From Raillietiella orientalis (taxonomy: Eukaryota), in NCBI GenBank assembly GCA_036172245.1, contig JAYWIR010000031.1, positions 2,356,001-2,420,000 of the forward strand: DNA of 64,000 bases, given 5' to 3'. The notes beneath the pieces are model-generated. The model made no database searches. It saw nothing but the letters and a program-made list of their open reading frames with translations, and was not told the origin of the DNA. A program made the position numbers and the translations under genes. This document shows positions 1-64,000 of this stretch, one piece after another (position 1 is the first letter of the stretch; each line of letters begins with the position of its first letter).

Positions 1-299
1 CTCCTTTGGAGGAGGCAGAGGGAAAGAGTCTCTCCCCTGCAATCGTAGGTAGGCTGAGGGCGCCTCCTTTCTAAGAATCCGGGTGTCCTCCTGGATTGGG
101 GGGTAAGGAGGAAGGGGGAGGACGAGGGCGCTCGCGCGCGGGACGAAAGGGGAGCAGCGCTGTTGAGAAAGAGGCGGAAGGCTGCCCCCCGAGCGCACCC
201 TCTGACTCCTGGGACGAGCAGCCTCGTGACCTCAGACGGTGCGGACGGATCCTTCGAGAGCCGGCGGAAGGTGCAGTCCTTGCCTCAGGCCTCGAGTGG

Positions 300-1500
300 C
301 CGGAAGCTACGCTTTCCCCTTCGGCACAGCTTTCGGGAGTCCTGAGGGCTCCAGACGTCCTTCGCAGGCACCGTCGACCGACCGCAGGACGATGGCTCAG
401 CAATGCGTACCTTCGTTCGGCGAAGGAACATCGGACGGGAGGCAGCATCTCGCCAAGCAGGCCCCGGAGGGAACGAGTCTATCCCGTGCCCGTTCGCTAG
501 GCTGCTGCGAGGAGTGGAGGCGCGTGCAGCGGCGGTCCTCCCGAGCCTGGACGGCGCTCATCGTAGGAGCGAATGCACAGGAAGCAGGCGAGCGGCGCAA
601 TGCCAACGGTTGTCTCGTGGACCAGCAGCTCTGGGCCGTACTTGCGGTGTGGACCCAGACGAAGCGTCCACGGCAACACGGGAAAGTCTCCTTCCTTTTG
701 TCGACGACAGGGAGGAGAGCCCCGACGCGACCCCATCTGCAAGGCCAAGGGAAAGAGAGAAGCAGCTCCCAGCAGATGCCGAGGATGCGAGGGAGCTCCC
801 CTCCCTCCTCCTCTGAGGATGGGGATATCTGCGCTGCTCCCCCTGACGCAATCGTGATGCTGCTTTCTATCCATCTTTCTTTTTGTGCGTGCGGGTTTCC
901 CCAGCTCCTCTTGCTGCCAAGGCAACCGGTTTTCCAGCGGGAAATTCCCGCTGTGAATCGCCTCCGGATGTGGCGGGACCAAACGTCCTGCTTGGACTTT
1001 CCCTTCACAGCGCGTGTTCACTGCGGCCCGTTTGCCGGAAAGCGCCTCGGAGCAGTCGGACGCGAAGCCCCTCCGGGAATGATGGAGAGATCGCGCCCGC
1101 GCCTCAGCCCGAGAGCGAGCGCAACGGGATGGGTGGAGCACCCGGGAGAGGCGGGATGCTATCTCGCCTCCGATCTGAGAGGGCGGTCTGTTCCCCCGCC
1201 GCTGGAGCCTGAGGGATCCAGCCGACTTCCATGCAAGCTCGCTCCGCAACTCCCCAGGAGACTTGGAGGACGGGGCGCGGCGATCGTCCTCCGTATGGCC
1301 CCACGAGCCCAGGGCGGCAGCAATTTTGCCCCCCCCCCCTTCCCCAATCCGCCCACCCTGCTAACCAGATGCCGCATGACGTGTCTCTTCCGAGCCATCC
1401 CTCAGCAGCCTGCTTCGAGCCGCTGGTTCACTTTGCTCCAGCGGAGGCTGCCGCCAACGGAGCAGTCCCCAGGGGTAGCGATTCAGCACGACTCCTTCGC
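300..1500 (+). pseudogene. Highly decayed Tx1/L1-like ORF2 (RT) remnant
   Basis: Broken-frame peptides SISP..ERVYPVPVR, VDQQLWAVL and APGRGGM resemble SIISPEQTYAVPGRS, VDQELLLELL and APRRDGGL of the intact copies at 48-54 kb; boundaries approximate. Confidence 0.4.
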
Positions 1501-2599
1501 GGAGCCGTCGAGTGGAAGGCTGGAGGATCCCGCTGTCTGCCGGATTCCAGCGCGGGAAAGTAAACGCGGGAGCGAATCGGGGCAATGTGCTCCTCCCTGT
1601 TCATGAAGATCGGAATTCCTCATTAAAAGTTACGAGAAGGACGGGAGGTGGAGGTGACCGCGTCGGAGCCAATCGTCGGCGCCCACCAGAAATCGATACC
1701 CTGCATCAAGGATCACTCGGTGCGTGAATTCATCATGGCGCAACCTGCCTCCTCTGCACTTTCTGCCGATATGCCCTCACAAGTGACCAGCTGGGGAATC
1801 GCCTCCGAGAGGGAAACGGATCCACGGGCTGGCGAAGAAAACAAGTGGACTCGCTCGCGGGATTCTGATGTATCCGTGGACGAGAAACGACTTCCAAGGC
1901 ATGCCCGGAGAGTGACGCACGTGCACGCGAAGCCGTAGGCGGGCGAGTAGCTGCGGTGGAAAGGCTTCTGCCCTTCTGCCACATCTGACCCCAAGATGTA
2001 CCTGCTTCCAGCGAATGACTCGGAAGCACCTTATCTGTTCCAGGAACCTGCTGCGAGACGACTTTTTTTTCCTTCATATGAAGGGAGCCTTTCCAGAAGC
2101 TGCAACGGAACGGACGTGCATCCAATTCCAGAGCCAGGTCCGAGCTTCGTCATCTGGGTCTGCATCCACAAACTCATCCGCTGAATGGATTGCTGAACCG
2201 CAAACCGAAAGGCTACCCTGGCCCTGACCCTTCCTGCCTCCGGGAGCCCACGAGAGCGCTTGCTGCCGCCACCAAAATCTTCGCCGCGTCCTGATCTCTA
2301 AGCGAGTTGGTGGACCAAACCCTGCCAACGCGCGCACACCGTCGCGACGCACCTTCCTGCCGTCCCACGACGACGGAACGGCGGACGGCAAAAACCTCTC
2401 TGTCCCGGAGTTGAGCGCCGTCGCAACTCCCCAGCGCCATCCATTTCCAGGGCCGGTCGTTGCACAATTCCTAGCGGATTCCATGGCCACCCTTGGGACT
2501 GACGGGTCGGAGCGTGCCTCAGGGAAGAAGCAATGAATGCGTTCCGGGAACACATCGAAAAGCCAAAACTGAACCTCCCGAAGAGCAAAGACGATTGCC

Positions 2600-3240
2600 A
2601 TCCCTTGAATCTCGATGATCTTGAAAGATGGCCAACCGCTTCTTTCCTCATCCCACACTGTTGTACGCAGTCTGATCGGTTCTCATGACGCCAGAAACTG
2701 TGCAATCTTGCTTATTTTCTCCGAAAGACCCCACGGAGGGGGTTTCTTCTTTAAAGGGAACCCGAAAAGGATCCGCTCCTTGTAACTCCTCTGAAGAGGA
2801 GTTACAAGGAGACGAAAGGGACGCTTTTATTTTCTCCGAGGGGCTCTCCCCGATGGAAGCAGAGCATTTCTTGATACTCTGGAGAGGTATCGATCCACCA
2901 GCTCCATGGTACGAGATGCGAAGTACGGCTCCATTTTCACAAGCAGAGGGAACTAACTCCTTGATTCCTGGAAGTACCCCTTCGGGGTACTTCCAGGAAA
3001 CTTCCAATCCCTGTCAGTCAAAGGGGACATCCTTGGGTTTTCGGCTTCCACCAGCGCTGCACCCCAATATATGCCAACCCCCGTCATTCTGCGGGGGGGA
3101 CTCGAAACCCACGACGTACCGACCTCTCAGCATCGATTCTCCACGTGGGCATTCGAGCCCTCAACGCTTGGTGCCACGCCGAAGCCACATGGCTGCCAAT
3201 GCAGTCCTCTTGTCCCCCCTCCCTATTTTCAGTCGACGCG
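2600..3240 (-). repeat. Hairpin-rich repeat with tRNA B-box-like head (family H), uninterrupted copy
   Basis: Shares ACTCTGGAGAG..CCAGCTCCATGG..CTCCTTGAT..TTCCAATC..ACCAGYGCYGCACC..CCACGTGGG.ATTCGA blocks with 6500-6744/7975-8160, 18900-19380, 19740-19960, 21780-22390 and 25620-25772/26492-26660. Confidence 0.7.
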
Positions 3241-3974
3241 ACTGGTAGCATTGCCTCCCCGAGGCATACGGGATGTTGGCCTTTTTCGTTGTCACGTGTG
3301 GGATGCTAGATCGTCGTTGCTGTTCCACATGGTGTTCCGAAGCAGAGTAGCTATCTTTCCATTTTTGCAGGACGCGCACTTATGATCGCCGCAGGGACCT
3401 TTTTCGCGGCACCTGGAAGCAGGCGTCCCGCAATGTCACTGCGATGGAGCATGGAAGCGAACAAGCAAACACCCGATGAGAGACTCCACTCCTGATGTGG
3501 GAAGTCCGTCCTGGCTTTCGTGCAAGGGATCGCAGAGCGAACACGAGCGAAGAAACGACACTGGCAGGGTGCCTCCTGTTTGGTGACTGTGCAAGAAAAG
3601 CGATTTTGCGAGCCACTTGGGAGAGTTGGTTCCTCCCTCCCGAATAGCAAGCAGCAGGAAAGAAAAAAACGACCCCCTAGGGGTCTCTGGTACCCCAAAG
3701 GGAGAAAGCAACAGGGGCAAAATTCAGTACAACGCAAACACAGGTGCTTTAGAAAGGAGTCACCGAGAACCAGTTATGATCGCAGGTACCATCATACCAA
3801 GTGATCAGAGCGCTTCATTCAGGCGGCGGATCCCGAATTCCTAAAGGTCAAACATGGGGCCACGGAAAAGAGGATGCCAGGCATTGTGTTGAAAATCACC
3901 ACGCACATCGAATGCAGGGTGGTTCCGTTCACTCTGAAATACGTTGAGGCACCTCAAACTGTCAGCTCCAGGGT

Positions 3975-4210
3975 TTTCCTTAGCTTTTTTGATTCTTTGC
4001 ACAGCCATTGGATCGTTTTTCAAATCAATCTCATTACTTTTCTCGAATTCATCTAGTAAACAATTGACTAGTGCGTTATCACCTCCAAGATATAATAAGT
4101 GTCACCATTTGTAGCTTTGCCTCGAAAGCTCTAGCACCGATTTCAAGTATTGAAACATCAGATGTACCACCACCAAGATCATATACCACTTTCGTGTGCC
4201 CATGTTTTTT
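3975..4210 (-). pseudogene. dnaK: Decayed bacterial-type dnaK/Hsp70 fragment, Wolbachia/Rickettsiales-like
   Basis: Minus strand with frameshifts reads [31 protein letters not shown] / ATNGDT / [37 protein letters not shown], containing the Hsp70 DLGGGTFD and ATNGDTHLGG signatures; no introns. Confidence 0.85.
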
Positions 4211-6499
4211 TTTTTTTCTCTCTCTCTCTCATCGAGACCAGAAGCACGGGCTGCAGCAGTTGGTTCAATGACTGTTGTGGTCCAGCAATGTATTCCTGCA
4301 TCCCAGCGCCGTGTTCCTTGTCGTGCCAGAGCTCCGACACTGCGACCCATTTTTCATGCAGCCTCGCCGAAACTTTTAACGCAAGACCGGCTGCTTTCGT
4401 ACCCACTTGGCAATTAAAATTCCTGGATTCCAGTGTCGAGCACCGGAATGATCCCCTTGTGTTTAAGGCAAAACCTGCTGCAACCTTTGACACATTGCCT
4501 GTGCAACCAAGTGTTTGCATAGTCGTGTGCCGAGGCACCGGTAAAGCATGAGCGACAGCTGCCGGGATGCAGAAAAAGACGTGTATCGCAAATGACTTGG
4601 GGCACGCTACGGCCGGATGGCTCCAGATTGTATAACGATGGTGATGAAACTAATGGAACCAAAAGTAGATTGATTGTAATTTTCGTGTGCACTTTGCCCG
4701 ACTTTTATTAATCGTGACGAAGAAGGATGAAGATGGTTTGGAAACTCTCCAGCGACAGAATCTGAAATCACGAGTAGGAATAGCTGCAGCCCAAGCCACC
4801 AGTCGAATGCTCTCTTTTCGTTGCTTCGTATCCGATGCAATCGTGAAGACAAGGCAGAGCATCCGCTGGAAAACAAAATAGGCAAGGCAAGCCACTGATG
4901 CTGCTTTCCAACCCATTCTTAGAATCCAACTAATCTCAACGAAATCTCAGCTCGATCTTAACTAAATTACCACTTTGAGATCCTCATTATAATTATTCAA
5001 TGAACAGTCCGAAACGTATAACAAGTGCTGCTCCAGGAGATTTTCCACGTCGTTTGATTCCAGGACCCAGAACGGAGTGGTAATGACCGAAAGATGGAAC
5101 GTAGGTCCTGGCGTGACCAAATACTCGAAATTGAATAACGATAATTTGCTGACTCGATAATCACTAACACCGATTATTTTCTGATCTGGCTCTAATTCCC
5201 ATTAAACTTGAGACTCCCGTTCCGAAATTGGGAACGAGATCGATGCCATTATGATGACAGTGAGGCAATAATCAAGATGAAGCTGTCGACGGACGTCCTG
5301 AGAAAATGCTGAACGAACACAAACCATTCGACGAACCAAACATGATGTTCATCGCCTCCAGAGTGCCTTCTTCCAGGTAAGCGATTCGAAAGTGTGTTGC
5401 ATCTGTTATCTTCGTTTTCACTTTACTCCTTGATTTACGACAGGTGTACCCCCAGTGGCTCAATGACACGCATGAGAGAGTCAGAGAAAGCGCAATAGAG
5501 CTGCTGACAGGTTTGCAGCACACGAGGCTCGCAAATCCGTCCGTCAGTTGCATTTTCCTGGGGCAGAGTTCTTACATAACGTCACGCCCCAGGAATCATT
5601 AGCTGGTACCCCTCTGCACAAGAGTCCCTATGAGCAGATTTTGAGGAACGGTCTCGTTTCAGCTTTGTCCGGTTGAGATTGGGAGTACTACATGTTCTCG
5701 ATCACTACTGATTTTTTATTCTTGTACGTTTGAGGGCACTCGGGTCTTGAACAGCAAGTTGTACCTGCTTCCAAGCGAATCCGTCGGAAGGTGTTGACCA
5801 CAATTTCCGAGACCCGTCGCATTGACGGGAGGGTGTCTCCTTTTGAAAATTTGATTTTTGGGTGCAGCCTATTCCATACACGAAACCAACCATCCCGGGG
5901 TGCTCATACAACTGCACTTGTAAGCATGCTGAGCAGCCTGGGACAGTGAGTACATATAGATAAGGCATGTGTTATCTCGCATCCAAGCAACTCGTGGCTC
6001 ACGACAGGGAACGTAGCAACCACGAGGTGCACCGAAAGTGAACAGCAGAGGAGGCATCCGTGCGTACAGAAGCCAGTAGTTTAGGCTGGCAACCAACTCA
6101 AAGGCCGCGGAACAGATCAGCAACCAAAACTGCAATTCGAAAGCCAAGATCGAAGGCGTGCTTCGGTTGCTCAATCTGCCAAGCACTGAAACACACGAAT
6201 CGTTAACGGCGGGCATTCACGAACAGAGGGGGGACAGCCTTGACTTTCCTCATTAGAGGCGCCCATTCCACTAGCCGGAGTATTGCAGGTCGTCAGCTCA
6301 TCTACACCCACGCAACCCGAAGTGTGGATATACGCAAGGCTGACTGTCGGTAAAGGCACGATGAGGAATTTTACGAAATTGCGGAAGCTCTTGCAGCAGT
6401 GATCGCAACACGATCGGAAGGTCTCGGCTCATTGCAACTCATCCTCGGCTAAAGAATCATCAGTTACGCACCGACGAAAAATATCCGGGGAAACCTATT

Positions 6500-6744
6500 G
6501 TCTCCGTTCCTGAATTTCTTCTCCAGAGGGAGCCAGGAAGGGAACTGCTCCTTGCTCCTTGCTTGAGCAGCTCTTCTGACACTCTGGAGAGACAACACCC
6601 CGAGGGGGTATCAACCATCTCCATGGCCCCAATTTCTCTGCCAAAAGGAACCGGCCACCCGATTTCTGGAAGTACCTAGAAGAGTCAACTCCCGATCCCG
6701 GCCATCCGTGGGTTTCCAACTTCTACCCCCCGTCGGTGCTGCAC
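6500..6744 (-). repeat. Family H repeat, left part (interrupted by a Tx1 insertion)
   Basis: ACTCTGGAGAG, CTCCATGG and GGTTTCC..CGGTGCTGCAC blocks match the other H copies. Confidence 0.6.
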
Positions 6745-7974
6745 GTCTTCCGGGAGCGTGGGACTAGCGTCATTCCTTGCGCGCCCTCCAAGCAATCTCA
6801 TCCACTGTGGACTGTACCTTCGGCAGGTGGCCACGCTAGCCAGGAAAAACGCATGGATTTCGTAACGCCACGCGAGCGGTAGTGTCTGCCTGCAGGGAAC
6901 CGTTCACGCGCGGGTGAGGATCCAGGAGCCAAGCGCGAAACAGCTGCGAATTTTCCTGTACGCGCGTAACAACCGAACACTCCGGGAGATCTTGGAAAAT
7001 CCCGTGAAGAGTGCGTGGGAGAGTGGAACCTCCCTCGTCGCCACACTGTTCTCCCTTAGAGAGCATATGGACAGCAATCGCGGCAAAATGGTGGAATTTA
7101 CTGTGGAAATCTCCGGAAGCAGAAAAGGACTGGACGAGTGGACGATGGGCCAGTTCACTGACGCTGCGATCCCGATTGCTCGATCTCATGGACTTTTTGC
7201 GCTGGGGAATGCTACTGGATATTCTGAAGGAAGACCTGCAGTGGCCCCGGTACTTATGAACACTTGCACCCTCCCTTTGAAGTGGCAGGAGTCGGCGTTG
7301 ATGCTGCTGCACTAGGGCCTCCCGTGCAACGCCTGCCGGCATCTTTGGACAAGGGGGTGTTTGGATCCAAACTGTGCAAGGTATGGGGAACAAGAATCCT
7401 TCCCGCACCTCTTAGTGGACTGTGCTGCCCACTGGTCCCTTTGGGGACGCTTTACTGCGACCCTTGGAACTCTTGGAGACAACTCCAGAGACGTTTGAAA
7501 GCGTCTCTTCCTGAGCGAAGCCCTCACGCGAGCCACATCCCCAGCAGCACTTTGCTGCCCACGTGGCGGGACCGTAGATGCATGGAGCAATGCCAGAGAT
7601 CAGGACGATAGAGACGACATCTATTTTGCTGTCCTCTTCGTGAGGATAGCGTCAGGATGGCTGCATCTGGGAGTCTTGAAACGGGAACTTGCCGGCATCC
7701 TTACAAGGATGCAGAGGACACCCTCCAGCATCCGGTGATTCCTTCTCAACCCCCCCTATTTTTTGACTATGTTTTTCTGTTTTATTTTTTTTCTTTTTGT
7801 TTGTCCTCTCTTCCTACGTACTGTCGAGGCGAGTCCCATCGGCCTGCGTGCCAGTTCCCAGCAGGTTCCTACGAGATTCTCGTAGTTATTAGTAACGTGA
7901 CAGGATCAAACGTCCTTCCACAGACGAGTATTTTTATTTTTTATAAATAAACGCCCCGGTGTGACCGGGTGTCA
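6745..7974 (+). mobile_element. 5'-truncated Tx1-like non-LTR element (ORF2 C-terminus + 3'UTR)
   Basis: ORF 6914-7315 has TLREILENPVKSAW..WTMGQFTDA..LPLKWQESALMLLH; 3'UTR CTGCGT loop at 7844; AATAAA at 7946 followed by terminal hairpin. Confidence 0.9.
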
Positions 7975-8160
7975 TCCAGTGGCGCACCCGAAGCGCGTGG
8001 GCTAGTCAGAGTCATCCTGCGGAGTGGAATCGAATTCCACAACGCACCCATTTCTCGAGGGGGTGACCTCCACGTGGGGATTCGAACCTGCAACCTTTGG
8101 TGCCACGCCGTAGCTACACGACCGCCAACGCGGACCCCCCTCCATTTTCAGTCGACTTTA
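7975..8160 (-). repeat. Family H repeat, right part with two B-box-like motifs
   Basis: Minus strand GGTTGCAGGTTCGAATCCCC and GTGGAATTCGATTCCAC about 50 bp apart; homologous to 3065-3240 and 26492-26660. Confidence 0.7.
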
Positions 8161-9149
8161 TTCTTGCCGGCTTTCCTCCTCAGAGTTCGTATTTTACGCA
8201 GCTGGAACACTTGAAGATCTACAATGGCTACCATCCTGTGCAAAAAAATATCTGCTTCATCATCACTAAGGCGAAGGATGAATGGGCAACTCTCCACCGT
8301 ACTGATCAGTGACTTCCAGTGATGTCATGCTGCATCATGCACGGGCAGGAAAGCAGATATTTGGTTCCCGTGACCAATGTCACTCCGTTGCCAGAGCACC
8401 ATGTAAAATGATGCTCTTGTTTTAAGTGGCCAAGAAGTTACCTTAGAATTTTTCAGATTGAATAATGCAAGTGATTCTGGGCCCCTGTCCTGCGTGAGCT
8501 GGCGACAAGGAGGAGGAAGGACAAACACGGCTTTTCGTCTCGTTAAAACTCACTGCAGTTGGAGGATGGAGAGCTCGAAAGATGGGCTCCCCACTCGACT
8601 GCCGAACGAACATCCGAAGCGTCATAGGTCATCCCAGAACAATCTGGTTTCAACTGCTATGGGTGGCGACTGATCCACTCTCCAATAAATTTATTTCCTT
8701 AATCATTCCTTGCGAATCATTCCATTCCCGCAATCACTAAAATACTCAAGACAGAGCAGTCACTCTGATCCAGATTTCCTGCCCGTTGGCCCACTGTCTT
8801 ATTCCTACGTAAAATTCGCCTCACCTCTGCACCTATCGACGTAGGAATATCCTTATCCCCTTCTGATTCCTCTAACCTTCTCCCAGGTCATTTTCTTTTC
8901 CTCATTTCTTAGCGCTCGCAAATTCTAATTAGAACTTTCTTGCAGACGTCTTCGACTCTTTTTAGCAGCCACTCCACACCTCTGGAAAAAAGATTCTTCA
9001 TTAGAATCTGGGAGCCAGAAAGACACGCCCACCAATGAAATGAAGCGTTAGACAGCCGCTGAGTCGAATCAGGAGTGAGATGATTGGGGTGAACGCCGTT
9101 CGAAACTTGACACCTGGCGATGAGGAACTTTGGGGAAAACACGAGACAA

Positions 9150-9560
9150 AGTGCACTCTCCGAACACAGGGGACACCGCTTGTTGCGGTGGCCTGCTGTT
9201 GTCGGGGATGTCCTTGGTTTCATTAGGTGTCGATGACACAGACGAAGCTCCCGGAGGACATATCGGCTATGCCTTCCCCTGGAGCGCATCGCCTTCGTGT
9301 GCCTTGTGGGGAACCTCGTCGTTCTTCGATCTCAGGAATTCCCCAATGCCGAAGTTGCCACCGGCACCGGAGCTCTTCCTGTAATGATTGGATTGTTCTC
9401 CCAAAGTAGCAGGCATCTGGATGCAGTTTCGAACCGCTCATTCTTCAGGCAGCAGCCCACCAGTTTCCTCCATTCCTTCAACGTGACTCTGCCTACCTGC
9501 TGATGATGAGACCAGCACCCCGCAATCAGTGACCGGGAATGCGCCTCGCCCTCCTCACCG
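9150..9560 (-). pseudogene. Decayed Tx1 ORF2 C-terminal fragment
   Basis: WQLRHWGIP resembles LLLHWGLP; downstream CPLCSES; multiple frameshifts. Confidence 0.4.
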
Positions 9561-11991
9561 CTCATCTTCTGCGCGAGTGATCCTCACCTTTACTTGTGAG
9601 CGATTCGCTACGGGCAGCAGTGAGTTGCGGTGAACCATAAGAGATAGGTCGTACGGCTACCTCTGAGCTTATGCAGCGACTACAGCTGCTACTCCTTCCC
9701 GATGCTCTCTGCCACCCACCTTCGGCCGTCTCTTCAGAGGATGCAGAAGCGCACCGCAAGGAAAGGAAAGACTCTAGTCATCCACTCCTGTTGACATGCC
9801 ATCGGAAATTAGGAAAGAGGGGAAGGACCTCTCTCTTACATGACCTGATGGCGTGGAGAACCGAAAGAGGATGATTGCAAGATCCGCACGGGAAGGTGTA
9901 AGTAGGGATAAGAAGGCTTGGCTGCAGCGAAGAGGGGTGCGTTGTAGAATTTATCTTCTTAATCCGTGACTCGCGATGCCCCGAGCAGAGATGGGCTAAG
10001 AAGATGCTGGCGCCTTCGAAGAATTGAAGTCAAATCGAGCCCCAAACCTTCAGCACGCGGCTGGCTGCACGGCACCATGGACAATACCTATAAAACGGAA
10101 CGGACCTCAGTGAGAAAGCAGCAAAAACCGGGACCGTTCCGCTGTTCGGATGGCATGTGTGGAGTTGGCTGAAGAATTCGGGGTCTGATGACGGGCACTG
10201 CATCCACTGGAACTCCTCCCCGTGCTCCCGGAAGATGCGATTCCCTCACAGAGATTCCCAGTGTTCAGACGCAAAACTGGAACGGTCCTTTCTCGTATCT
10301 TAGAGAGTCGAAGGTCTCCCGAAGATATCCTTTGGTCACGACTTTTTCACCGATGCGTCCAGAACGACATGCCTTCGGGCTTCAGGTCTTCCGGATTCAG
10401 GGGTTCCTTCCGGCTTTCGAATGAATCATGCATGTGCGCCCTGATGCTCGCATGCCTCTTGGAGGCCATCCTGATGATGGACAGTCGTTTTCAGCATCAG
10501 TGCCAAGAACTGTGCCGATCATCTCTCTTCTTGATTGATGTCCATCTGAGGGCACGCTGGCAGCGTCCGAGAACACTCGTTGAAGAAAAGGAGGAAAACG
10601 CAGGAGCCCGAGAGTCACCCTTTTGTCCCTCAGGGACGAAGACCCCAAGATTCCAGAAGCGGCGGCTCGCATGATCATCGTTTGCATTCCAAGGACGAGG
10701 ATATGCTGGGAATTTCAACAGGATGCGAGGACCGGCTCGGTTTACCCAAGGATTTTGTGCCAGCTGTGCCCACGAGGGAGAAAAGAAAACAAAAGAGGGA
10801 ATGAGAACCGACGATGGAGGAGCGGAGTTTCCGCCCTCGCTCCCGCCTGTCTCTGCCTTGTGGTAGCCCTGCAATTCCCGAAGGGGCTCCGCCATCTCGG
10901 ACACATCCGGAGCTTCGAGCGCACGTCCAGCAGAATCCTTTGATTTTCCCTTTTCTTCGATAGGTCAGCAGCGATCTCGAGGAGATTGCAACCGCTGGCC
11001 AAGGAGGACGGAAACCTCGTGGGCAGCTGCTTCACTTTTCCTTCCTTGACAGTTCGCCAAGCGCTCAAAAACCAGTTGGTCTCCTCGCAGGCCCGACGAT
11101 GCCGCCACGCCGGGCGCGCACGGACCGGCAATCGGGGCCACCCGAGAGCGCGCCCTACCAGGTCAGGGGGAAACCTCAATGGTGCAAGGAAGACCACGAG
11201 CATGGAGGAAGGAACCCTCCTCTGTGCGTCTCCCTTGTTTACTTCCCTGGAGGGCTTCCCCTCTAGGAGCACGCGTTCAGCAGTTCCGAGGGATCTCAAG
11301 CTGGAGGAAAATCTCGAAGGGAGCCGGGATTCCTGGACACTATGTCGCGACGGGGGCACCTGGCCCCCGACGCGTTCCCAGCGCCATTCTGACGCCGCGC
11401 CCGTGGGTCAGCCAGCGTCATCCTGAGGCGAGAATCAAAACCCCCCGATGCCCGGTGCCGCGCTCGCAAGCCGATCTTTTCCTCAGCGAGCAAAAGATGC
11501 ATGGGAAGGTTAGCAAATTACTGGAGGAAAACTTTCTGCACTTCCGACGGTTCTCTCAAGCAGCTCCTCCCGTCATCTTCCGGCGGAAGATCACCTACGA
11601 TAGAGCCATCGGAAACCCCACCCCCATCTCCCGTAGATCGGAAGGAACCGCTATATGCTACTGGAGGCCGTGTCCTTGTTCAGCTGGTCGTCTCGCCGTG
11701 CATATGGAAGGACGGGATCCCTCGGGACCTTGTCGCTGGCCTTGTCCCGCGCGCAAGGTGACCCTACCGCGAGAGCACCCACCTTTCGCCGTTTGCTTCC
11801 CTCCTGCTCCTAGCGGATTTACCATTTCTCCGGCCTCGAGACTCCGGAAGTCATCGACATTAAGTTCTTGAGCGCTCTCTTTCATAGGCGGAATGGAGGA
11901 TCGACCCTCGACGCCGGCTGCTCTGCTCCCGTCGTGCCTCCTTGAACGCCGTCAGCGAGCATCACCGGCAGATATTCAGGATATATCTTGT

Positions 11992-13430
11992 TTGCCACCC
12001 GGAGTTTCCAGGACATTTATCATAAAAAATTCTGATAAAAGTCGTTAGTTTCATTTCTGTGGTAGAACACTTGGTCCTACCACGCGCGAAACCGGTCCGC
12101 AGACCGGTGAGGTCCTCTCCAGCGGCGAAGGGGAGGGACAAAACAAATAAAAAGACAAAAAAAAGGAGGGAGGGAGAAGTTTCTCGGGGAGAGGGGGGCG
12201 GGGAAGGAAATACTACTCCACAGGAAAGTCCTGTGCACGATGCTGACAAGTGCTGTTTTCACATTGCCCAGGTGGAGCCATGTCGACGCGGTCTTCACAA
12301 AGATCCTCATCCAATGGGTGGCACCCCTCTCCTTTTGGACTCTTCTTGTTGCGTTCCAGGTTGCCACGATTCCGCGTACACAGCAGAGAGCTGCTGGAGA
12401 TTCGGCTGGCGGCAGGCGTCACGCATGAAGAGGCGCCGGAAAATGCTCCTGGGGCCTCTTTCCGTGATTTTAAGGAGCAAAGAGAGTCGATCCCAAAGGG
12501 TTCAGAGGGCGACACAGGTGAGGGAAGGTCTCTTTCCCTCCTCAATTGGGATTCACACTCCCCCGTGTCCAATGATGGAGGCGCGCTTTGCATGGGATTC
12601 CCCAATGCAAAAACAGTAGCGCCACTTCTTGCCACTTGAGGGGGAGGGTGCCACTGTCCCAGCACGCTGGGGTCCACTTCACCTCCTCCGGTATCGTGAG
12701 CAGCTCGCCCCAGCGTCAAAGTCCCTTCGACGGGACACTCGGGGTCTCAGCATCCGCTGGCTGCCGAGTTGTCCACGCACTTGAAAGTTTTTTCCTGCCT
12801 TCGATACAGAGGACACTTCCCACTTTGCCGGTAGATTGCTGTCCCCCGCGTTTTTCAGGGAGGGCAGCACTAGGACAAGGGGAGTGAACGAGGCCCACAG
12901 CAGTTTGCGTGGGTTCTGCACGATCTCCCGCGGGGGCTGTCGGGCGTGGCTCCCTTTCCGGAGGCAGGAGTACTCCGCCTCGCTCGAGCCGTGGATCTTT
13001 CCCCGTGCTGAAACTGACTCCTGAAGCCAGGCAGTGCAGTTCGCGGGCAGGCAGGAGATCCATGTGTTTCCCTGCACCAAGGCAACCAATCGACGCAGAT
13101 GATGGTCACATTGCCTCAGGGTGGTGTCGTTGGCCACGAGGATCGAGGTCCATCCTTCGCAGCCGGTCGCTCTTCTGGTGAGGAGGCGTGCAGGCGCGCT
13201 CCAAGGTGTTGTCCAAAACTTCGCCGCAAGGGCATCTTCTGAATTGGAGCTGTCTCTCCATCCGCTCCATAGTAAGGAGGTCCAGTCCACCATCCTTACG
13301 CGGAGCACACAAGCCTTTTAAGCAAACTGGTGACCTCCCTGTGGCCCACAGGGCTTCTGCAGGAAGTTCTCGGTTCGTTTTCTGATGTTGGGTGGGACGG
13401 GGAAAACAAAAAGTTGGTGGCGGAGGAGAA
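11992..13430 (-). mobile_element. 5'-truncated, decayed Tx1-like element with 3'UTR
   Basis: ALAAKFWTTPWSAPARLL..WISCLPANCTAWLQES homologous to 48266-50680; CTGCGG-loop hairpin at 12091-12108; GATAAA + CCTGGA/TCCGGG hairpin + TGGCAA end. Confidence 0.88.
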
Positions 13431-14567
13431 GAGCCGCAAACGCGTTTTATACCGCAGTCCGTTCCTGCAAGTAAAACTGCTGTGAGTCTCCCGACAGTTA
13501 ACTGCCGAGAGGCTAGGAAAGGTAAGGCTGAGTTTTTACCCCTTAATCGCCCTAAAGTGGCGCTTCCCGGACTCGCATCTCCTCTCCCATCCTCCAGTCA
13601 GAGAACTTTGACTCAGCGCACGTCTGCGTCTCCAGCAGTTATGCTGCCGACGACCTTTGTGGATGTCGCTGCGTCTTGCTTTTGTGCATTCGACTGGCGC
13701 TTCCTGAACAAATGGAGCGAGACCTTCTCTTCAAGAACGGTCTTCTCTCCTGTCTCAGTTTCTGGAACCGGGGTCGCGGAATTGGGCTCTCTTCGCCGAA
13801 GAAACTCCTCGAGCCGCCGTCGGGAGGACTGTGCGGGTGTGTCGCGCCTCCACAGCAGCCGGAGATCCCGCGGCGGGTCAAACTCGCGAGGGGCCAGCGG
13901 GATACGGCTGATCCCTCCGTCTCTGCCTCCGAGCGGTGTGCGTATGAGTGGTCTTTCGCTCCCCTTTCCTCTCCCCTTTCGTTCACCTCGTCCGTTCCCT
14001 CCATGGTGCGTCTCAGCCATGATGGGCTCCATCGTCTCAGTCATCCGTTCCCTGTTCCTCTGCTTTTGTCATCTCGGTTGGTGGTGCTTGCGGGTGCGGT
14101 TGTGGGTGCGTTCGCTGCCTGAGTCCTCAACAACCTTTCATTCTCCTCGTTTCTCCCGCTCGCTCTGCAGGGGTGTGGCGTTTGCGGACACGTCGCCGGA
14201 GCGTGCGTGACGGAGGGGCAACTTCCCCGAAGAGGCCGCGAACTTGCTTTTACTTCCTCGTCATGCCGCAGGGAAGTGAGGGGGGGGGGGGAAAGGGTTG
14301 AGGGAAGGGAGGGAGGCATCCACCTGGAGTGTGTGAGGAATCGCAGCTTTGTCGCGCGTCGCCGTGCGCGCCTTCCGCAGGTCCGCCAGACGCGCGTTTT
14401 CGAACCCTGCTGTCAAATGGTTCGGCTTGTGCCAGGCGGCGAACGTTCGAAGGATTCCGTGATTTGCGGATCTTTGATCCGAAGCGGGATGTCCCTGAGG
14501 TGAATCACGCGCCAGTCATCCACCGCCGATGGGAGGACCTTCTGCTCTCCCAGGACCGGCGGGGTGC

Positions 14568-14970
14568 CATGTAATTTGGTAGTGATTATTAATGGGGAAG
14601 AGGTTTAGTGTGGGTTGGATAGGGTGGAGTTACGAGATGGTTTGTTTGGTGAGCGATTTATAGAAAATTTTTTAATGTTTATGTAGTATTAATTTAATTG
14701 TTGGAGAATGGGTTAATTTAACGAGCGATGAGATGTGAGTGGAATATAGTGTAAAGGGAATGTTAATGGATTTAAAATTTTTATGTTATAGTAGTGTTTA
14801 GTTATGGATTTATTTGGAGAGTAAGTTTGATAGTTATATATTTTATTAATACTACATAAACATTAAAAAATTTTCTATAAATCGCTTACCAAACAAACCA
14901 TCTCGTAACTCCACCCTATCCAACCCATACTAAACCTCTTCCCCATTAATAATCACTACCAAATTACATG
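14568..14970. repeat. Foldback: 126-bp inverted arms (14568-14693 / 14845-14970, 2 mismatches) with 151-bp spacer and extreme C depletion on one strand
   Basis: Direct reverse-complement comparison of the two arms. Confidence 0.95.
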
Positions 14971-16239
14971 TTACTACACTTTAAAATTGCTAACCCATGT
15001 TCACATTAACTAATTGAAAAATCACATAATAAACACATAGCAGGCGCAGCGCAGGGATCGATTATGTGCTGCTCCCTCTTGCAGGCATGAGGGAGATGAG
15101 GCTCCCTCCTTCTACTCAGACGCGCGAGCTCACCTCCGGGCTTCCTCAATGCTTCTTCAGCGCTCACATGACTCACCCGATAGCGGAAGTGGGTACAAGC
15201 TCCTACCCCTTAACTGTTCGTGACGTAAGCCCATGGCTCCGCGACGGGGAGAGCGCTCATCGGGTGGTTGTAGCTGGCACCACATGGCGTCACTTGCGTA
15301 GCCGCCGTTCCACGACTCGGTCCTGTGACGTCCCCCGGACTGCCCGAGCTTCCTTCCTGGTGGCTTCCCTTGAAGGAGACAACGTGGATCCACACAGCAC
15401 ACGAGCGCAGTGCCCACGGAACACAAGCCACAGAGCACTTCACCGCACCCCCTCAGAGCAGAGGGCGGCTCGCAGAAACGAAGTCAACGATCGGAGAGCG
15501 TGCAGTGTATTCGAGTCGCTTGGCTCGAGCCCGGACCGAAGAATAGCGACTCTGAAAAAAATCTTGTGCCAACTTTCAGCTGTGGGGAGACGAGAAACAC
15601 GCCTGGACAGAGACTCAACCATCGTGGGTCTCATTCTCTCAGTCATCTGGAAGATGTCCTAGCAGCCTCTGCATCGAGTCGTACGAAGAATAGGACATCC
15701 CTTGTTGCGCCGGATGGTGCAACAAGGGTGCAACACCATTCTTGTTTCCAGGCCTGGGGCAATGCCAACGGCTAGGGATACCTAGGAAGGCAGGACACAC
15801 GTTCGTAGCAGCATCAGGCAGCTCGTCAGAAACACACTGATTCACCAGATAGGGCAGCCAACGATGAGCATATGCCGGCCGACCAACCAGATGTCTCAGC
15901 ACCCACCCAACCCACTCGGCAGCTTCGTTGCAGGAAGCTGCTTCAGACTGCTGACTCCCCTGGATCCTGCAGGGATGATGGATCTCCCAGTGGTGGTGTT
16001 GCTTTTGTACGCTCGTTGTCGCAGCGCAGCCGGCCCTGAGAGAAAGCGATGGTAGCAGCCGACCGGGGGGTGGGAGTTGTTCAGCACCATCGCAGGAGTT
16101 ACGGAACTTCTGGTGCGAGCTGGTGAACTCCGCCACTCCTCGTTCTCGGGAGAAGGAGCTGTTTCGTAGGAACGAGCTTTCGAGGGTGTTTCCCGAAGAA
16201 CTTCTGATTCTTCCTTTGTGTCCGGAGGCTGGTTCCCAC

Positions 16240-17299
16240 ATTGAGGCTCAAGAATGACGTGGCGCCGCTTTTGCACTGGGGCTCTCCGTGCAAGTGGCTC
16301 CCACATCGTATCCGAAGGAGCTACATCCCCAAACCGCTCAAGGCCCAGACCGAATCGTTCCCGCACCTGCTGGTGGTCCGCAGTGGCCTCCGCGAACCGT
16401 GCTCCGTCCAGCCAGGAGCACGCGGGTGGAGATGACCCCCCTCGCTGCGGCGATGCCTTTCCTTAGGATGGCACTTGGTGCCAGCCAGACGCCGAGGTGG
16501 CAGGTCACCTGCGAGATTGCAGGCAGGACGAAGAAGTTAAGCGGTTGGACTATGGGACAGCTGGCAGATGTCGCGACCCTGAGCGTCCTTCCGCAAGGAT
16601 TGCGGCGCTGGAGCGAGCTGCTCGGCATCCCGACCGATAATCTGGAGTGGCAGGAGGCGGCTCTTTTGTTGCACTGGGGTCTCCCCTGCAACGCCCGCCG
16701 ACATCACTGGACTCTGGGGAGGGTGCGCCCGGAATGTGGCAGGTACGGGGAACAGGGATTCCCCCTGTAGCTGCTAGTCGGCTGTGATGCTCCGGCCTCT
16801 GTGGAAACGTTTCGAGCGACCCTCCAGATCCCGGTTAGCAGCCTCCCATGGACGTTTTCCGGTTGCTTTTCGTGCGGGAGTCCCTGCAGCCTTAGCAGCA
16901 CTTTGCTGCATCCGCGGAATTGTAGTGGCCTGGAGCGAAGCCGAGGAAGAAGGAAACGACGAAAGGGATGTCATTGAGTATGCATTCCGTTTCCTGCGGA
17001 TAACAACCCGATTGCCCCGCCTGAGAAGCATGCAGAATGACCTCGCCGTGATCCTGCAAAGGATGGACACTGCCTCCAGTAAAAGTGATCCCTTCCCCTC
17101 CCTCTAAAGTGGTTTTTTATTTGTCTTTTTATTTTATGTTTCTTTTTGTTTTCTCCTCATCCCCCTCCGCTGCTGAGGTGAGTCCCGTCGGTCTGCGTAC
17201 CGACAACCCGGCGGGTCCATTGATGTGTTGACCGTAACGGGGCCTCGTACCGCAGTTGTTATCGAGTTTATAATAAATGCCCGGCGTGACCGGGTGACA
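16240..17299 (+). mobile_element. 5'-truncated Tx1-like element with 3'UTR
   Basis: TPRWQVTCEIAGRTKKLSGWTMGQLAD..WQEAALLLHWGLPCNARRHHW..LAALCCIRGIV; hairpin 17187-17204; AATAAA + CCCGG/CCGGG hairpin. Confidence 0.9.
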
Positions 17300-17599
17300 C
17301 GTCGAAACGCACGTTCTGTATGGTTGCTTAGATGGTTGGCTTCAGAATGTAGGCCACCTCACAGGATTTGCAGGAACCCCAATGCCGCAGTAGCCGTCCC
17401 TCCGCGATTCTTTCGATTTCCTGGACTTCTGCGTGATCATGTGGATCTCCTTCAGGAGCATCCGGGTCGAAGTTTTCGCAGCGTGGTGGCTACCAACGTG
17501 GTCTTCTGCCATCATCGCGCATCCCGTTGGCGTTCCAGAAGGCCACGCTGATTCTGGGGCAGGAGGCAAGCCTATATTATATTCCTGGGAAGTTGGAGT

Positions 17600-18850
17600 T
17601 GTAGCCGGGGAGCTTGGAGCTCGGGTGGGGCGCGAACAGAGATATCCAGTGCTTGAAGCACCTCTGCGCATTCATCCTCGCTGATTTCCTGCTCGTCGAC
17701 TTTCTCACCTCGGGCATCCCGCGTTCCCATGATGCCGGCTTGCCCTTCGGGTGCCAGCTCTTCCTCCTCGCGAGGGAGGACATACCGCCATGGGGTCTTG
17801 GGCTTTCGTTCCGACTTCCGGATGGGGGGTGCCTCGACGTGCTTCCAACCTCGCCGTCCCTTCGGGGCAGCGGACCGCCTCAAGGGCTTTTTCACGGCCT
17901 GGGCTGGCTGCCGGCACCTCCGCTGCATGAACAAAGGCGGCACCCTCGCTGTCAAAGCAGCTGACCCTGTTCTTGAAGAGAGCGTTCGCTCTTGAGCATT
18001 TCGGCTGCGGGTGCGGTCTCTTTTGCGGTGGCAGCTTCGATTGCCGGGACGCTCTCGATGACCAACTTGCATTTTCGGATTTTGTCGCACAGAGGGCTGG
18101 AAATCCAAGGTATTAATGGACCAGTTCACCCAGGAGGATGTCAAGATTGTCTGCTCATCAGTGGGCGCTAACAACTGGCGCCGTAAGGTTTTATATGCGG
18201 GTAAAGAAGAAGTTCTCCGTTTCTCCCCCCCCCCATTTTTTTCTTTTTGGATTTCCCCAGCTGCCAGCCCTCTTTAATGTCAGCTATTTCGGAAATTTGC
18301 GTTTCGGACTTCTGCTGCTCGTGTTGGGACCTTGGCAGCTGATGTCGTTTGTCCTTTTGTTTTTTCCCTCCACCTGCAGTTTGACAGCGCGCTTTCCTTT
18401 CCTGATTTCTGCGCCATTGAGGACCGGGGATACACTTGTCTAATGTGTCCCTTGTTTCCGCATTGATGGTACTGGATGTTAGGCGGCCTCTTTTGCAGAT
18501 GTCTTGTGACATCACAGTGGCCACAGTACTTGAGCTTCCCCACGTACCAAAGATAGACCAGCTCATTGCCGACCTTCGGCTTGTGGAGGAGTCTGCCGTT
18601 TTTGCGCACTGTGACGTGCGCTGCGGCCAGCCCACTGAAAAGCCTCCCAAAGCCCTCGAAGGTGAGAGCGTGCACGGTGCCATGTTTTTCAAGCTCCACA
18701 TGCACCGCGTTCTTGGACCCGCATCGAGGTCACGTGGTTGCGGTCTCCGCGCGTGGTACCAAGCGTCTGGAGTTCGAATACTCCGAAAGAATCGACGTCA
18801 AGAGATGAGGGGTGCGTCGTGGGTCCGAGTTCCTCCCTTAAGATGATGCT
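17600..18850 (-). pseudogene. Decayed Tx1 ORF1 (RRM-like + CCHC knuckles)
   Basis: ELEKHGTVHAL..LWYVGKLKYCGHCDVTRHLQKRPPNIQYHQCGNKGHIRQVYP aligns to the ORF1 at 60447-62262. Confidence 0.8.
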
Positions 18851-18899
18851 GGTTGGCCTCTATTCGGGTGCTACACGAGAAGCGGTTCAAACTTAATGT

Positions 18900-19380
18900 C
18901 CCCAATGAGTGGATGGGATTGGGAATCGACCCTCCGGGATCCTTCCAGGGAACAAGAACAAGGAGTGGGTAGTTCCCCTCCGGTTGTGCGAAGGAGCTGT
19001 CCCTCCCCCTCGTGGATAGACCCTCCGTCTCGTACCACGGAGTAGATGTGGTACCTCTTCAAAATGCACAGAAGCGTGCCGCTCCCTTCGGGGGCCCTTG
19101 TGAGAAATTTCAGAGGCTTCCATTTGGAATTCTTTTCAGAAAAGTAAACAGGAGCAGTTCCCTTGAAGACTCCCTCCGGAGAAGAAAAAACGGATCGTAC
19201 TTCTTCGGGGTTCCCTTTCGAGACAACCAGAGTGGAGGTGATCTTTATTCCGATGATCCCTCCCCAAGCTTAAGAGGAACCGACTCCCTTCTCCGGAGCC
19301 CTTCCTGGATTCATAGAGTGGTCCCTTCCAGGGGTACCCCTTATCTTGAAGAATACACGCACCCTAGGGTGGCGTGGAAC
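18900..19380 (+). repeat. Family H repeat, opposite orientation
   Basis: Reverse complement of blocks in 21830-22200, e.g. TTCCTGGATTCATAGAG..GGGTACCCC. Confidence 0.55.
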
Positions 19381-19739
19381 AGCATGAAAGCTCGAGGGCT
19401 ACCAGTTGAGCGTGTGCGGAGGTTCTGGTAATACTCAGCAAAGCCAAACAAAAGCTGAAAGGAAAACACCGTTTTTGGGCATGCGGAGCGTGATGCCTGT
19501 TCGATGGACCACTACATTTTCTCGCTCCCAGAGAGGATGATTCCGTGGGGAAGGACGTCCTCACATCCATTGTTTCGGGAGAGGAGATCGATTCGTTTCC
19601 CGGAGCATGCCCAAAAACGCTGTTATTGCTTCGGGAAAGGAATCAGTCTCCTCTCCTCCAACATCCATCTTGATTTCTTCAGGCATCGCTGCCATGAGAA
19701 CGCTGTCGATGCATCAATACTCAAACACCAAGGAAAAAA

Positions 19740-19960
19740 AGTCCCTAACTTTAGGCTATAGGGAGCTTGAAAAAGCACGTCCTCACCGTATAGTGGTCTC
19801 CGAAGGGAACCCGCAAGGAAACCGCCGCTTGTTTCCTCCTTCTCTGAAGAAAACCCCGAAGGAATGCTTCCGAATCTCGCTAAAGGGCACTCCCCGAAGA
19901 GAGCAGCTCATTTCTGGACACTCTGGAGAGGTATCTATTCACCAGCTCCATGGTGCCCTT
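19740..19960 (-). repeat. Family H repeat fragment
   Basis: CTCTGGAGAGGTATCTATTCACCAGCTCCATGGT nearly matches 2877-2910; several CCGAAG hairpins. Confidence 0.65.
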
Positions 19961-19974
19961 CCCAGCCTACAAGG

Positions 19975-21130
19975 AACGCTCTTCGGTGAGCAGTCGACTA
20001 GGAGAAAATGGCATCTCTTGTCCCGCAAAACTGCAGCAGGCTAAAGGAATTGGCCTCCTGGCTGCGGAAGCACCTGCGGATCTCTTGCCAGCGGCTGGAT
20101 TGCAACGCGCGGCGGCAAGAGGCTGCGGATGCAGTGCATGGGTCTTTCCTACTAGCCCAGAACTTCTCCGTCCCATCCAACATCTTGGCTGAGTGCCCAT
20201 GCTGGTGATATGGTAGGATCCTTGGGAGTGGACACGCTTCACTTCCTAGCTGTAGCGCTCTCCTCCCTAGGGAGAGAATGACAGCAGCTGACCGGCTAGG
20301 TGGAAGGCTGCCTGCTGCACGGCAGGAGTCAGTAAACCGATAGGCGGCTCGCAGGGGTGGCCTGTGAACTTCCGAGCTTCGTGGCGCCAGTTGTTAGCGC
20401 CCACTGATGAGCAGACAATCTTGACATCCTCCTGGGTGACCTGGTTCATTAAGACCTTGGATTTCCAGGAACGAACTGAAAGAGCTAGAAAGTCTAAGAA
20501 AACACAAGCTCAGCAAGTTGCTGGCATCCTCTGATGCCGAACGTATCCGTGAGATATCTGGACACTAAACTCACAACCCTTTTTCAAATGACCGAACACA
20601 CCTCTATGTAGTTGATTCTTCAGAGGAAGACCAGACTAACCATCAGCCTCGTGCAAGGACAAAACTCGAGCGACCGGGCTTGGCCCAGCGGCAAAAATCC
20701 GCGGCGCAGAACGAAAGGCTGAACTGTGGAGGTGAACCGGACCAATAAAGTTCTCATTCCTACCCTACAGCCCCTGTCACGGACCAGCCCTTAGCCGGCA
20801 ACGGCGAAGGCCTGCAGACAATCTTGACATCCTCCTGGATGAACTGGCGGTCATCATCATCCTCCGGGACTGTTCACTGCTTCCCCTCCGGGTGGCGGCA
20901 AGCGAGCCGCTCTTCTTGAACCAGGGGCTCCCGTGAAACCAGCGCCGGAAGCCCTGGACGAGCGGGAACGCGTCCCCTAACTGTGCCAGGTGTGGGAAAG
21001 TTGACCTACACCTGCTTCCGGATAGTGAGTTTTTCCAAAGTGGATGGCAGCGAGTGGCCATGGACTTCCTCCTGAATCCGGAGGAATCCCCTCGGCAGCT
21101 TCCACGACGGTTCCTTCGTTACGCAAGGAC
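19975..21130 (+). pseudogene. Mosaic of short Tx1 ORF2/ORF1 fragments
   Basis: LKELASWLRKHLRISCQRLDCNARRQE; 20390-20470 is the reverse complement of 18100-18180; PNCARCG near 20980. Confidence 0.55.
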
Positions 21131-21779
21131 TCGTGGGCTCGTCAATGCTACTCCAACCACCATGCGGTCGAGCAGAGGCAGCGCAGGTGGACGGCTGGTC
21201 GCTTCGTCTCATCTTCGACGTGGAGGCTGCCAAGGAAGCTCACACCTCCGTCTCAAAATTAACGAAGGCGCCGCCTGGATCGGGAGAAGGCATGAGAATG
21301 ATCCAGGACGAAAATTCAGTTATTACCTCTTCCCATTTCCCGGAAACTTCGAATGCCCTGCGCCAGATGTTTCTCTACATCATATGTTTATTTATTTATT
21401 CTTAATTGACCCCTCGATCATTCCTTACTGAGCACGTTCTTTCTCCTCTCCCTCCAAGCCACCGAGCTGCGTCCCATCTCAGCCCAGGGCACTCAGGAAG
21501 GAGGCGCGTCATTTGGATCATTCGGGTGCTCAGCGAGGTGAATTAGGGCGCACTGCGGAACCATTTACCCGTGCCGGCGCTCTCCAAACCGTGCCTCCAG
21601 GGTACGTGAATGCATGTTCATTTGCTTTGAATGAATATCGGGTTTGAAATAGCGGTCCAGCTGGACGGATCGTCGAAAGGATGGGGCTGGGGACAACGCT
21701 TTTTCGTATATACCGGGATCTTCTAAGTATGGCTTGAAGAGCTCTATCTGATTGGATGCACTTCTGAAGCGCTAGACCA

Positions 21780-22390
21780 CTATTTCCAAGATGCAAATCC
21801 CCATTTTCATCCCACCCTATCAAGTTCAAGTTGGGGTAGCCCCGGAGAGACTTCTCTACGAGTCCAGAAAAGCTCCGGAGGAAAGAATCTGTTACGTTTG
21901 GGAGAAGAACCCCGAAGGGAAACTCTTCTTTATTCTCTCTGGAGAGACCCCTAGGAGGGGATTGATCCTCTGAAGAGAATCCCCAAGGGAGGTTTCCAAT
22001 TTCTCTGGAGGTTCGCTCCCCGAAGGGAGAGGCGCGCTTCTTACACTCTGGAGAGGCGACCCCCCGAAGGGGGGAGTATCGACCAGCTCCACGGTATTCG
22101 ATAAACGGCTCCATTGCCCCATTCTCACAACCGGAGGTGAACCACCGAAGGGCTCCTTGATGCCCCGGAAGGAACCCCGGAGGGTTAACTTCCAATCTCG
22201 GCACCAGTTCACGGAAGCATCCAGGGGTTTCCAGGCCCCACCAGTGCCGCACCCAAAGCCTGTGGTCAAACCAGCGTTCCCTGCAGCTACCCACGAGGCA
22301 TTTCTCATTCTCGGCGCCGATCCTCCACGTGGGGATTCGAACCTGCAACGATTGGTATTACTCCCGGAGACCATACGTAGCCACAGACGG
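21780..22390 (-). repeat. Family H repeat, longest uninterrupted copy
   Basis: Many short hairpins (minus strand CTCCC-TTCG-GGGAG etc.), B-box-like GGTTCGAATCCCC near 22331-22343, single ACCAGTGCCGCACC at 22240-22253. Confidence 0.7.
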
Positions 22391-24329
22391 TACGACTGAC
22401 TGATGAATGCCAGGAAGAACGAAAGAGCGAAAGAACCATCACAGTGACGGAAAAAAGAAATAAAATTGATAATAGAAGGAAGGATGTCTTGTAGCATCAG
22501 AAGATCGTTTCCATTGGGAGATCTTAACATTAGGAGGATCAGCGTCTCGGTTTTCCCCGGCAGAGAAATGCCGAGGCAGAAGCTCTCCAGTAGCTCGAAC
22601 ACCCCTGCAAGGTTTCAAATCAGAAGCAGGGAATCAGAAAATGGGAACACTTCTGGACTGAGTGAAGGGAGCGCCCACCACCAAGCTCCGCCGATTTTCA
22701 CTATATGGCACTGAAAAACGCGCCCCTCGGAAAGGCTGCCCAAACGACACGCTTGCCAACTCGCAACGACTGCCTAATGACGCTTTTCCTACGCCCCGTG
22801 GAACCGTTCGGAAGCTCTGCACTTCCCAGAAAGATTCTCTCCGTAGCTCTCGGTCGGGACCTCACCTACGTTGCCGCCAGTCCGCAGGTGGAGGGCTTCT
22901 TCCTTTCTAGGCAAGGAGGTCCGTTTAATGAGAACCTCCGCATCGAGAGGGAAGCGAGCAATCAAGCAAATCAAAGTGCAACGCGATTCATCAGCAGAAG
23001 GGGTCCGTCCCTTACTCTCTCCATGACCGTTTCCTCTAACTACTGCTCGGCCTCATTACGTCGGGGAGATGGGATCGCGCTCGAATTTCGCCGCGCTCCA
23101 CTTTTCTTCCACCCCACTTTTCCCCAGTCGATCGAAGGGTATCCGACCGGAAAACCTGCGCGTTTGCGCACCTCGCTTTAAAAAACTGCCTTCTGGGATG
23201 ACGAAAGAGCTGCAGCTCGTCCACCCGAAAAGGATCCTCCCTAGCAAGCGGAAGGAGAAGAATTCTTTCCGCGGATCCGTGGACAAGAGTTCGGCTTCGA
23301 CTTCCGGCTGCCGGAGGCTGATTCCTCTCCTTCTCCCAAACCTCAAGAAACCTCTCCGAGAAGCACACTACCCTGAGCCAGACTCCGGAGGTGGCTGTCC
23401 GGGATCAGTGTGGGATTGAGGTTCGCAAATTCCCCGGGTCCGCCGTCAGGAGCGCTCGTTCGGCGTGGAGGTCATCCATCACTGGGATGCAGAATCCCGA
23501 AGCCATCCTCTCGAATCACCTCCGTGCCCATTCGCAAGCGAAACGACTACCCCACACACTGCGGCGCGCGCTAGTCGCGCGACGTGTGAAGGAGAACCAG
23601 TGGGTAGTCTCGCAGCAGATCTCATCTCTTCTCTGCAAGATCCCGGTCAAGTTGGGTGTCTGGCAGCAAGAAACGAGCCACCTTGGGTTGGGAGGCAAGG
23701 CGTAGCTTCCTGACGACTCTGTTTCCGCATGGCGTGAGTCAGCGGCAAGAAGCGTTCTCTACTACTGTTGCTGCTGCTTCTGTATTCCCCACTAGAGGGC
23801 TTCGGGGAACAGCAACACTCAGAAAACGGGAAGAAGGGGAGGTGGGAGGAAAAAGTAGGGAGCAAAGACGTTCTCGACAACGATGATCCCCACTTTCCGA
23901 AATGGTGCCTTAAAGCTCCAAGCCTCTAGGGTTTCTCCTCAGTTGCGTTCTGGGTCAGCCACCACCGCAGTAGCACACGGTGCACTTGCCCCAGGTTGTG
24001 AGAAGGAGGTACGGAAAGCATCATCCTATGCAGTTTGGGAGTGGAGGGAGGAAAATCATGAAAGTGCGACTCTTCCGGTTCATCTACTCTGCTCGATTAG
24101 AGTGGAGTGACCACATCACGAGTACATATTTCTTCCCCCCTCATGGTGAAGAAATGGCGATGCCACGGATACGATGATTATCACCAGGTTATAACGGGGC
24201 ATTTATTACGTAAAGTGATAAAAATACCCTTTGGTGGAACCCTTGGTTCTACAGTTGGCAATGAACCTGCCGAAGAGTGATGCTCAGACCAGCGAGGTCC
24301 TCTTCGGCAGCGCGGAGGAAGAGGAAACA

Positions 24330-25100
24330 ATAAATAAATAAATAAACACACAAAACAGGGGAGAGGAAACTATACACAAAGAAGGATCGAGGAAGGGATC
24401 ACAGTACGCTTCCTGTAGTCCTCTGCATCCTGTTCAGGATGCTGACAAGTCCCGTTTGTTCTCTCCCAAGTGAGATGATTTCGAAGTGGTCCTTAGGAAG
24501 ATCTGCGCCCAATGGATGGAGTCCTTGACGTTTCAGTCTCTTCTGGCCTTTTGAGCTGCTATGATCTCGCGAAAATAGCAGAGGACTGTGAGGAACGTGG
24601 GCGGCGGTGCATCGCGTCACACGCAAAGAGGCGTCTGGATATGTCTCTGGGGCTGCCCGCCGTGATACCGGGGATCGTCGTGAGGCCACCCCAAAGGGAT
24701 CGGAGGGCAGCACGATCGAACAGACAGTGCAGGGGAATCTCTTTCCACTCCCCTATGGCCAGTGGTGAAGGCGCGCTTTGCATGGAATCCCCCATCCCAA
24801 TACCATCAACGCCAACTCCTGCCACCCGAGGAGGAGAGTGCCACTATTCTAGCACGCCGGGTGCAGCTCCACTTCCTCCAGAGGGATGCCGAGCTTCTCT
24901 CCCCAGCGTACAAGTCGGTAGGATGGGACACTCGGGTCGCAGACTCTCCGTCACTCCCGAGCTGTCCACGCCTTTAGAAGTTTCCTCTTTGCTTCTATGC
25001 AGCAAGTCACTTCCCACCTTGCCCATCACGTCGGATATGGTGATAGAAGATGAATCAGACCTTACTCTACAATGCTTTTCACTGGCACGTCAGGGAGTCC
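24330..25100 (-). pseudogene. Decayed Tx1 ORF2 C-terminal fragment
   Basis: Nucleotide similarity to 12230-12830 (e.g. GGCGCGCTTTGCATGG, GAGTGCCACT..AGCACGC, CACTTCCCAC). Confidence 0.7.
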
Positions 25101-25619
25101 CCAGCCCTCCCTTCTCACAAAAGCCAATGGAAGAGACGCAAGCGCGAAAGAAACACTAGGAAGCAATGCCCAACTGTGGATGGATGAATGAGTGGAGCGC
25201 CCGCCAGCAATTTTATGCCGATCCGGGAAGATCTCGATTAACCGATATCGTCCCGCTTTCTAACCAGAAGAAACGGATGAGCGCAAGTGAAGAGCTGCAT
25301 TTTCGGCTGCGCTGAAGTGGCGTCATTTTTTCTTTTTTTTTTGCGTCCATTTTGTTTCTTTCCGAAGTAGACTAAAACGGGAGTCGATGCCGGTCATGAT
25401 CTTCTCATATACTCGAGATTTTTGGATGCTGTTGAGACTTCTTGGAATCTGGAAACTGAGACCCTGGAATTTCTCAACTTTCTTGGAACCACAAGAATTG
25501 GATTTTGTTGTTGTTGTTGTTGGGGAAGGAGGAAAAGAGGTTCGCTAAGGGGTTTGCTTGGAGATTCACGAAGCTCTTTGACACTGTTCCATCCCTCCCC
25601 AGGGTGCGTGTCAACCATT

Positions 25620-25772
25620 CAAGTCAGAAAATGCCCCAGGAGGAGACCACCCTATGAATCCAGGAAGGATTGACCTCCAACCCTCAGGAAGGGACGGCGG
25701 AGGAAGGAATCCGTTCCTCTCACGCCAGAAAAGGGGGCATCGGGGGTTTCCGGCTTCCACCGGTGCTGCACC
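25620..25772 (-). repeat. Family H repeat, left part (interrupted by a Tx1 insertion)
   Basis: GGTTTCCGGCTTCCACCGGTGCTGCACC matches 3037-3063. Confidence 0.65.
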
Positions 25773-26491
25773 CGCACCTCCCTCCCTTGAAGTGGTAGGA
25801 GTCAGCATTCATGCTGCTGCACTGGGGCCTCCCGTGCAACGTCCGCTGGCATCATTGGACACGGGAGGGGAGGAATGAACCCGAACTGTGCAAGGTGCGG
25901 GGGCAGGAATCCTTCTTACACCTCCTAGTGGACTGTGTTGCCCTCCGCCCCCTTTGGGGACGCTTTGCCGCGACCCTTGGAATCCCCAACAGCAACTTCA
26001 GAGACGTTTGAAAGAGCCTCTTCCTGCGCGACGCCCTTACGACGACCACATCAATAGCAGCACCACCCTGTCCACGCGGCGGGACCATGGCTGCATGGAG
26101 CAATGCCAGAGGGGGCCAGAACGACAAGGACGCCATCTAATTTGCTAACCTCTTCATGAGGACAGAGTCAAGATGGCCTCATCTGAGAGTCTTGAAACAG
26201 GAAATTGCAGGCATCCTTACAGGTATGCAGAAGACACCCTCCAGCACACAGTGATCCCTTCCCGAACCTCCCCCATTTTTTGACTGCATGTTTTTCGTTT
26301 TATTTTATTTTATTTTTGTCTCCTCTTCGCCTGTGCTGCAGAGGCGAACAAGCTGGCCTGCGTGCGAGTTCCCAGCAGGTTCCTTCTCGTAGTTATAAGT
26401 AATGCTGAAGGATCACGCATCCTGCCAAGGACGTGGCAGGATGCGTGATGTTTATTCTTTATAAATAAACGCCAAGAGTGACATGGCGTCA
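25773..26491 (+). mobile_element. 5'-truncated Tx1-like element flanked by a degenerate 14-bp TSD
   Basis: LPLKW*ESAFMLLHWGLPCN..LVDCVALRPLWGRF; 3'UTR; AATAAA + ACGCCA/TGGCGT hairpin; flanks ACCGGTGCTGCACC / ACCAGTGCAGCACC. Confidence 0.9.
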
Positions 26492-26660
26492 ACCAGTGCA
26501 GCACCAGAAGCGCGCGTGCCAGTCAGCGTCATCTTGCGGGGTGGAATCGAATCCCACGACGCACCCATTTCTCGAGGGGGCGACCCTACACGTGGGGATT
26601 CGAACCCACAACGTTCGGTGCCGCGCGCGGAGGCTGCAGGCACGCTGCCGCCAACTCAAG
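26492..26660 (-). repeat. Family H repeat, right part with two B-box-like motifs
   Basis: Minus strand GGGTTCGAATCCCC and GGGATTCGATTCCAC; homologous to 7975-8130. Confidence 0.7.
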
Positions 26661-29600
26661 AATTTGGTTCCGAATGTAAGCAATCAATATGATTCATCAA
26701 AAATGTCCGGGGACCGCACTTCCTGGAAGGATGGACCCATTCTACGCTAAGTGGAGGCATAGGCATGGAGTTTCCGCGTTTACCGTCCACTTCCATGTCC
26801 ACTCCTCCGGTTCTCTGTCACCATTCAGTGCACTCTTCCAAAGGCAAGCCGACTCGCGCATTTGTTTCGGTCGATTCCCTGTAGCAGGCTGGTTGAAGAA
26901 AAAGCTCCGTAGAATTAGTAGAAGCAGAAAAGTAGAGTAAAAGATAATATGCTTTGGAAATGGCACGTTTTGATGGGCACCGGAAGGTTCGATCTTAGCT
27001 CCCGTATGGGCTATTCCTTTAATCGAAACCAGGTTTCTTGGGGTCGGATTTCTTTGTGCTGTGCATCTGTTTCCCCGGAGAAAAGGCAGCTTCCTTATCT
27101 ATGATTTAATGAGGGGAAAGTAGAATTACGCAAATCCATTCATCCCTAAGGTACACACGCAGAGCTGGAATTCACGTTTCGACAACACAGAGCCTGTGGA
27201 TTCTCCTGCTGGACGTTGAAAGTGCGCTCCACAAATCCACTGATAAATCGCAAATCTCAGGGTAGAGTGTGAGATCCCGGAACAATGGAACTGGGAAAAT
27301 GCCTCCGTCAATTGCAAAACACCCAAACACCAAGCAAACTGGATCGAATGATGAGAATGATGCTTGGATGAGAATGATGCAGAAACGGCTGCGAAGGAAG
27401 AGAGGGAAGAAGAAAACACAATTGCGCTGAATAGATCTTCACTTGCAAATCCTTTTTCAGCTTGAGGTGCTCACCAGTGCAGTGACTTGTCCACCAGTGC
27501 AGGTATCCACAGACCTTGCAAAAGAGGCTAAGTGGAGCCACAACAAGGGTGTCGCTGAATTCCTCACCACGCACTTCGCATATGCTTGCTCGAGCAACAC
27601 GCTCGACTTTACACGCATGCACAAACACCCATAATCTTGCCGAAAACCCATGGAACAATCGGAAAGAAAGCATTTGGCATTCCACAACACCTCTGCGCGT
27701 CGATGGACTCGGCCCAGCACTCGCTCGCACTTTAATAAAGCCCAATGCCACCGCATGCTCTCAAAGGTTTTGTGCTGGTTTCATGATACCAAAAACCCTT
27801 TGACTTGAAAGGTAATTTGTCGGCTGGCCAGTAGACTGTAGTCAATGAATTGCCAGTGAATCAGCCGCAAACACCACCCACTCCGGCCTTGATCTAATAA
27901 AAGGATGCACTCTGCCTGGCAAAAGTGGGTTCTGGAAAACATCGGCAAACCTCAATATCGCATTGGGAGCAATTATTATTCCGATCAAAGATAGCCGTTT
28001 TTTTTTCTTCTTTTCTTTCCTTCGTCCTTGCTGCAGTGCATATCTTGAATTATTGCTGGCTCAATTCTTCAGGAAGGTTATTGCAGCATATTGAAAGAGA
28101 TGTTTGCACGAATCCTCATGCGTAGACCTTCCGATGAACCCATTTTTATCCGTGGGAACAAGGACCTGTAAAAGATTGATGTCGCGTTTGCGAAGGACAG
28201 AACAAGATAAGCGCAGAAACACTTATCTACCATTATGATGATCACGGAGAAGATTAACTCTGGTAACAAAAAAACTTATCCTGGAAACATAAGAATGGGC
28301 ACGACACCTAAAGATAGTCAGTTTCCCAGCATGGCACCAATCTGCATCGAGCGGGTTAATCAGACATCAGCTTTTTCACGAGCATGCATATCAGATCCAG
28401 AGTCACTCGTCACCCTCTTCATGCTTTCAATGCCTTTCAATTCGCGTGAGGGTTCCCTCCGGAGAAGAAATTCCTACTAGCGGATCCTTTTGGGTACCCA
28501 TCGTTAAGCCCACTGCTCGGCGGAAGGACCAACCCTGCTGACGGAAGCAAAAAGCGCTTGGACGCTGATCATCTTTGAAATCTCTAATTCTCAATGGAAG
28601 GGCGTGCCTTCGTAGGAAACGGTCAAGAAAGGCAAATATGTCATGTAAACAGCTATATTCTTCACTATTTGAGACTTAAAGACTGTTTTGGAATATGAAG
28701 TAAAAAAAAAAAAAAAAATCCAGTTTGGTGCAAAGGTTGCTAACAGAAGTCTCTGGGTATCCTTTTTTCCTTGCTGAAATTAAAAGCAAAAAACACGCGA
28801 CAGATCAGAAATAACCACAGAGTTTCGCGATTTATTGAGTTCAATCTTTGCAGTTCCTATTCTCAATCTTTCCACTGGAAATGATGTAAAAACACGTTGT
28901 GTATTGAGGCATCCACATCGTATGTGTTCCCGTTTGATCGAATTAGACGGCGTCCCTTCGGAAAAGAACGGCAACAGCAGGCAAACCAAGGAATGTAAGA
29001 AAATACGACTCCATGAAAGGAGGATGAATGTTTTATTCAAAGCGCACGCTTCGTTACAAAGGGACCTTTATTTACAGAACAAGAAACGTGCAGAAAAGAA
29101 GGAAGCAAGCAAGCCTTCTCCCAAAATACCTTCCGACATTTCAATGGCCATGCAGGAATGCAATCAGGAAGAAAGCTCGCGAACAACATAGAGGGGAGAA
29201 AAAAAAATCACATGATTCTAAGAATACCAGGAGGGGAAGGGATGTTCCAAGCTCAGTACCTAAGGCCTCGAACGATGCAGGCGACTTCTTCCCTGTCAAC
29301 CTGTGAAGTGAAGTTACTTGTCAACTCCACGCACCATAAGAAATCTCGATTATGGCCTCCTTCTCTTCCTGAGGTGTCTTCCGTCTCAGGCGTGCAACCG
29401 CGATGCCACAGACGCCATTACCACGGCCGTGGAGAGTCTCTGGAGAAGAGTGAAACGTCTCCTCAAGAGCAGGAGGGTGTTATAGTTCTGAAGAGCTGTA
29501 GCTATCCTCATCCATCCCGACAGAAAGGCATCGCACTCCATCGAGAGGTGCAGCAGCTTCTCGCTCTTACACACCTTAGGCAGTGCAGAGAGAAACTCAT

Positions 29601-29731
29601 ACAGGTCTACTGACAACGTTGCTTATTGCACGGGAATTCCCAGCTCAAAAATAGGGTCGTCCTGTGCTGCAGGGCAGCTGTCGATGCAAATTTGGAGGAC
29701 CACCAGTTCATGAATAGGGAACACCCAAAGT

Positions 29732-30025
29732 GGGTACCGATCGAAGTATCGAACTCCGAAATCCCGAACGATCAAAATCCCGAATACATACTATATGCAA
29801 ATTTATTTTAGCACACAGGGTCATTCATATTTATTAACAGATGTTATTGACAGCATTATTATTGCAACAGATATATTTACTAAGATTCAGGGGTATTGAC
29901 TAATATAATTAATAAGCTGTTGATTATATTGCTGATATAAATATATATTGGAGATTATTTAAAAAAGTATACATGCTAATTATATATATCTTTATGTAAA
30001 GTCTCGGGATTTTGAATCGAACCCC
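29732..30025. mobile_element. MITE-like remnant with AAAATCCCGA terminal motifs and very AT-rich interior
   Basis: CGATCAAAATCCCGA (29769-29783) is inverted at 30004-30019; a tandem AAATCCCGAA lies on the left; abrupt AT-rich core. Confidence 0.5.
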
Positions 30026-31406
30026 CAAAAGGTCCTTCCAGTCCACTACACTCCTGACTCGCACATTCAGAGTGGCTGCGTCTGCTAGGAGACCTAAAGG
30101 TCACACATCTGGTCTGGTCACTTCCGCAATCCAACCACTATCCCTTACCCTGAGGGAGGTTGAGAGTGTGAAATTAGAATTTCGGAGAGGAAATCAGTAA
30201 TGAGCCTCCACTTCTTTGGGACCCTCATACCTGCTTGAGGGGAATTCTCTCCTGAAGCGAGCAGCCGAGCGAAACCCTTCGAGGCTGATGCCTTTAAGTC
30301 GAGACCAGGTGTCTATGGCTCCCTGGAGTCATTCATTTTCAACTCGAAAGCAGGTAGGAGATCCTAAGGCAGAAGGCAACCTGCCGTATCGGAGAGTCCA
30401 AAGGCGTTCCCTGTGACGGTTGCGAGGAATAAGAAACGCCAATCCCGCGCAGCCGAACGCACGCCTGAGGACATAGCGTGCTGGGAGACACCAATGTGCG
30501 TCCCATCGCTGTGTCATCAGAGAAAGAATTATGAACCACAGCTGCAGTTGCAATCTCCCCAACATCTGCACTCCAAGACTGGCATCTCAACTTTGTGCCT
30601 TTCCATCTGATTTCTGACCTTCCGGAAATTTAAAGAACATTCCGCAGGAGGCCATCGGTCCCTCGCCCCGTTGTGAAATCCAGAGAACAAACAAAAAGTA
30701 GAACACAGAGGAAGGGGCAACAGAGCTGTTTAGCAAAGCGCTCAAGAAAAAGGAACTTACAGTCCACAAATGAGTCCAGAACCTTCCCTGCTTATACTAG
30801 CTAAAAATGGGACCGCATATCCTCCACACCTTCGACTGCAGCTCTGTCTTCCCTATGGGAAAGAAATGACAGTTGCCAATCGGCAAGGTGGGAGTTCTCC
30901 CGCACGATCGCAGGAGTGGAGAAGCTCTTAAATGGATGTTACGCAGATGTTCCTCCAACATGGCTGCGTCCTCCGTTCAGGTGAAGAGAATGCACTGATG
31001 GGCGGAAACTTTGAGTGTACCCCTGGAAAAACTGTTCACTCCTCACCTGTGTCTAGACATTTCCGTGTACTCCCTCAGGAAGTGAGGTGTTCCTCCTGCA
31101 ATGGGGTCTCCCTTGCAACGAGATCATGCACCACGTGGAGAACCCACAGGGGCGTGGCATACGCAGGGCCACCGAATCGCGTCCGCGCCCGTTCATCAGC
31201 TGCTGTGGCGACTTCCGTGGGCTGTAGGAACGATTGGTTCCAGGCATCTTGCATCCTCAAAATGATAATACCGACTGCACTGCTGTGTCGCTTCTTCTCC
31301 CGGAAGAGTCTCCCGTCCGTCGCCGCCGCGACCATGCAACGTTGTGCTGAGTCCGCAGCAGTCGCAAGGCCCGCTGCCTGCTGCAGACGCATCCACGGCA
31401 ACCAGT

Positions 31407-33460
31407 TTTCCACCTGGTAGCGCCCAGGAGCGTTCATTTTAGAAAAAGGAACCAGTATGGAACACACTGGTTCCCAGCCGAAGACAAAGGAAGCTCGGAT
31501 GCAGGGTCCACCGACGCGCAGGTCGGGATATCCCAACGTCCGGAACGGGAAAGGGAAGAGGGAACCGCAAAAAAAAAAAAAAGAGAATCTGGGGGAACCG
31601 TGCAAGGGTCCTTGGGTTTGCTCTGTACGCACTGGGATCAATATATAACCGGGAAAGGTGTGGAGAGATAGGGAGTGGACAATGAGAAAAAAAAATAAAG
31701 GGAAGGCTGTAAACAAGGGTCAGAGGTGCTGGCCGTTCCTTCACTTCAGAACTGGCACCGAATGCAATGCGATCTTCTCCTTGTCTTCCTCCTGCAGTCG
31801 TCTTCATACAGGCGGTGACCTCCTTTCGCCGCACTGTCGTCCCCAGTACATAGCTGACCGTGCCGATTTCGCGCACGCGACCGATGGGTGAGATCACCGC
31901 GCTCGTTGAGACTCTTCCCGACGCGAAAAGCCGCCGCAGAAGCAGATCGCGGGCGAGGTCCTCCTAGTGCAGGAGCGCTGATGCAGACCTCCGCTCAGGT
32001 ATTCTTGAAAGGGGGCATTGCGGTCCAAAAGCAGGCGCGGGATCGACTCCCCTCACCCCGCACTGATCGGGGACGCAACCCCTGCGGAAACGAGGGTGCC
32101 GCCTCTCGCCGCACTGAAATCTCCAGTGCAGAAAGAGCAGCACGGCTTGTTTCCAGGACAGGGGAATGCAGAAACTTTCGGACAGGGACCATAAATTCCT
32201 CGGGGACAACACGCGGAAGTTGACTCCACAGAAGTAGTCCCGTCGACACAGCGCACGGGAGTGAAGGAGCATTCACCAACTCTCGCGTCTTCCAGCAGCC
32301 GAGGAGTTGTGTCTTTGCTGCAGGAAAACTGCCACCTCGCTTGTTGACAGCTGTCGTCACTGGCCCTCTGGCTAGGAATGCGGCGGCGGGATCGGGGTCG
32401 ACCACTTTGCTGTGCAACGACCAAGCCATGTGCATTGCCGAAGTTGGGAACCGGCGGGAAGATCGACGCCACCGTGCAGCAGTTTTGCAAAAAAAAGTGG
32501 CGATGTCCCTATCCCCTACTCTCCATTATTGACTCGTATGTCCTCCTGTCCCCGCCAACGCTCCGAGTAATTTCCTTAGCTGACCCTGCGAGTCGTCAAG
32601 ACCTCCCAGATGAACTGTTTCCTTTTCGACCCTCGAGGAACGAAGTTCCCTGCTGCTTCCCCATTTTTCACAAAGAAACGCAGTCTCCCAAGTCCTCGAA
32701 GTAATTCCGGTCCTCCATACTGGTGGCTGCAAAGCGACAGAAAGAAGCATGGAGCTGCTCCGCGTCTTCCGGACGGCTGAGTCGATCCCTCGGTAGCCAC
32801 ATACATTCACCGGAGGATCCTTCCCAGACGGATGCAACTCCGGAGCGACCCTGGGATGGTCCGAAAGGGTCGATCTCACTCCGTCCCTTCTGCCCTCCTG
32901 GGAACACAGGTGGTCGCCGAGGTAGACGTGCATTCCAGGCTCATTGGGGAGCAGCAAAGTCAGTCCCACAATTCGTCTCCTGCCCTCTATGCACTTTCCA
33001 GTGAGTGCCACTTTGTGGCGCACAGAGGCTGAAACCTCCTGCCATCGGACGCACCACTTTGCAACCCGTGCTGCTCAGCCATTGGCTCCCGAACGCACTG
33101 AAGAACCAAGTTTTTCCTGCGTACACGTTGTGACCGCATGGCGCGTAGACGTTCGTCGCGACAGGACCGCTATTGCGATCGGACCACTGAAGCATCAGTG
33201 GGTCCACTCGACCGACGTCGTCGAAACGGACGCGCTGCGTCTGGCGTTCGGGAGGTATGCGTACGTGAAAGACACGACTCCTCACATGCATAAGGAACCA
33301 GCCGAGGCCAGGGCGGCTTACCCGGGGCGCGTGCCTCGATTTCTGCCGTGGAAATCTTGTGGGCTTCTTGGAGAAGAGCGAGGTCGAAGCGGTTCGAGGT
33401 TTCGGCCATGGATCGCCTTTCCTGAGTAGTTGAGAATTCCGTCGACATGCCGAACGGCAG
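31407..33460 (-). mobile_element. Internally deleted, decayed Tx1-like element (APE fragment + C-terminus + 3'UTR)
   Basis: FDLALLQE, RFDDVGRV..ATNVYAP, PLSWKQAVLLFLHWRFQC; CCGAC-CTGCGC-GTCGG hairpin at 31511-31526; AATGAA + CCTGG/CCAGG terminal hairpin. Confidence 0.8.
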
Positions 33461-35749
33461 TTCGCAATAGAACCAATCGGCGTTGCTGATGAGGAGTCTG
33501 GTGAGAAGCGTGGTTCCCTCTTCGAACTGAAACGGGTCGCTAGTAGAGAGGGAAGGATCCAGGGGTCCCTCCATCTTTGTATGCTGGGGTCAGGTCTGCA
33601 GTGACTAGCAGAAGCCTTCCGGCCCCAGTGCTGATGAGGGTATTCAGGAGTCGTTGAGCAAGTTCTGCATCTCTGCAGGTAAGCTCAACTACTTACTCTC
33701 TACTCTTCACGAACAGGCTTTCTAGCTCTCTCTTTTCCATGTTTAGGTTGCGCAGACCTTCCTCAAAGGAGCGCGCAATCGAAGCCAGTCCAAGGATGGC
33801 CTACCTTATATTTTAACGCGGCCTCTGGCAATTTGGGCTCAGGCAGCGGGCGTCGACGGTGCTTGGCTCCAAATCCTGTCCTTCCGAAGATGTCCTCCCG
33901 TTTCCAGGAGGACATCTTCGGAAGCTGCTGCCTCCGTCTCCATGGGAATGGTTGATGAAGTTCCTACTTCACCCTTTCTTTCGTTAGCAATGTTCAATGG
34001 CATTTCTGCCATTGCAACAGCACTATTCCTCACACCAGACAAGCACTAAACTACTGAAAAGGAAAACCACCTAGATGCTCTTCCTTCAAACAGAACGAAA
34101 AAATACACGACCACGCAGTTGAAGCGTGCTGATATCACCTTGATGTCATCACTATACAAGAGGGAGCATGCCTCTGAACTGGACCAGGTGCAGAGACTAT
34201 TATTATTAGAGTGCAATGCTCCTACTAGCAGATGGGCATGTCTAGTGATGACCATTCAGCATTTAGAAAACATTGAGAGACTTGAAGCACTGACTCTACA
34301 CACAGTCAGCTGCCTACACACTTCAGCTGTGGAAATAGCAATCCTTTGTTGCAGCTGAAGCATCAAAATGGCACACATCCATACAGAAATGGGCATGCAA
34401 GTCACCTCCCGCTTAATAGCGATGATAAAGAGTCTTGAAATGATCCTATCTGCACAATAAAATTAAGGACATTAAACACATCTCCAGTAAGATGCAAAGG
34501 GCACACAGAAATGCTCAATTAATGGAGGAAGAGGGGAGGATAGTCAGAAAGCCTCTTCTCTTTCCTCAATATACTATTTTCTTTTATGTGCTTTTTGTGA
34601 ATGCCCCAAGCCCATTGTATACTCTAGAAAGCAGTCAACCTACATGTCAATGATCCTAGAAATCAGTACTCCAAGAAAGATATACATACTACCAAGATCC
34701 TCATTACAATGGCATATTCATTATAACATCCCAGTGTAGCCGAATGAAATGCTAATTTTACAGATCTGTTGAAATTATCCTTTTAAAAAATAGTACACTT
34801 CGTGGAAGCTGATGATATTATGGACGAAAGTCAAGTTGATTGTTCTTAATGATCACCTGGATACAATTAAATTAAAACATATAAAGACTTCACCTCATTA
34901 CTTGCTTTACTTATTAAGGCAAACAATGAAATGTAGTCTCGCATTCATTATTTTAGGTGCTTTTCTTGAATTTCTTACACCCTTTCAACCATACTGCTAA
35001 TACAAGATCTGCAAACAGTAAGTAGGAAATACTTATTTTTGAAATTATGCATGTGAAAACATAAGTTAAAATGGATGACATTTTTAATGCCATTTCCAAG
35101 ATAAATTATCCATAAAAATGAAATACAAGGTGTACATCACAAAACCCCTCATAGGAAATACACACAAAAATTCCAGTAAAGAGTTTAGGAGGCAATATTC
35201 AAAAGTATGCCTCGATTAACATGCTAAATGCTACAATGTAATATTGAACTCCAACAACATAGTTACATATTTTTTTTTTCAAGTAAAAACATAAGCTCAT
35301 AAATTTTCTAAACAATTATTTGCTTCTCGTCTTAAATCTTCCAACAGCTTAAACAACCAAACTGCATTCCTCACTCCTGGAAATCCCAGTAAATCCCAAA
35401 AAATGCCAACAAAATTTCACAAGAAAGATAAGAATGAAGCTTCATTCAAGTAACAAGGAAAACATGACCTGCCTCATGGAAAAAAGTTAATAAACACTTT
35501 TTTTCTGATGCATTCTAAACATGACATGCAATGCATATGAGAAATTTCCATGTTAGCTGAAAATGGAATCAAGATGCATACAAGGTACTAATATTCAAAT
35601 TCACAGCCTTATCCGAAACTTCTTGCTAAAAGTTTTCAAAAATCGATAGTTTGTTTCAAACAAACTTGTAATATGCTATGAGCTGAAAAAGAGTAAACTG
35701 ATGATCAACACAATTGACAAATTTTAACATACTTATCAAAAATAAGCAT

Positions 35750-36265
35750 CTACATTTTGCAAAGACAAATCACCAAAGGGATGAAGGCAGCTAAAGTCAC
35801 AAGGATTGGGATGAACATATATGAGTTATGTGTAGAATAAGGATTTGGCTGTCTAGATGCACCTATTCTTCGAGGCTTTTCAGGATTCGAATATTGCTGC
35901 TGATCATCTTGTAATTCGACAGACTCTTCTTCTGCTTCAGGGATAGAAGGTAACTTTGGAATATCTTCCAACAAACTGCGATCTAAAATACCACTTAAAT
36001 TTCTTAAAAGCAATGTCATTTTACCATTCTCTGTGCTTTTTAACAGAACAATAGCATTTACTTTGGGATTATCTTTGTAGCCCTTTACGAAATCAATTCT
36101 GATTTTGCCATTATGAACCTCGGATTCTTCATCATAATATATAAGTTTTCCATCCTTTATCGTGAATTCAATATATTCATCATGGGCAACTCCAAATCCA
36201 ACGTTATCAAAGATATCTAATTGTGGCACAACTGTGTGCTTCCTGTTTAATGCAACATCAAATAC
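35750..36265 (-). CDS. MLEC: Malectin, exon 2 (a possible additional 42-nt in-frame intron at 35983-36024)
   Basis: VFDVALNRKHTVVPQLDIFDNVGFGVAHDEY..DNPKVNAIV, acidic linker, PNPY, C-terminal TM helix FIPILVTLAAFIPLVICLCKM*; TTTAG acceptor ending at 36266. Confidence 0.95.
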   Translation of the reverse strand, partial: VFDVALNRKHTVVPQLDIFDNVGFGVAHDEYIEFTIKDGKLIYYDEESEVHNGKIRIDFVKGYKDNPKVNAIVLLKSTENGKMTLLLRNLSGILDRSLLEDIPKLPSIPEAEEESVELQDDQQQYSNPEKPRRIGASRQPNPYSTHNSYMFIPILVTLAAFIPLVICLCKM

Positions 36266-36309
36266 CTAAATATCCCTCAAATACAAAATCATAAAAAGTT
36301 TTTGTTTAC

Positions 36310-36660
36310 CTTTTCGCCTGGAGCTTTAAAGTACACCTCAGAGAATTTCAAAATTAAGAGATACGATCCATCCTCTTTAACTGGAATGTCATAACCGAAT
36401 GTTGAATGATGATACCTTTCAGTCTGGTACAAGATCTGATCATTCTGTGGTATTCTTGCTATCAGCAAATTCATTCCATAAGATGAGGCGATTCCAATTT
36501 TGTTGTGCAACGGGTCGGCATCATAGTGTATGCCGTGTACATCGACATGTTCACCACCACCTGCATTTATGGCATAAACAACTTCAACGGTCTGCGACTC
36601 ATAAATACACGAAAAGAGCCACAAGAACGTACAAAAGGATTTCATCCCTAATGAACCCAT
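36310..36660 (-). CDS. MLEC: Malectin, exon 1 (signal peptide + malectin domain)
   Basis: [46 protein letters not shown] donor at 36309; a 44-nt intron joins it in frame to exon 2. Confidence 0.96.
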
Positions 36661-39600
36661 ATGACAACTTCTGATATCCTTCTTGAGGTTTGAAAACGAA
36701 CAAAATCGAGCAAACTTCCTAAACAGTCAAAAAACATTGCTGCATTACTTCCACTTTCTTCATAATGCAGAGATTAATGAAATTCGTTGAAAATAACTGA
36801 TCAGTCCGTAAAAGGTTTCCTGTAATCGGCAAATGAAGTTTCACGTGTAAAGTTTTGGGTTACGCACTGACCGCTTCTTCAAGGCGCAGCGTCGGCACTA
36901 TTAAAAATATCCCTTTGTCGGCAGGGTCACCGGCAGGAGCACCGGGAGTGGACGGACGGGACCAGGATCTCCTGGATCATTTAGTGGTTCCACAGGCTCT
37001 TCCCATTGCCAGTGGATTTGCATGTGTTTTGGCAGCAGCCCACGACCCGCACTCCACCGTTCAACGCGCGGATTGCGTTGGCCACGGAAGTTCTCGTGAG
37101 CTCGTGGTCACCTGACCAGGTGTTTTCGAAACGCCTCGAGCCCACGGACCAACTCGCTGCTTTCCTTTTATCACTCACTCATACTCCTGGGAAGTCTAAC
37201 GAACAATTTGGATCTGTGCTTGACGTTGAATAGCAGAAACCACAATGGTGAAATCCGAACATCCACGGTTTGCGAGATCAGACGCGTGTTCGTGACCCTC
37301 ATGACCTTCGTAAGCTTAGTCGGTCGAAATCCATTCCCAACTCGAATGATTTCATTCATTGAACGCACAGGCAGTTCAAAAAGTCAATGCTTGGTTGTAT
37401 ATTGGTTGGAAAGAAAAGAAGAAGAGAAAAAAAAAAGACCTTCTTTGTGTCATGAGCTGCTTTGCATATTTGAAATGCCACGTCACAATTTCACAGAAAC
37501 TGTAGTTGTGGTACAAACCCACAGACCTGGACAAAAACGACGTCGGAACAATCCCATGTAAAATTGGTAAGTTTTTTCTTTACTTTACTCCGGTGCTTAC
37601 TCTTTCTGGTTTCCAAAGAGCGCTCAGATTCTATCAAAATAATGATTCCTAGTGATATATCTCATAGACAAAACATTCCTGCTTGCTCTTTAGTTGTGCT
37701 TCTAACAGACTCCAGAATCGTCATTTTTGCTTATATTAGTAGAAGTCAGTTCTTAAAGGGAATTGTGTGACCTGAGAATTTCTTAGGGCATGGGAACCTT
37801 TTTTCAAAAAAAAAAAATGTCTTCACGAAATTGGTCAGAAGTGTTTCATAATACCTTCTTCCATGCTACTGAAATGTAAAGCCTTTTGCATCTGTGAAGG
37901 CAATCTCTATCTCCTACCAACATTTGTTCTGCTTACTCCAAGAGGTTTCATTCTTTTGTTAAACCAATGATTTGCTTTCCCATCAGCAATGTTTTCTGGC
38001 AAACCAAAAGGGCACAAAATGATTTGTGGAGTTCTCAACTAACGCAAGTTCATTTGAAAAAATGGTCTTTAGAATATTTATAGACAGAAATATGTTGTTC
38101 ACCATACGGTAGATGAACATTTAGTTTTGGAATCTGGAATTTATTTATATCTAACTTGATCCACCATCTGCAATTAGCTTTTCGTGTTACCAAGAGTTCT
38201 AAATTTAATTTAACAAATCAAACAGCAGGCATTGTTTTCTGTCATATATAAAAATACACCACTGCAATACAGAAGCGATACTATGAATAAAGAAAAAAAA
38301 AAATTTTTTCCTTCAAATATGGACTCCTTTCAGATTGTTTTAACAGGAATCCGGTTGGTTGAATGACCAGATGGCACGCAGAGTATATTTGGCGGATGCT
38401 ATGTCTGTTGAAGAAGAAGGCATTTGGAATGCTTCATGGCACATCAAAGTGAGCATTCCTTATAGGTCCAACAGCTGGAGGCCATTTGCAGTCATCATTT
38501 GAAAATGTCTTCCCAGTAACTGCCTTCATTTCTGTTCTTTATGCACTTTTGGGAGTGTCGGATGAGGTTTTGTTTTGGAAACGCTAAATCCATCGGTTTC
38601 CATAGAGAATTTGCGATTCCGAATTTCTTTTTCCTTGTTGTAATACAAAGGAATCTCGTTTTAATGCATATTCTTTTACTTGTTTCTGTGAAAATGCAGT
38701 CTGGGTTCATGTTTTGGGTGCAGGATGGATAATGATGTCGCGTTCTGCTTGTTGTTTGCCATCTTTCTTTCAGCTCTGCTGCATTTTGTTTTCATGAGGC
38801 ACATCCTCGCATAGCAGGTGTCAGCGTTCTGAGAACACCCTGTAATTTTCCTGCTTCTTGGCAATCTTGGGAGTTTCAGGGGATCCAAGTTGGGATATGT
38901 TTCTTTCCGACTCTCGCTAACTGTACATCCAGATTAAGAACGTCGTTTTTGCTTCAAAAAGTGCATTCTGTTTCTCCCTTTGTTGTTGCTTTCATAATTT
39001 CATATCAAGGCGTAATAGCAGCAAGAAGTAGTAGTTTTGCAGGATACATTCATAAATTGCATGCTCATGGGTTTCCAGAAGTGTTCGATGCTTTGTCTTG
39101 TTTCGTTTTTCCATTTGCTGCATGTGGTTGATTCCATCTGTTAAGTGGTTCTGTCATGGTGACGCTTTCCTTTCGAATTTTCTGTGAGCTCCCAACTTTT
39201 TTTTTTTCCAGCACGTCTTAGCAAACAGACGAATCAATAAAAATGGAAGGTGTTGCCTTTCGAAAGCACGACGGGTGCTTTCAACCCGTTGAGCTTTCAA
39301 CGAATTCCTCAGAGGTACAAAGGGAACAAACCCTGTGTACGTCAAAAGTGCACTGTGGAAGTACATAGGAGTGGCATTCACTAGAAGTTGCCAAGATAAC
39401 TGCAATCCTGTGTGTATGAAATGTCTTTTCCTTGCTATTGGACAGTTTAGTAAGAAACTGGCATGTTTCTTGTAGACACCACCGTCCAATCGGAGTTTCC
39501 AATTTCGCTGACATGACATTTCTTCAAAGTTGATGCAGAGAATATTGGAACTTGGTGTACACTTTTCTCATCAAGAACAAGAGCATGGTCCATCAAGGCT

Positions 39601-42600
39601 GTTGGTAGCTGTTTAAGCTTCCCTCGATGCAGCTAAGCATTCCCTGCTCGCTAGCATGTAATTTATAGATGGGATTTTCTCTGGACACAGTCTTTAGAAT
39701 GCAGCTGTCAAGCGAAAACCTTCAGTTATTCTGCAGGAGCATCGCATTCTAGAAAAATAGAAGCCTAGCCTTGTTTTGTCCTCCGAAAAGTTTGGAACAC
39801 TTTTCGATTCCATCGAAAGAAGGTTGCTGCTGACCATCACTTTGCCTAGATGGCTGATTTCGTTGAAGCAGTTTTGTTGAAATTTGTTTGATAGCAGCTT
39901 CATAACGTGAACGCTGCTGACCTCCAGAAGGGTATTTCCGAACTGATTCCCCCATCAGCTCCACAACATCCAATCTAGAGCATTTCCCTCCCCCAAATTT
40001 CTGGACTCAGGTGCAACTTTGGGTGCAAGAATATTTCTGCATGGTACTCTCAGAGCGAGCGTATTCAGTAAAACGAGATGAACAACAGGAATGCTCATCT
40101 TTCGAAGGAATTGAGATTCCACGGTGCAGATTGTCACTTTCAGGAATCCAGGAAGTTCCACAAACTGGTTTGGAGATGACAGACGAAATTTTTGTCCATT
40201 CATACCGTGTTTTCATTTTGAGGAAACATTCCGGAGTTTGGGGAAGTAGTGTGATTCCCCTTTTCGTTGGGCCAATACATGTCAGCATCTCTGGTAAAGT
40301 TTTGTTTAGGGAGAATCGCGACTCTGGGATTTTTCTCTAGCGTTTCATACTTTTTATTTAAAAAAACAAATCATAGGTTATTGATTTCGACTCTTGCTCT
40401 AACTAGTTATAACTTGCAACCTGCTTAATCTAGAATGCCAGCAACTTTCAACTGACTGAGAATTGTGCATCTCCATAAACGCCTCCAAATCTCTGTTGCT
40501 AAGCAACAAGCATCGTTGCGGAGCGGACACGCTGCTGCGGTCGTGACATCAGGCAAGCACCGCAGTGCAGTGAAAAGAGCCTCAAGCCGTGCATTGATCA
40601 AGGGAAAGTTCCTGCCTGTGCGCTGCAAAGTGACACACAAGAAAACATGCAGAGTAACGGAAAAAGTATTCTTTTTTTCCAATCAGAACACTGCAGTACT
40701 TGTAGTCCCCCCATGTGATCCGAAATGATTCCTCCCGTTGGTTTTGTGTTCCTTCTTCCTGGTTCCGTAAATCGACAGATTGGTCTTCAGTCAGTACGCT
40801 ATGCGCTGGCAACCGACAGACGCAACATCGAGAGCGCGCGTTTCTCTCTTCCTGAACGATCCACATGTGCATGGCACATGTGTGAGCGTCATTTCTTCCG
40901 GATGAGTGGGTGCATGCTGTGACGAAGGAAACGCCATTTCCGTGAATCCGAATCCGCGAGTGCGTGACTTCCGCGTGAATCTCATTTGCGCAGCATCAGT
41001 TCGGGCAGTAGGTGGTTTCCTGAGGAAGATGGTATGTGCATCCCCCTGCCTGCGACAAGGAAGCTCGTCAGCATGAACTTGGTGCGTGGACCACTTGGTG
41101 TACGGATTCTAGTTTTATGAAAGAATTTCACCGACGTGTATCAGTGAGGCAGATGATCCTACTTTTCCACTTCCTTTCGAAGTCAGTTCAGGTGAAATGG
41201 AATTAGGTTGGGTTAGCCACTCACGAGTGGGTCGATGAATGACTGTCGAGTCGCCTCAGAAGCACGGGAGCCAATGGGCTGCTAATGTGTCGTCACGAAA
41301 CGGCATTCGTGAGGCTAGTCCAAAAATAAAGGAAAAGAAAATGCCCTCGATCACTGTGGAGACGAAAGGCAACCCATGCGCTCTTGTCAAGCTTCATGTC
41401 TTCATTACACTGCCCAGCATCCACTCATTCTGCGACCGGGTCCTGCCTGGTTCGTGCCTCGAGAGGACACCCTACTTGCTGCCAGCTATCGTGAAGGTCG
41501 CCGCTCCGTGCCATGTGGATGGCGTGTAAATGGAGCCCCGGCAACGAGTTTTCGCACTGCAGTATTGGATATTCTTGAAATGCTTCAAAATGGATACAAA
41601 AAAAGGAAATCGGTAAATGGGGAAACAGGAATTCTGCATCGTAAGATGCTGAGAACTGAAACTGCAGTTTGCAGCACGCCACGGTGAGAGGTATTGGAAT
41701 GTTTGCAAAGCATAAGCAGAAAGAAGAAAGAGATTTCAGAATTGCAGCTTGCACCAATAGGGATTCCTCACAGTAAAACGACCTCTCGAAAATTCGTGAA
41801 CGGATCGACAAGGCGAATCCCTGGGCGTGTTGACATTTGCAATTGCAACGAGGGCAGTTCTCTTGGTAAAAAGTGTGCCAATGCAACTTGCGAAATCACG
41901 AAAATGAAAAGCGAACGAAAGAAAAAAAACATCTCTACGGATGGGACAAGGCCTTTACGATAAGTTGAACCCAGGCTGAAATATGAGTGAGGTCAGCACT
42001 TCTTCTACGCAGCTTGACCACCTCGAAGATATAAAGTTTATTCCTGCTATAACTCGTTGCCGGAGGGCTCCGGACTATCCTTCACACTTACTTTTCTGTT
42101 CACTTGGGGCACTCTTCATTATTCTTCAGGGTGCTTCCTCCACTTCCTGGCTTTCCTATGGTGAGACAAGATTGTCTGGATTCCCAGGCTGGCTGGAAGT
42201 TTTCTTTACGACGTGGGATGCAAAGATATCACATGAGTATCGGGTAAACGCAGGCACGATCCGGTGCCTCATTTTCACCAGCTTCTTTGGTATCCCCATA
42301 TCTTGTGATACTTCTTCCTTTCCAGGATAATACCACGCCTCCAGAGAGCCAACGATGAACGCGGGATCTTTGCTTTGCTTTCCGTCTTTTCCTAGCTGTG
42401 ATGCTACGTCCTCGTATTTTCCTTCTTCGATCTTCCTGGCTGTGCTGAGCGTTTGTTTACCATTTTCGCGTGGGCACAAGACGTAGGGCGCAAGTATATT
42501 TGCGCCCTACGTCAGTTTACAGTTTCCTTTCTGCATTACCAGATCTGGTTATTGGGTGGAAATTGTTCTTGGTACTCTCTGGTTTCTTGACACAAGACTC

Positions 42601-43169
42601 CAGTTCGCTTCATCCACTGCGGTCTTTCTGATGATCTGGGCCATGTTGTGGCGTGCCATGGGCAGAGGAACGAGTCCTTGGCAACAATTTAGTACGTGAG
42701 GTAACTTTTCGCAACGCCGACATATGAGTTCTTCTGGTTTTCTTTTAGCCCGGCGTTGATTGGTAGCATGTTGAGTGTTGCTGCAGTTGACAGTCTTGGG
42801 AATCTTTGTAGACTCCAAATCTGTAAAAACATTTTGCTGAGAGGCATAAACTTCACATGGAGTCCTAGAAAGAAACATGAAAATAAGATAACTACATGTG
42901 CAATATCATTGGTACGAGTGCAATAAATGGTGGCAGCCTTAGTATTTGTGATCTTAATCCACGCATCATAGGGAAAACACTATGCTTTACAAAGAACTCC
43001 TGGTTTAATTAAGATGGTATCGTACAGATAAGATGGGTAGCGTCCAAAGCGTGGCACTGTCCGCATTACACTGGTCTGGATCAGACCAATCTGACAGGAA
43101 GACAGGTGACTCTACATCCATCAGAATACCCAACTGAGGGCACACCTAAATTGACTGTATTTAGATGAA

Positions 43170-43560
43170 GACTTCAAAGCAGTATGACTCACTCCGCACA
43201 GCGGATATATCCATGCGGAGTGTGAAGACAGTTAGGTGGACAACTATCGAGTGGTCCACTGTGAGCAAGAATACACGGCGTCCGTTCATCGTGATGGTGG
43301 TTCGCAGCAGCTGTTGAGTGAGCTCTGCACTTTTCCAGTTCAACACCATAAGCTGCCCTGGCTATCCACCGACAGGACGACTACCTCACCCTCAGGTATG
43401 TTTACCTCTTAAGCTCCTGAGAAAAGAAGCAAATTGCTGCGAGGGAATATAAAACGCCTACCTTGTAAAGTAGGGACGGGTTGCAGCCGTCGGCCTCGTA
43501 CGCCCGCTGTTCCGCCGCAACGTTAGGCGGAGGCGCCGTCACCACAGCACTCGAAGCCCT
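43170..43560 (-). pseudogene. Tx1 ORF1 N-terminal fragment
   Basis: AEQRAYEADGCNPSLLYKV and QQLLRTTITMNGRRVFLLTVDHSIVVHL homologous to the ORF1s at 59-62 kb. Confidence 0.75.
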
Positions 43561-44660
43561 CATCGGAGCGGAAGACGATTCCGTGGGGGCGCTTGACCCC
43601 ACTTTCAGATGTTTCCATCGTCTTCCTTCGCCAACGAGGCGGCGTTATCCAGCATTACTGCCTTCAAACTACCACAAACCCCACACAACTTCACCTGAGC
43701 GTACCTGTGCCGAACAAAGGGAAAACACGTCCGCTCGAGGCAGACAATGGAGCATCTGCCTGCGGGAGACACAAAAAGGCATCTTTCCGCATGAAACCCG
43801 GAGTCCGAGTGAGTTGCGAAGGCACCCTTCCGGTTCGAGGGCAAGCTTGCCTGTTGTGGCCAACTGGGAACCGTGCCTGCCACGCACTTCACGAACGTGT
43901 GCTTTCTCTGGCAGGTGCATACTCGTGTGTGCTGTGGTGCGCCAGCTGGATGGCGACAGTCACCTCCGGAAGGCGAACAGGAGCACCGACCTACCTCTTT
44001 GCGTTCGCTCTGGGCGTACAGCCTGCGCACGCAACTCGGTACCTGGCAGGCGAACGTGCGGACTTTCTGAGCCTGCAGGGCACGCACCCGTGACCGGAGG
44101 CGCGTGTTTGTCAAGAACGCAGTCCACCGCGCCTGCGCCGTTGCGCACCAGCGCAGGCAGAAGCACACGTCCAAGCGGAGCAGCTCGCGCTTGCCACCAG
44201 CCATGCTCACAAAGGCGGCGGCCATCCTGTCCTTCCAGGAAGTTTCTCAGAGCCAATTTTGACTGCTTGTGACGATCAGGGGAAGGACGGCAGACGACTC
44301 CGTTGGCAAAGACGGCCTGGCATTTGCAGGACGAAAGAGGACAAAAAAGAGGAAATGATGGAGGGCAACGCGCAGAGATAGAGCGGAAAGGTCAGGCTCC
44401 TTGCTACACCCGTAAGGCTTATGACTACGAATACGCCGGACAGCGAAATTCAAGATGAACATCGGGGGCGATGTCGTTCTCGTTTTGTTTTTGTTCTGTT
44501 TTCCTGATCCCCTCTCCCTTTCGTTTCGTAGCATTGCCGGTACTTGTATGTTGATCCCGGTGCATACGAACCCAAAGACTCGAATTGCTGCTCTCCACAG
44601 AGCGAGCACCCTGGCGAATGCACTAAGTGCACCGACGAGCAAGCGATCGGGCGTGTCCAC

Positions 44661-45211
44661 CTAGACGGCGGACAATCGGACCACGAACGACTGGTCCATG
44701 GCCGACATGACGACGTCCTTCCCGCGTATGTTTAGCGGAGTGCGGAGAAGGCGCTGGACTAGGGATGCATCTTTGCAGTGCACCTCCAGGTGTCCGAGCG
44801 CGTTAACCGGCATGACGGCCAGGAGGTCGTCCTGTCGGACCCCGACGCGCAAAAGCTCATCCCATAAATTTTCTCCGACCACGTCGGAGATAGCAGCACT
44901 CACCGGATAGCAGAGCGCAGGCTTGTAGCCATGGGCTGCATATGCCTGCAGCTCCGCTTCGTCGGGCGGGGCTCCGTTGGCTGCCGCCGCCTTGACGACG
45001 GCGGCGAAGCTTCTCGCCAGTGGCGTGACACAAGAATCAGAGGTGGACCGGGCATCCGTAGTGAAGACTTTATTGCCAGTAGCAGCCTCCACATCCATCT
45101 TTTGTTGCAGGGGCTTCGTGAACATCCCAGTGGAAGCACTCGGGCACACCACACACAAGAAGACGGAAAGGAATCGCGCTCGAGTAGCAACACAGAACAC
45201 GTCCGTGCAGA
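44661..45211 (-). mobile_element. 5' end of a Tx1-like element Y (5'UTR + ORF1 start, 3'-truncated)
   Basis: 5' motif GGACGTG; ATG at 45125; RSFAAVVK..ELQAYAAHGYKPAL..VQRLLRTPLNIRG. Confidence 0.85.
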
Positions 45212-48050
45212 GTTGTCGTTTATTACCCGGTTGCGCCGAGACGTTTATTATAATATCAACTGGGAACTGTGTTCCCAGGCAAGGGGAACAGAAAATGGGG
45301 AGTAGATTTCCCGGAACGCAGTCCGGGCACACTGAGAGTTCGGAACGGGAGAGGGGGGGACAATAAATAAATAAATTGGGTGGGAGGGCGGGGACAGGGG
45401 TACTCAGTCTAACCGTTCCTATTCTCAGAACCTGCGGTGAATGCCGCCGATCTCCGTTCTCACTTCTGCTCCAAGATGTGGCCACCCGGCAGCCATTTGC
45501 AGGTTGCAGGCTGCGGTGTCGGGGACCGATGTTGGGACTGCTCGCATCTGCAATACGTGGTGGGTCCTGACAATGGCGCGGAAGCAGCAGATGATTGCGA
45601 CGACCGCTCCAAGAGAAAGTCCTCCACGCGTGTAGAAGCGGCGCATCCAATCCAGTGAGATGTGTCCAGGGTGCAGGAGCGCTGAAGACAGCCGCCGCCA
45701 CAGCTCCTGGAGGGCACCGCACTCAAACAGCAAAGGAGGAAGCGATTCCACTGCTCCGCATTTTGCACAGTTTGGGGACGCAACTCCCCCGAAAATCAGA
45801 TGCGCCCGCTGGTTGCAGTACAAACCCCAATGCACCAGCAGAAAAGCGTCTTGCTTCCACCGAAGGGGGAAGAGAGTCGCGTCCAAACACGCAGAAGGGA
45901 CCACAAGTTCATCGGTGGGCACACCGAGGAGCTCACTCTACCGGAGAAGTCCCTTGGCACGAAGGCGAGGTGTGGCAGCGTCTGCCACTTCGCAAGTCCG
46001 CCAGCCGCCCAGCAGTCGGGTTTCGCCTGCGATTTCGCAAGCGATCTCCCACCTCGCCGGCAGGTCACTGTCGTCTCGCACCATCAGTGCACACAGTGCT
46101 TTGGCGAGTGGCGTAGCGGCTAGGCGTGTCCACTGGTCCTGGTCTTCCAGCACCTCCCCCACTGGACAGTATGGGGAAAGTTTCACGCAACGGAGTTCCA
46201 AACGGGACACATCCTGTTGCGCTGCCCAGGACGATAAGGTTTCCTGCCTCCAGGCGTTGAAATTCGTCGGCCGGCAGGAGATCCACTCATGCTTTCCCAG
46301 AAGCGTGGCGAGCTGCTTCAAAGGGAAGCCGAATCCTCTCTGGGCGCGCTCCGTGCGCAGATGCAACGAACGTAGTCCGTCGCCACCCGTGCTGCGCCGC
46401 AGCAGCAGCCGCGCTGGAGCACACCAGGGAGTAGTCCAGAGCTGTGCACAAAGTGCCAGCATGCGGAACTGCACTAGCAGTCCGATCCGCTCCAGCGTCA
46501 GGATGCCCAATCCTGCATCCCGCCGAAGAGCCGCCAAGTCCTTCAGGCGTATCCTGGACCTCGCCGGTCCCCACAGGGCGTTCCGCAACAGGCATTGCGC
46601 CCGGCGCTTAGCCGAGTAGGAAAGGGGACAAACAAAAAAGAGGAGACGGAGGAGGGGGGCAACGAAAATGTTCCACACGAAGGCCCGTTCCTACAGGAGA
46701 AACCTGCCTCCTTGGAACGGGCCCAGAGCAGTCTCGGCCTTGTGAAGGCAGTCCGACCACGCTTCTGCTAGACAGAAGGCGCCCAAGGGAACACCAACTT
46801 ACTTAAAGCACCTGCCCGTGGAGATCCCCAGGGGGATCCAGTCGGACTGCCCCTCCCACGTAGAGCCAACCGGCACAACGGTTGATTTCGTCCTGTTTAC
46901 GCTCAGGCCCGCTCCCCGACGAATGAGCTCGAAGAAGTCCTCGAGACTGGACGCCGGGGTGGACATGGGCAGCAGCAGAGGAAGGTCGTCAGCATAGGCG
47001 GCCACGGCCGGTGTTCCCGGGCAGGAGCTCGGAAGGTTGGCCAGCGTCAGCCTGTACGCCCTCAGAACCAACTCAAAGAAGATGCTGAAGAGCAGATGGC
47101 TTAAGCTGTCTCCCTGCCTGATACCCCGCCGTATGGGAATGCCGTACACGTGGCGGCCTCTGAAAGAGATACAGCATAACGCGTGGCGCCAGCAGGAGCG
47201 CAAGTAGGCGATGAGGTGCGTCGAGAGGCCTAGGCGTCTCAAAAGCTCCAGAAGGAGGTCTGGTTTACGCTGTCGAACGCTTTGCAGAGATCGACGGCGA
47301 ACGCTAAGGCTCCCGGCATTCCATCGTGCCTTGAACACCGCCGCTTTCCTTTGGCAGCGGCGATTTCGGCTGCCTGGCTCTGCTGCGCCACGCGCTGCTG
47401 CAACTCGAACCATGTTTGCGCGAAGAAGAGATTCGCGTCCATGGACCGCCCCGGAACAGCATACGTCTGCTCCGGACTTACCAAGGACTCCGCGATTCTC
47501 CCCAGGCGCGCGACCCATAGCTTGGAGAACAACTTGTCCGAATTCACCAAGGTGATCTTAAGCCAGTTGCTGAGGTGGCGCAAATCCCCGCCTTTCGGCA
47601 GGAGCCGCACCTTTGCTGAGCGGAAAGAAGCGGGAACATCTCCCGTCTCACGCATCAGCGAGGAAAGGCTCAGCACCAGGGGGACGAGCTCCGCCGCGAA
47701 GCACTGAAAGAACTCCGCGGGCAGGCCATCCTCCCCAGGCGCCTTACGCCTCTTCAGGCTCGCTATGGCGGAAGATACTTCTTCCGCCGTGGACGGCCAA
47801 TCCAATCTCGCGCGTTCCTCCTCGTCGATAGCAGGGTTGCCGTCGGAAGAAGCAGCTCGGAGAGACTGCGTTCCGTGGGCTCCTCCGGGTACAACGAGGA
47901 GTAGTAGCGCTTGAGTTCCCGGTGTACCTCGGCTGCAGTCGAGCATTCCTGGCTAGCGTCATCGAGCAGACAAGCCGCTCCAGACTGCCAAACCTGGCGC
48001 TCGGCCCTGGCCTTGTACTCCGCCAGACGCCGGACGTCCGGGCATCGGGA
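45212..48050 (-). mobile_element. 5'-truncated Tx1-like element Z, frameshifted ORF2
   Basis: KAPGEDGLP, VDLCKAFD, GIRQGDSLS, YADD, HWGLYCN..CAKCG; 3'UTR hairpin 45310-45327; AATAAA + terminal hairpin. Confidence 0.93.
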
Positions 48051-50673
48051 GTTGCCACCCGGGTACGCCCAAGGCGTTTATTAATAATAAAGAAAACTCT
48101 ACAATCGCGGTACCAGGCCCCGCTCACGGCCTTATGCACGGGACCTACCGGGACGCCGAGACGCAGCCCGGCGTGGCACTCCCCGGCAGCGAAAGAGGAT
48201 GGGAAAAAACAAAAATAAAAACAAAAACGCAAACAAACAAAAGAGGTTGAAGGGCAGGGAAGGGATCACTGTTCGCTGAGAGGAGTGCCCATTTGTTGAA
48301 GGAAGCCCTCGAGGTCCATCCGTATATTCCCCAGTTGGGGCCATCCAGCAGCTCTCCGCAAGAAGCGTTGGGCATATGGGATGACATCCCGTGCGTGTTG
48401 ACCCACTCCTTCCTTGTTGGTGTCGCTCCATGCCGACACGATGCCTCGGACGCAGCACAAGGCTGCAAGGGCTGCGGCTGGCTGCAGGGCGTCCTTCACG
48501 AAGAGGGGCCGAAGAACGTCTCTAGGGGAACTGCCCGTAGGGAGACCGAGGGTCGTCCCGAACCGTTCCCAAAGGGGTCGGAGGGCAGCACAATCCAGAA
48601 TAAGGTGGGGAAGCGACTCCCGCTCCCCGCACCTGGCACACGCAGGATCCACAGCTCCCCTCGTCCAGTGGAAGCGGCGCGCGTTGCAGGGTAGACCCCA
48701 GTGCAACAGGAGCAACGCCGACTCTTGCCACTTGAGGGGCAGGATCCTGGATTCCTTTATCACCGGGGGCCACTTCAGCACATCCATAGGGATGGCCAGC
48801 AGCTCGCCCCATCTTCTTAGTCCTCGCGGCTGGACGCTCGGGGTCGTGGCGTCCGCCAGTTGACCCATGGTCCAGCCGCTCATTCTCTTCTCATGTCCCT
48901 CGATGCAGCAGGAGACTTGCCACCTTGGCGTCCGACTGCTGTGAAGCGCCCTCCTCAGGAAGGGCAGCGCCGTAGCCAGGCAGGTTGTCTCTGCCCACGT
49001 GCTTCTAGCTGGATTCTCCAGGAGATTCCTCAGAGTGCAGCGGGCGTAGGGGCTGCATCGGAGACGATTCCACGTTACGTGGCTTTTCTGATTCACCACT
49101 GCCCACGTTCCAATATTCTCCTCCAGCCTGGCGGAGGAGTCGGCGGGGCAGCAAACCATCCAGCTGTTCTCCATGGCCAACGATGCCATGCGCCCGAGCT
49201 GTAGGCCGCATCTTCTGATCTTCCGGCCGGGGCACAGAAGAAAAGACGCGAGTCCCTCGCACCGGGACACACGACTGGCGAGGAGGCGAGCCGGAATGCA
49301 CCACGTGGGGCTCCACATCTTCGCTGCGATGGCGAGGGTACGCCATCGCAGCTGTTTCTCCACGCGCTCCAGCGTCAGGAGGCTAAGTCCGCCGTCCCGA
49401 CGAGGAGCGCAAAGGTCCTTCAAAGGGACTCGGGGCCTCCCCTTGCCCCAAAGGGCGATGCGGAGAAGGTCCTTCGTCCTCTTTTTAACAACTCTTGGGG
49501 AGGGGCAAACAAAAAGCAAGGGGCGGAGGATGGGGGTCGCAAAGGCGTTCCAAACCGCGGCCCGTTCCGGCAAGTGAAACTTGCCTTCCAGGAACGGGCC
49601 GATCGCCGTCTCGACTTTTTGGAGGCAGCTGGACCACGCTTCCGCAGGGGAGAAGTCCCCCAACGGCACACCAAGGTACTTGATGCACCTCGCCGTGGGG
49701 ATCCCCAAACGGACCCAGTCCTGCTGCCCTGCCCACGCCGCACCAACTGGCACCACCGACGACTTTGCCCTGTTCACCTGCAGTCCGGTCCCGCGGTTGA
49801 GCAGGTCGAAGAAATCTCCGACCGCCTTCGCCGGGGTGGACATAGGTAACAGGAGCAGAAGGTCGTCGGCATAGGCTGCTACGGCGGGCGTGCCGGGACA
49901 CGAGCTCGGCAAGGAGGCCAAAGTCACCCTGTAGGCTCTCAGCACCAACTCAAAGTGGGTGCTAAAGAGCAGGGGGCTGAGGCTATCTCCCTGCCTTATG
50001 CCCCGCCGCACCGGCACGCCATACACCTTGTGGCCGCTGAAAGAGACGGTAATCATCGCAATCCGCCAGCAAGAGCGCAGGTAGGATATCAAGGAGGGTG
50101 GGAAGCCCATGCGACCCAGGAGCTCCAAGAGGAGTTCCTGGTCTACACAGTCGAACGCCTTATGGAGATCGACTGCGATCGCTAGGGCTCCCTTCCCCGC
50201 CCCGGTGTCTCTTCCCAGCCCCGCTGGTGGCCCCAATGTGGGGTTGCCGATTTTCCCTTTCCCTTTCTTTTCTCTCCTTTGCAGGTGCATCCACGTGCTT
50301 GCGAAGAAGAGGTTGGCGTCCATACTTCGCCCGGGAACAGCATAGGTCTGCTCCGGGCTAATTATGGACTCTGCCACCTGCCCCAAACGCGAAGCCCATG
50401 ACCCTGCTAGCAACTTGGCGTCCGTGTTCACGATGGTGATCGGACGCCAGTTGTGCAATTTCCTGAGGTCTCCCCCTTTCGGAAGGAGCCTCACTCTGGC
50501 TGACCGAAACGAGGCGGGAACATCGCCTTCGTCTCGGATCAGCCTTGTCAACACGAGCAGCAGGGGGGCAAGCTCTTCCGCGAAGCACTGAAAGAACTCC
50601 GCGGGCAAGCCGTCCTCCCCTGACGCCTTACGTCTCTTGAGCCTGTTGATACCGGCGAGAATTTCGCCGGTAG
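48051..50673 (-). mobile_element. 5'-truncated Tx1-like element A
   Basis: Uninterrupted RT-to-stop frame; 3'UTR; AATAAA + hairpin + GGCAA end. Confidence 0.95.
48266..50673 (-). CDS. ORF2 RT + C-terminal zinc finger of element A (5'-truncated, otherwise open)
   Basis: NWRPITIVNTDAK, DLHKAFDCV, GIRQGDSLSPLLF, YADD, KYLGV, CARCGERESLPHLILDC. Confidence 0.9.
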
Positions 50674-50880
50674 TTGCCACCCGGTCACGCCGGGGCGTTT
50701 ATTAAAAATTCTCTTTGATTCGTGGTACGAGGCCCCACTACGGCCAACTCAACTGGACCTGCCGGGTCGCCGGTACGCAGACCGGCGCGACTCTCCTCGG
50801 CAGCGGAAGGGGGTGGGGGAAAAAACAAAAAGAAAAATAAAACATAAAAAACAAAAAGATTTGGGAGGGTTGGGGAGGGA

Positions 50881-53800
50881 TCACTGACCACTGGGAGGAG
50901 GTCATCCTTCGCAGGATGCCCTCGAGGTCCGTCCGTATAATTCCCAGGTGGGGCCATCTGGTCACAATCCGCAGGTAGCGGACTGCAAGTACGACGGCAT
51001 CCCTGTCGTGGCTCGGTCTTCCGACGTTGCTCCAGCACGTCACAATCCCGCGTACGCAGCAAAGTGCAGCCAGGGTTGCGGCTGGACGCAGGGCATCGTG
51101 CACGAACAGCAGCCGAAAAACGTCTCTGGGCTGGCTGCCCTCCTGGATCCGTAGGGAGGCACGAAGACGTTCCCAAAGGGGTCGGAGGGCAGCACAATCA
51201 ACAAGGAGGTGGGGGAGTGTTTCCCGTTCCCCACACCTGATGCAGGTAGGATCTACTCGACCCCTGGTCCAGTGGTGGCGGCGTGCGCTGCAGGGTAAAC
51301 CCCAATGCAACAACAGAAGCGCCGACTCCTGCCACTTCAGGGGGAGGATCCTAGATCCAATTAATACCGGGGGCCACTTCAGGTCATCCGGCTGGATGCC
51401 GAGTAGCTCGCCCCATCTCTGAAGTCCTCTCGGCTGGACACTAGGGGTACTGGCGTCCGCCAGTTCACCCGTGGAACAGCCGCTGATCAACTTCTCCTTG
51501 CCTGCGATGCGGCAGGAGACTTGCCACCTAGGCTTGCGGCTGCTGGAGAGCGCCCTCCTCAGGAAGGGCATCGCCGTAGCTAGGGGGGTTGTCTCTGCCC
51601 ACGTGCTTCTCGCGGGACACTGGAGTATCTTCCGCAGAGTGCAGCGGGAATAGGCGCCGCGTCGCAGGCAGTTCCACATCTCTCCGTTCTTCTGGTTTAT
51701 CTTCGCCCACGTGCCAGCTGTCTCCTGCAGCCATGCGGAGGAGTTGGCGGGGCTGCATACCATCCAGCCGTTTTCCTTAGCCAGAGTTGCCATGCGTCCC
51801 AGGAGAAGTCCGCATCTCTTGATCTTCCTGCCACGGCACAGAAGATAGGACGCGAGACCCTCCGTCCCGGATACACGGCTGGCAAGGAGTCGGGCCGGAA
51901 CGCACCAAGGGGTGCTACATAACTTCGCTGCGATGGCGAGGATTCGCCACCGTAGCTGAATCTCTACTCGCTCCATCGTCAAGAGGCAGAGACCGCCATC
52001 CCGACGTGGAGCACACAAGTCCTTCAACGGGACTCGGGGCCTCCCTCTTCCCCAAAGGGCAATTCGCAGGAGGTCCTTCGTCCGTTTTTTCAACTCTCTG
52101 GGGACGGGGCAAACAAAAAGAAGGGGGCGGAAGATAGGAGCCGCGAACGCGTTCCATACCGCGGCCCGTTCCAAAAGGAGAAACTTGTCTTCCAAGAACG
52201 GGCCGATCGCCGTTTCCACTTTTTGGAGGCAGCCAGACCACGCTTCCGCAGGGGAGTAGTCCCCCAACGGCACACCAAGGTACTTCAAGCACCTCGCCGT
52301 GGGGATCCCCGAGCGTAACCAGTCCTGCTGCCCTGCCCACGCCGCACCAACTGGCACCACCGACGACTTCGCCCTGTTCACCTGCAGTCCGGTCCCGCGG
52401 TTGAGCAGGTCGAAGAAATCTCCGACCGCCTTCGCCGGGGTGGACATAGGTAACAGGAGCAGAAGGTCGTCGGCATAGGCTGCTACGGCGGGCGTGCCGG
52501 GACACGAGCTCGGCAAGGAGGCCAAAGTCACCCTGTACGCTCTCAGCACCAACTCAAAGTAGGTGCTAAAGAGCAGGGGACTGAGGCTGTCGCCCTGCCG
52601 TATGCCCCGCAGTACCAGCACGCCGTACGCCATTTGACCTCTGAAAGAGATATTAATCAGCGCGCTGCGCCAGCAAGAGCGCAGGTAGGTCAGTAGGGAG
52701 GGAGGGAAGCCCATGCGTCCCAGGAGCTCCAGCAGGAGATCCTGGTCCACGCAGTCAAACGCTTTATGCAGATCGACTGCGATCGCTAGGGCTCCCTTCC
52801 CCACCTGAGAGTCCTGTCCCTGCACGGCTGACGCCCCCAAAGCGGGGCTGCCAATCCTTCCCTCTTCCTTTTCTTCACTACTCTGCACATGAAACCATGT
52901 GCTCGCGAAGAAGAGGTTGGCCTCCATACTTCGCCCGGGAACAGCGTAAGTCTGCTCCGGGCTAATTATGGAATTGGCCACCTGCCCCAGACGCGAAGCC
53001 CACAGTCCGGCGATCAACTTGGCGTCCGTGTTCACAATTGTGATCGGACGCCAGTTGTCTAGGGATCTCAGGGCTCCTCCCTTCGGGAGGAGCCTCACTC
53101 TGGCTGACCGAAACGAGGCGGGTACATCGCCTTCATCTCGGATCAGCCTTGTCAACTCAAGCACCAGGGGTGCCAACTCTGCCGCGAAGCATTGAAAAAA
53201 CTCCGCAGGCAGGCCGTCCTCCCCTGGTGCTTTCCGCCTCTTGAGCCTTTTGATACCGACGAGAATTTCGCCGGTGGTAAAAGGCTCGTCGAGGCTTTCC
53301 TTCTTCTCCTCCCCTATTGCCGGGGCACCGTTTGGAAGCAAGCGTCGAGAGGCATCTTGGTCCGGGGGCGCCCTGGCGTAGAGGCATGAATAAAATCTTC
53401 GCACGAGATGCCGTACCGACGCCGGGGACGAACATTCCCGGCCCTGGTCGTCCAGCAAGCTGGCCGACCCGGGTTGCCAGGCTTGGCGTTCGGCCCCGGC
53501 GTGGTACTCGGCCAAGCGACGGACATTAGGGGTTCTCTCGTAACGACGGGCCTGTAAATAGGCTCGATGGTTGCGAGCACCCTCGCCAAATCCGGGGGGC
53601 AGGCGATCCAGGGGGAACTGCTCGCAGAACTCGGGGACCGATTCCTTAAAAAGGTCCCAGTCCTGGAGATTCCGGAGCGTGACGCTTCTCAGGTATTCGC
53701 GAAGGTGTACCTTTGCACCTGCGAGTTGCGTCCAGTCCCCGGGGAGACGCCAGTCCATGGATGGCGGTCCCTTGTCGCGAGGCCGCATCTCGAAAATTAG

Positions 53801-54006
53801 CCGGGAATGGTCCGACAGCGTGGAGGCAATCTTCCCCCGTTTGCCGACCCGTGAACACAGGTCAGCGTCGAGGAAGACGTGGTCGATGCTGCGGACCATT
53901 CCCCTCTCTCCCGCAAACAAGTTGCGCGCACGCATGGCGGCGCACAACTCGTTCATCGCGTTCACTTGTGTTTCCGGCTCACCTGTTAGCAGGCGGAGAT
54001 TGAAAT
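50881..54006 (-). CDS. ORF2 of E/B, 3' part (APE C-terminal DHVF/SDH, RT, zinc finger); the usual stop near 50881 is bypassed by a terminal frameshift
   Basis: 1091-aa open frame 50738-54013 with IDHVFL, LSDH, YADD and CIRCGERETLPHLLVDC. Confidence 0.9.
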
Positions 54007-54319
54007 TTATCACCCGGTCACTTCGGGGCGTTTATTAATAATAATAAACTGGTCAGAGACAATGTTCCCAACCAACAGAACGACAGAGAACATAGAAAAA
54101 TTACCGGCACGCAGGCCTGGTAAACAAACCGCTCGCAGCGTGGGGGGAATGAGGGGAAACAAACAAAAATCAAAAACTGGAGGGAAGGGAAAAGGGTTTT
54201 TGGATAGGCTCCGTACTCACGGGGAATTATACGATGAGCACCTGAAATGTTCCGGAGCCTATGAGGACGCGGGTGTAAAAAGAAAATACAAAATTAGTTT
54301 ATGGAGGGTAGGGCAATGA

Positions 54320-57300
54320 TCACCGGGTTGGCCGCTGATGAGGGTGTGTAAACCGGCGGTGTATTGCGGCGAGATTCCTTTTTGTCTCCTCTGTCAAATG
54401 AGGCCATCTAGCGGATGCTCCCATGTAGAAGGATGCTTTGCTGATTACCTCTTGGTGCTGTCCGTTGATTACCAACGCCTGGCGGACGGAAACTATCGCG
54501 CGTATGCAACTGATGGTTGCAATCCTTGCGCTTAGTGACAGCCCGCTCGGCGTGAAGAATCGTCGCAGCAAGTCTCTTGCGGTGTCCACGGGATGCATCA
54601 GTGCTGTTGCCAGCCTACGCCACAGTCCTTGTAGGACAACGCAGTCCAGAAGTAGGTGCGGAATCGACTCCGTCGATCCGCACCGAACGCAGTTCGCAGA
54701 CGCAAGTCCCCCGGAGTCATGATGCCAACGCTCGTTGCACTGAAAACCCCAGTGAACGAAAAGCAGCACGGCTTGTTTCCAAGCAAGGGGGAGCAGCGAA
54801 CTGTCAATACACTGTGGAGGGACTACAAGTTCTTCGGGGGTGACAGCAAGTTCTTCTGCCCACCGGAGGAGTCCGTTTGCAGTAACACGAGGAGTGGCGG
54901 CGTCCGCCAACTCACTGGTCTTCCAGGCGCCAAGGAGTTTGGTTTTTCCCGCTATCGTGCAGGAAACCTCCCACCTCGCCGGTTGGTAACTGTCGTTTCT
55001 TGCCCTGAGGGCAGACAGCGCTGCGGCAACAGGCGTTGCAGCCAGGGTAGAAAACTTCACCTCGTCCTGCAGTACTTCTTCCAAGGATCGTGGAAAAAAT
55101 TGGCGCAGGGGGCGAAGATCTTCAGGGCGTATTCCTTGGAACGCCGCCCAGGATTTAACAGACTCCTGCCGCCAAGCTTCAAAGTTCATTGGGCGGCAGG
55201 AGATACACGAGTGTGCTTCCAGAAGTGCGGTTAACTGCCGCAATGGAAACCCGAAACCCCGCTTCCTGTATTGAGTGCCCGGCAAAAGCGAGAGAAATCC
55301 TCCGCTGCCGGCGCATCTCCGCAGGAGAATGCGGGCTGGCACACACAGGGGGGATGTCCATAGCTGGGCACACAGTGCCAGCAGTCGGAACTGCACCTGC
55401 AGTCCGATTCGCTCCATTGTCAGGATACCCAAACCAACATCCCGACGCGGAGCTAACAAATCTTTAAGGCGGATCCTGGATCTCGCCGGACCCCAGAGAG
55501 CGTTCCTGAGCAGGCGCTCAGCCCGCTGTTTCGCCGCATAGGGGGGGTCCAAAACAAAAAACAGGGGACGGAGGAGGGGGGCCACAAAGGTGTTCCAAAT
55601 AGTCGCCCGTTCCTGCAAGGTAAACTTGCCGTTAAAGAACGGGCTGATGGCCAACTCTGCTTTCTGAAGACAGTCCGCCCACGCTTCGGCTGCGCCGAAA
55701 GCGCTCAACGGAACGCCAAGGTACTTAAAGTACCCGCCCGTGGGGATCCCCAGGCGGATTCAGTCGGACTGCCCCTCCCACGACGTACCCACAGGAACGA
55801 CCACGCTCTTCTCTCTGTTCACGCTCACGCCCGCTCCCCGACGAATCAGGTCGAAGAAATCCTCGACACTGGACGCCGGGGTGGACATGGGGAGAAGAAG
55901 AAGCAGGTCATCAGCGTAGGCGGCCACGGCAGGCGTTCCCGGGCAGGAGCTTGGCAAGTGAGACAGCGTCAGCCTGTATGCTCTTAGCACCAACTCAAAG
56001 AAGATGCTGAAGAGCAACGGGCTTAAGCTGTCGCCCTGTCGGATGCCCCTACGAACGGGAATACCAGACACGCGGCAGCCGCTAAAAGTGATGCAGGTTA
56101 GCGCGTGGCGCCAGCACGCGCGCAAATACAGCAGGAGTTGCGCCGGGAACCCAAGGCGTTCCATAAGCTCCAAAAGCAGCTTCTGGTTTACGCAGTCGAA
56201 CGCCTTGTGGAGATCGACCGCGACCGCCAAGGCACCTGGCGTTCCCTCCTGCCGTCGGCGCCTGTTCTTTTTGCCTGCAGCAGTGACTTTCGCAGCAGCC
56301 TGGCTTTGCTGCGCCACAACTTCCTGCAGCTGCATCCATGTACGCGCGAAAAGGATGTTCGCCTCCATGGATCGTCCCGGAACCGCGTAGGTTTGTTCCG
56401 GACTCACCACAGATTCCGCGATACTTCCTAACCGCGCGACCCACAGCTTGGAAGACAACTTGACGTCCGAGTTCACCAAGGTGATCGGACGCCAGTTGTT
56501 AAGTTGGCGCAAGTCTCCGCCTTTCGGCAGGAGACGCACCTTCGCTGAGCGGAAGGAATCCGGGACATTCCCGGATTCACTAATCAGCGTCGCGAGTTTC
56601 AGCAACAAGGGAATGAGCTCCACTGCAAAGCACTGATAAAACTCTGCAGAGAGCCCATCCTCGCCTGGCGCCTTTCGTCTCTTCAGCCCAGCGATGGCGG
56701 ACGAAAATTCATCCGCCGTGAAGGGCTCGTCGAGACGTTCGCGTTCCTCCTCGCCGACAACACGAGCATCCTGAGACAGGAGTATCTCAGAAAGAATATC
56801 CTCCGTCGGGGATTCCGCGTAGAGCGAGAAGTAGTAGCGTCTCACAATGCGGCGTACTTCGGCTGGGGCCGAACATTCCTGGCCCTTGTCGTCCAACAGG
56901 CATGCTGCTCCGGACTGCCAGACCTGGCGCTCGGCCCTCGCCTTGTACTCGTCGAGACGCCCGACATCCGCGCGTCTCGAAAACGTGCGGGCCTGCAGAA
57001 AGTCTCTACTGTTGGCCACGCCCTCTCCGAAACCGCGTGGAAGCCGGTGCAAGGGGAATTGGCAGCAGAACTCGCGGACAGATCTTTTGAGATCGTCCCA
57101 GTCCGCAAGTTCTTGAATGGCAAAGCCTCGGAGGTATCCACGTAGATGCTCCGCAGGCTCCGGTTGGCTAAGCCAATCCGCCTGCATCCTCCAGCTTTGC
57201 GACGGAGGCCCCCTGCCTGGCGGAAGGATCTCAAACTCCAACCTGTGGTGGTCAGAAAGCTTAGTCAACAATCTTCCTCTCCTACCCACACGGGAATGCA

Positions 57301-57980
57301 GGTTTTCATCGAGGAAAACGTGATCGAGCGATCTTTTTATTCCAGGTTCGCTGGCCATCAAGTTGGCGGCGTGCACGGACGCGCACATCTCGATGGGCAG
57401 CGCGCGCTCCCTCGGGCGGCTCCAATCGTCGGAGAGCAGGCGGACGTTGAAGTCCCCAGCGACGAGGTGCGCCACTTGGAAACCGGAGTTGTTGAGCCAC
57501 TGGCTCTGCACCTCACCAAAGAAAGCTACTCTTTCTTCGAGGTAGCGAGAGCTACCTCGAAGAAAGAGTAGCTTTCTTTGGCGAGGGGCAGTCCGACTGG
57601 ATCCGCCTGGGGATCCCCACTCGGCGCGTAGACGTTCGTAACGACGAGATCGATGGACTCGGACCACTTGATGACAAGTTGGCCTATCCGTCCGTCGTCA
57701 TCGAAACGAAGACTACGCACCGCTTCCGCCATTTTTCCTCTTACGAGGAACGCGACGCCGCACGTGTGTGCGCCGCCGCACCGCCAATGTAGCGTTCCGC
57801 CTGCGCGCTCCTCGATTTCGGTTGCCTGCTCGTCGGAGATTACGTGAATCTCCTGCAGGAGCGCGAGGTCGAAGGGGCGCAGGGCGTTGGCTACTAATCG
57901 CCTCTTCTCGTCGTTCTGTAGTCCGTTCACGTTCCAACACGTTACGGACAGACGACGAGAAGACGCGATTCCCCGCCTTA
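54320..57980 (-). pseudogene. ORF2 of element C (APE-RT-zinc finger), disrupted by a templated insertion (~57551-57617) and a TGG>TGA stop at 55760
   Basis: CWNVNGL, LLQEIH, NVYAP, GDFN, SDH, YADD, CVRCG motifs. Confidence 0.92.
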
Positions 57981-59900
57981 CTGCTGGGAAGGTGGCGGCT
58001 TTTTGCTCGCTTTATCCGGCGAGCAGACGGCGAGCAGCACGACTGGCTGGAGGGGACGGTCGCCACCGTCCTCTGTCGTGCTGCATGCATGTAATGCCTC
58101 CACGCCAGGCTGAACCCCGTCGGGTTTCGTGGAGACTTCGCGTTGCTTCGCGGCGAGCGTTGCCTGGCTGCCTACTTTTGATCGGCGCGCACACGCTTTC
58201 GAACGAGTTGTCCTCTTCTCGATGATCAGAACGGCATCCATTTCGGAGTCCGACCGGCGCATGTTCGATCGGATTTCGGCCTTCCGCGAAGCAGTGACAG
58301 GTTCTGCTGGATTGACAGCTGTCCGGTTTTCGTTTTCCGTCACCAGAGCATCGCTTTTGGTGACGGCTGCTTTCCCGGCGCGCGCGTTTTCAGCGTGCTC
58401 ACGCGCAGTTGCACGAGGGACCTTTGCTGAAGTCTTCTTTACTTCATTACGGTTCCTCACTTCGCGTGGCGCCGTAAATGGAGATTGTGCTCCATTGCCA
58501 TCTTTGAAGCCATCAGCGTCTTTGGACGGGAGCAGTTTCGATGGCTCCAACACGCTCGTCATGGACGCTGCCTTCGGAAGGGTTTTTAATCCCTTCGTTG
58601 GCATGGCATCCGCGCCAGTCGAGAGCTTGCTCTCCGACTGCGACGGCGTGAGATTTTTCTCCGCTTTCGCGGTGTTTGATCGCGACGCGGATTTTTTTTT
58701 GCCGACTTTCGAAGTCGACACGGCACAACCCTTCTTACCCGATTTGGGCTTCTCAGCCACTGCAGGAGGTGAAGGAATGGATCTGACGGTACTGGAAGTG
58801 TGCTTACCGCCGTTGTCCATTGACGTCTTCGCCGGTTGCTCGAACTCCGAAAGAGCCGGGCGTGCTTGGGAAGGACAGCTATTGCGCCTAGGGGGACTTA
58901 CCATTGCCCCGGATTCCCCGCACCCTTTCTTTTGCGGCTCCCCTGCCGCGAGAGGGGGCGCGCAGGGCTTCGCGTGCGAGGTTTCCTGCTGCTTTGGGGC
59001 GACATTCCGCCTCGCGTTTTTTCAGAATTTCTGCCGTGGGGTCTCCAGGTTTTTCGCAGATTTTTTCTTTTTATCCGCGCTTGGTTTTTTAAGATGGAGC
59101 TCCGCGGCTGCCTTTTTTCGCAAAAGATCCGGGCAATTTTTCAATGGGTGCCCGGATAGTTTGCAATAACGGCATTTTCCAGAGGGGCATTTATCCAAAC
59201 AATGCCCCTCCTTCCCGCATTGCTCGCACGTTTTTACTTTGCCCACGAACCACAGGTGAACCACCGTGTCTTTCACCTGTAGTTTGGTGGGCAGCAGACG
59301 GCGGTCCGGCATTGTAAGCCGGACTCCAGCGACTCCGCTGTGTATGGACGGGAAGTCCTTGAGGTTGCTACGCACCCTCCACAGCGCATGGACCGTGGCG
59401 AATTTCGCCAACGCATTCCGAATATCAATATCGGAGATTTCCGACTCGATGTTGAAAATCTCCACCACAAATGAGTCGTCCATGGCGGCCGGGAAGACCT
59501 TCTGGCCACGGATCGACAACGGGGTGCGCAGCAAGCGTTGCACAAGTGCAGCGTCTTTGCAACGCACCTTGAAATAGCCCATATCCTTTACGGGCATAAT
59601 GGCGAGGAGGGCCTCCTCCCGCACGCCAACACGGGTCAGTTCATCGTTGAACTGATTCCCATCGCGCGCAGAAAGAAAGCCACTCACCTTATATCGGAGA
59701 GCCGGTCTATAGCCTTGGGCTACGTATGCCCGCAACTCCGACTCGTCGAGTGGTTTCCCTTTGACGGCTGCTGTGGCAGCAACGTCAGCAAAACTCCTCT
59801 CCATTGGCGAGAAAGACGAAGTGGAGGCGGCCGTTGGTTCCGCGATTGCAGATCCGGATGCTGTTCCTCCAACTTCAGTAGCTTCAAGTTGGGTCGACAT
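57978..59900 (-). pseudogene. ORF1 of element C (RRM-like, two CCHC knuckles, long basic tail), one in-frame TGA at 59022-59024
   Basis: CEQCGKEGHCLDKC and CRYCKLSGHPLKNC; frames 59022-59930 and 57978-58904 are collinear. Confidence 0.9.
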
Positions 59901-59978
59901 CGTCGTCAAAATGTACGACGCCAAGATCAAGCGGATGAAAGCACGGAGACGAGAGCGAAGAAAAACACGTCCGCACTC

Positions 59979-60450
59979 GATTGAAATCTCCCGCTATCAG
60001 GTGAGCCTTCCGCACGTTCGTGTCCGCCAGCCAGTCGCGCTTCAGGGAATCCAGCAGCCTGGTACGGTCGCTGTATCCCTGTTTACCGCTGGGGGCGTAC
60101 ACATTCGTGACGATCAGTTCGATCGAGTTGGACCAGCTGAGAATCAGCTGACCGACCCGACCGTCGTCATCGAAGCGCACGCCCTTCACGGCAGCGTCGA
60201 TGGCCGTCTTCACGAAGAACGCGACACCGCAGGTGTTGCGGAGGCCGCACCGCCAATACAACCGACCCCCCGCGATCGTCTCGATCTCCTGGGCGTCTGC
60301 CGCGGTGATCACGTGGATCTCCTGCAGCAGCGCCAGGTCGAGCTCACGCAGGGTGTCGGCTGTATCTCGCCCGTTGCCGTCGTCCCGCAGCCCGTTCACG
60401 TTCCAACAGGCCGCGCGAATCCGACGTCGACTGGCGAGCCCAGGTGTTAG
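59979..60450 (-). pseudogene. APE endonuclease N-terminal half of element E/B ORF2
   Basis: IRAACWNVNGL..LLQEIH..CGVAFF..DGRVG..NVYAP..AHLIAGDFN. Confidence 0.92.
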
Positions 60451-62262
60451 TCCTGGGAAAACGGCGATGCGGCGTCCGCCACCTGTTGAGGCGGGACGCT
60501 AGGTAAAGGAGGAGGGTCAGGCGCTGCGTGCACCTGGTCCCCCTCCTCCATGGGTAACGGCGCGTCGAGCGGGTCACCCTCAGGTGGGTTCGCGCCTACC
60601 TGTTGGCCCTCCTCCATGGGGGCGGGCTGTTCAGGCTCGGCGACTGCAGGGAGGACTTCACCCTTCCTGCTCACCCTCCTCCATGGGGGTGGCCAACTCG
60701 ACGGCTTCCGGGCGTGGGTGTTCCCCCTCCGGGATTCCCACGCTGCCGCTTCCTTCCAGCTTCTCCTCCTCGCTGGTGGAGTGGAGGCGACTCCTGGGTT
60801 TCTGGGACTTGCGTCCCGACTTCCTGGGGGGTGCCTCCGAGGAGGAGGATGTGCTTCCGGCCCCCAGGTCGCACTCACCTGCGGGGGCCTTCTTCGTCGG
60901 AGGCGACCTGCGTACGCCCTTGCGCGACGGGGTTTCGCGCTCGGCGAGCGTTGCTGCGAGCTCCTCCGCCGCTTTCTCGAAGGCCGCGTCTTCGCCAGCG
61001 GCGACCGTTGCCGCGGGCTGCTCCGCGACCTTATCGAGCGCGGCGTCCTGGCTGTCGGCGCGCGAGTCTCGCGTCTCACTCTCTAAACGTAGAATGGGCT
61101 CGTCCACGCGAGTATTCATCGCGTCCGCATCAGCAGTTTCGCGAACATTGCCGCGGGCGGACTCGGCAGGAACGGCTAAGCGTTCCAGTGCCACCGAGCA
61201 TTCGCGGAGTTGTTTTTTTGAAAGCGGCGCGGCTTTTTTCTTTTTGCCGGCAGTTTTCTTCTCCGACTTTTCTTCTGCCATCGCTTTCTTTTTTTTTTGT
61301 TTTCTGGCCTGAACCAGCTGCCAACCCTCCTCCATTTCCGCGTCCACGGGAGCTCTTTCCTTCGACGCCTGTACGGGAGGACAGGAGGCTGGCAGTTGGG
61401 AACGGCCATTTTCGCGAACTGGTCTTTCTACCAGCTTTCCACGTTTTCCCTGCGCCTTTTTGGCGGCAGGGGGCACCGGGGTGGGGCGCTTGGGGCACAC
61501 GCTCCGAACGTGACCCTTTTCCCTGCATAGGTGGCACACAATGTTCGGGCACCTTTTTCGTAGATGCCCTACTGCATTGCAGTAGCCACAAAATTGGCGT
61601 TTCCCCACGTACTAGAGGTCCACCGCTTCTTGGCAGGCCTCCAGCTTGTGGGGAAGCGCACCACCCTCTTTTACTGTGATACGCGCCGCAGCTTGACCTC
61701 CAAAAAGGCTATTGTAGCCTTGGAAAATCGTGGACTTCGGCCACAACGCGTGCACTTCTCCGTGCTTTTGTAGCTGTTCTCGAACCGCTGACCTAGTCAT
61801 GCGACTGGAGATCCCAGTGAGATGGACCACCACCGAGCGGTCCATCGTCACCGGCAAGATCTTCCGACCATCAACGATCAGCGGGTCGGTGATCAGGCGT
61901 CGGGCCAAGGTGATATCTTTGCATACCACCTCGACCCGCTGCCCGCCGCTGAGGACGGAGAGGCCGTCAAGATCTTTTTCGAAGATATTGGCGTTCTGCA
62001 GCGCCTTCGTAAAGGCGCGCGCAGTTCGCCCATCAAAAAGGTTGTCTACCTTGTAGACTAGCGAGGGTTTATACCCCGCTTTCTTGTAGGCTTCCATCTC
62101 GGCCATGGCTTTCACGCTAGGCGCGGCCACCATGGCGCTCCATGACCTCGGCGTCGCCGGGGACGATCTCGGGGCGGATGCCCCTGATCCAGTAGGCTGT
62201 GGGGACGAACAAGCCTCCCCCACGCCTACTCCCATCGCGGTGTCCTCTGGCAACGCTGCCAT
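60447..62262 (-). pseudogene. ORF1 of element E/B (TGG>TAG at 61612-61614, frameshift near 60680)
   Basis: RSWSAMVAAP..GYKPSLVYKV..CGYCNAVGHLRKRC..CHLCREKGHVRSVC. Confidence 0.9.
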
Positions 62263-62359
62263 CGGACACCGACGATGTGCACGCACAAACCACTTAAGAA
62301 AAAACCACTCGCCTTGTTACGCAGGCGGAGCGCAGGAAAAGCACGTCCTCTCTGCACAG

Positions 62360-64000
62360 AGGGGATTTGGAGAAGGGGTCGCCAACAGCAGGACTTTCCT
62401 GCAGGCGCGCACCATTTTCAGACGGGCTAATGTCAGTCGGCTTGCGGAATACAAGGCGAGAGCCGAGCGCCAGGTCTGGCAGTCTGACGCATCTTGCTTG
62501 CTCGGCGAAAAAGGCCTGGAATGCTCGACACCAGCCGATATTCGACGCATCGTAAGGAGTTATTACTCCTCGCTATACGCGGAAGCACCTACGGAAAATA
62601 TCTTTTCGAAGATACTACTTTCCCAGGATGCTCCCGCTGTTCGAGAACAGGAACGCTCACGTCTCTACGAGTCCTTCACTGCGGAGGAAATTTCCTCCGC
62701 AATCACGAAGCTCGAGAGACGAAAAGCGCCAGGCGAATATGGGCTGCCCGCGGAGTTTTACCAGTGCTTCGCGGTGGAGTTCGTGTCCTTGGTGCTTCGC
62801 CTCTCGTCGCTGACGAGGGTTTCGGGGGATGTCCCCAAATCCTTCCTCTCAGCGAGGGTGCGTCTCCTGCCTAAAGGTGGAGACGCACGCCATCTGAACA
62901 ACTGGCGTCCGGTTAAATTGGTGAACTCGGACGTCAAGTTGTTCTCCAAGGTGTGGGTTGCGCGCCTTGGGAGAATCGCGCCGTCCTTGGTGAGCCCGGA
63001 GCAGACTTACGCTGTTCCCAAGAGGTCCATGGACGAGAATCTCCGGTTTGCCCGCACCTGGATCCAGCTGCAGGAGCGGGTAGCGCAGCGAAGCTGATCC
63101 GTGTGCAAGGCCGCTGCCAAAGGCACACAGTATCGACAGAAGCGGCAAGAAGGTACGTTGGGTGCCTTGGCGGTCGCAGTCGACCTCCACAAGGCGTTCG
63201 ATTGCTTGAATCAAGGACTCCTATTGTAGGTCTTGGAACGCATGGGTTACCGGCGCAAGTCATAAAGTACTGGCGCGCATGCTGGCGCCACGCGCTAACT
63301 TGCATTTGTTTCAGCGGCTGCAACGTTTACAGTATTCCCCTGCGCAGGGGCATCAGGCACGGTGACAATTTAAGCCCGTTGCTCTTCAGCATTTTCTTTG
63401 AGTCGGTGCTGAGGGTGTACAGGCTGACGCTGAAATTCTTGCGAAGCTCTTGCCCGGGAACGCCTGCCGTGGCTGTCTATGCAGATGACCTGCTTCTTCT
63501 TCTCCCCATGTCCACCCCGGCGTCCAGTGTCGAAGATTTCTTCAAACTGCTTCAACGGGGAGCAGGCGTGAGCGTGAACCGGAAGAAGAGTGTGGTGGTT
63601 CCTGTAGGTGCGTCGTGGGAGAGGCAGTCCTACTGGATCAGCATAGGGATCCCCACGGCAAGGTACTTTAAGTACCTTGGCGTTCCGTTGGGCGACCTCG
63701 GCGCTACCGAGGCGTGGTGAGACTGCTTTCATTAGGCTGATTTGGCCGCCAGCCAGTTCATTAACGGCAAGTTTACCTTGCCAGAACGGGTGGCTATTGG
63801 GAACACCTTCGTGGTGCGCCTCTTCCGAACCCTCTTTTTTGTGATGGACCCCCCCTACGTGGCCAAAGAGCGTGCAAAACGCCTGCTAAGGAACGCTCTC
63901 TGGGAACCGGCGCGATCCAGGATCCAACTGAAAGACCTCACTGCTCCACGTCGGGATGCTGGGCTTGGTATGCTTACGATGGAGAGAATCGGACTGCAAG
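62360..64000 (+). mobile_element. 5'-truncated Tx1-like element F (C-type RT), head-to-head with E/B, runs off the window
   Basis: RGFGEGVANSRTFLQAR..NNWRPVKLVNSDVK..YADD..KYLGV with stops and frameshifts. Confidence 0.92.

Follow-up and report, generated by a model that had tools for sequence, protein, structure and literature searches.

Many LINEs of the Tx1 clade show a preference for their targets, including a preference for particular families of transposons, and the examples in the parts of PMC4494074 drawn on here include Tx1L in the Tx1D element of Xenopus, Keno in U2 genes, and Kibi and Koshi in microsatellites. The same source places crocodilian LINE families in Mariner, LTR and Harbinger elements, with Tx1-Mar in Mariner-N4_AMi and Tx1-9_AMi in Harbinger (PMC4494074); in zebrafish, Mutsu is found in 5S rRNA, Keno in U2 snRNA and Dewa in the tRNA-Leu spacer (PMC3706591, PMC4494074). 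Among the open papers that we searched, none described a LINE of the L1/Tx1 group aimed at a SINE-like repeat.

The locus considered here lies in a 64-kb stretch of DNA (the window, by which we mean the whole stretch that was analysed). In it two LINE copies, A and B, which belong to one subfamily that we call AB, interrupt two copies of a repeat, family H, and the H copies c1, c2 and c5 are uninterrupted. The features are as follows.

25380-25758, minus strand: left (body) part of H at locus A, by BLAST and MAFFT against the other H copies
25759-25772: left copy of the H motif at locus A, ACCGGTGCTGCACC
25773-26491, plus strand: LINE copy A, 719 bases, a 5'-truncated ORF2 C-terminus (zinc-binding motif region) and the 3'UTR
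26492-26505: right copy of the H motif at locus A, ACCAGTGCAGCACC
26506-26680, minus strand: right (head) part of the locus A copy of H; its two B-box-like T-arm motifs read on the minus strand
6480-6730, minus strand: left (body) part of H at locus B
6731-6744: left copy of the H motif at locus B, decayed, cgtcggtgctgcac
6745-7976, plus strand: LINE copy B, 1232 bases, of the subfamily of A, ORF2 from residue ~708 and the 3'UTR
7975-7988: right copy of the H motif at locus B, decayed, tccagtggcgcacc
7989-8156, minus strand: right (head) part of H at locus B, up to the H border ...cagtcgac, which is common to c1
2700-3240, minus strand: H copy c1, not interrupted; its single motif is at 3050-3063, ACCAGCGCTGCACC
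about 21840-22400, minus strand: H copy c2, not interrupted; its single motif is at 22240-22253, ACCAGTGCCGCACC
18733-19400, plus strand: H copy c5, not interrupted but decayed, oriented opposite to the others

This arrangement resembles that of Tx1L, Tx1-Mar and Tx1-9_AMi, as portrayed in the passages cited above, in that an APE-type LINE occupies one set position in a dispersed repeat and its 3' junction is constant, and it also shares with them a variable 5' truncation and a target-site duplication. It differs from them in that the target is SINE-like, with B-box motifs, and antisense, in that two copies were seen, and in that the similarity shown for the element is to the L1 group. Like Keno, Mutsu and Dewa, again going by those passages, it would use a multicopy sequence of pol III/snRNA type as a safe target; unlike the targets of those three elements, H is a decayed dispersed repeat, and neither a tRNA gene nor a spacer.

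Each uninterrupted H copy has the 14-bp H motif, ACCAGYGCYGCACC, a single time, and each interrupted one has it twice, on both sides of the LINE. The first-pass annotation, made from the sequence alone, had claimed as much, and we find the motif at all four places beside the inserts as well as in c1 and c2. At locus A the left and right copies are alike at 12 of 14 bases, with 2 mismatches; at locus B the corresponding pair at 6734-6744 and 7977-7987 reads cggtgctgcac and cagtggcgcac, with 8 of 11 bases alike; and the site in c5, taken in reverse complement, is cgtgtagcacc, the motif again being present once. With up to 2 mismatches allowed, ACCAGYGCYGCACC has 8 matches in the window as against 1.69 expected, and none of 100 shuffles gave 8; three of the eight (at 151, 5021 and 46385) lie outside H and are chance-like.

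The duplication was placed on a MAFFT alignment in which the four flanks of the inserts were entered separately beside the uninterrupted H copies c1 (2640-3250), c2 (21840-22400) and c5 (18720-19420, reverse complement). The motif columns of this H alignment coincide with the end of both left flanks and the start of both right flanks. Because the left flanks end, and the right flanks start, in the same columns, a duplication of ~14 bp of one H site brackets each insert, and since both flanks occupy the same H columns, the duplication rests on homology to H, beyond mere likeness of the motif copies. The motif on both sides of each insert is a target-site duplication. Such a length is normal for this LINE family, as is seen from copy I, which has a 13-bp duplication (11 of 13 bases alike), and copy F, with ~13 bp.

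Both inserts are on the plus strand and their 5' truncations differ, as had been proposed (~0.7 and ~1.2 kb). A tblastn search that took copy C of the window as query (frame of 1097 residues; 50738-54031, minus strand) recovered copy A in one stretch as residues 899-1068 of that frame, and copy B in one stretch as residues 708-1050, so that the 719 and 1232 bases begin at residues ~899 and ~708, respectively, and the truncation of B lies ~525 bp further 5' than that of A. At both loci the left motif copy directly adjoins the 5' end of the LINE. The 3' junction is constant: copy A ends in AATAAACGCC, a hairpin and GGCGTCA, and runs from ...GGCGTCA directly into ACCAGTGC, and copy B runs from ...GGGTGTCA directly into TCCAGTGG.

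Nine LINE 3' ends can be recognised in the window.

about 7971-7976, plus strand: 3' end of copy B
about 17296-17299, plus strand: 3' end of copy F
about 26488-26491, plus strand: 3' end of copy A
54011, minus strand: 3' end of copy D
about 50675-50678, minus strand: 3' end of copy C
about 48054-48056, minus strand: 3' end of copy E
24182, minus strand: 3' end of copy I
11996, minus strand: 3' end of copy G
about 45222, minus strand: 3' end of copy X
26465-26491 (A) and 7947-7976 (B), plus strand: the conserved 3'-terminal AATAAA and stem-loop, present at 9/9 of these ends

All nine have AATAAA(C/T)G, then a short stem-loop, then (N)CA, and no poly(A). The stem-loop has 7 predicted pairs, its stem is conserved in 9/9 copies at pair 35-50, and there is one compensatory pair. 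An end of this kind, with AATAAA and a stem-loop and no poly(A), suggests that the reverse transcriptase is stringent about the 3' ends it recognises. A maximum-likelihood tree built from the final 712 bases of the nine copies joins A and B in one clade (support 100/100); the remaining groups are G+I (98/99), C+E+F (91/91) and D+X (100/100). This clade, and an identity of 78.5% between the inserts over 713 columns, bear out the common 3'UTR subtype that the first-pass annotation had seen in A and B. The two AB copies in the window (2/2) lie at the same H position, and H adjoins the 3' end only in A and B: the 3' flanks of the other seven of the nine, which belong to three other subfamilies, are unrelated to H and to each other.

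Copy A carries three premature in-frame stops ahead of its frame-ending stop, and has no poly(A); copy B likewise has three in-frame stops, and the end branches of A and B in the tree are 0.15 and 0.12. Both copies are old and long dead, and in the best reading their subfamily is now extinct; the 64-kb window holds no full-length AB copy. The 3'UTR of copy A also contains a near-perfect 16-bp inverted repeat at 26412-26449 (gatcacgcatcctgcc...ggcaggatgcgtgat), of which 11 bases are absent from B.

The nature of the element can be read from its sister copies in the window. Copy C has a reverse transcriptase domain (RVT_1, 2.6e-21) and a match to zf-RVT (0.005) that is weak and below the curated cut-off, and other sister copies have an endonuclease domain (Exo_endo_phos, 1.5e-9, at 59884-60498) and a weak zf-CCHC match (zinc-knuckle ORF1) at 60658-61611. 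The APE, RT, C-terminal zinc-binding and zinc-knuckle ORF1 parts were seen in sister copies, and not in A or B. As this set is also that of the L1 clade, it does not single out Tx1. The best solved relative of copy C is human LINE-1 ORF2p (PDB 8uw3, 8sxt, 8c8j; E 1.9e-40 over residues 192-558), far ahead of R2. Like human LINE-1 ORF2p, the sister copies have APE and C-terminal zinc-binding domains; unlike human LINE-1, the LINE ends in the window have the AATAAA and conserved stem-loop in place of a poly(A) tail. Relatives in the databases are at most 29% identical (the named ones 20-29%), except for one unnamed metagenome protein at 66-71%; those with names are mostly plant L1-like proteins, with a few from fungi/chytrids and one from a fish, and no relative named Tx1 is among them. 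From the domain set and the best solved relative we assign the LINE to the L1 group; the narrower label Tx1, which the first-pass annotation had used, is unproven.

At locus A the left part of H aligns at 84% between 25730-25773 and 3020-3064 of c1, and at 74% between 25576-25668 and 19390-19300 of c5; missing from this H copy are ~330 bp of the body, which are present at locus B and in c2 and c5. The B-box-like sequence GGGATTCGAACC lies on the plus strand and is exact in A, B and c2 and decayed in c1; the box itself is GGTTCGAATCC on the minus strand, inside a T-arm-like stem. Since GGGATTCGAACC is on the plus strand and the box on the minus strand, the B boxes are antisense to the LINE, as had been noted before. 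The insertion site is ~40 nt from the nearer T-arm-like box and ~90 nt from the farther one. At 2 mismatches the 12-mer GGGATTCGAACC is found 8 times with 6.3 expected, and so is not rarer than chance; its exact matches are only in H.

The first-pass annotation had called H a tRNA-box repeat. Of this description the B-box-like T-arm stands, and the tRNA part does not: ARAGORN predicted no tRNA genes in the window, and Rfam gave no matches at gathering score in the window and no tRNA at E up to 10 on two H heads, so that a tRNA identity for H was dropped as unproven. H is SINE-like, with B-box-like T-arms, and its derivation from a tRNA is not supported by ARAGORN or Rfam. We also considered H as a SINE partner with the tail of the LINE, and rejected this since the terminal hairpin of the LINE is absent from H: no 3' tail common to H and the LINE was found, the hairpin motif being present only at LINE ends in the window. 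As a further observation, the H body (2700-3240, 21840-22400) consists on the minus strand of repeated short hairpin modules with UUCG-type loops, and c1 has perfect stems of 14 and 10 bp.

Human L1 shows only a loose TTTT/AA target preference. For the two copies described here we consider it probable that they arose by independent, target-primed insertions of a LINE subfamily that preferred one site of H. AB would be an APE-type, L1-group LINE that used target-primed reverse transcription at this preferred SINE-like site, antisense to the B boxes. The element's endonuclease would nick the bottom strand immediately to the left of ACCAGYGCYGCACC; the 3' stem-loop end of the LINE, which lacks poly(A), would be where reverse transcription begins, and a cut of the top strand ~14 bp further on would leave the motif duplicated, the cDNA being 5'-truncated at a separate point in each event. 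The claim that this subfamily targets H is thereby upheld in part: in two copies of one subfamily we see directly the same site, the ~14-bp duplication, the constant 3' junction and two different 5' ends; set against these are signals of a copied insertion and a sample of two. From these observations we infer the independence of the two events, and the endonuclease as the source of specificity; two decayed copies at one spot (n=2) hint at a site-specific element.

Searches outside the window bear on the copy number of the subfamily. In a public DNA run, 29% of sampled words of the locus were present, in contigs of ~150 nt, which were compared with 24800-27300 at 80% likeness. One contig spans the 5' junction of A (25667-25817) with 0 differences; cover is nearly nil at 26396-26479, and the 3' junction of A is uncovered. 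Over the ORF part there are 2 to 11 related contigs per listed site, with 6 to 11 at most sites from ~26015, and for this reason we take the subfamily to be multicopy. Nine of 83 contigs are 90-95% like 24800-27300, and these may fall inside or outside the LINE; the maximum likeness of A to B over 150-column windows is 84.7%, which is below that of those nine contigs. There are 26 sites, among the 40 of 109 that were listed, at which at least 60% of the depth is unlike A, and at these B has the majority letter at 19, the letter of A at 5 and another at 2, a comparison that is compatible with independent insertion and with a copied insertion alike. At 26010, about half of the related read-contig depth has T instead of G. 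A metagenome scan with the conserved 3'-end pattern gave 6 loci, none of which matched the window by BLAST; these are chance-like, unrelated and probably of prokaryotic DNA.

That the two loci might be duplicates of a single insertion, with a later deletion, had been named beforehand as the reading opposed to targeting, and on this the evidence divides. In this main rival reading, one insertion into one H copy would have been followed by copying of the LINE together with the H head or more, whether the composite was duplicated or was carried along when H retrotransposed, and later by a deletion that took 525 bp from the 5' side of the LINE at locus A and by rearrangement of the H bodies; we regard both the copying and these later steps as possible, though rather unlikely. 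The right H flanks of A and B speak for it, being the closest pair (110/127 bases, 86.6%, versus 70-76% for the other pairs, p=0.0015) and as alike as the inserts, for which 573 of 686 aligned bases agree in the same comparison (83.5%); the divergence of the right flanks does not exceed that of the inserts (p=0.43). The head variant of A and B occurs, in the window, in 2/2 H copies with the LINE and 0/3 uninterrupted copies. An in-frame TGA is common to A (26009-26011) and the homologous codon of B, where the sister subfamilies have a sense codon. The left motif copy has CGG and the right one CAG at both loci, an asymmetry that also counts for copying; this position is a CpG site, at which c5 also has CG, and so parallel decay is plausible as well. 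Copying is favoured too by the letter of A that B has against the read-contig majority at 5 of the 26 listed sites, by the distance of 18.7 kb between the loci and their common strand and orientation, and by a dN/dS of 0.69 between A and B, which is not significantly below 1 (p=0.14), so that separate active masters are not proven.

The left sides of the loci argue the other way. Among all pairs of left H flanks, that of A and B agrees least, at 50 of 74 aligned bases over 120 bp (67.6%), and these two flanks have diverged further than the insert has (p=0.0014 for 120 bp; p=5e-7 for 250 bp). In addition, the H bodies of the two loci differ by large indels. A later deletion in locus A would have to begin within ~3 nt of the junction of motif and LINE and yet spare the whole left motif. 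Both GCACC copies, that of the motif and the LINE's own, are present in A, so that the junction is not a slip-deletion between repeats and a microhomology deletion does not account for it. The two loci are homologous precisely up to the H border and no further, their outer flanks being unrelated, which also rules out a segmental duplication exceeding H. The relation of the loci is a mosaic, in which the LINE and H head seem to be co-inherited, and the H body and 5' junction seem independent. We give most weight to the exact 5' junctions, because a later deletion would have to begin within ~3 nt of them, and it is this weight that ranks independent insertion above a copied single insertion.

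Within the preferred reading of insertion by a site-preferring LINE we count one variant, which is speculative and which we hold to be doubtful: the LINE RNA might read through into the H head, and homology-guided priming might then home it to other H copies. The right flank would in that case be copied along with the LINE, and the left flank would remain that of the target. This variant explains the mosaic best, since the right flank is as alike as the insert, the left flank is unlike, and the head variant is found only with the LINE. If it were true, a read-through LINE would both parasitise and rewrite a SINE-like repeat.

Preference could instead be a property of the DNA, and not of the LINE endonuclease: a fragile or structure-prone H site (the CpG-rich near-palindrome CAGCGCTG) might capture LINE cDNA without sequence-specific nicking. 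The motif of c1 does contain an 8-bp palindrome, and H is hairpin-rich, with a minus-strand RNA fold of z = -7.3 in c1; the fold of c2, however, reaches merely z = -1.5, the seven remaining LINE 3' ends, which represent three sister subfamilies and share this H-rich window, all lie away from the site, and the regular duplication of ~14 bp, similar in length to those of I and F, is a mark of endonuclease-dependent target-primed reverse transcription. We think it improbable both that such a capture took place and that the preference lies in the DNA. Chance placement of two unrelated insertions at one H position has nothing but the small sample in its favour and is hardly credible, as two random insertions would both fall 2 nt or less from the site, whichever of the 5 H copies they hit, with an estimated probability of ~1.5e-7, and both inserts are of one subfamily and in one orientation.

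AB is thus a plausible L1-group LINE with a target site of its own, and such LINEs aimed at other repeats have been described already. Because L1-group LINEs that target other transposons or small-RNA genes are well documented, current understanding is left unchanged; if borne out genome-wide, AB would be a further L1-group LINE whose 14-bp target is defined and lies in a pol III-type repeat, and it would be useful for comparing how APE endonucleases gain specificity and for dating the activity of H and of the LINE in this genome. If the targeting is true, most 3' flanks of AB copies genome-wide should start with (A)CCAGYGCYGCACC and continue into the H head, and the 5' truncations should vary.

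The sister copies show other features of their own. On the minus strand, from 62316 to 44661, there is a head-to-tail chain of the LINE copies D, C, E and X, followed by an ORF1-like frame at 45722-44661. The 3' ends in the chain (54011, about 50675, about 48054 and about 45222) directly join the next copy with no target DNA between them; at the first three joins the next copy is 5'-truncated, and at the C-to-E and E-to-X joins an 'AC' is common with the internal sequence of the downstream element. This looks like template jumping by the reverse transcriptase or serial insertion at 5' junctions. Copy F (about 15838-17299, plus strand; 15824-17312 with its flanks) has as its ~13-bp duplication CGTCGAAACGCAC, and lies within a LINE of the antisense orientation; the APE and ORF1 parts of that LINE are at 17271-18717, and its 5' end adjoins the head of the H copy c5 at 18733.

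The window as a whole is a repeat-rich eukaryotic stretch with one clear host gene, which encodes malectin.

35750-36726, minus strand: malectin exons in two adjoining open frames, Pfam Malectin 3.2e-14, animal-type

Those of its relatives that have names are malectins from animals, ~300 residues long and 34-44% identical, and the gene lies in an island of 35-40% GC among repeats of 55-62% GC.
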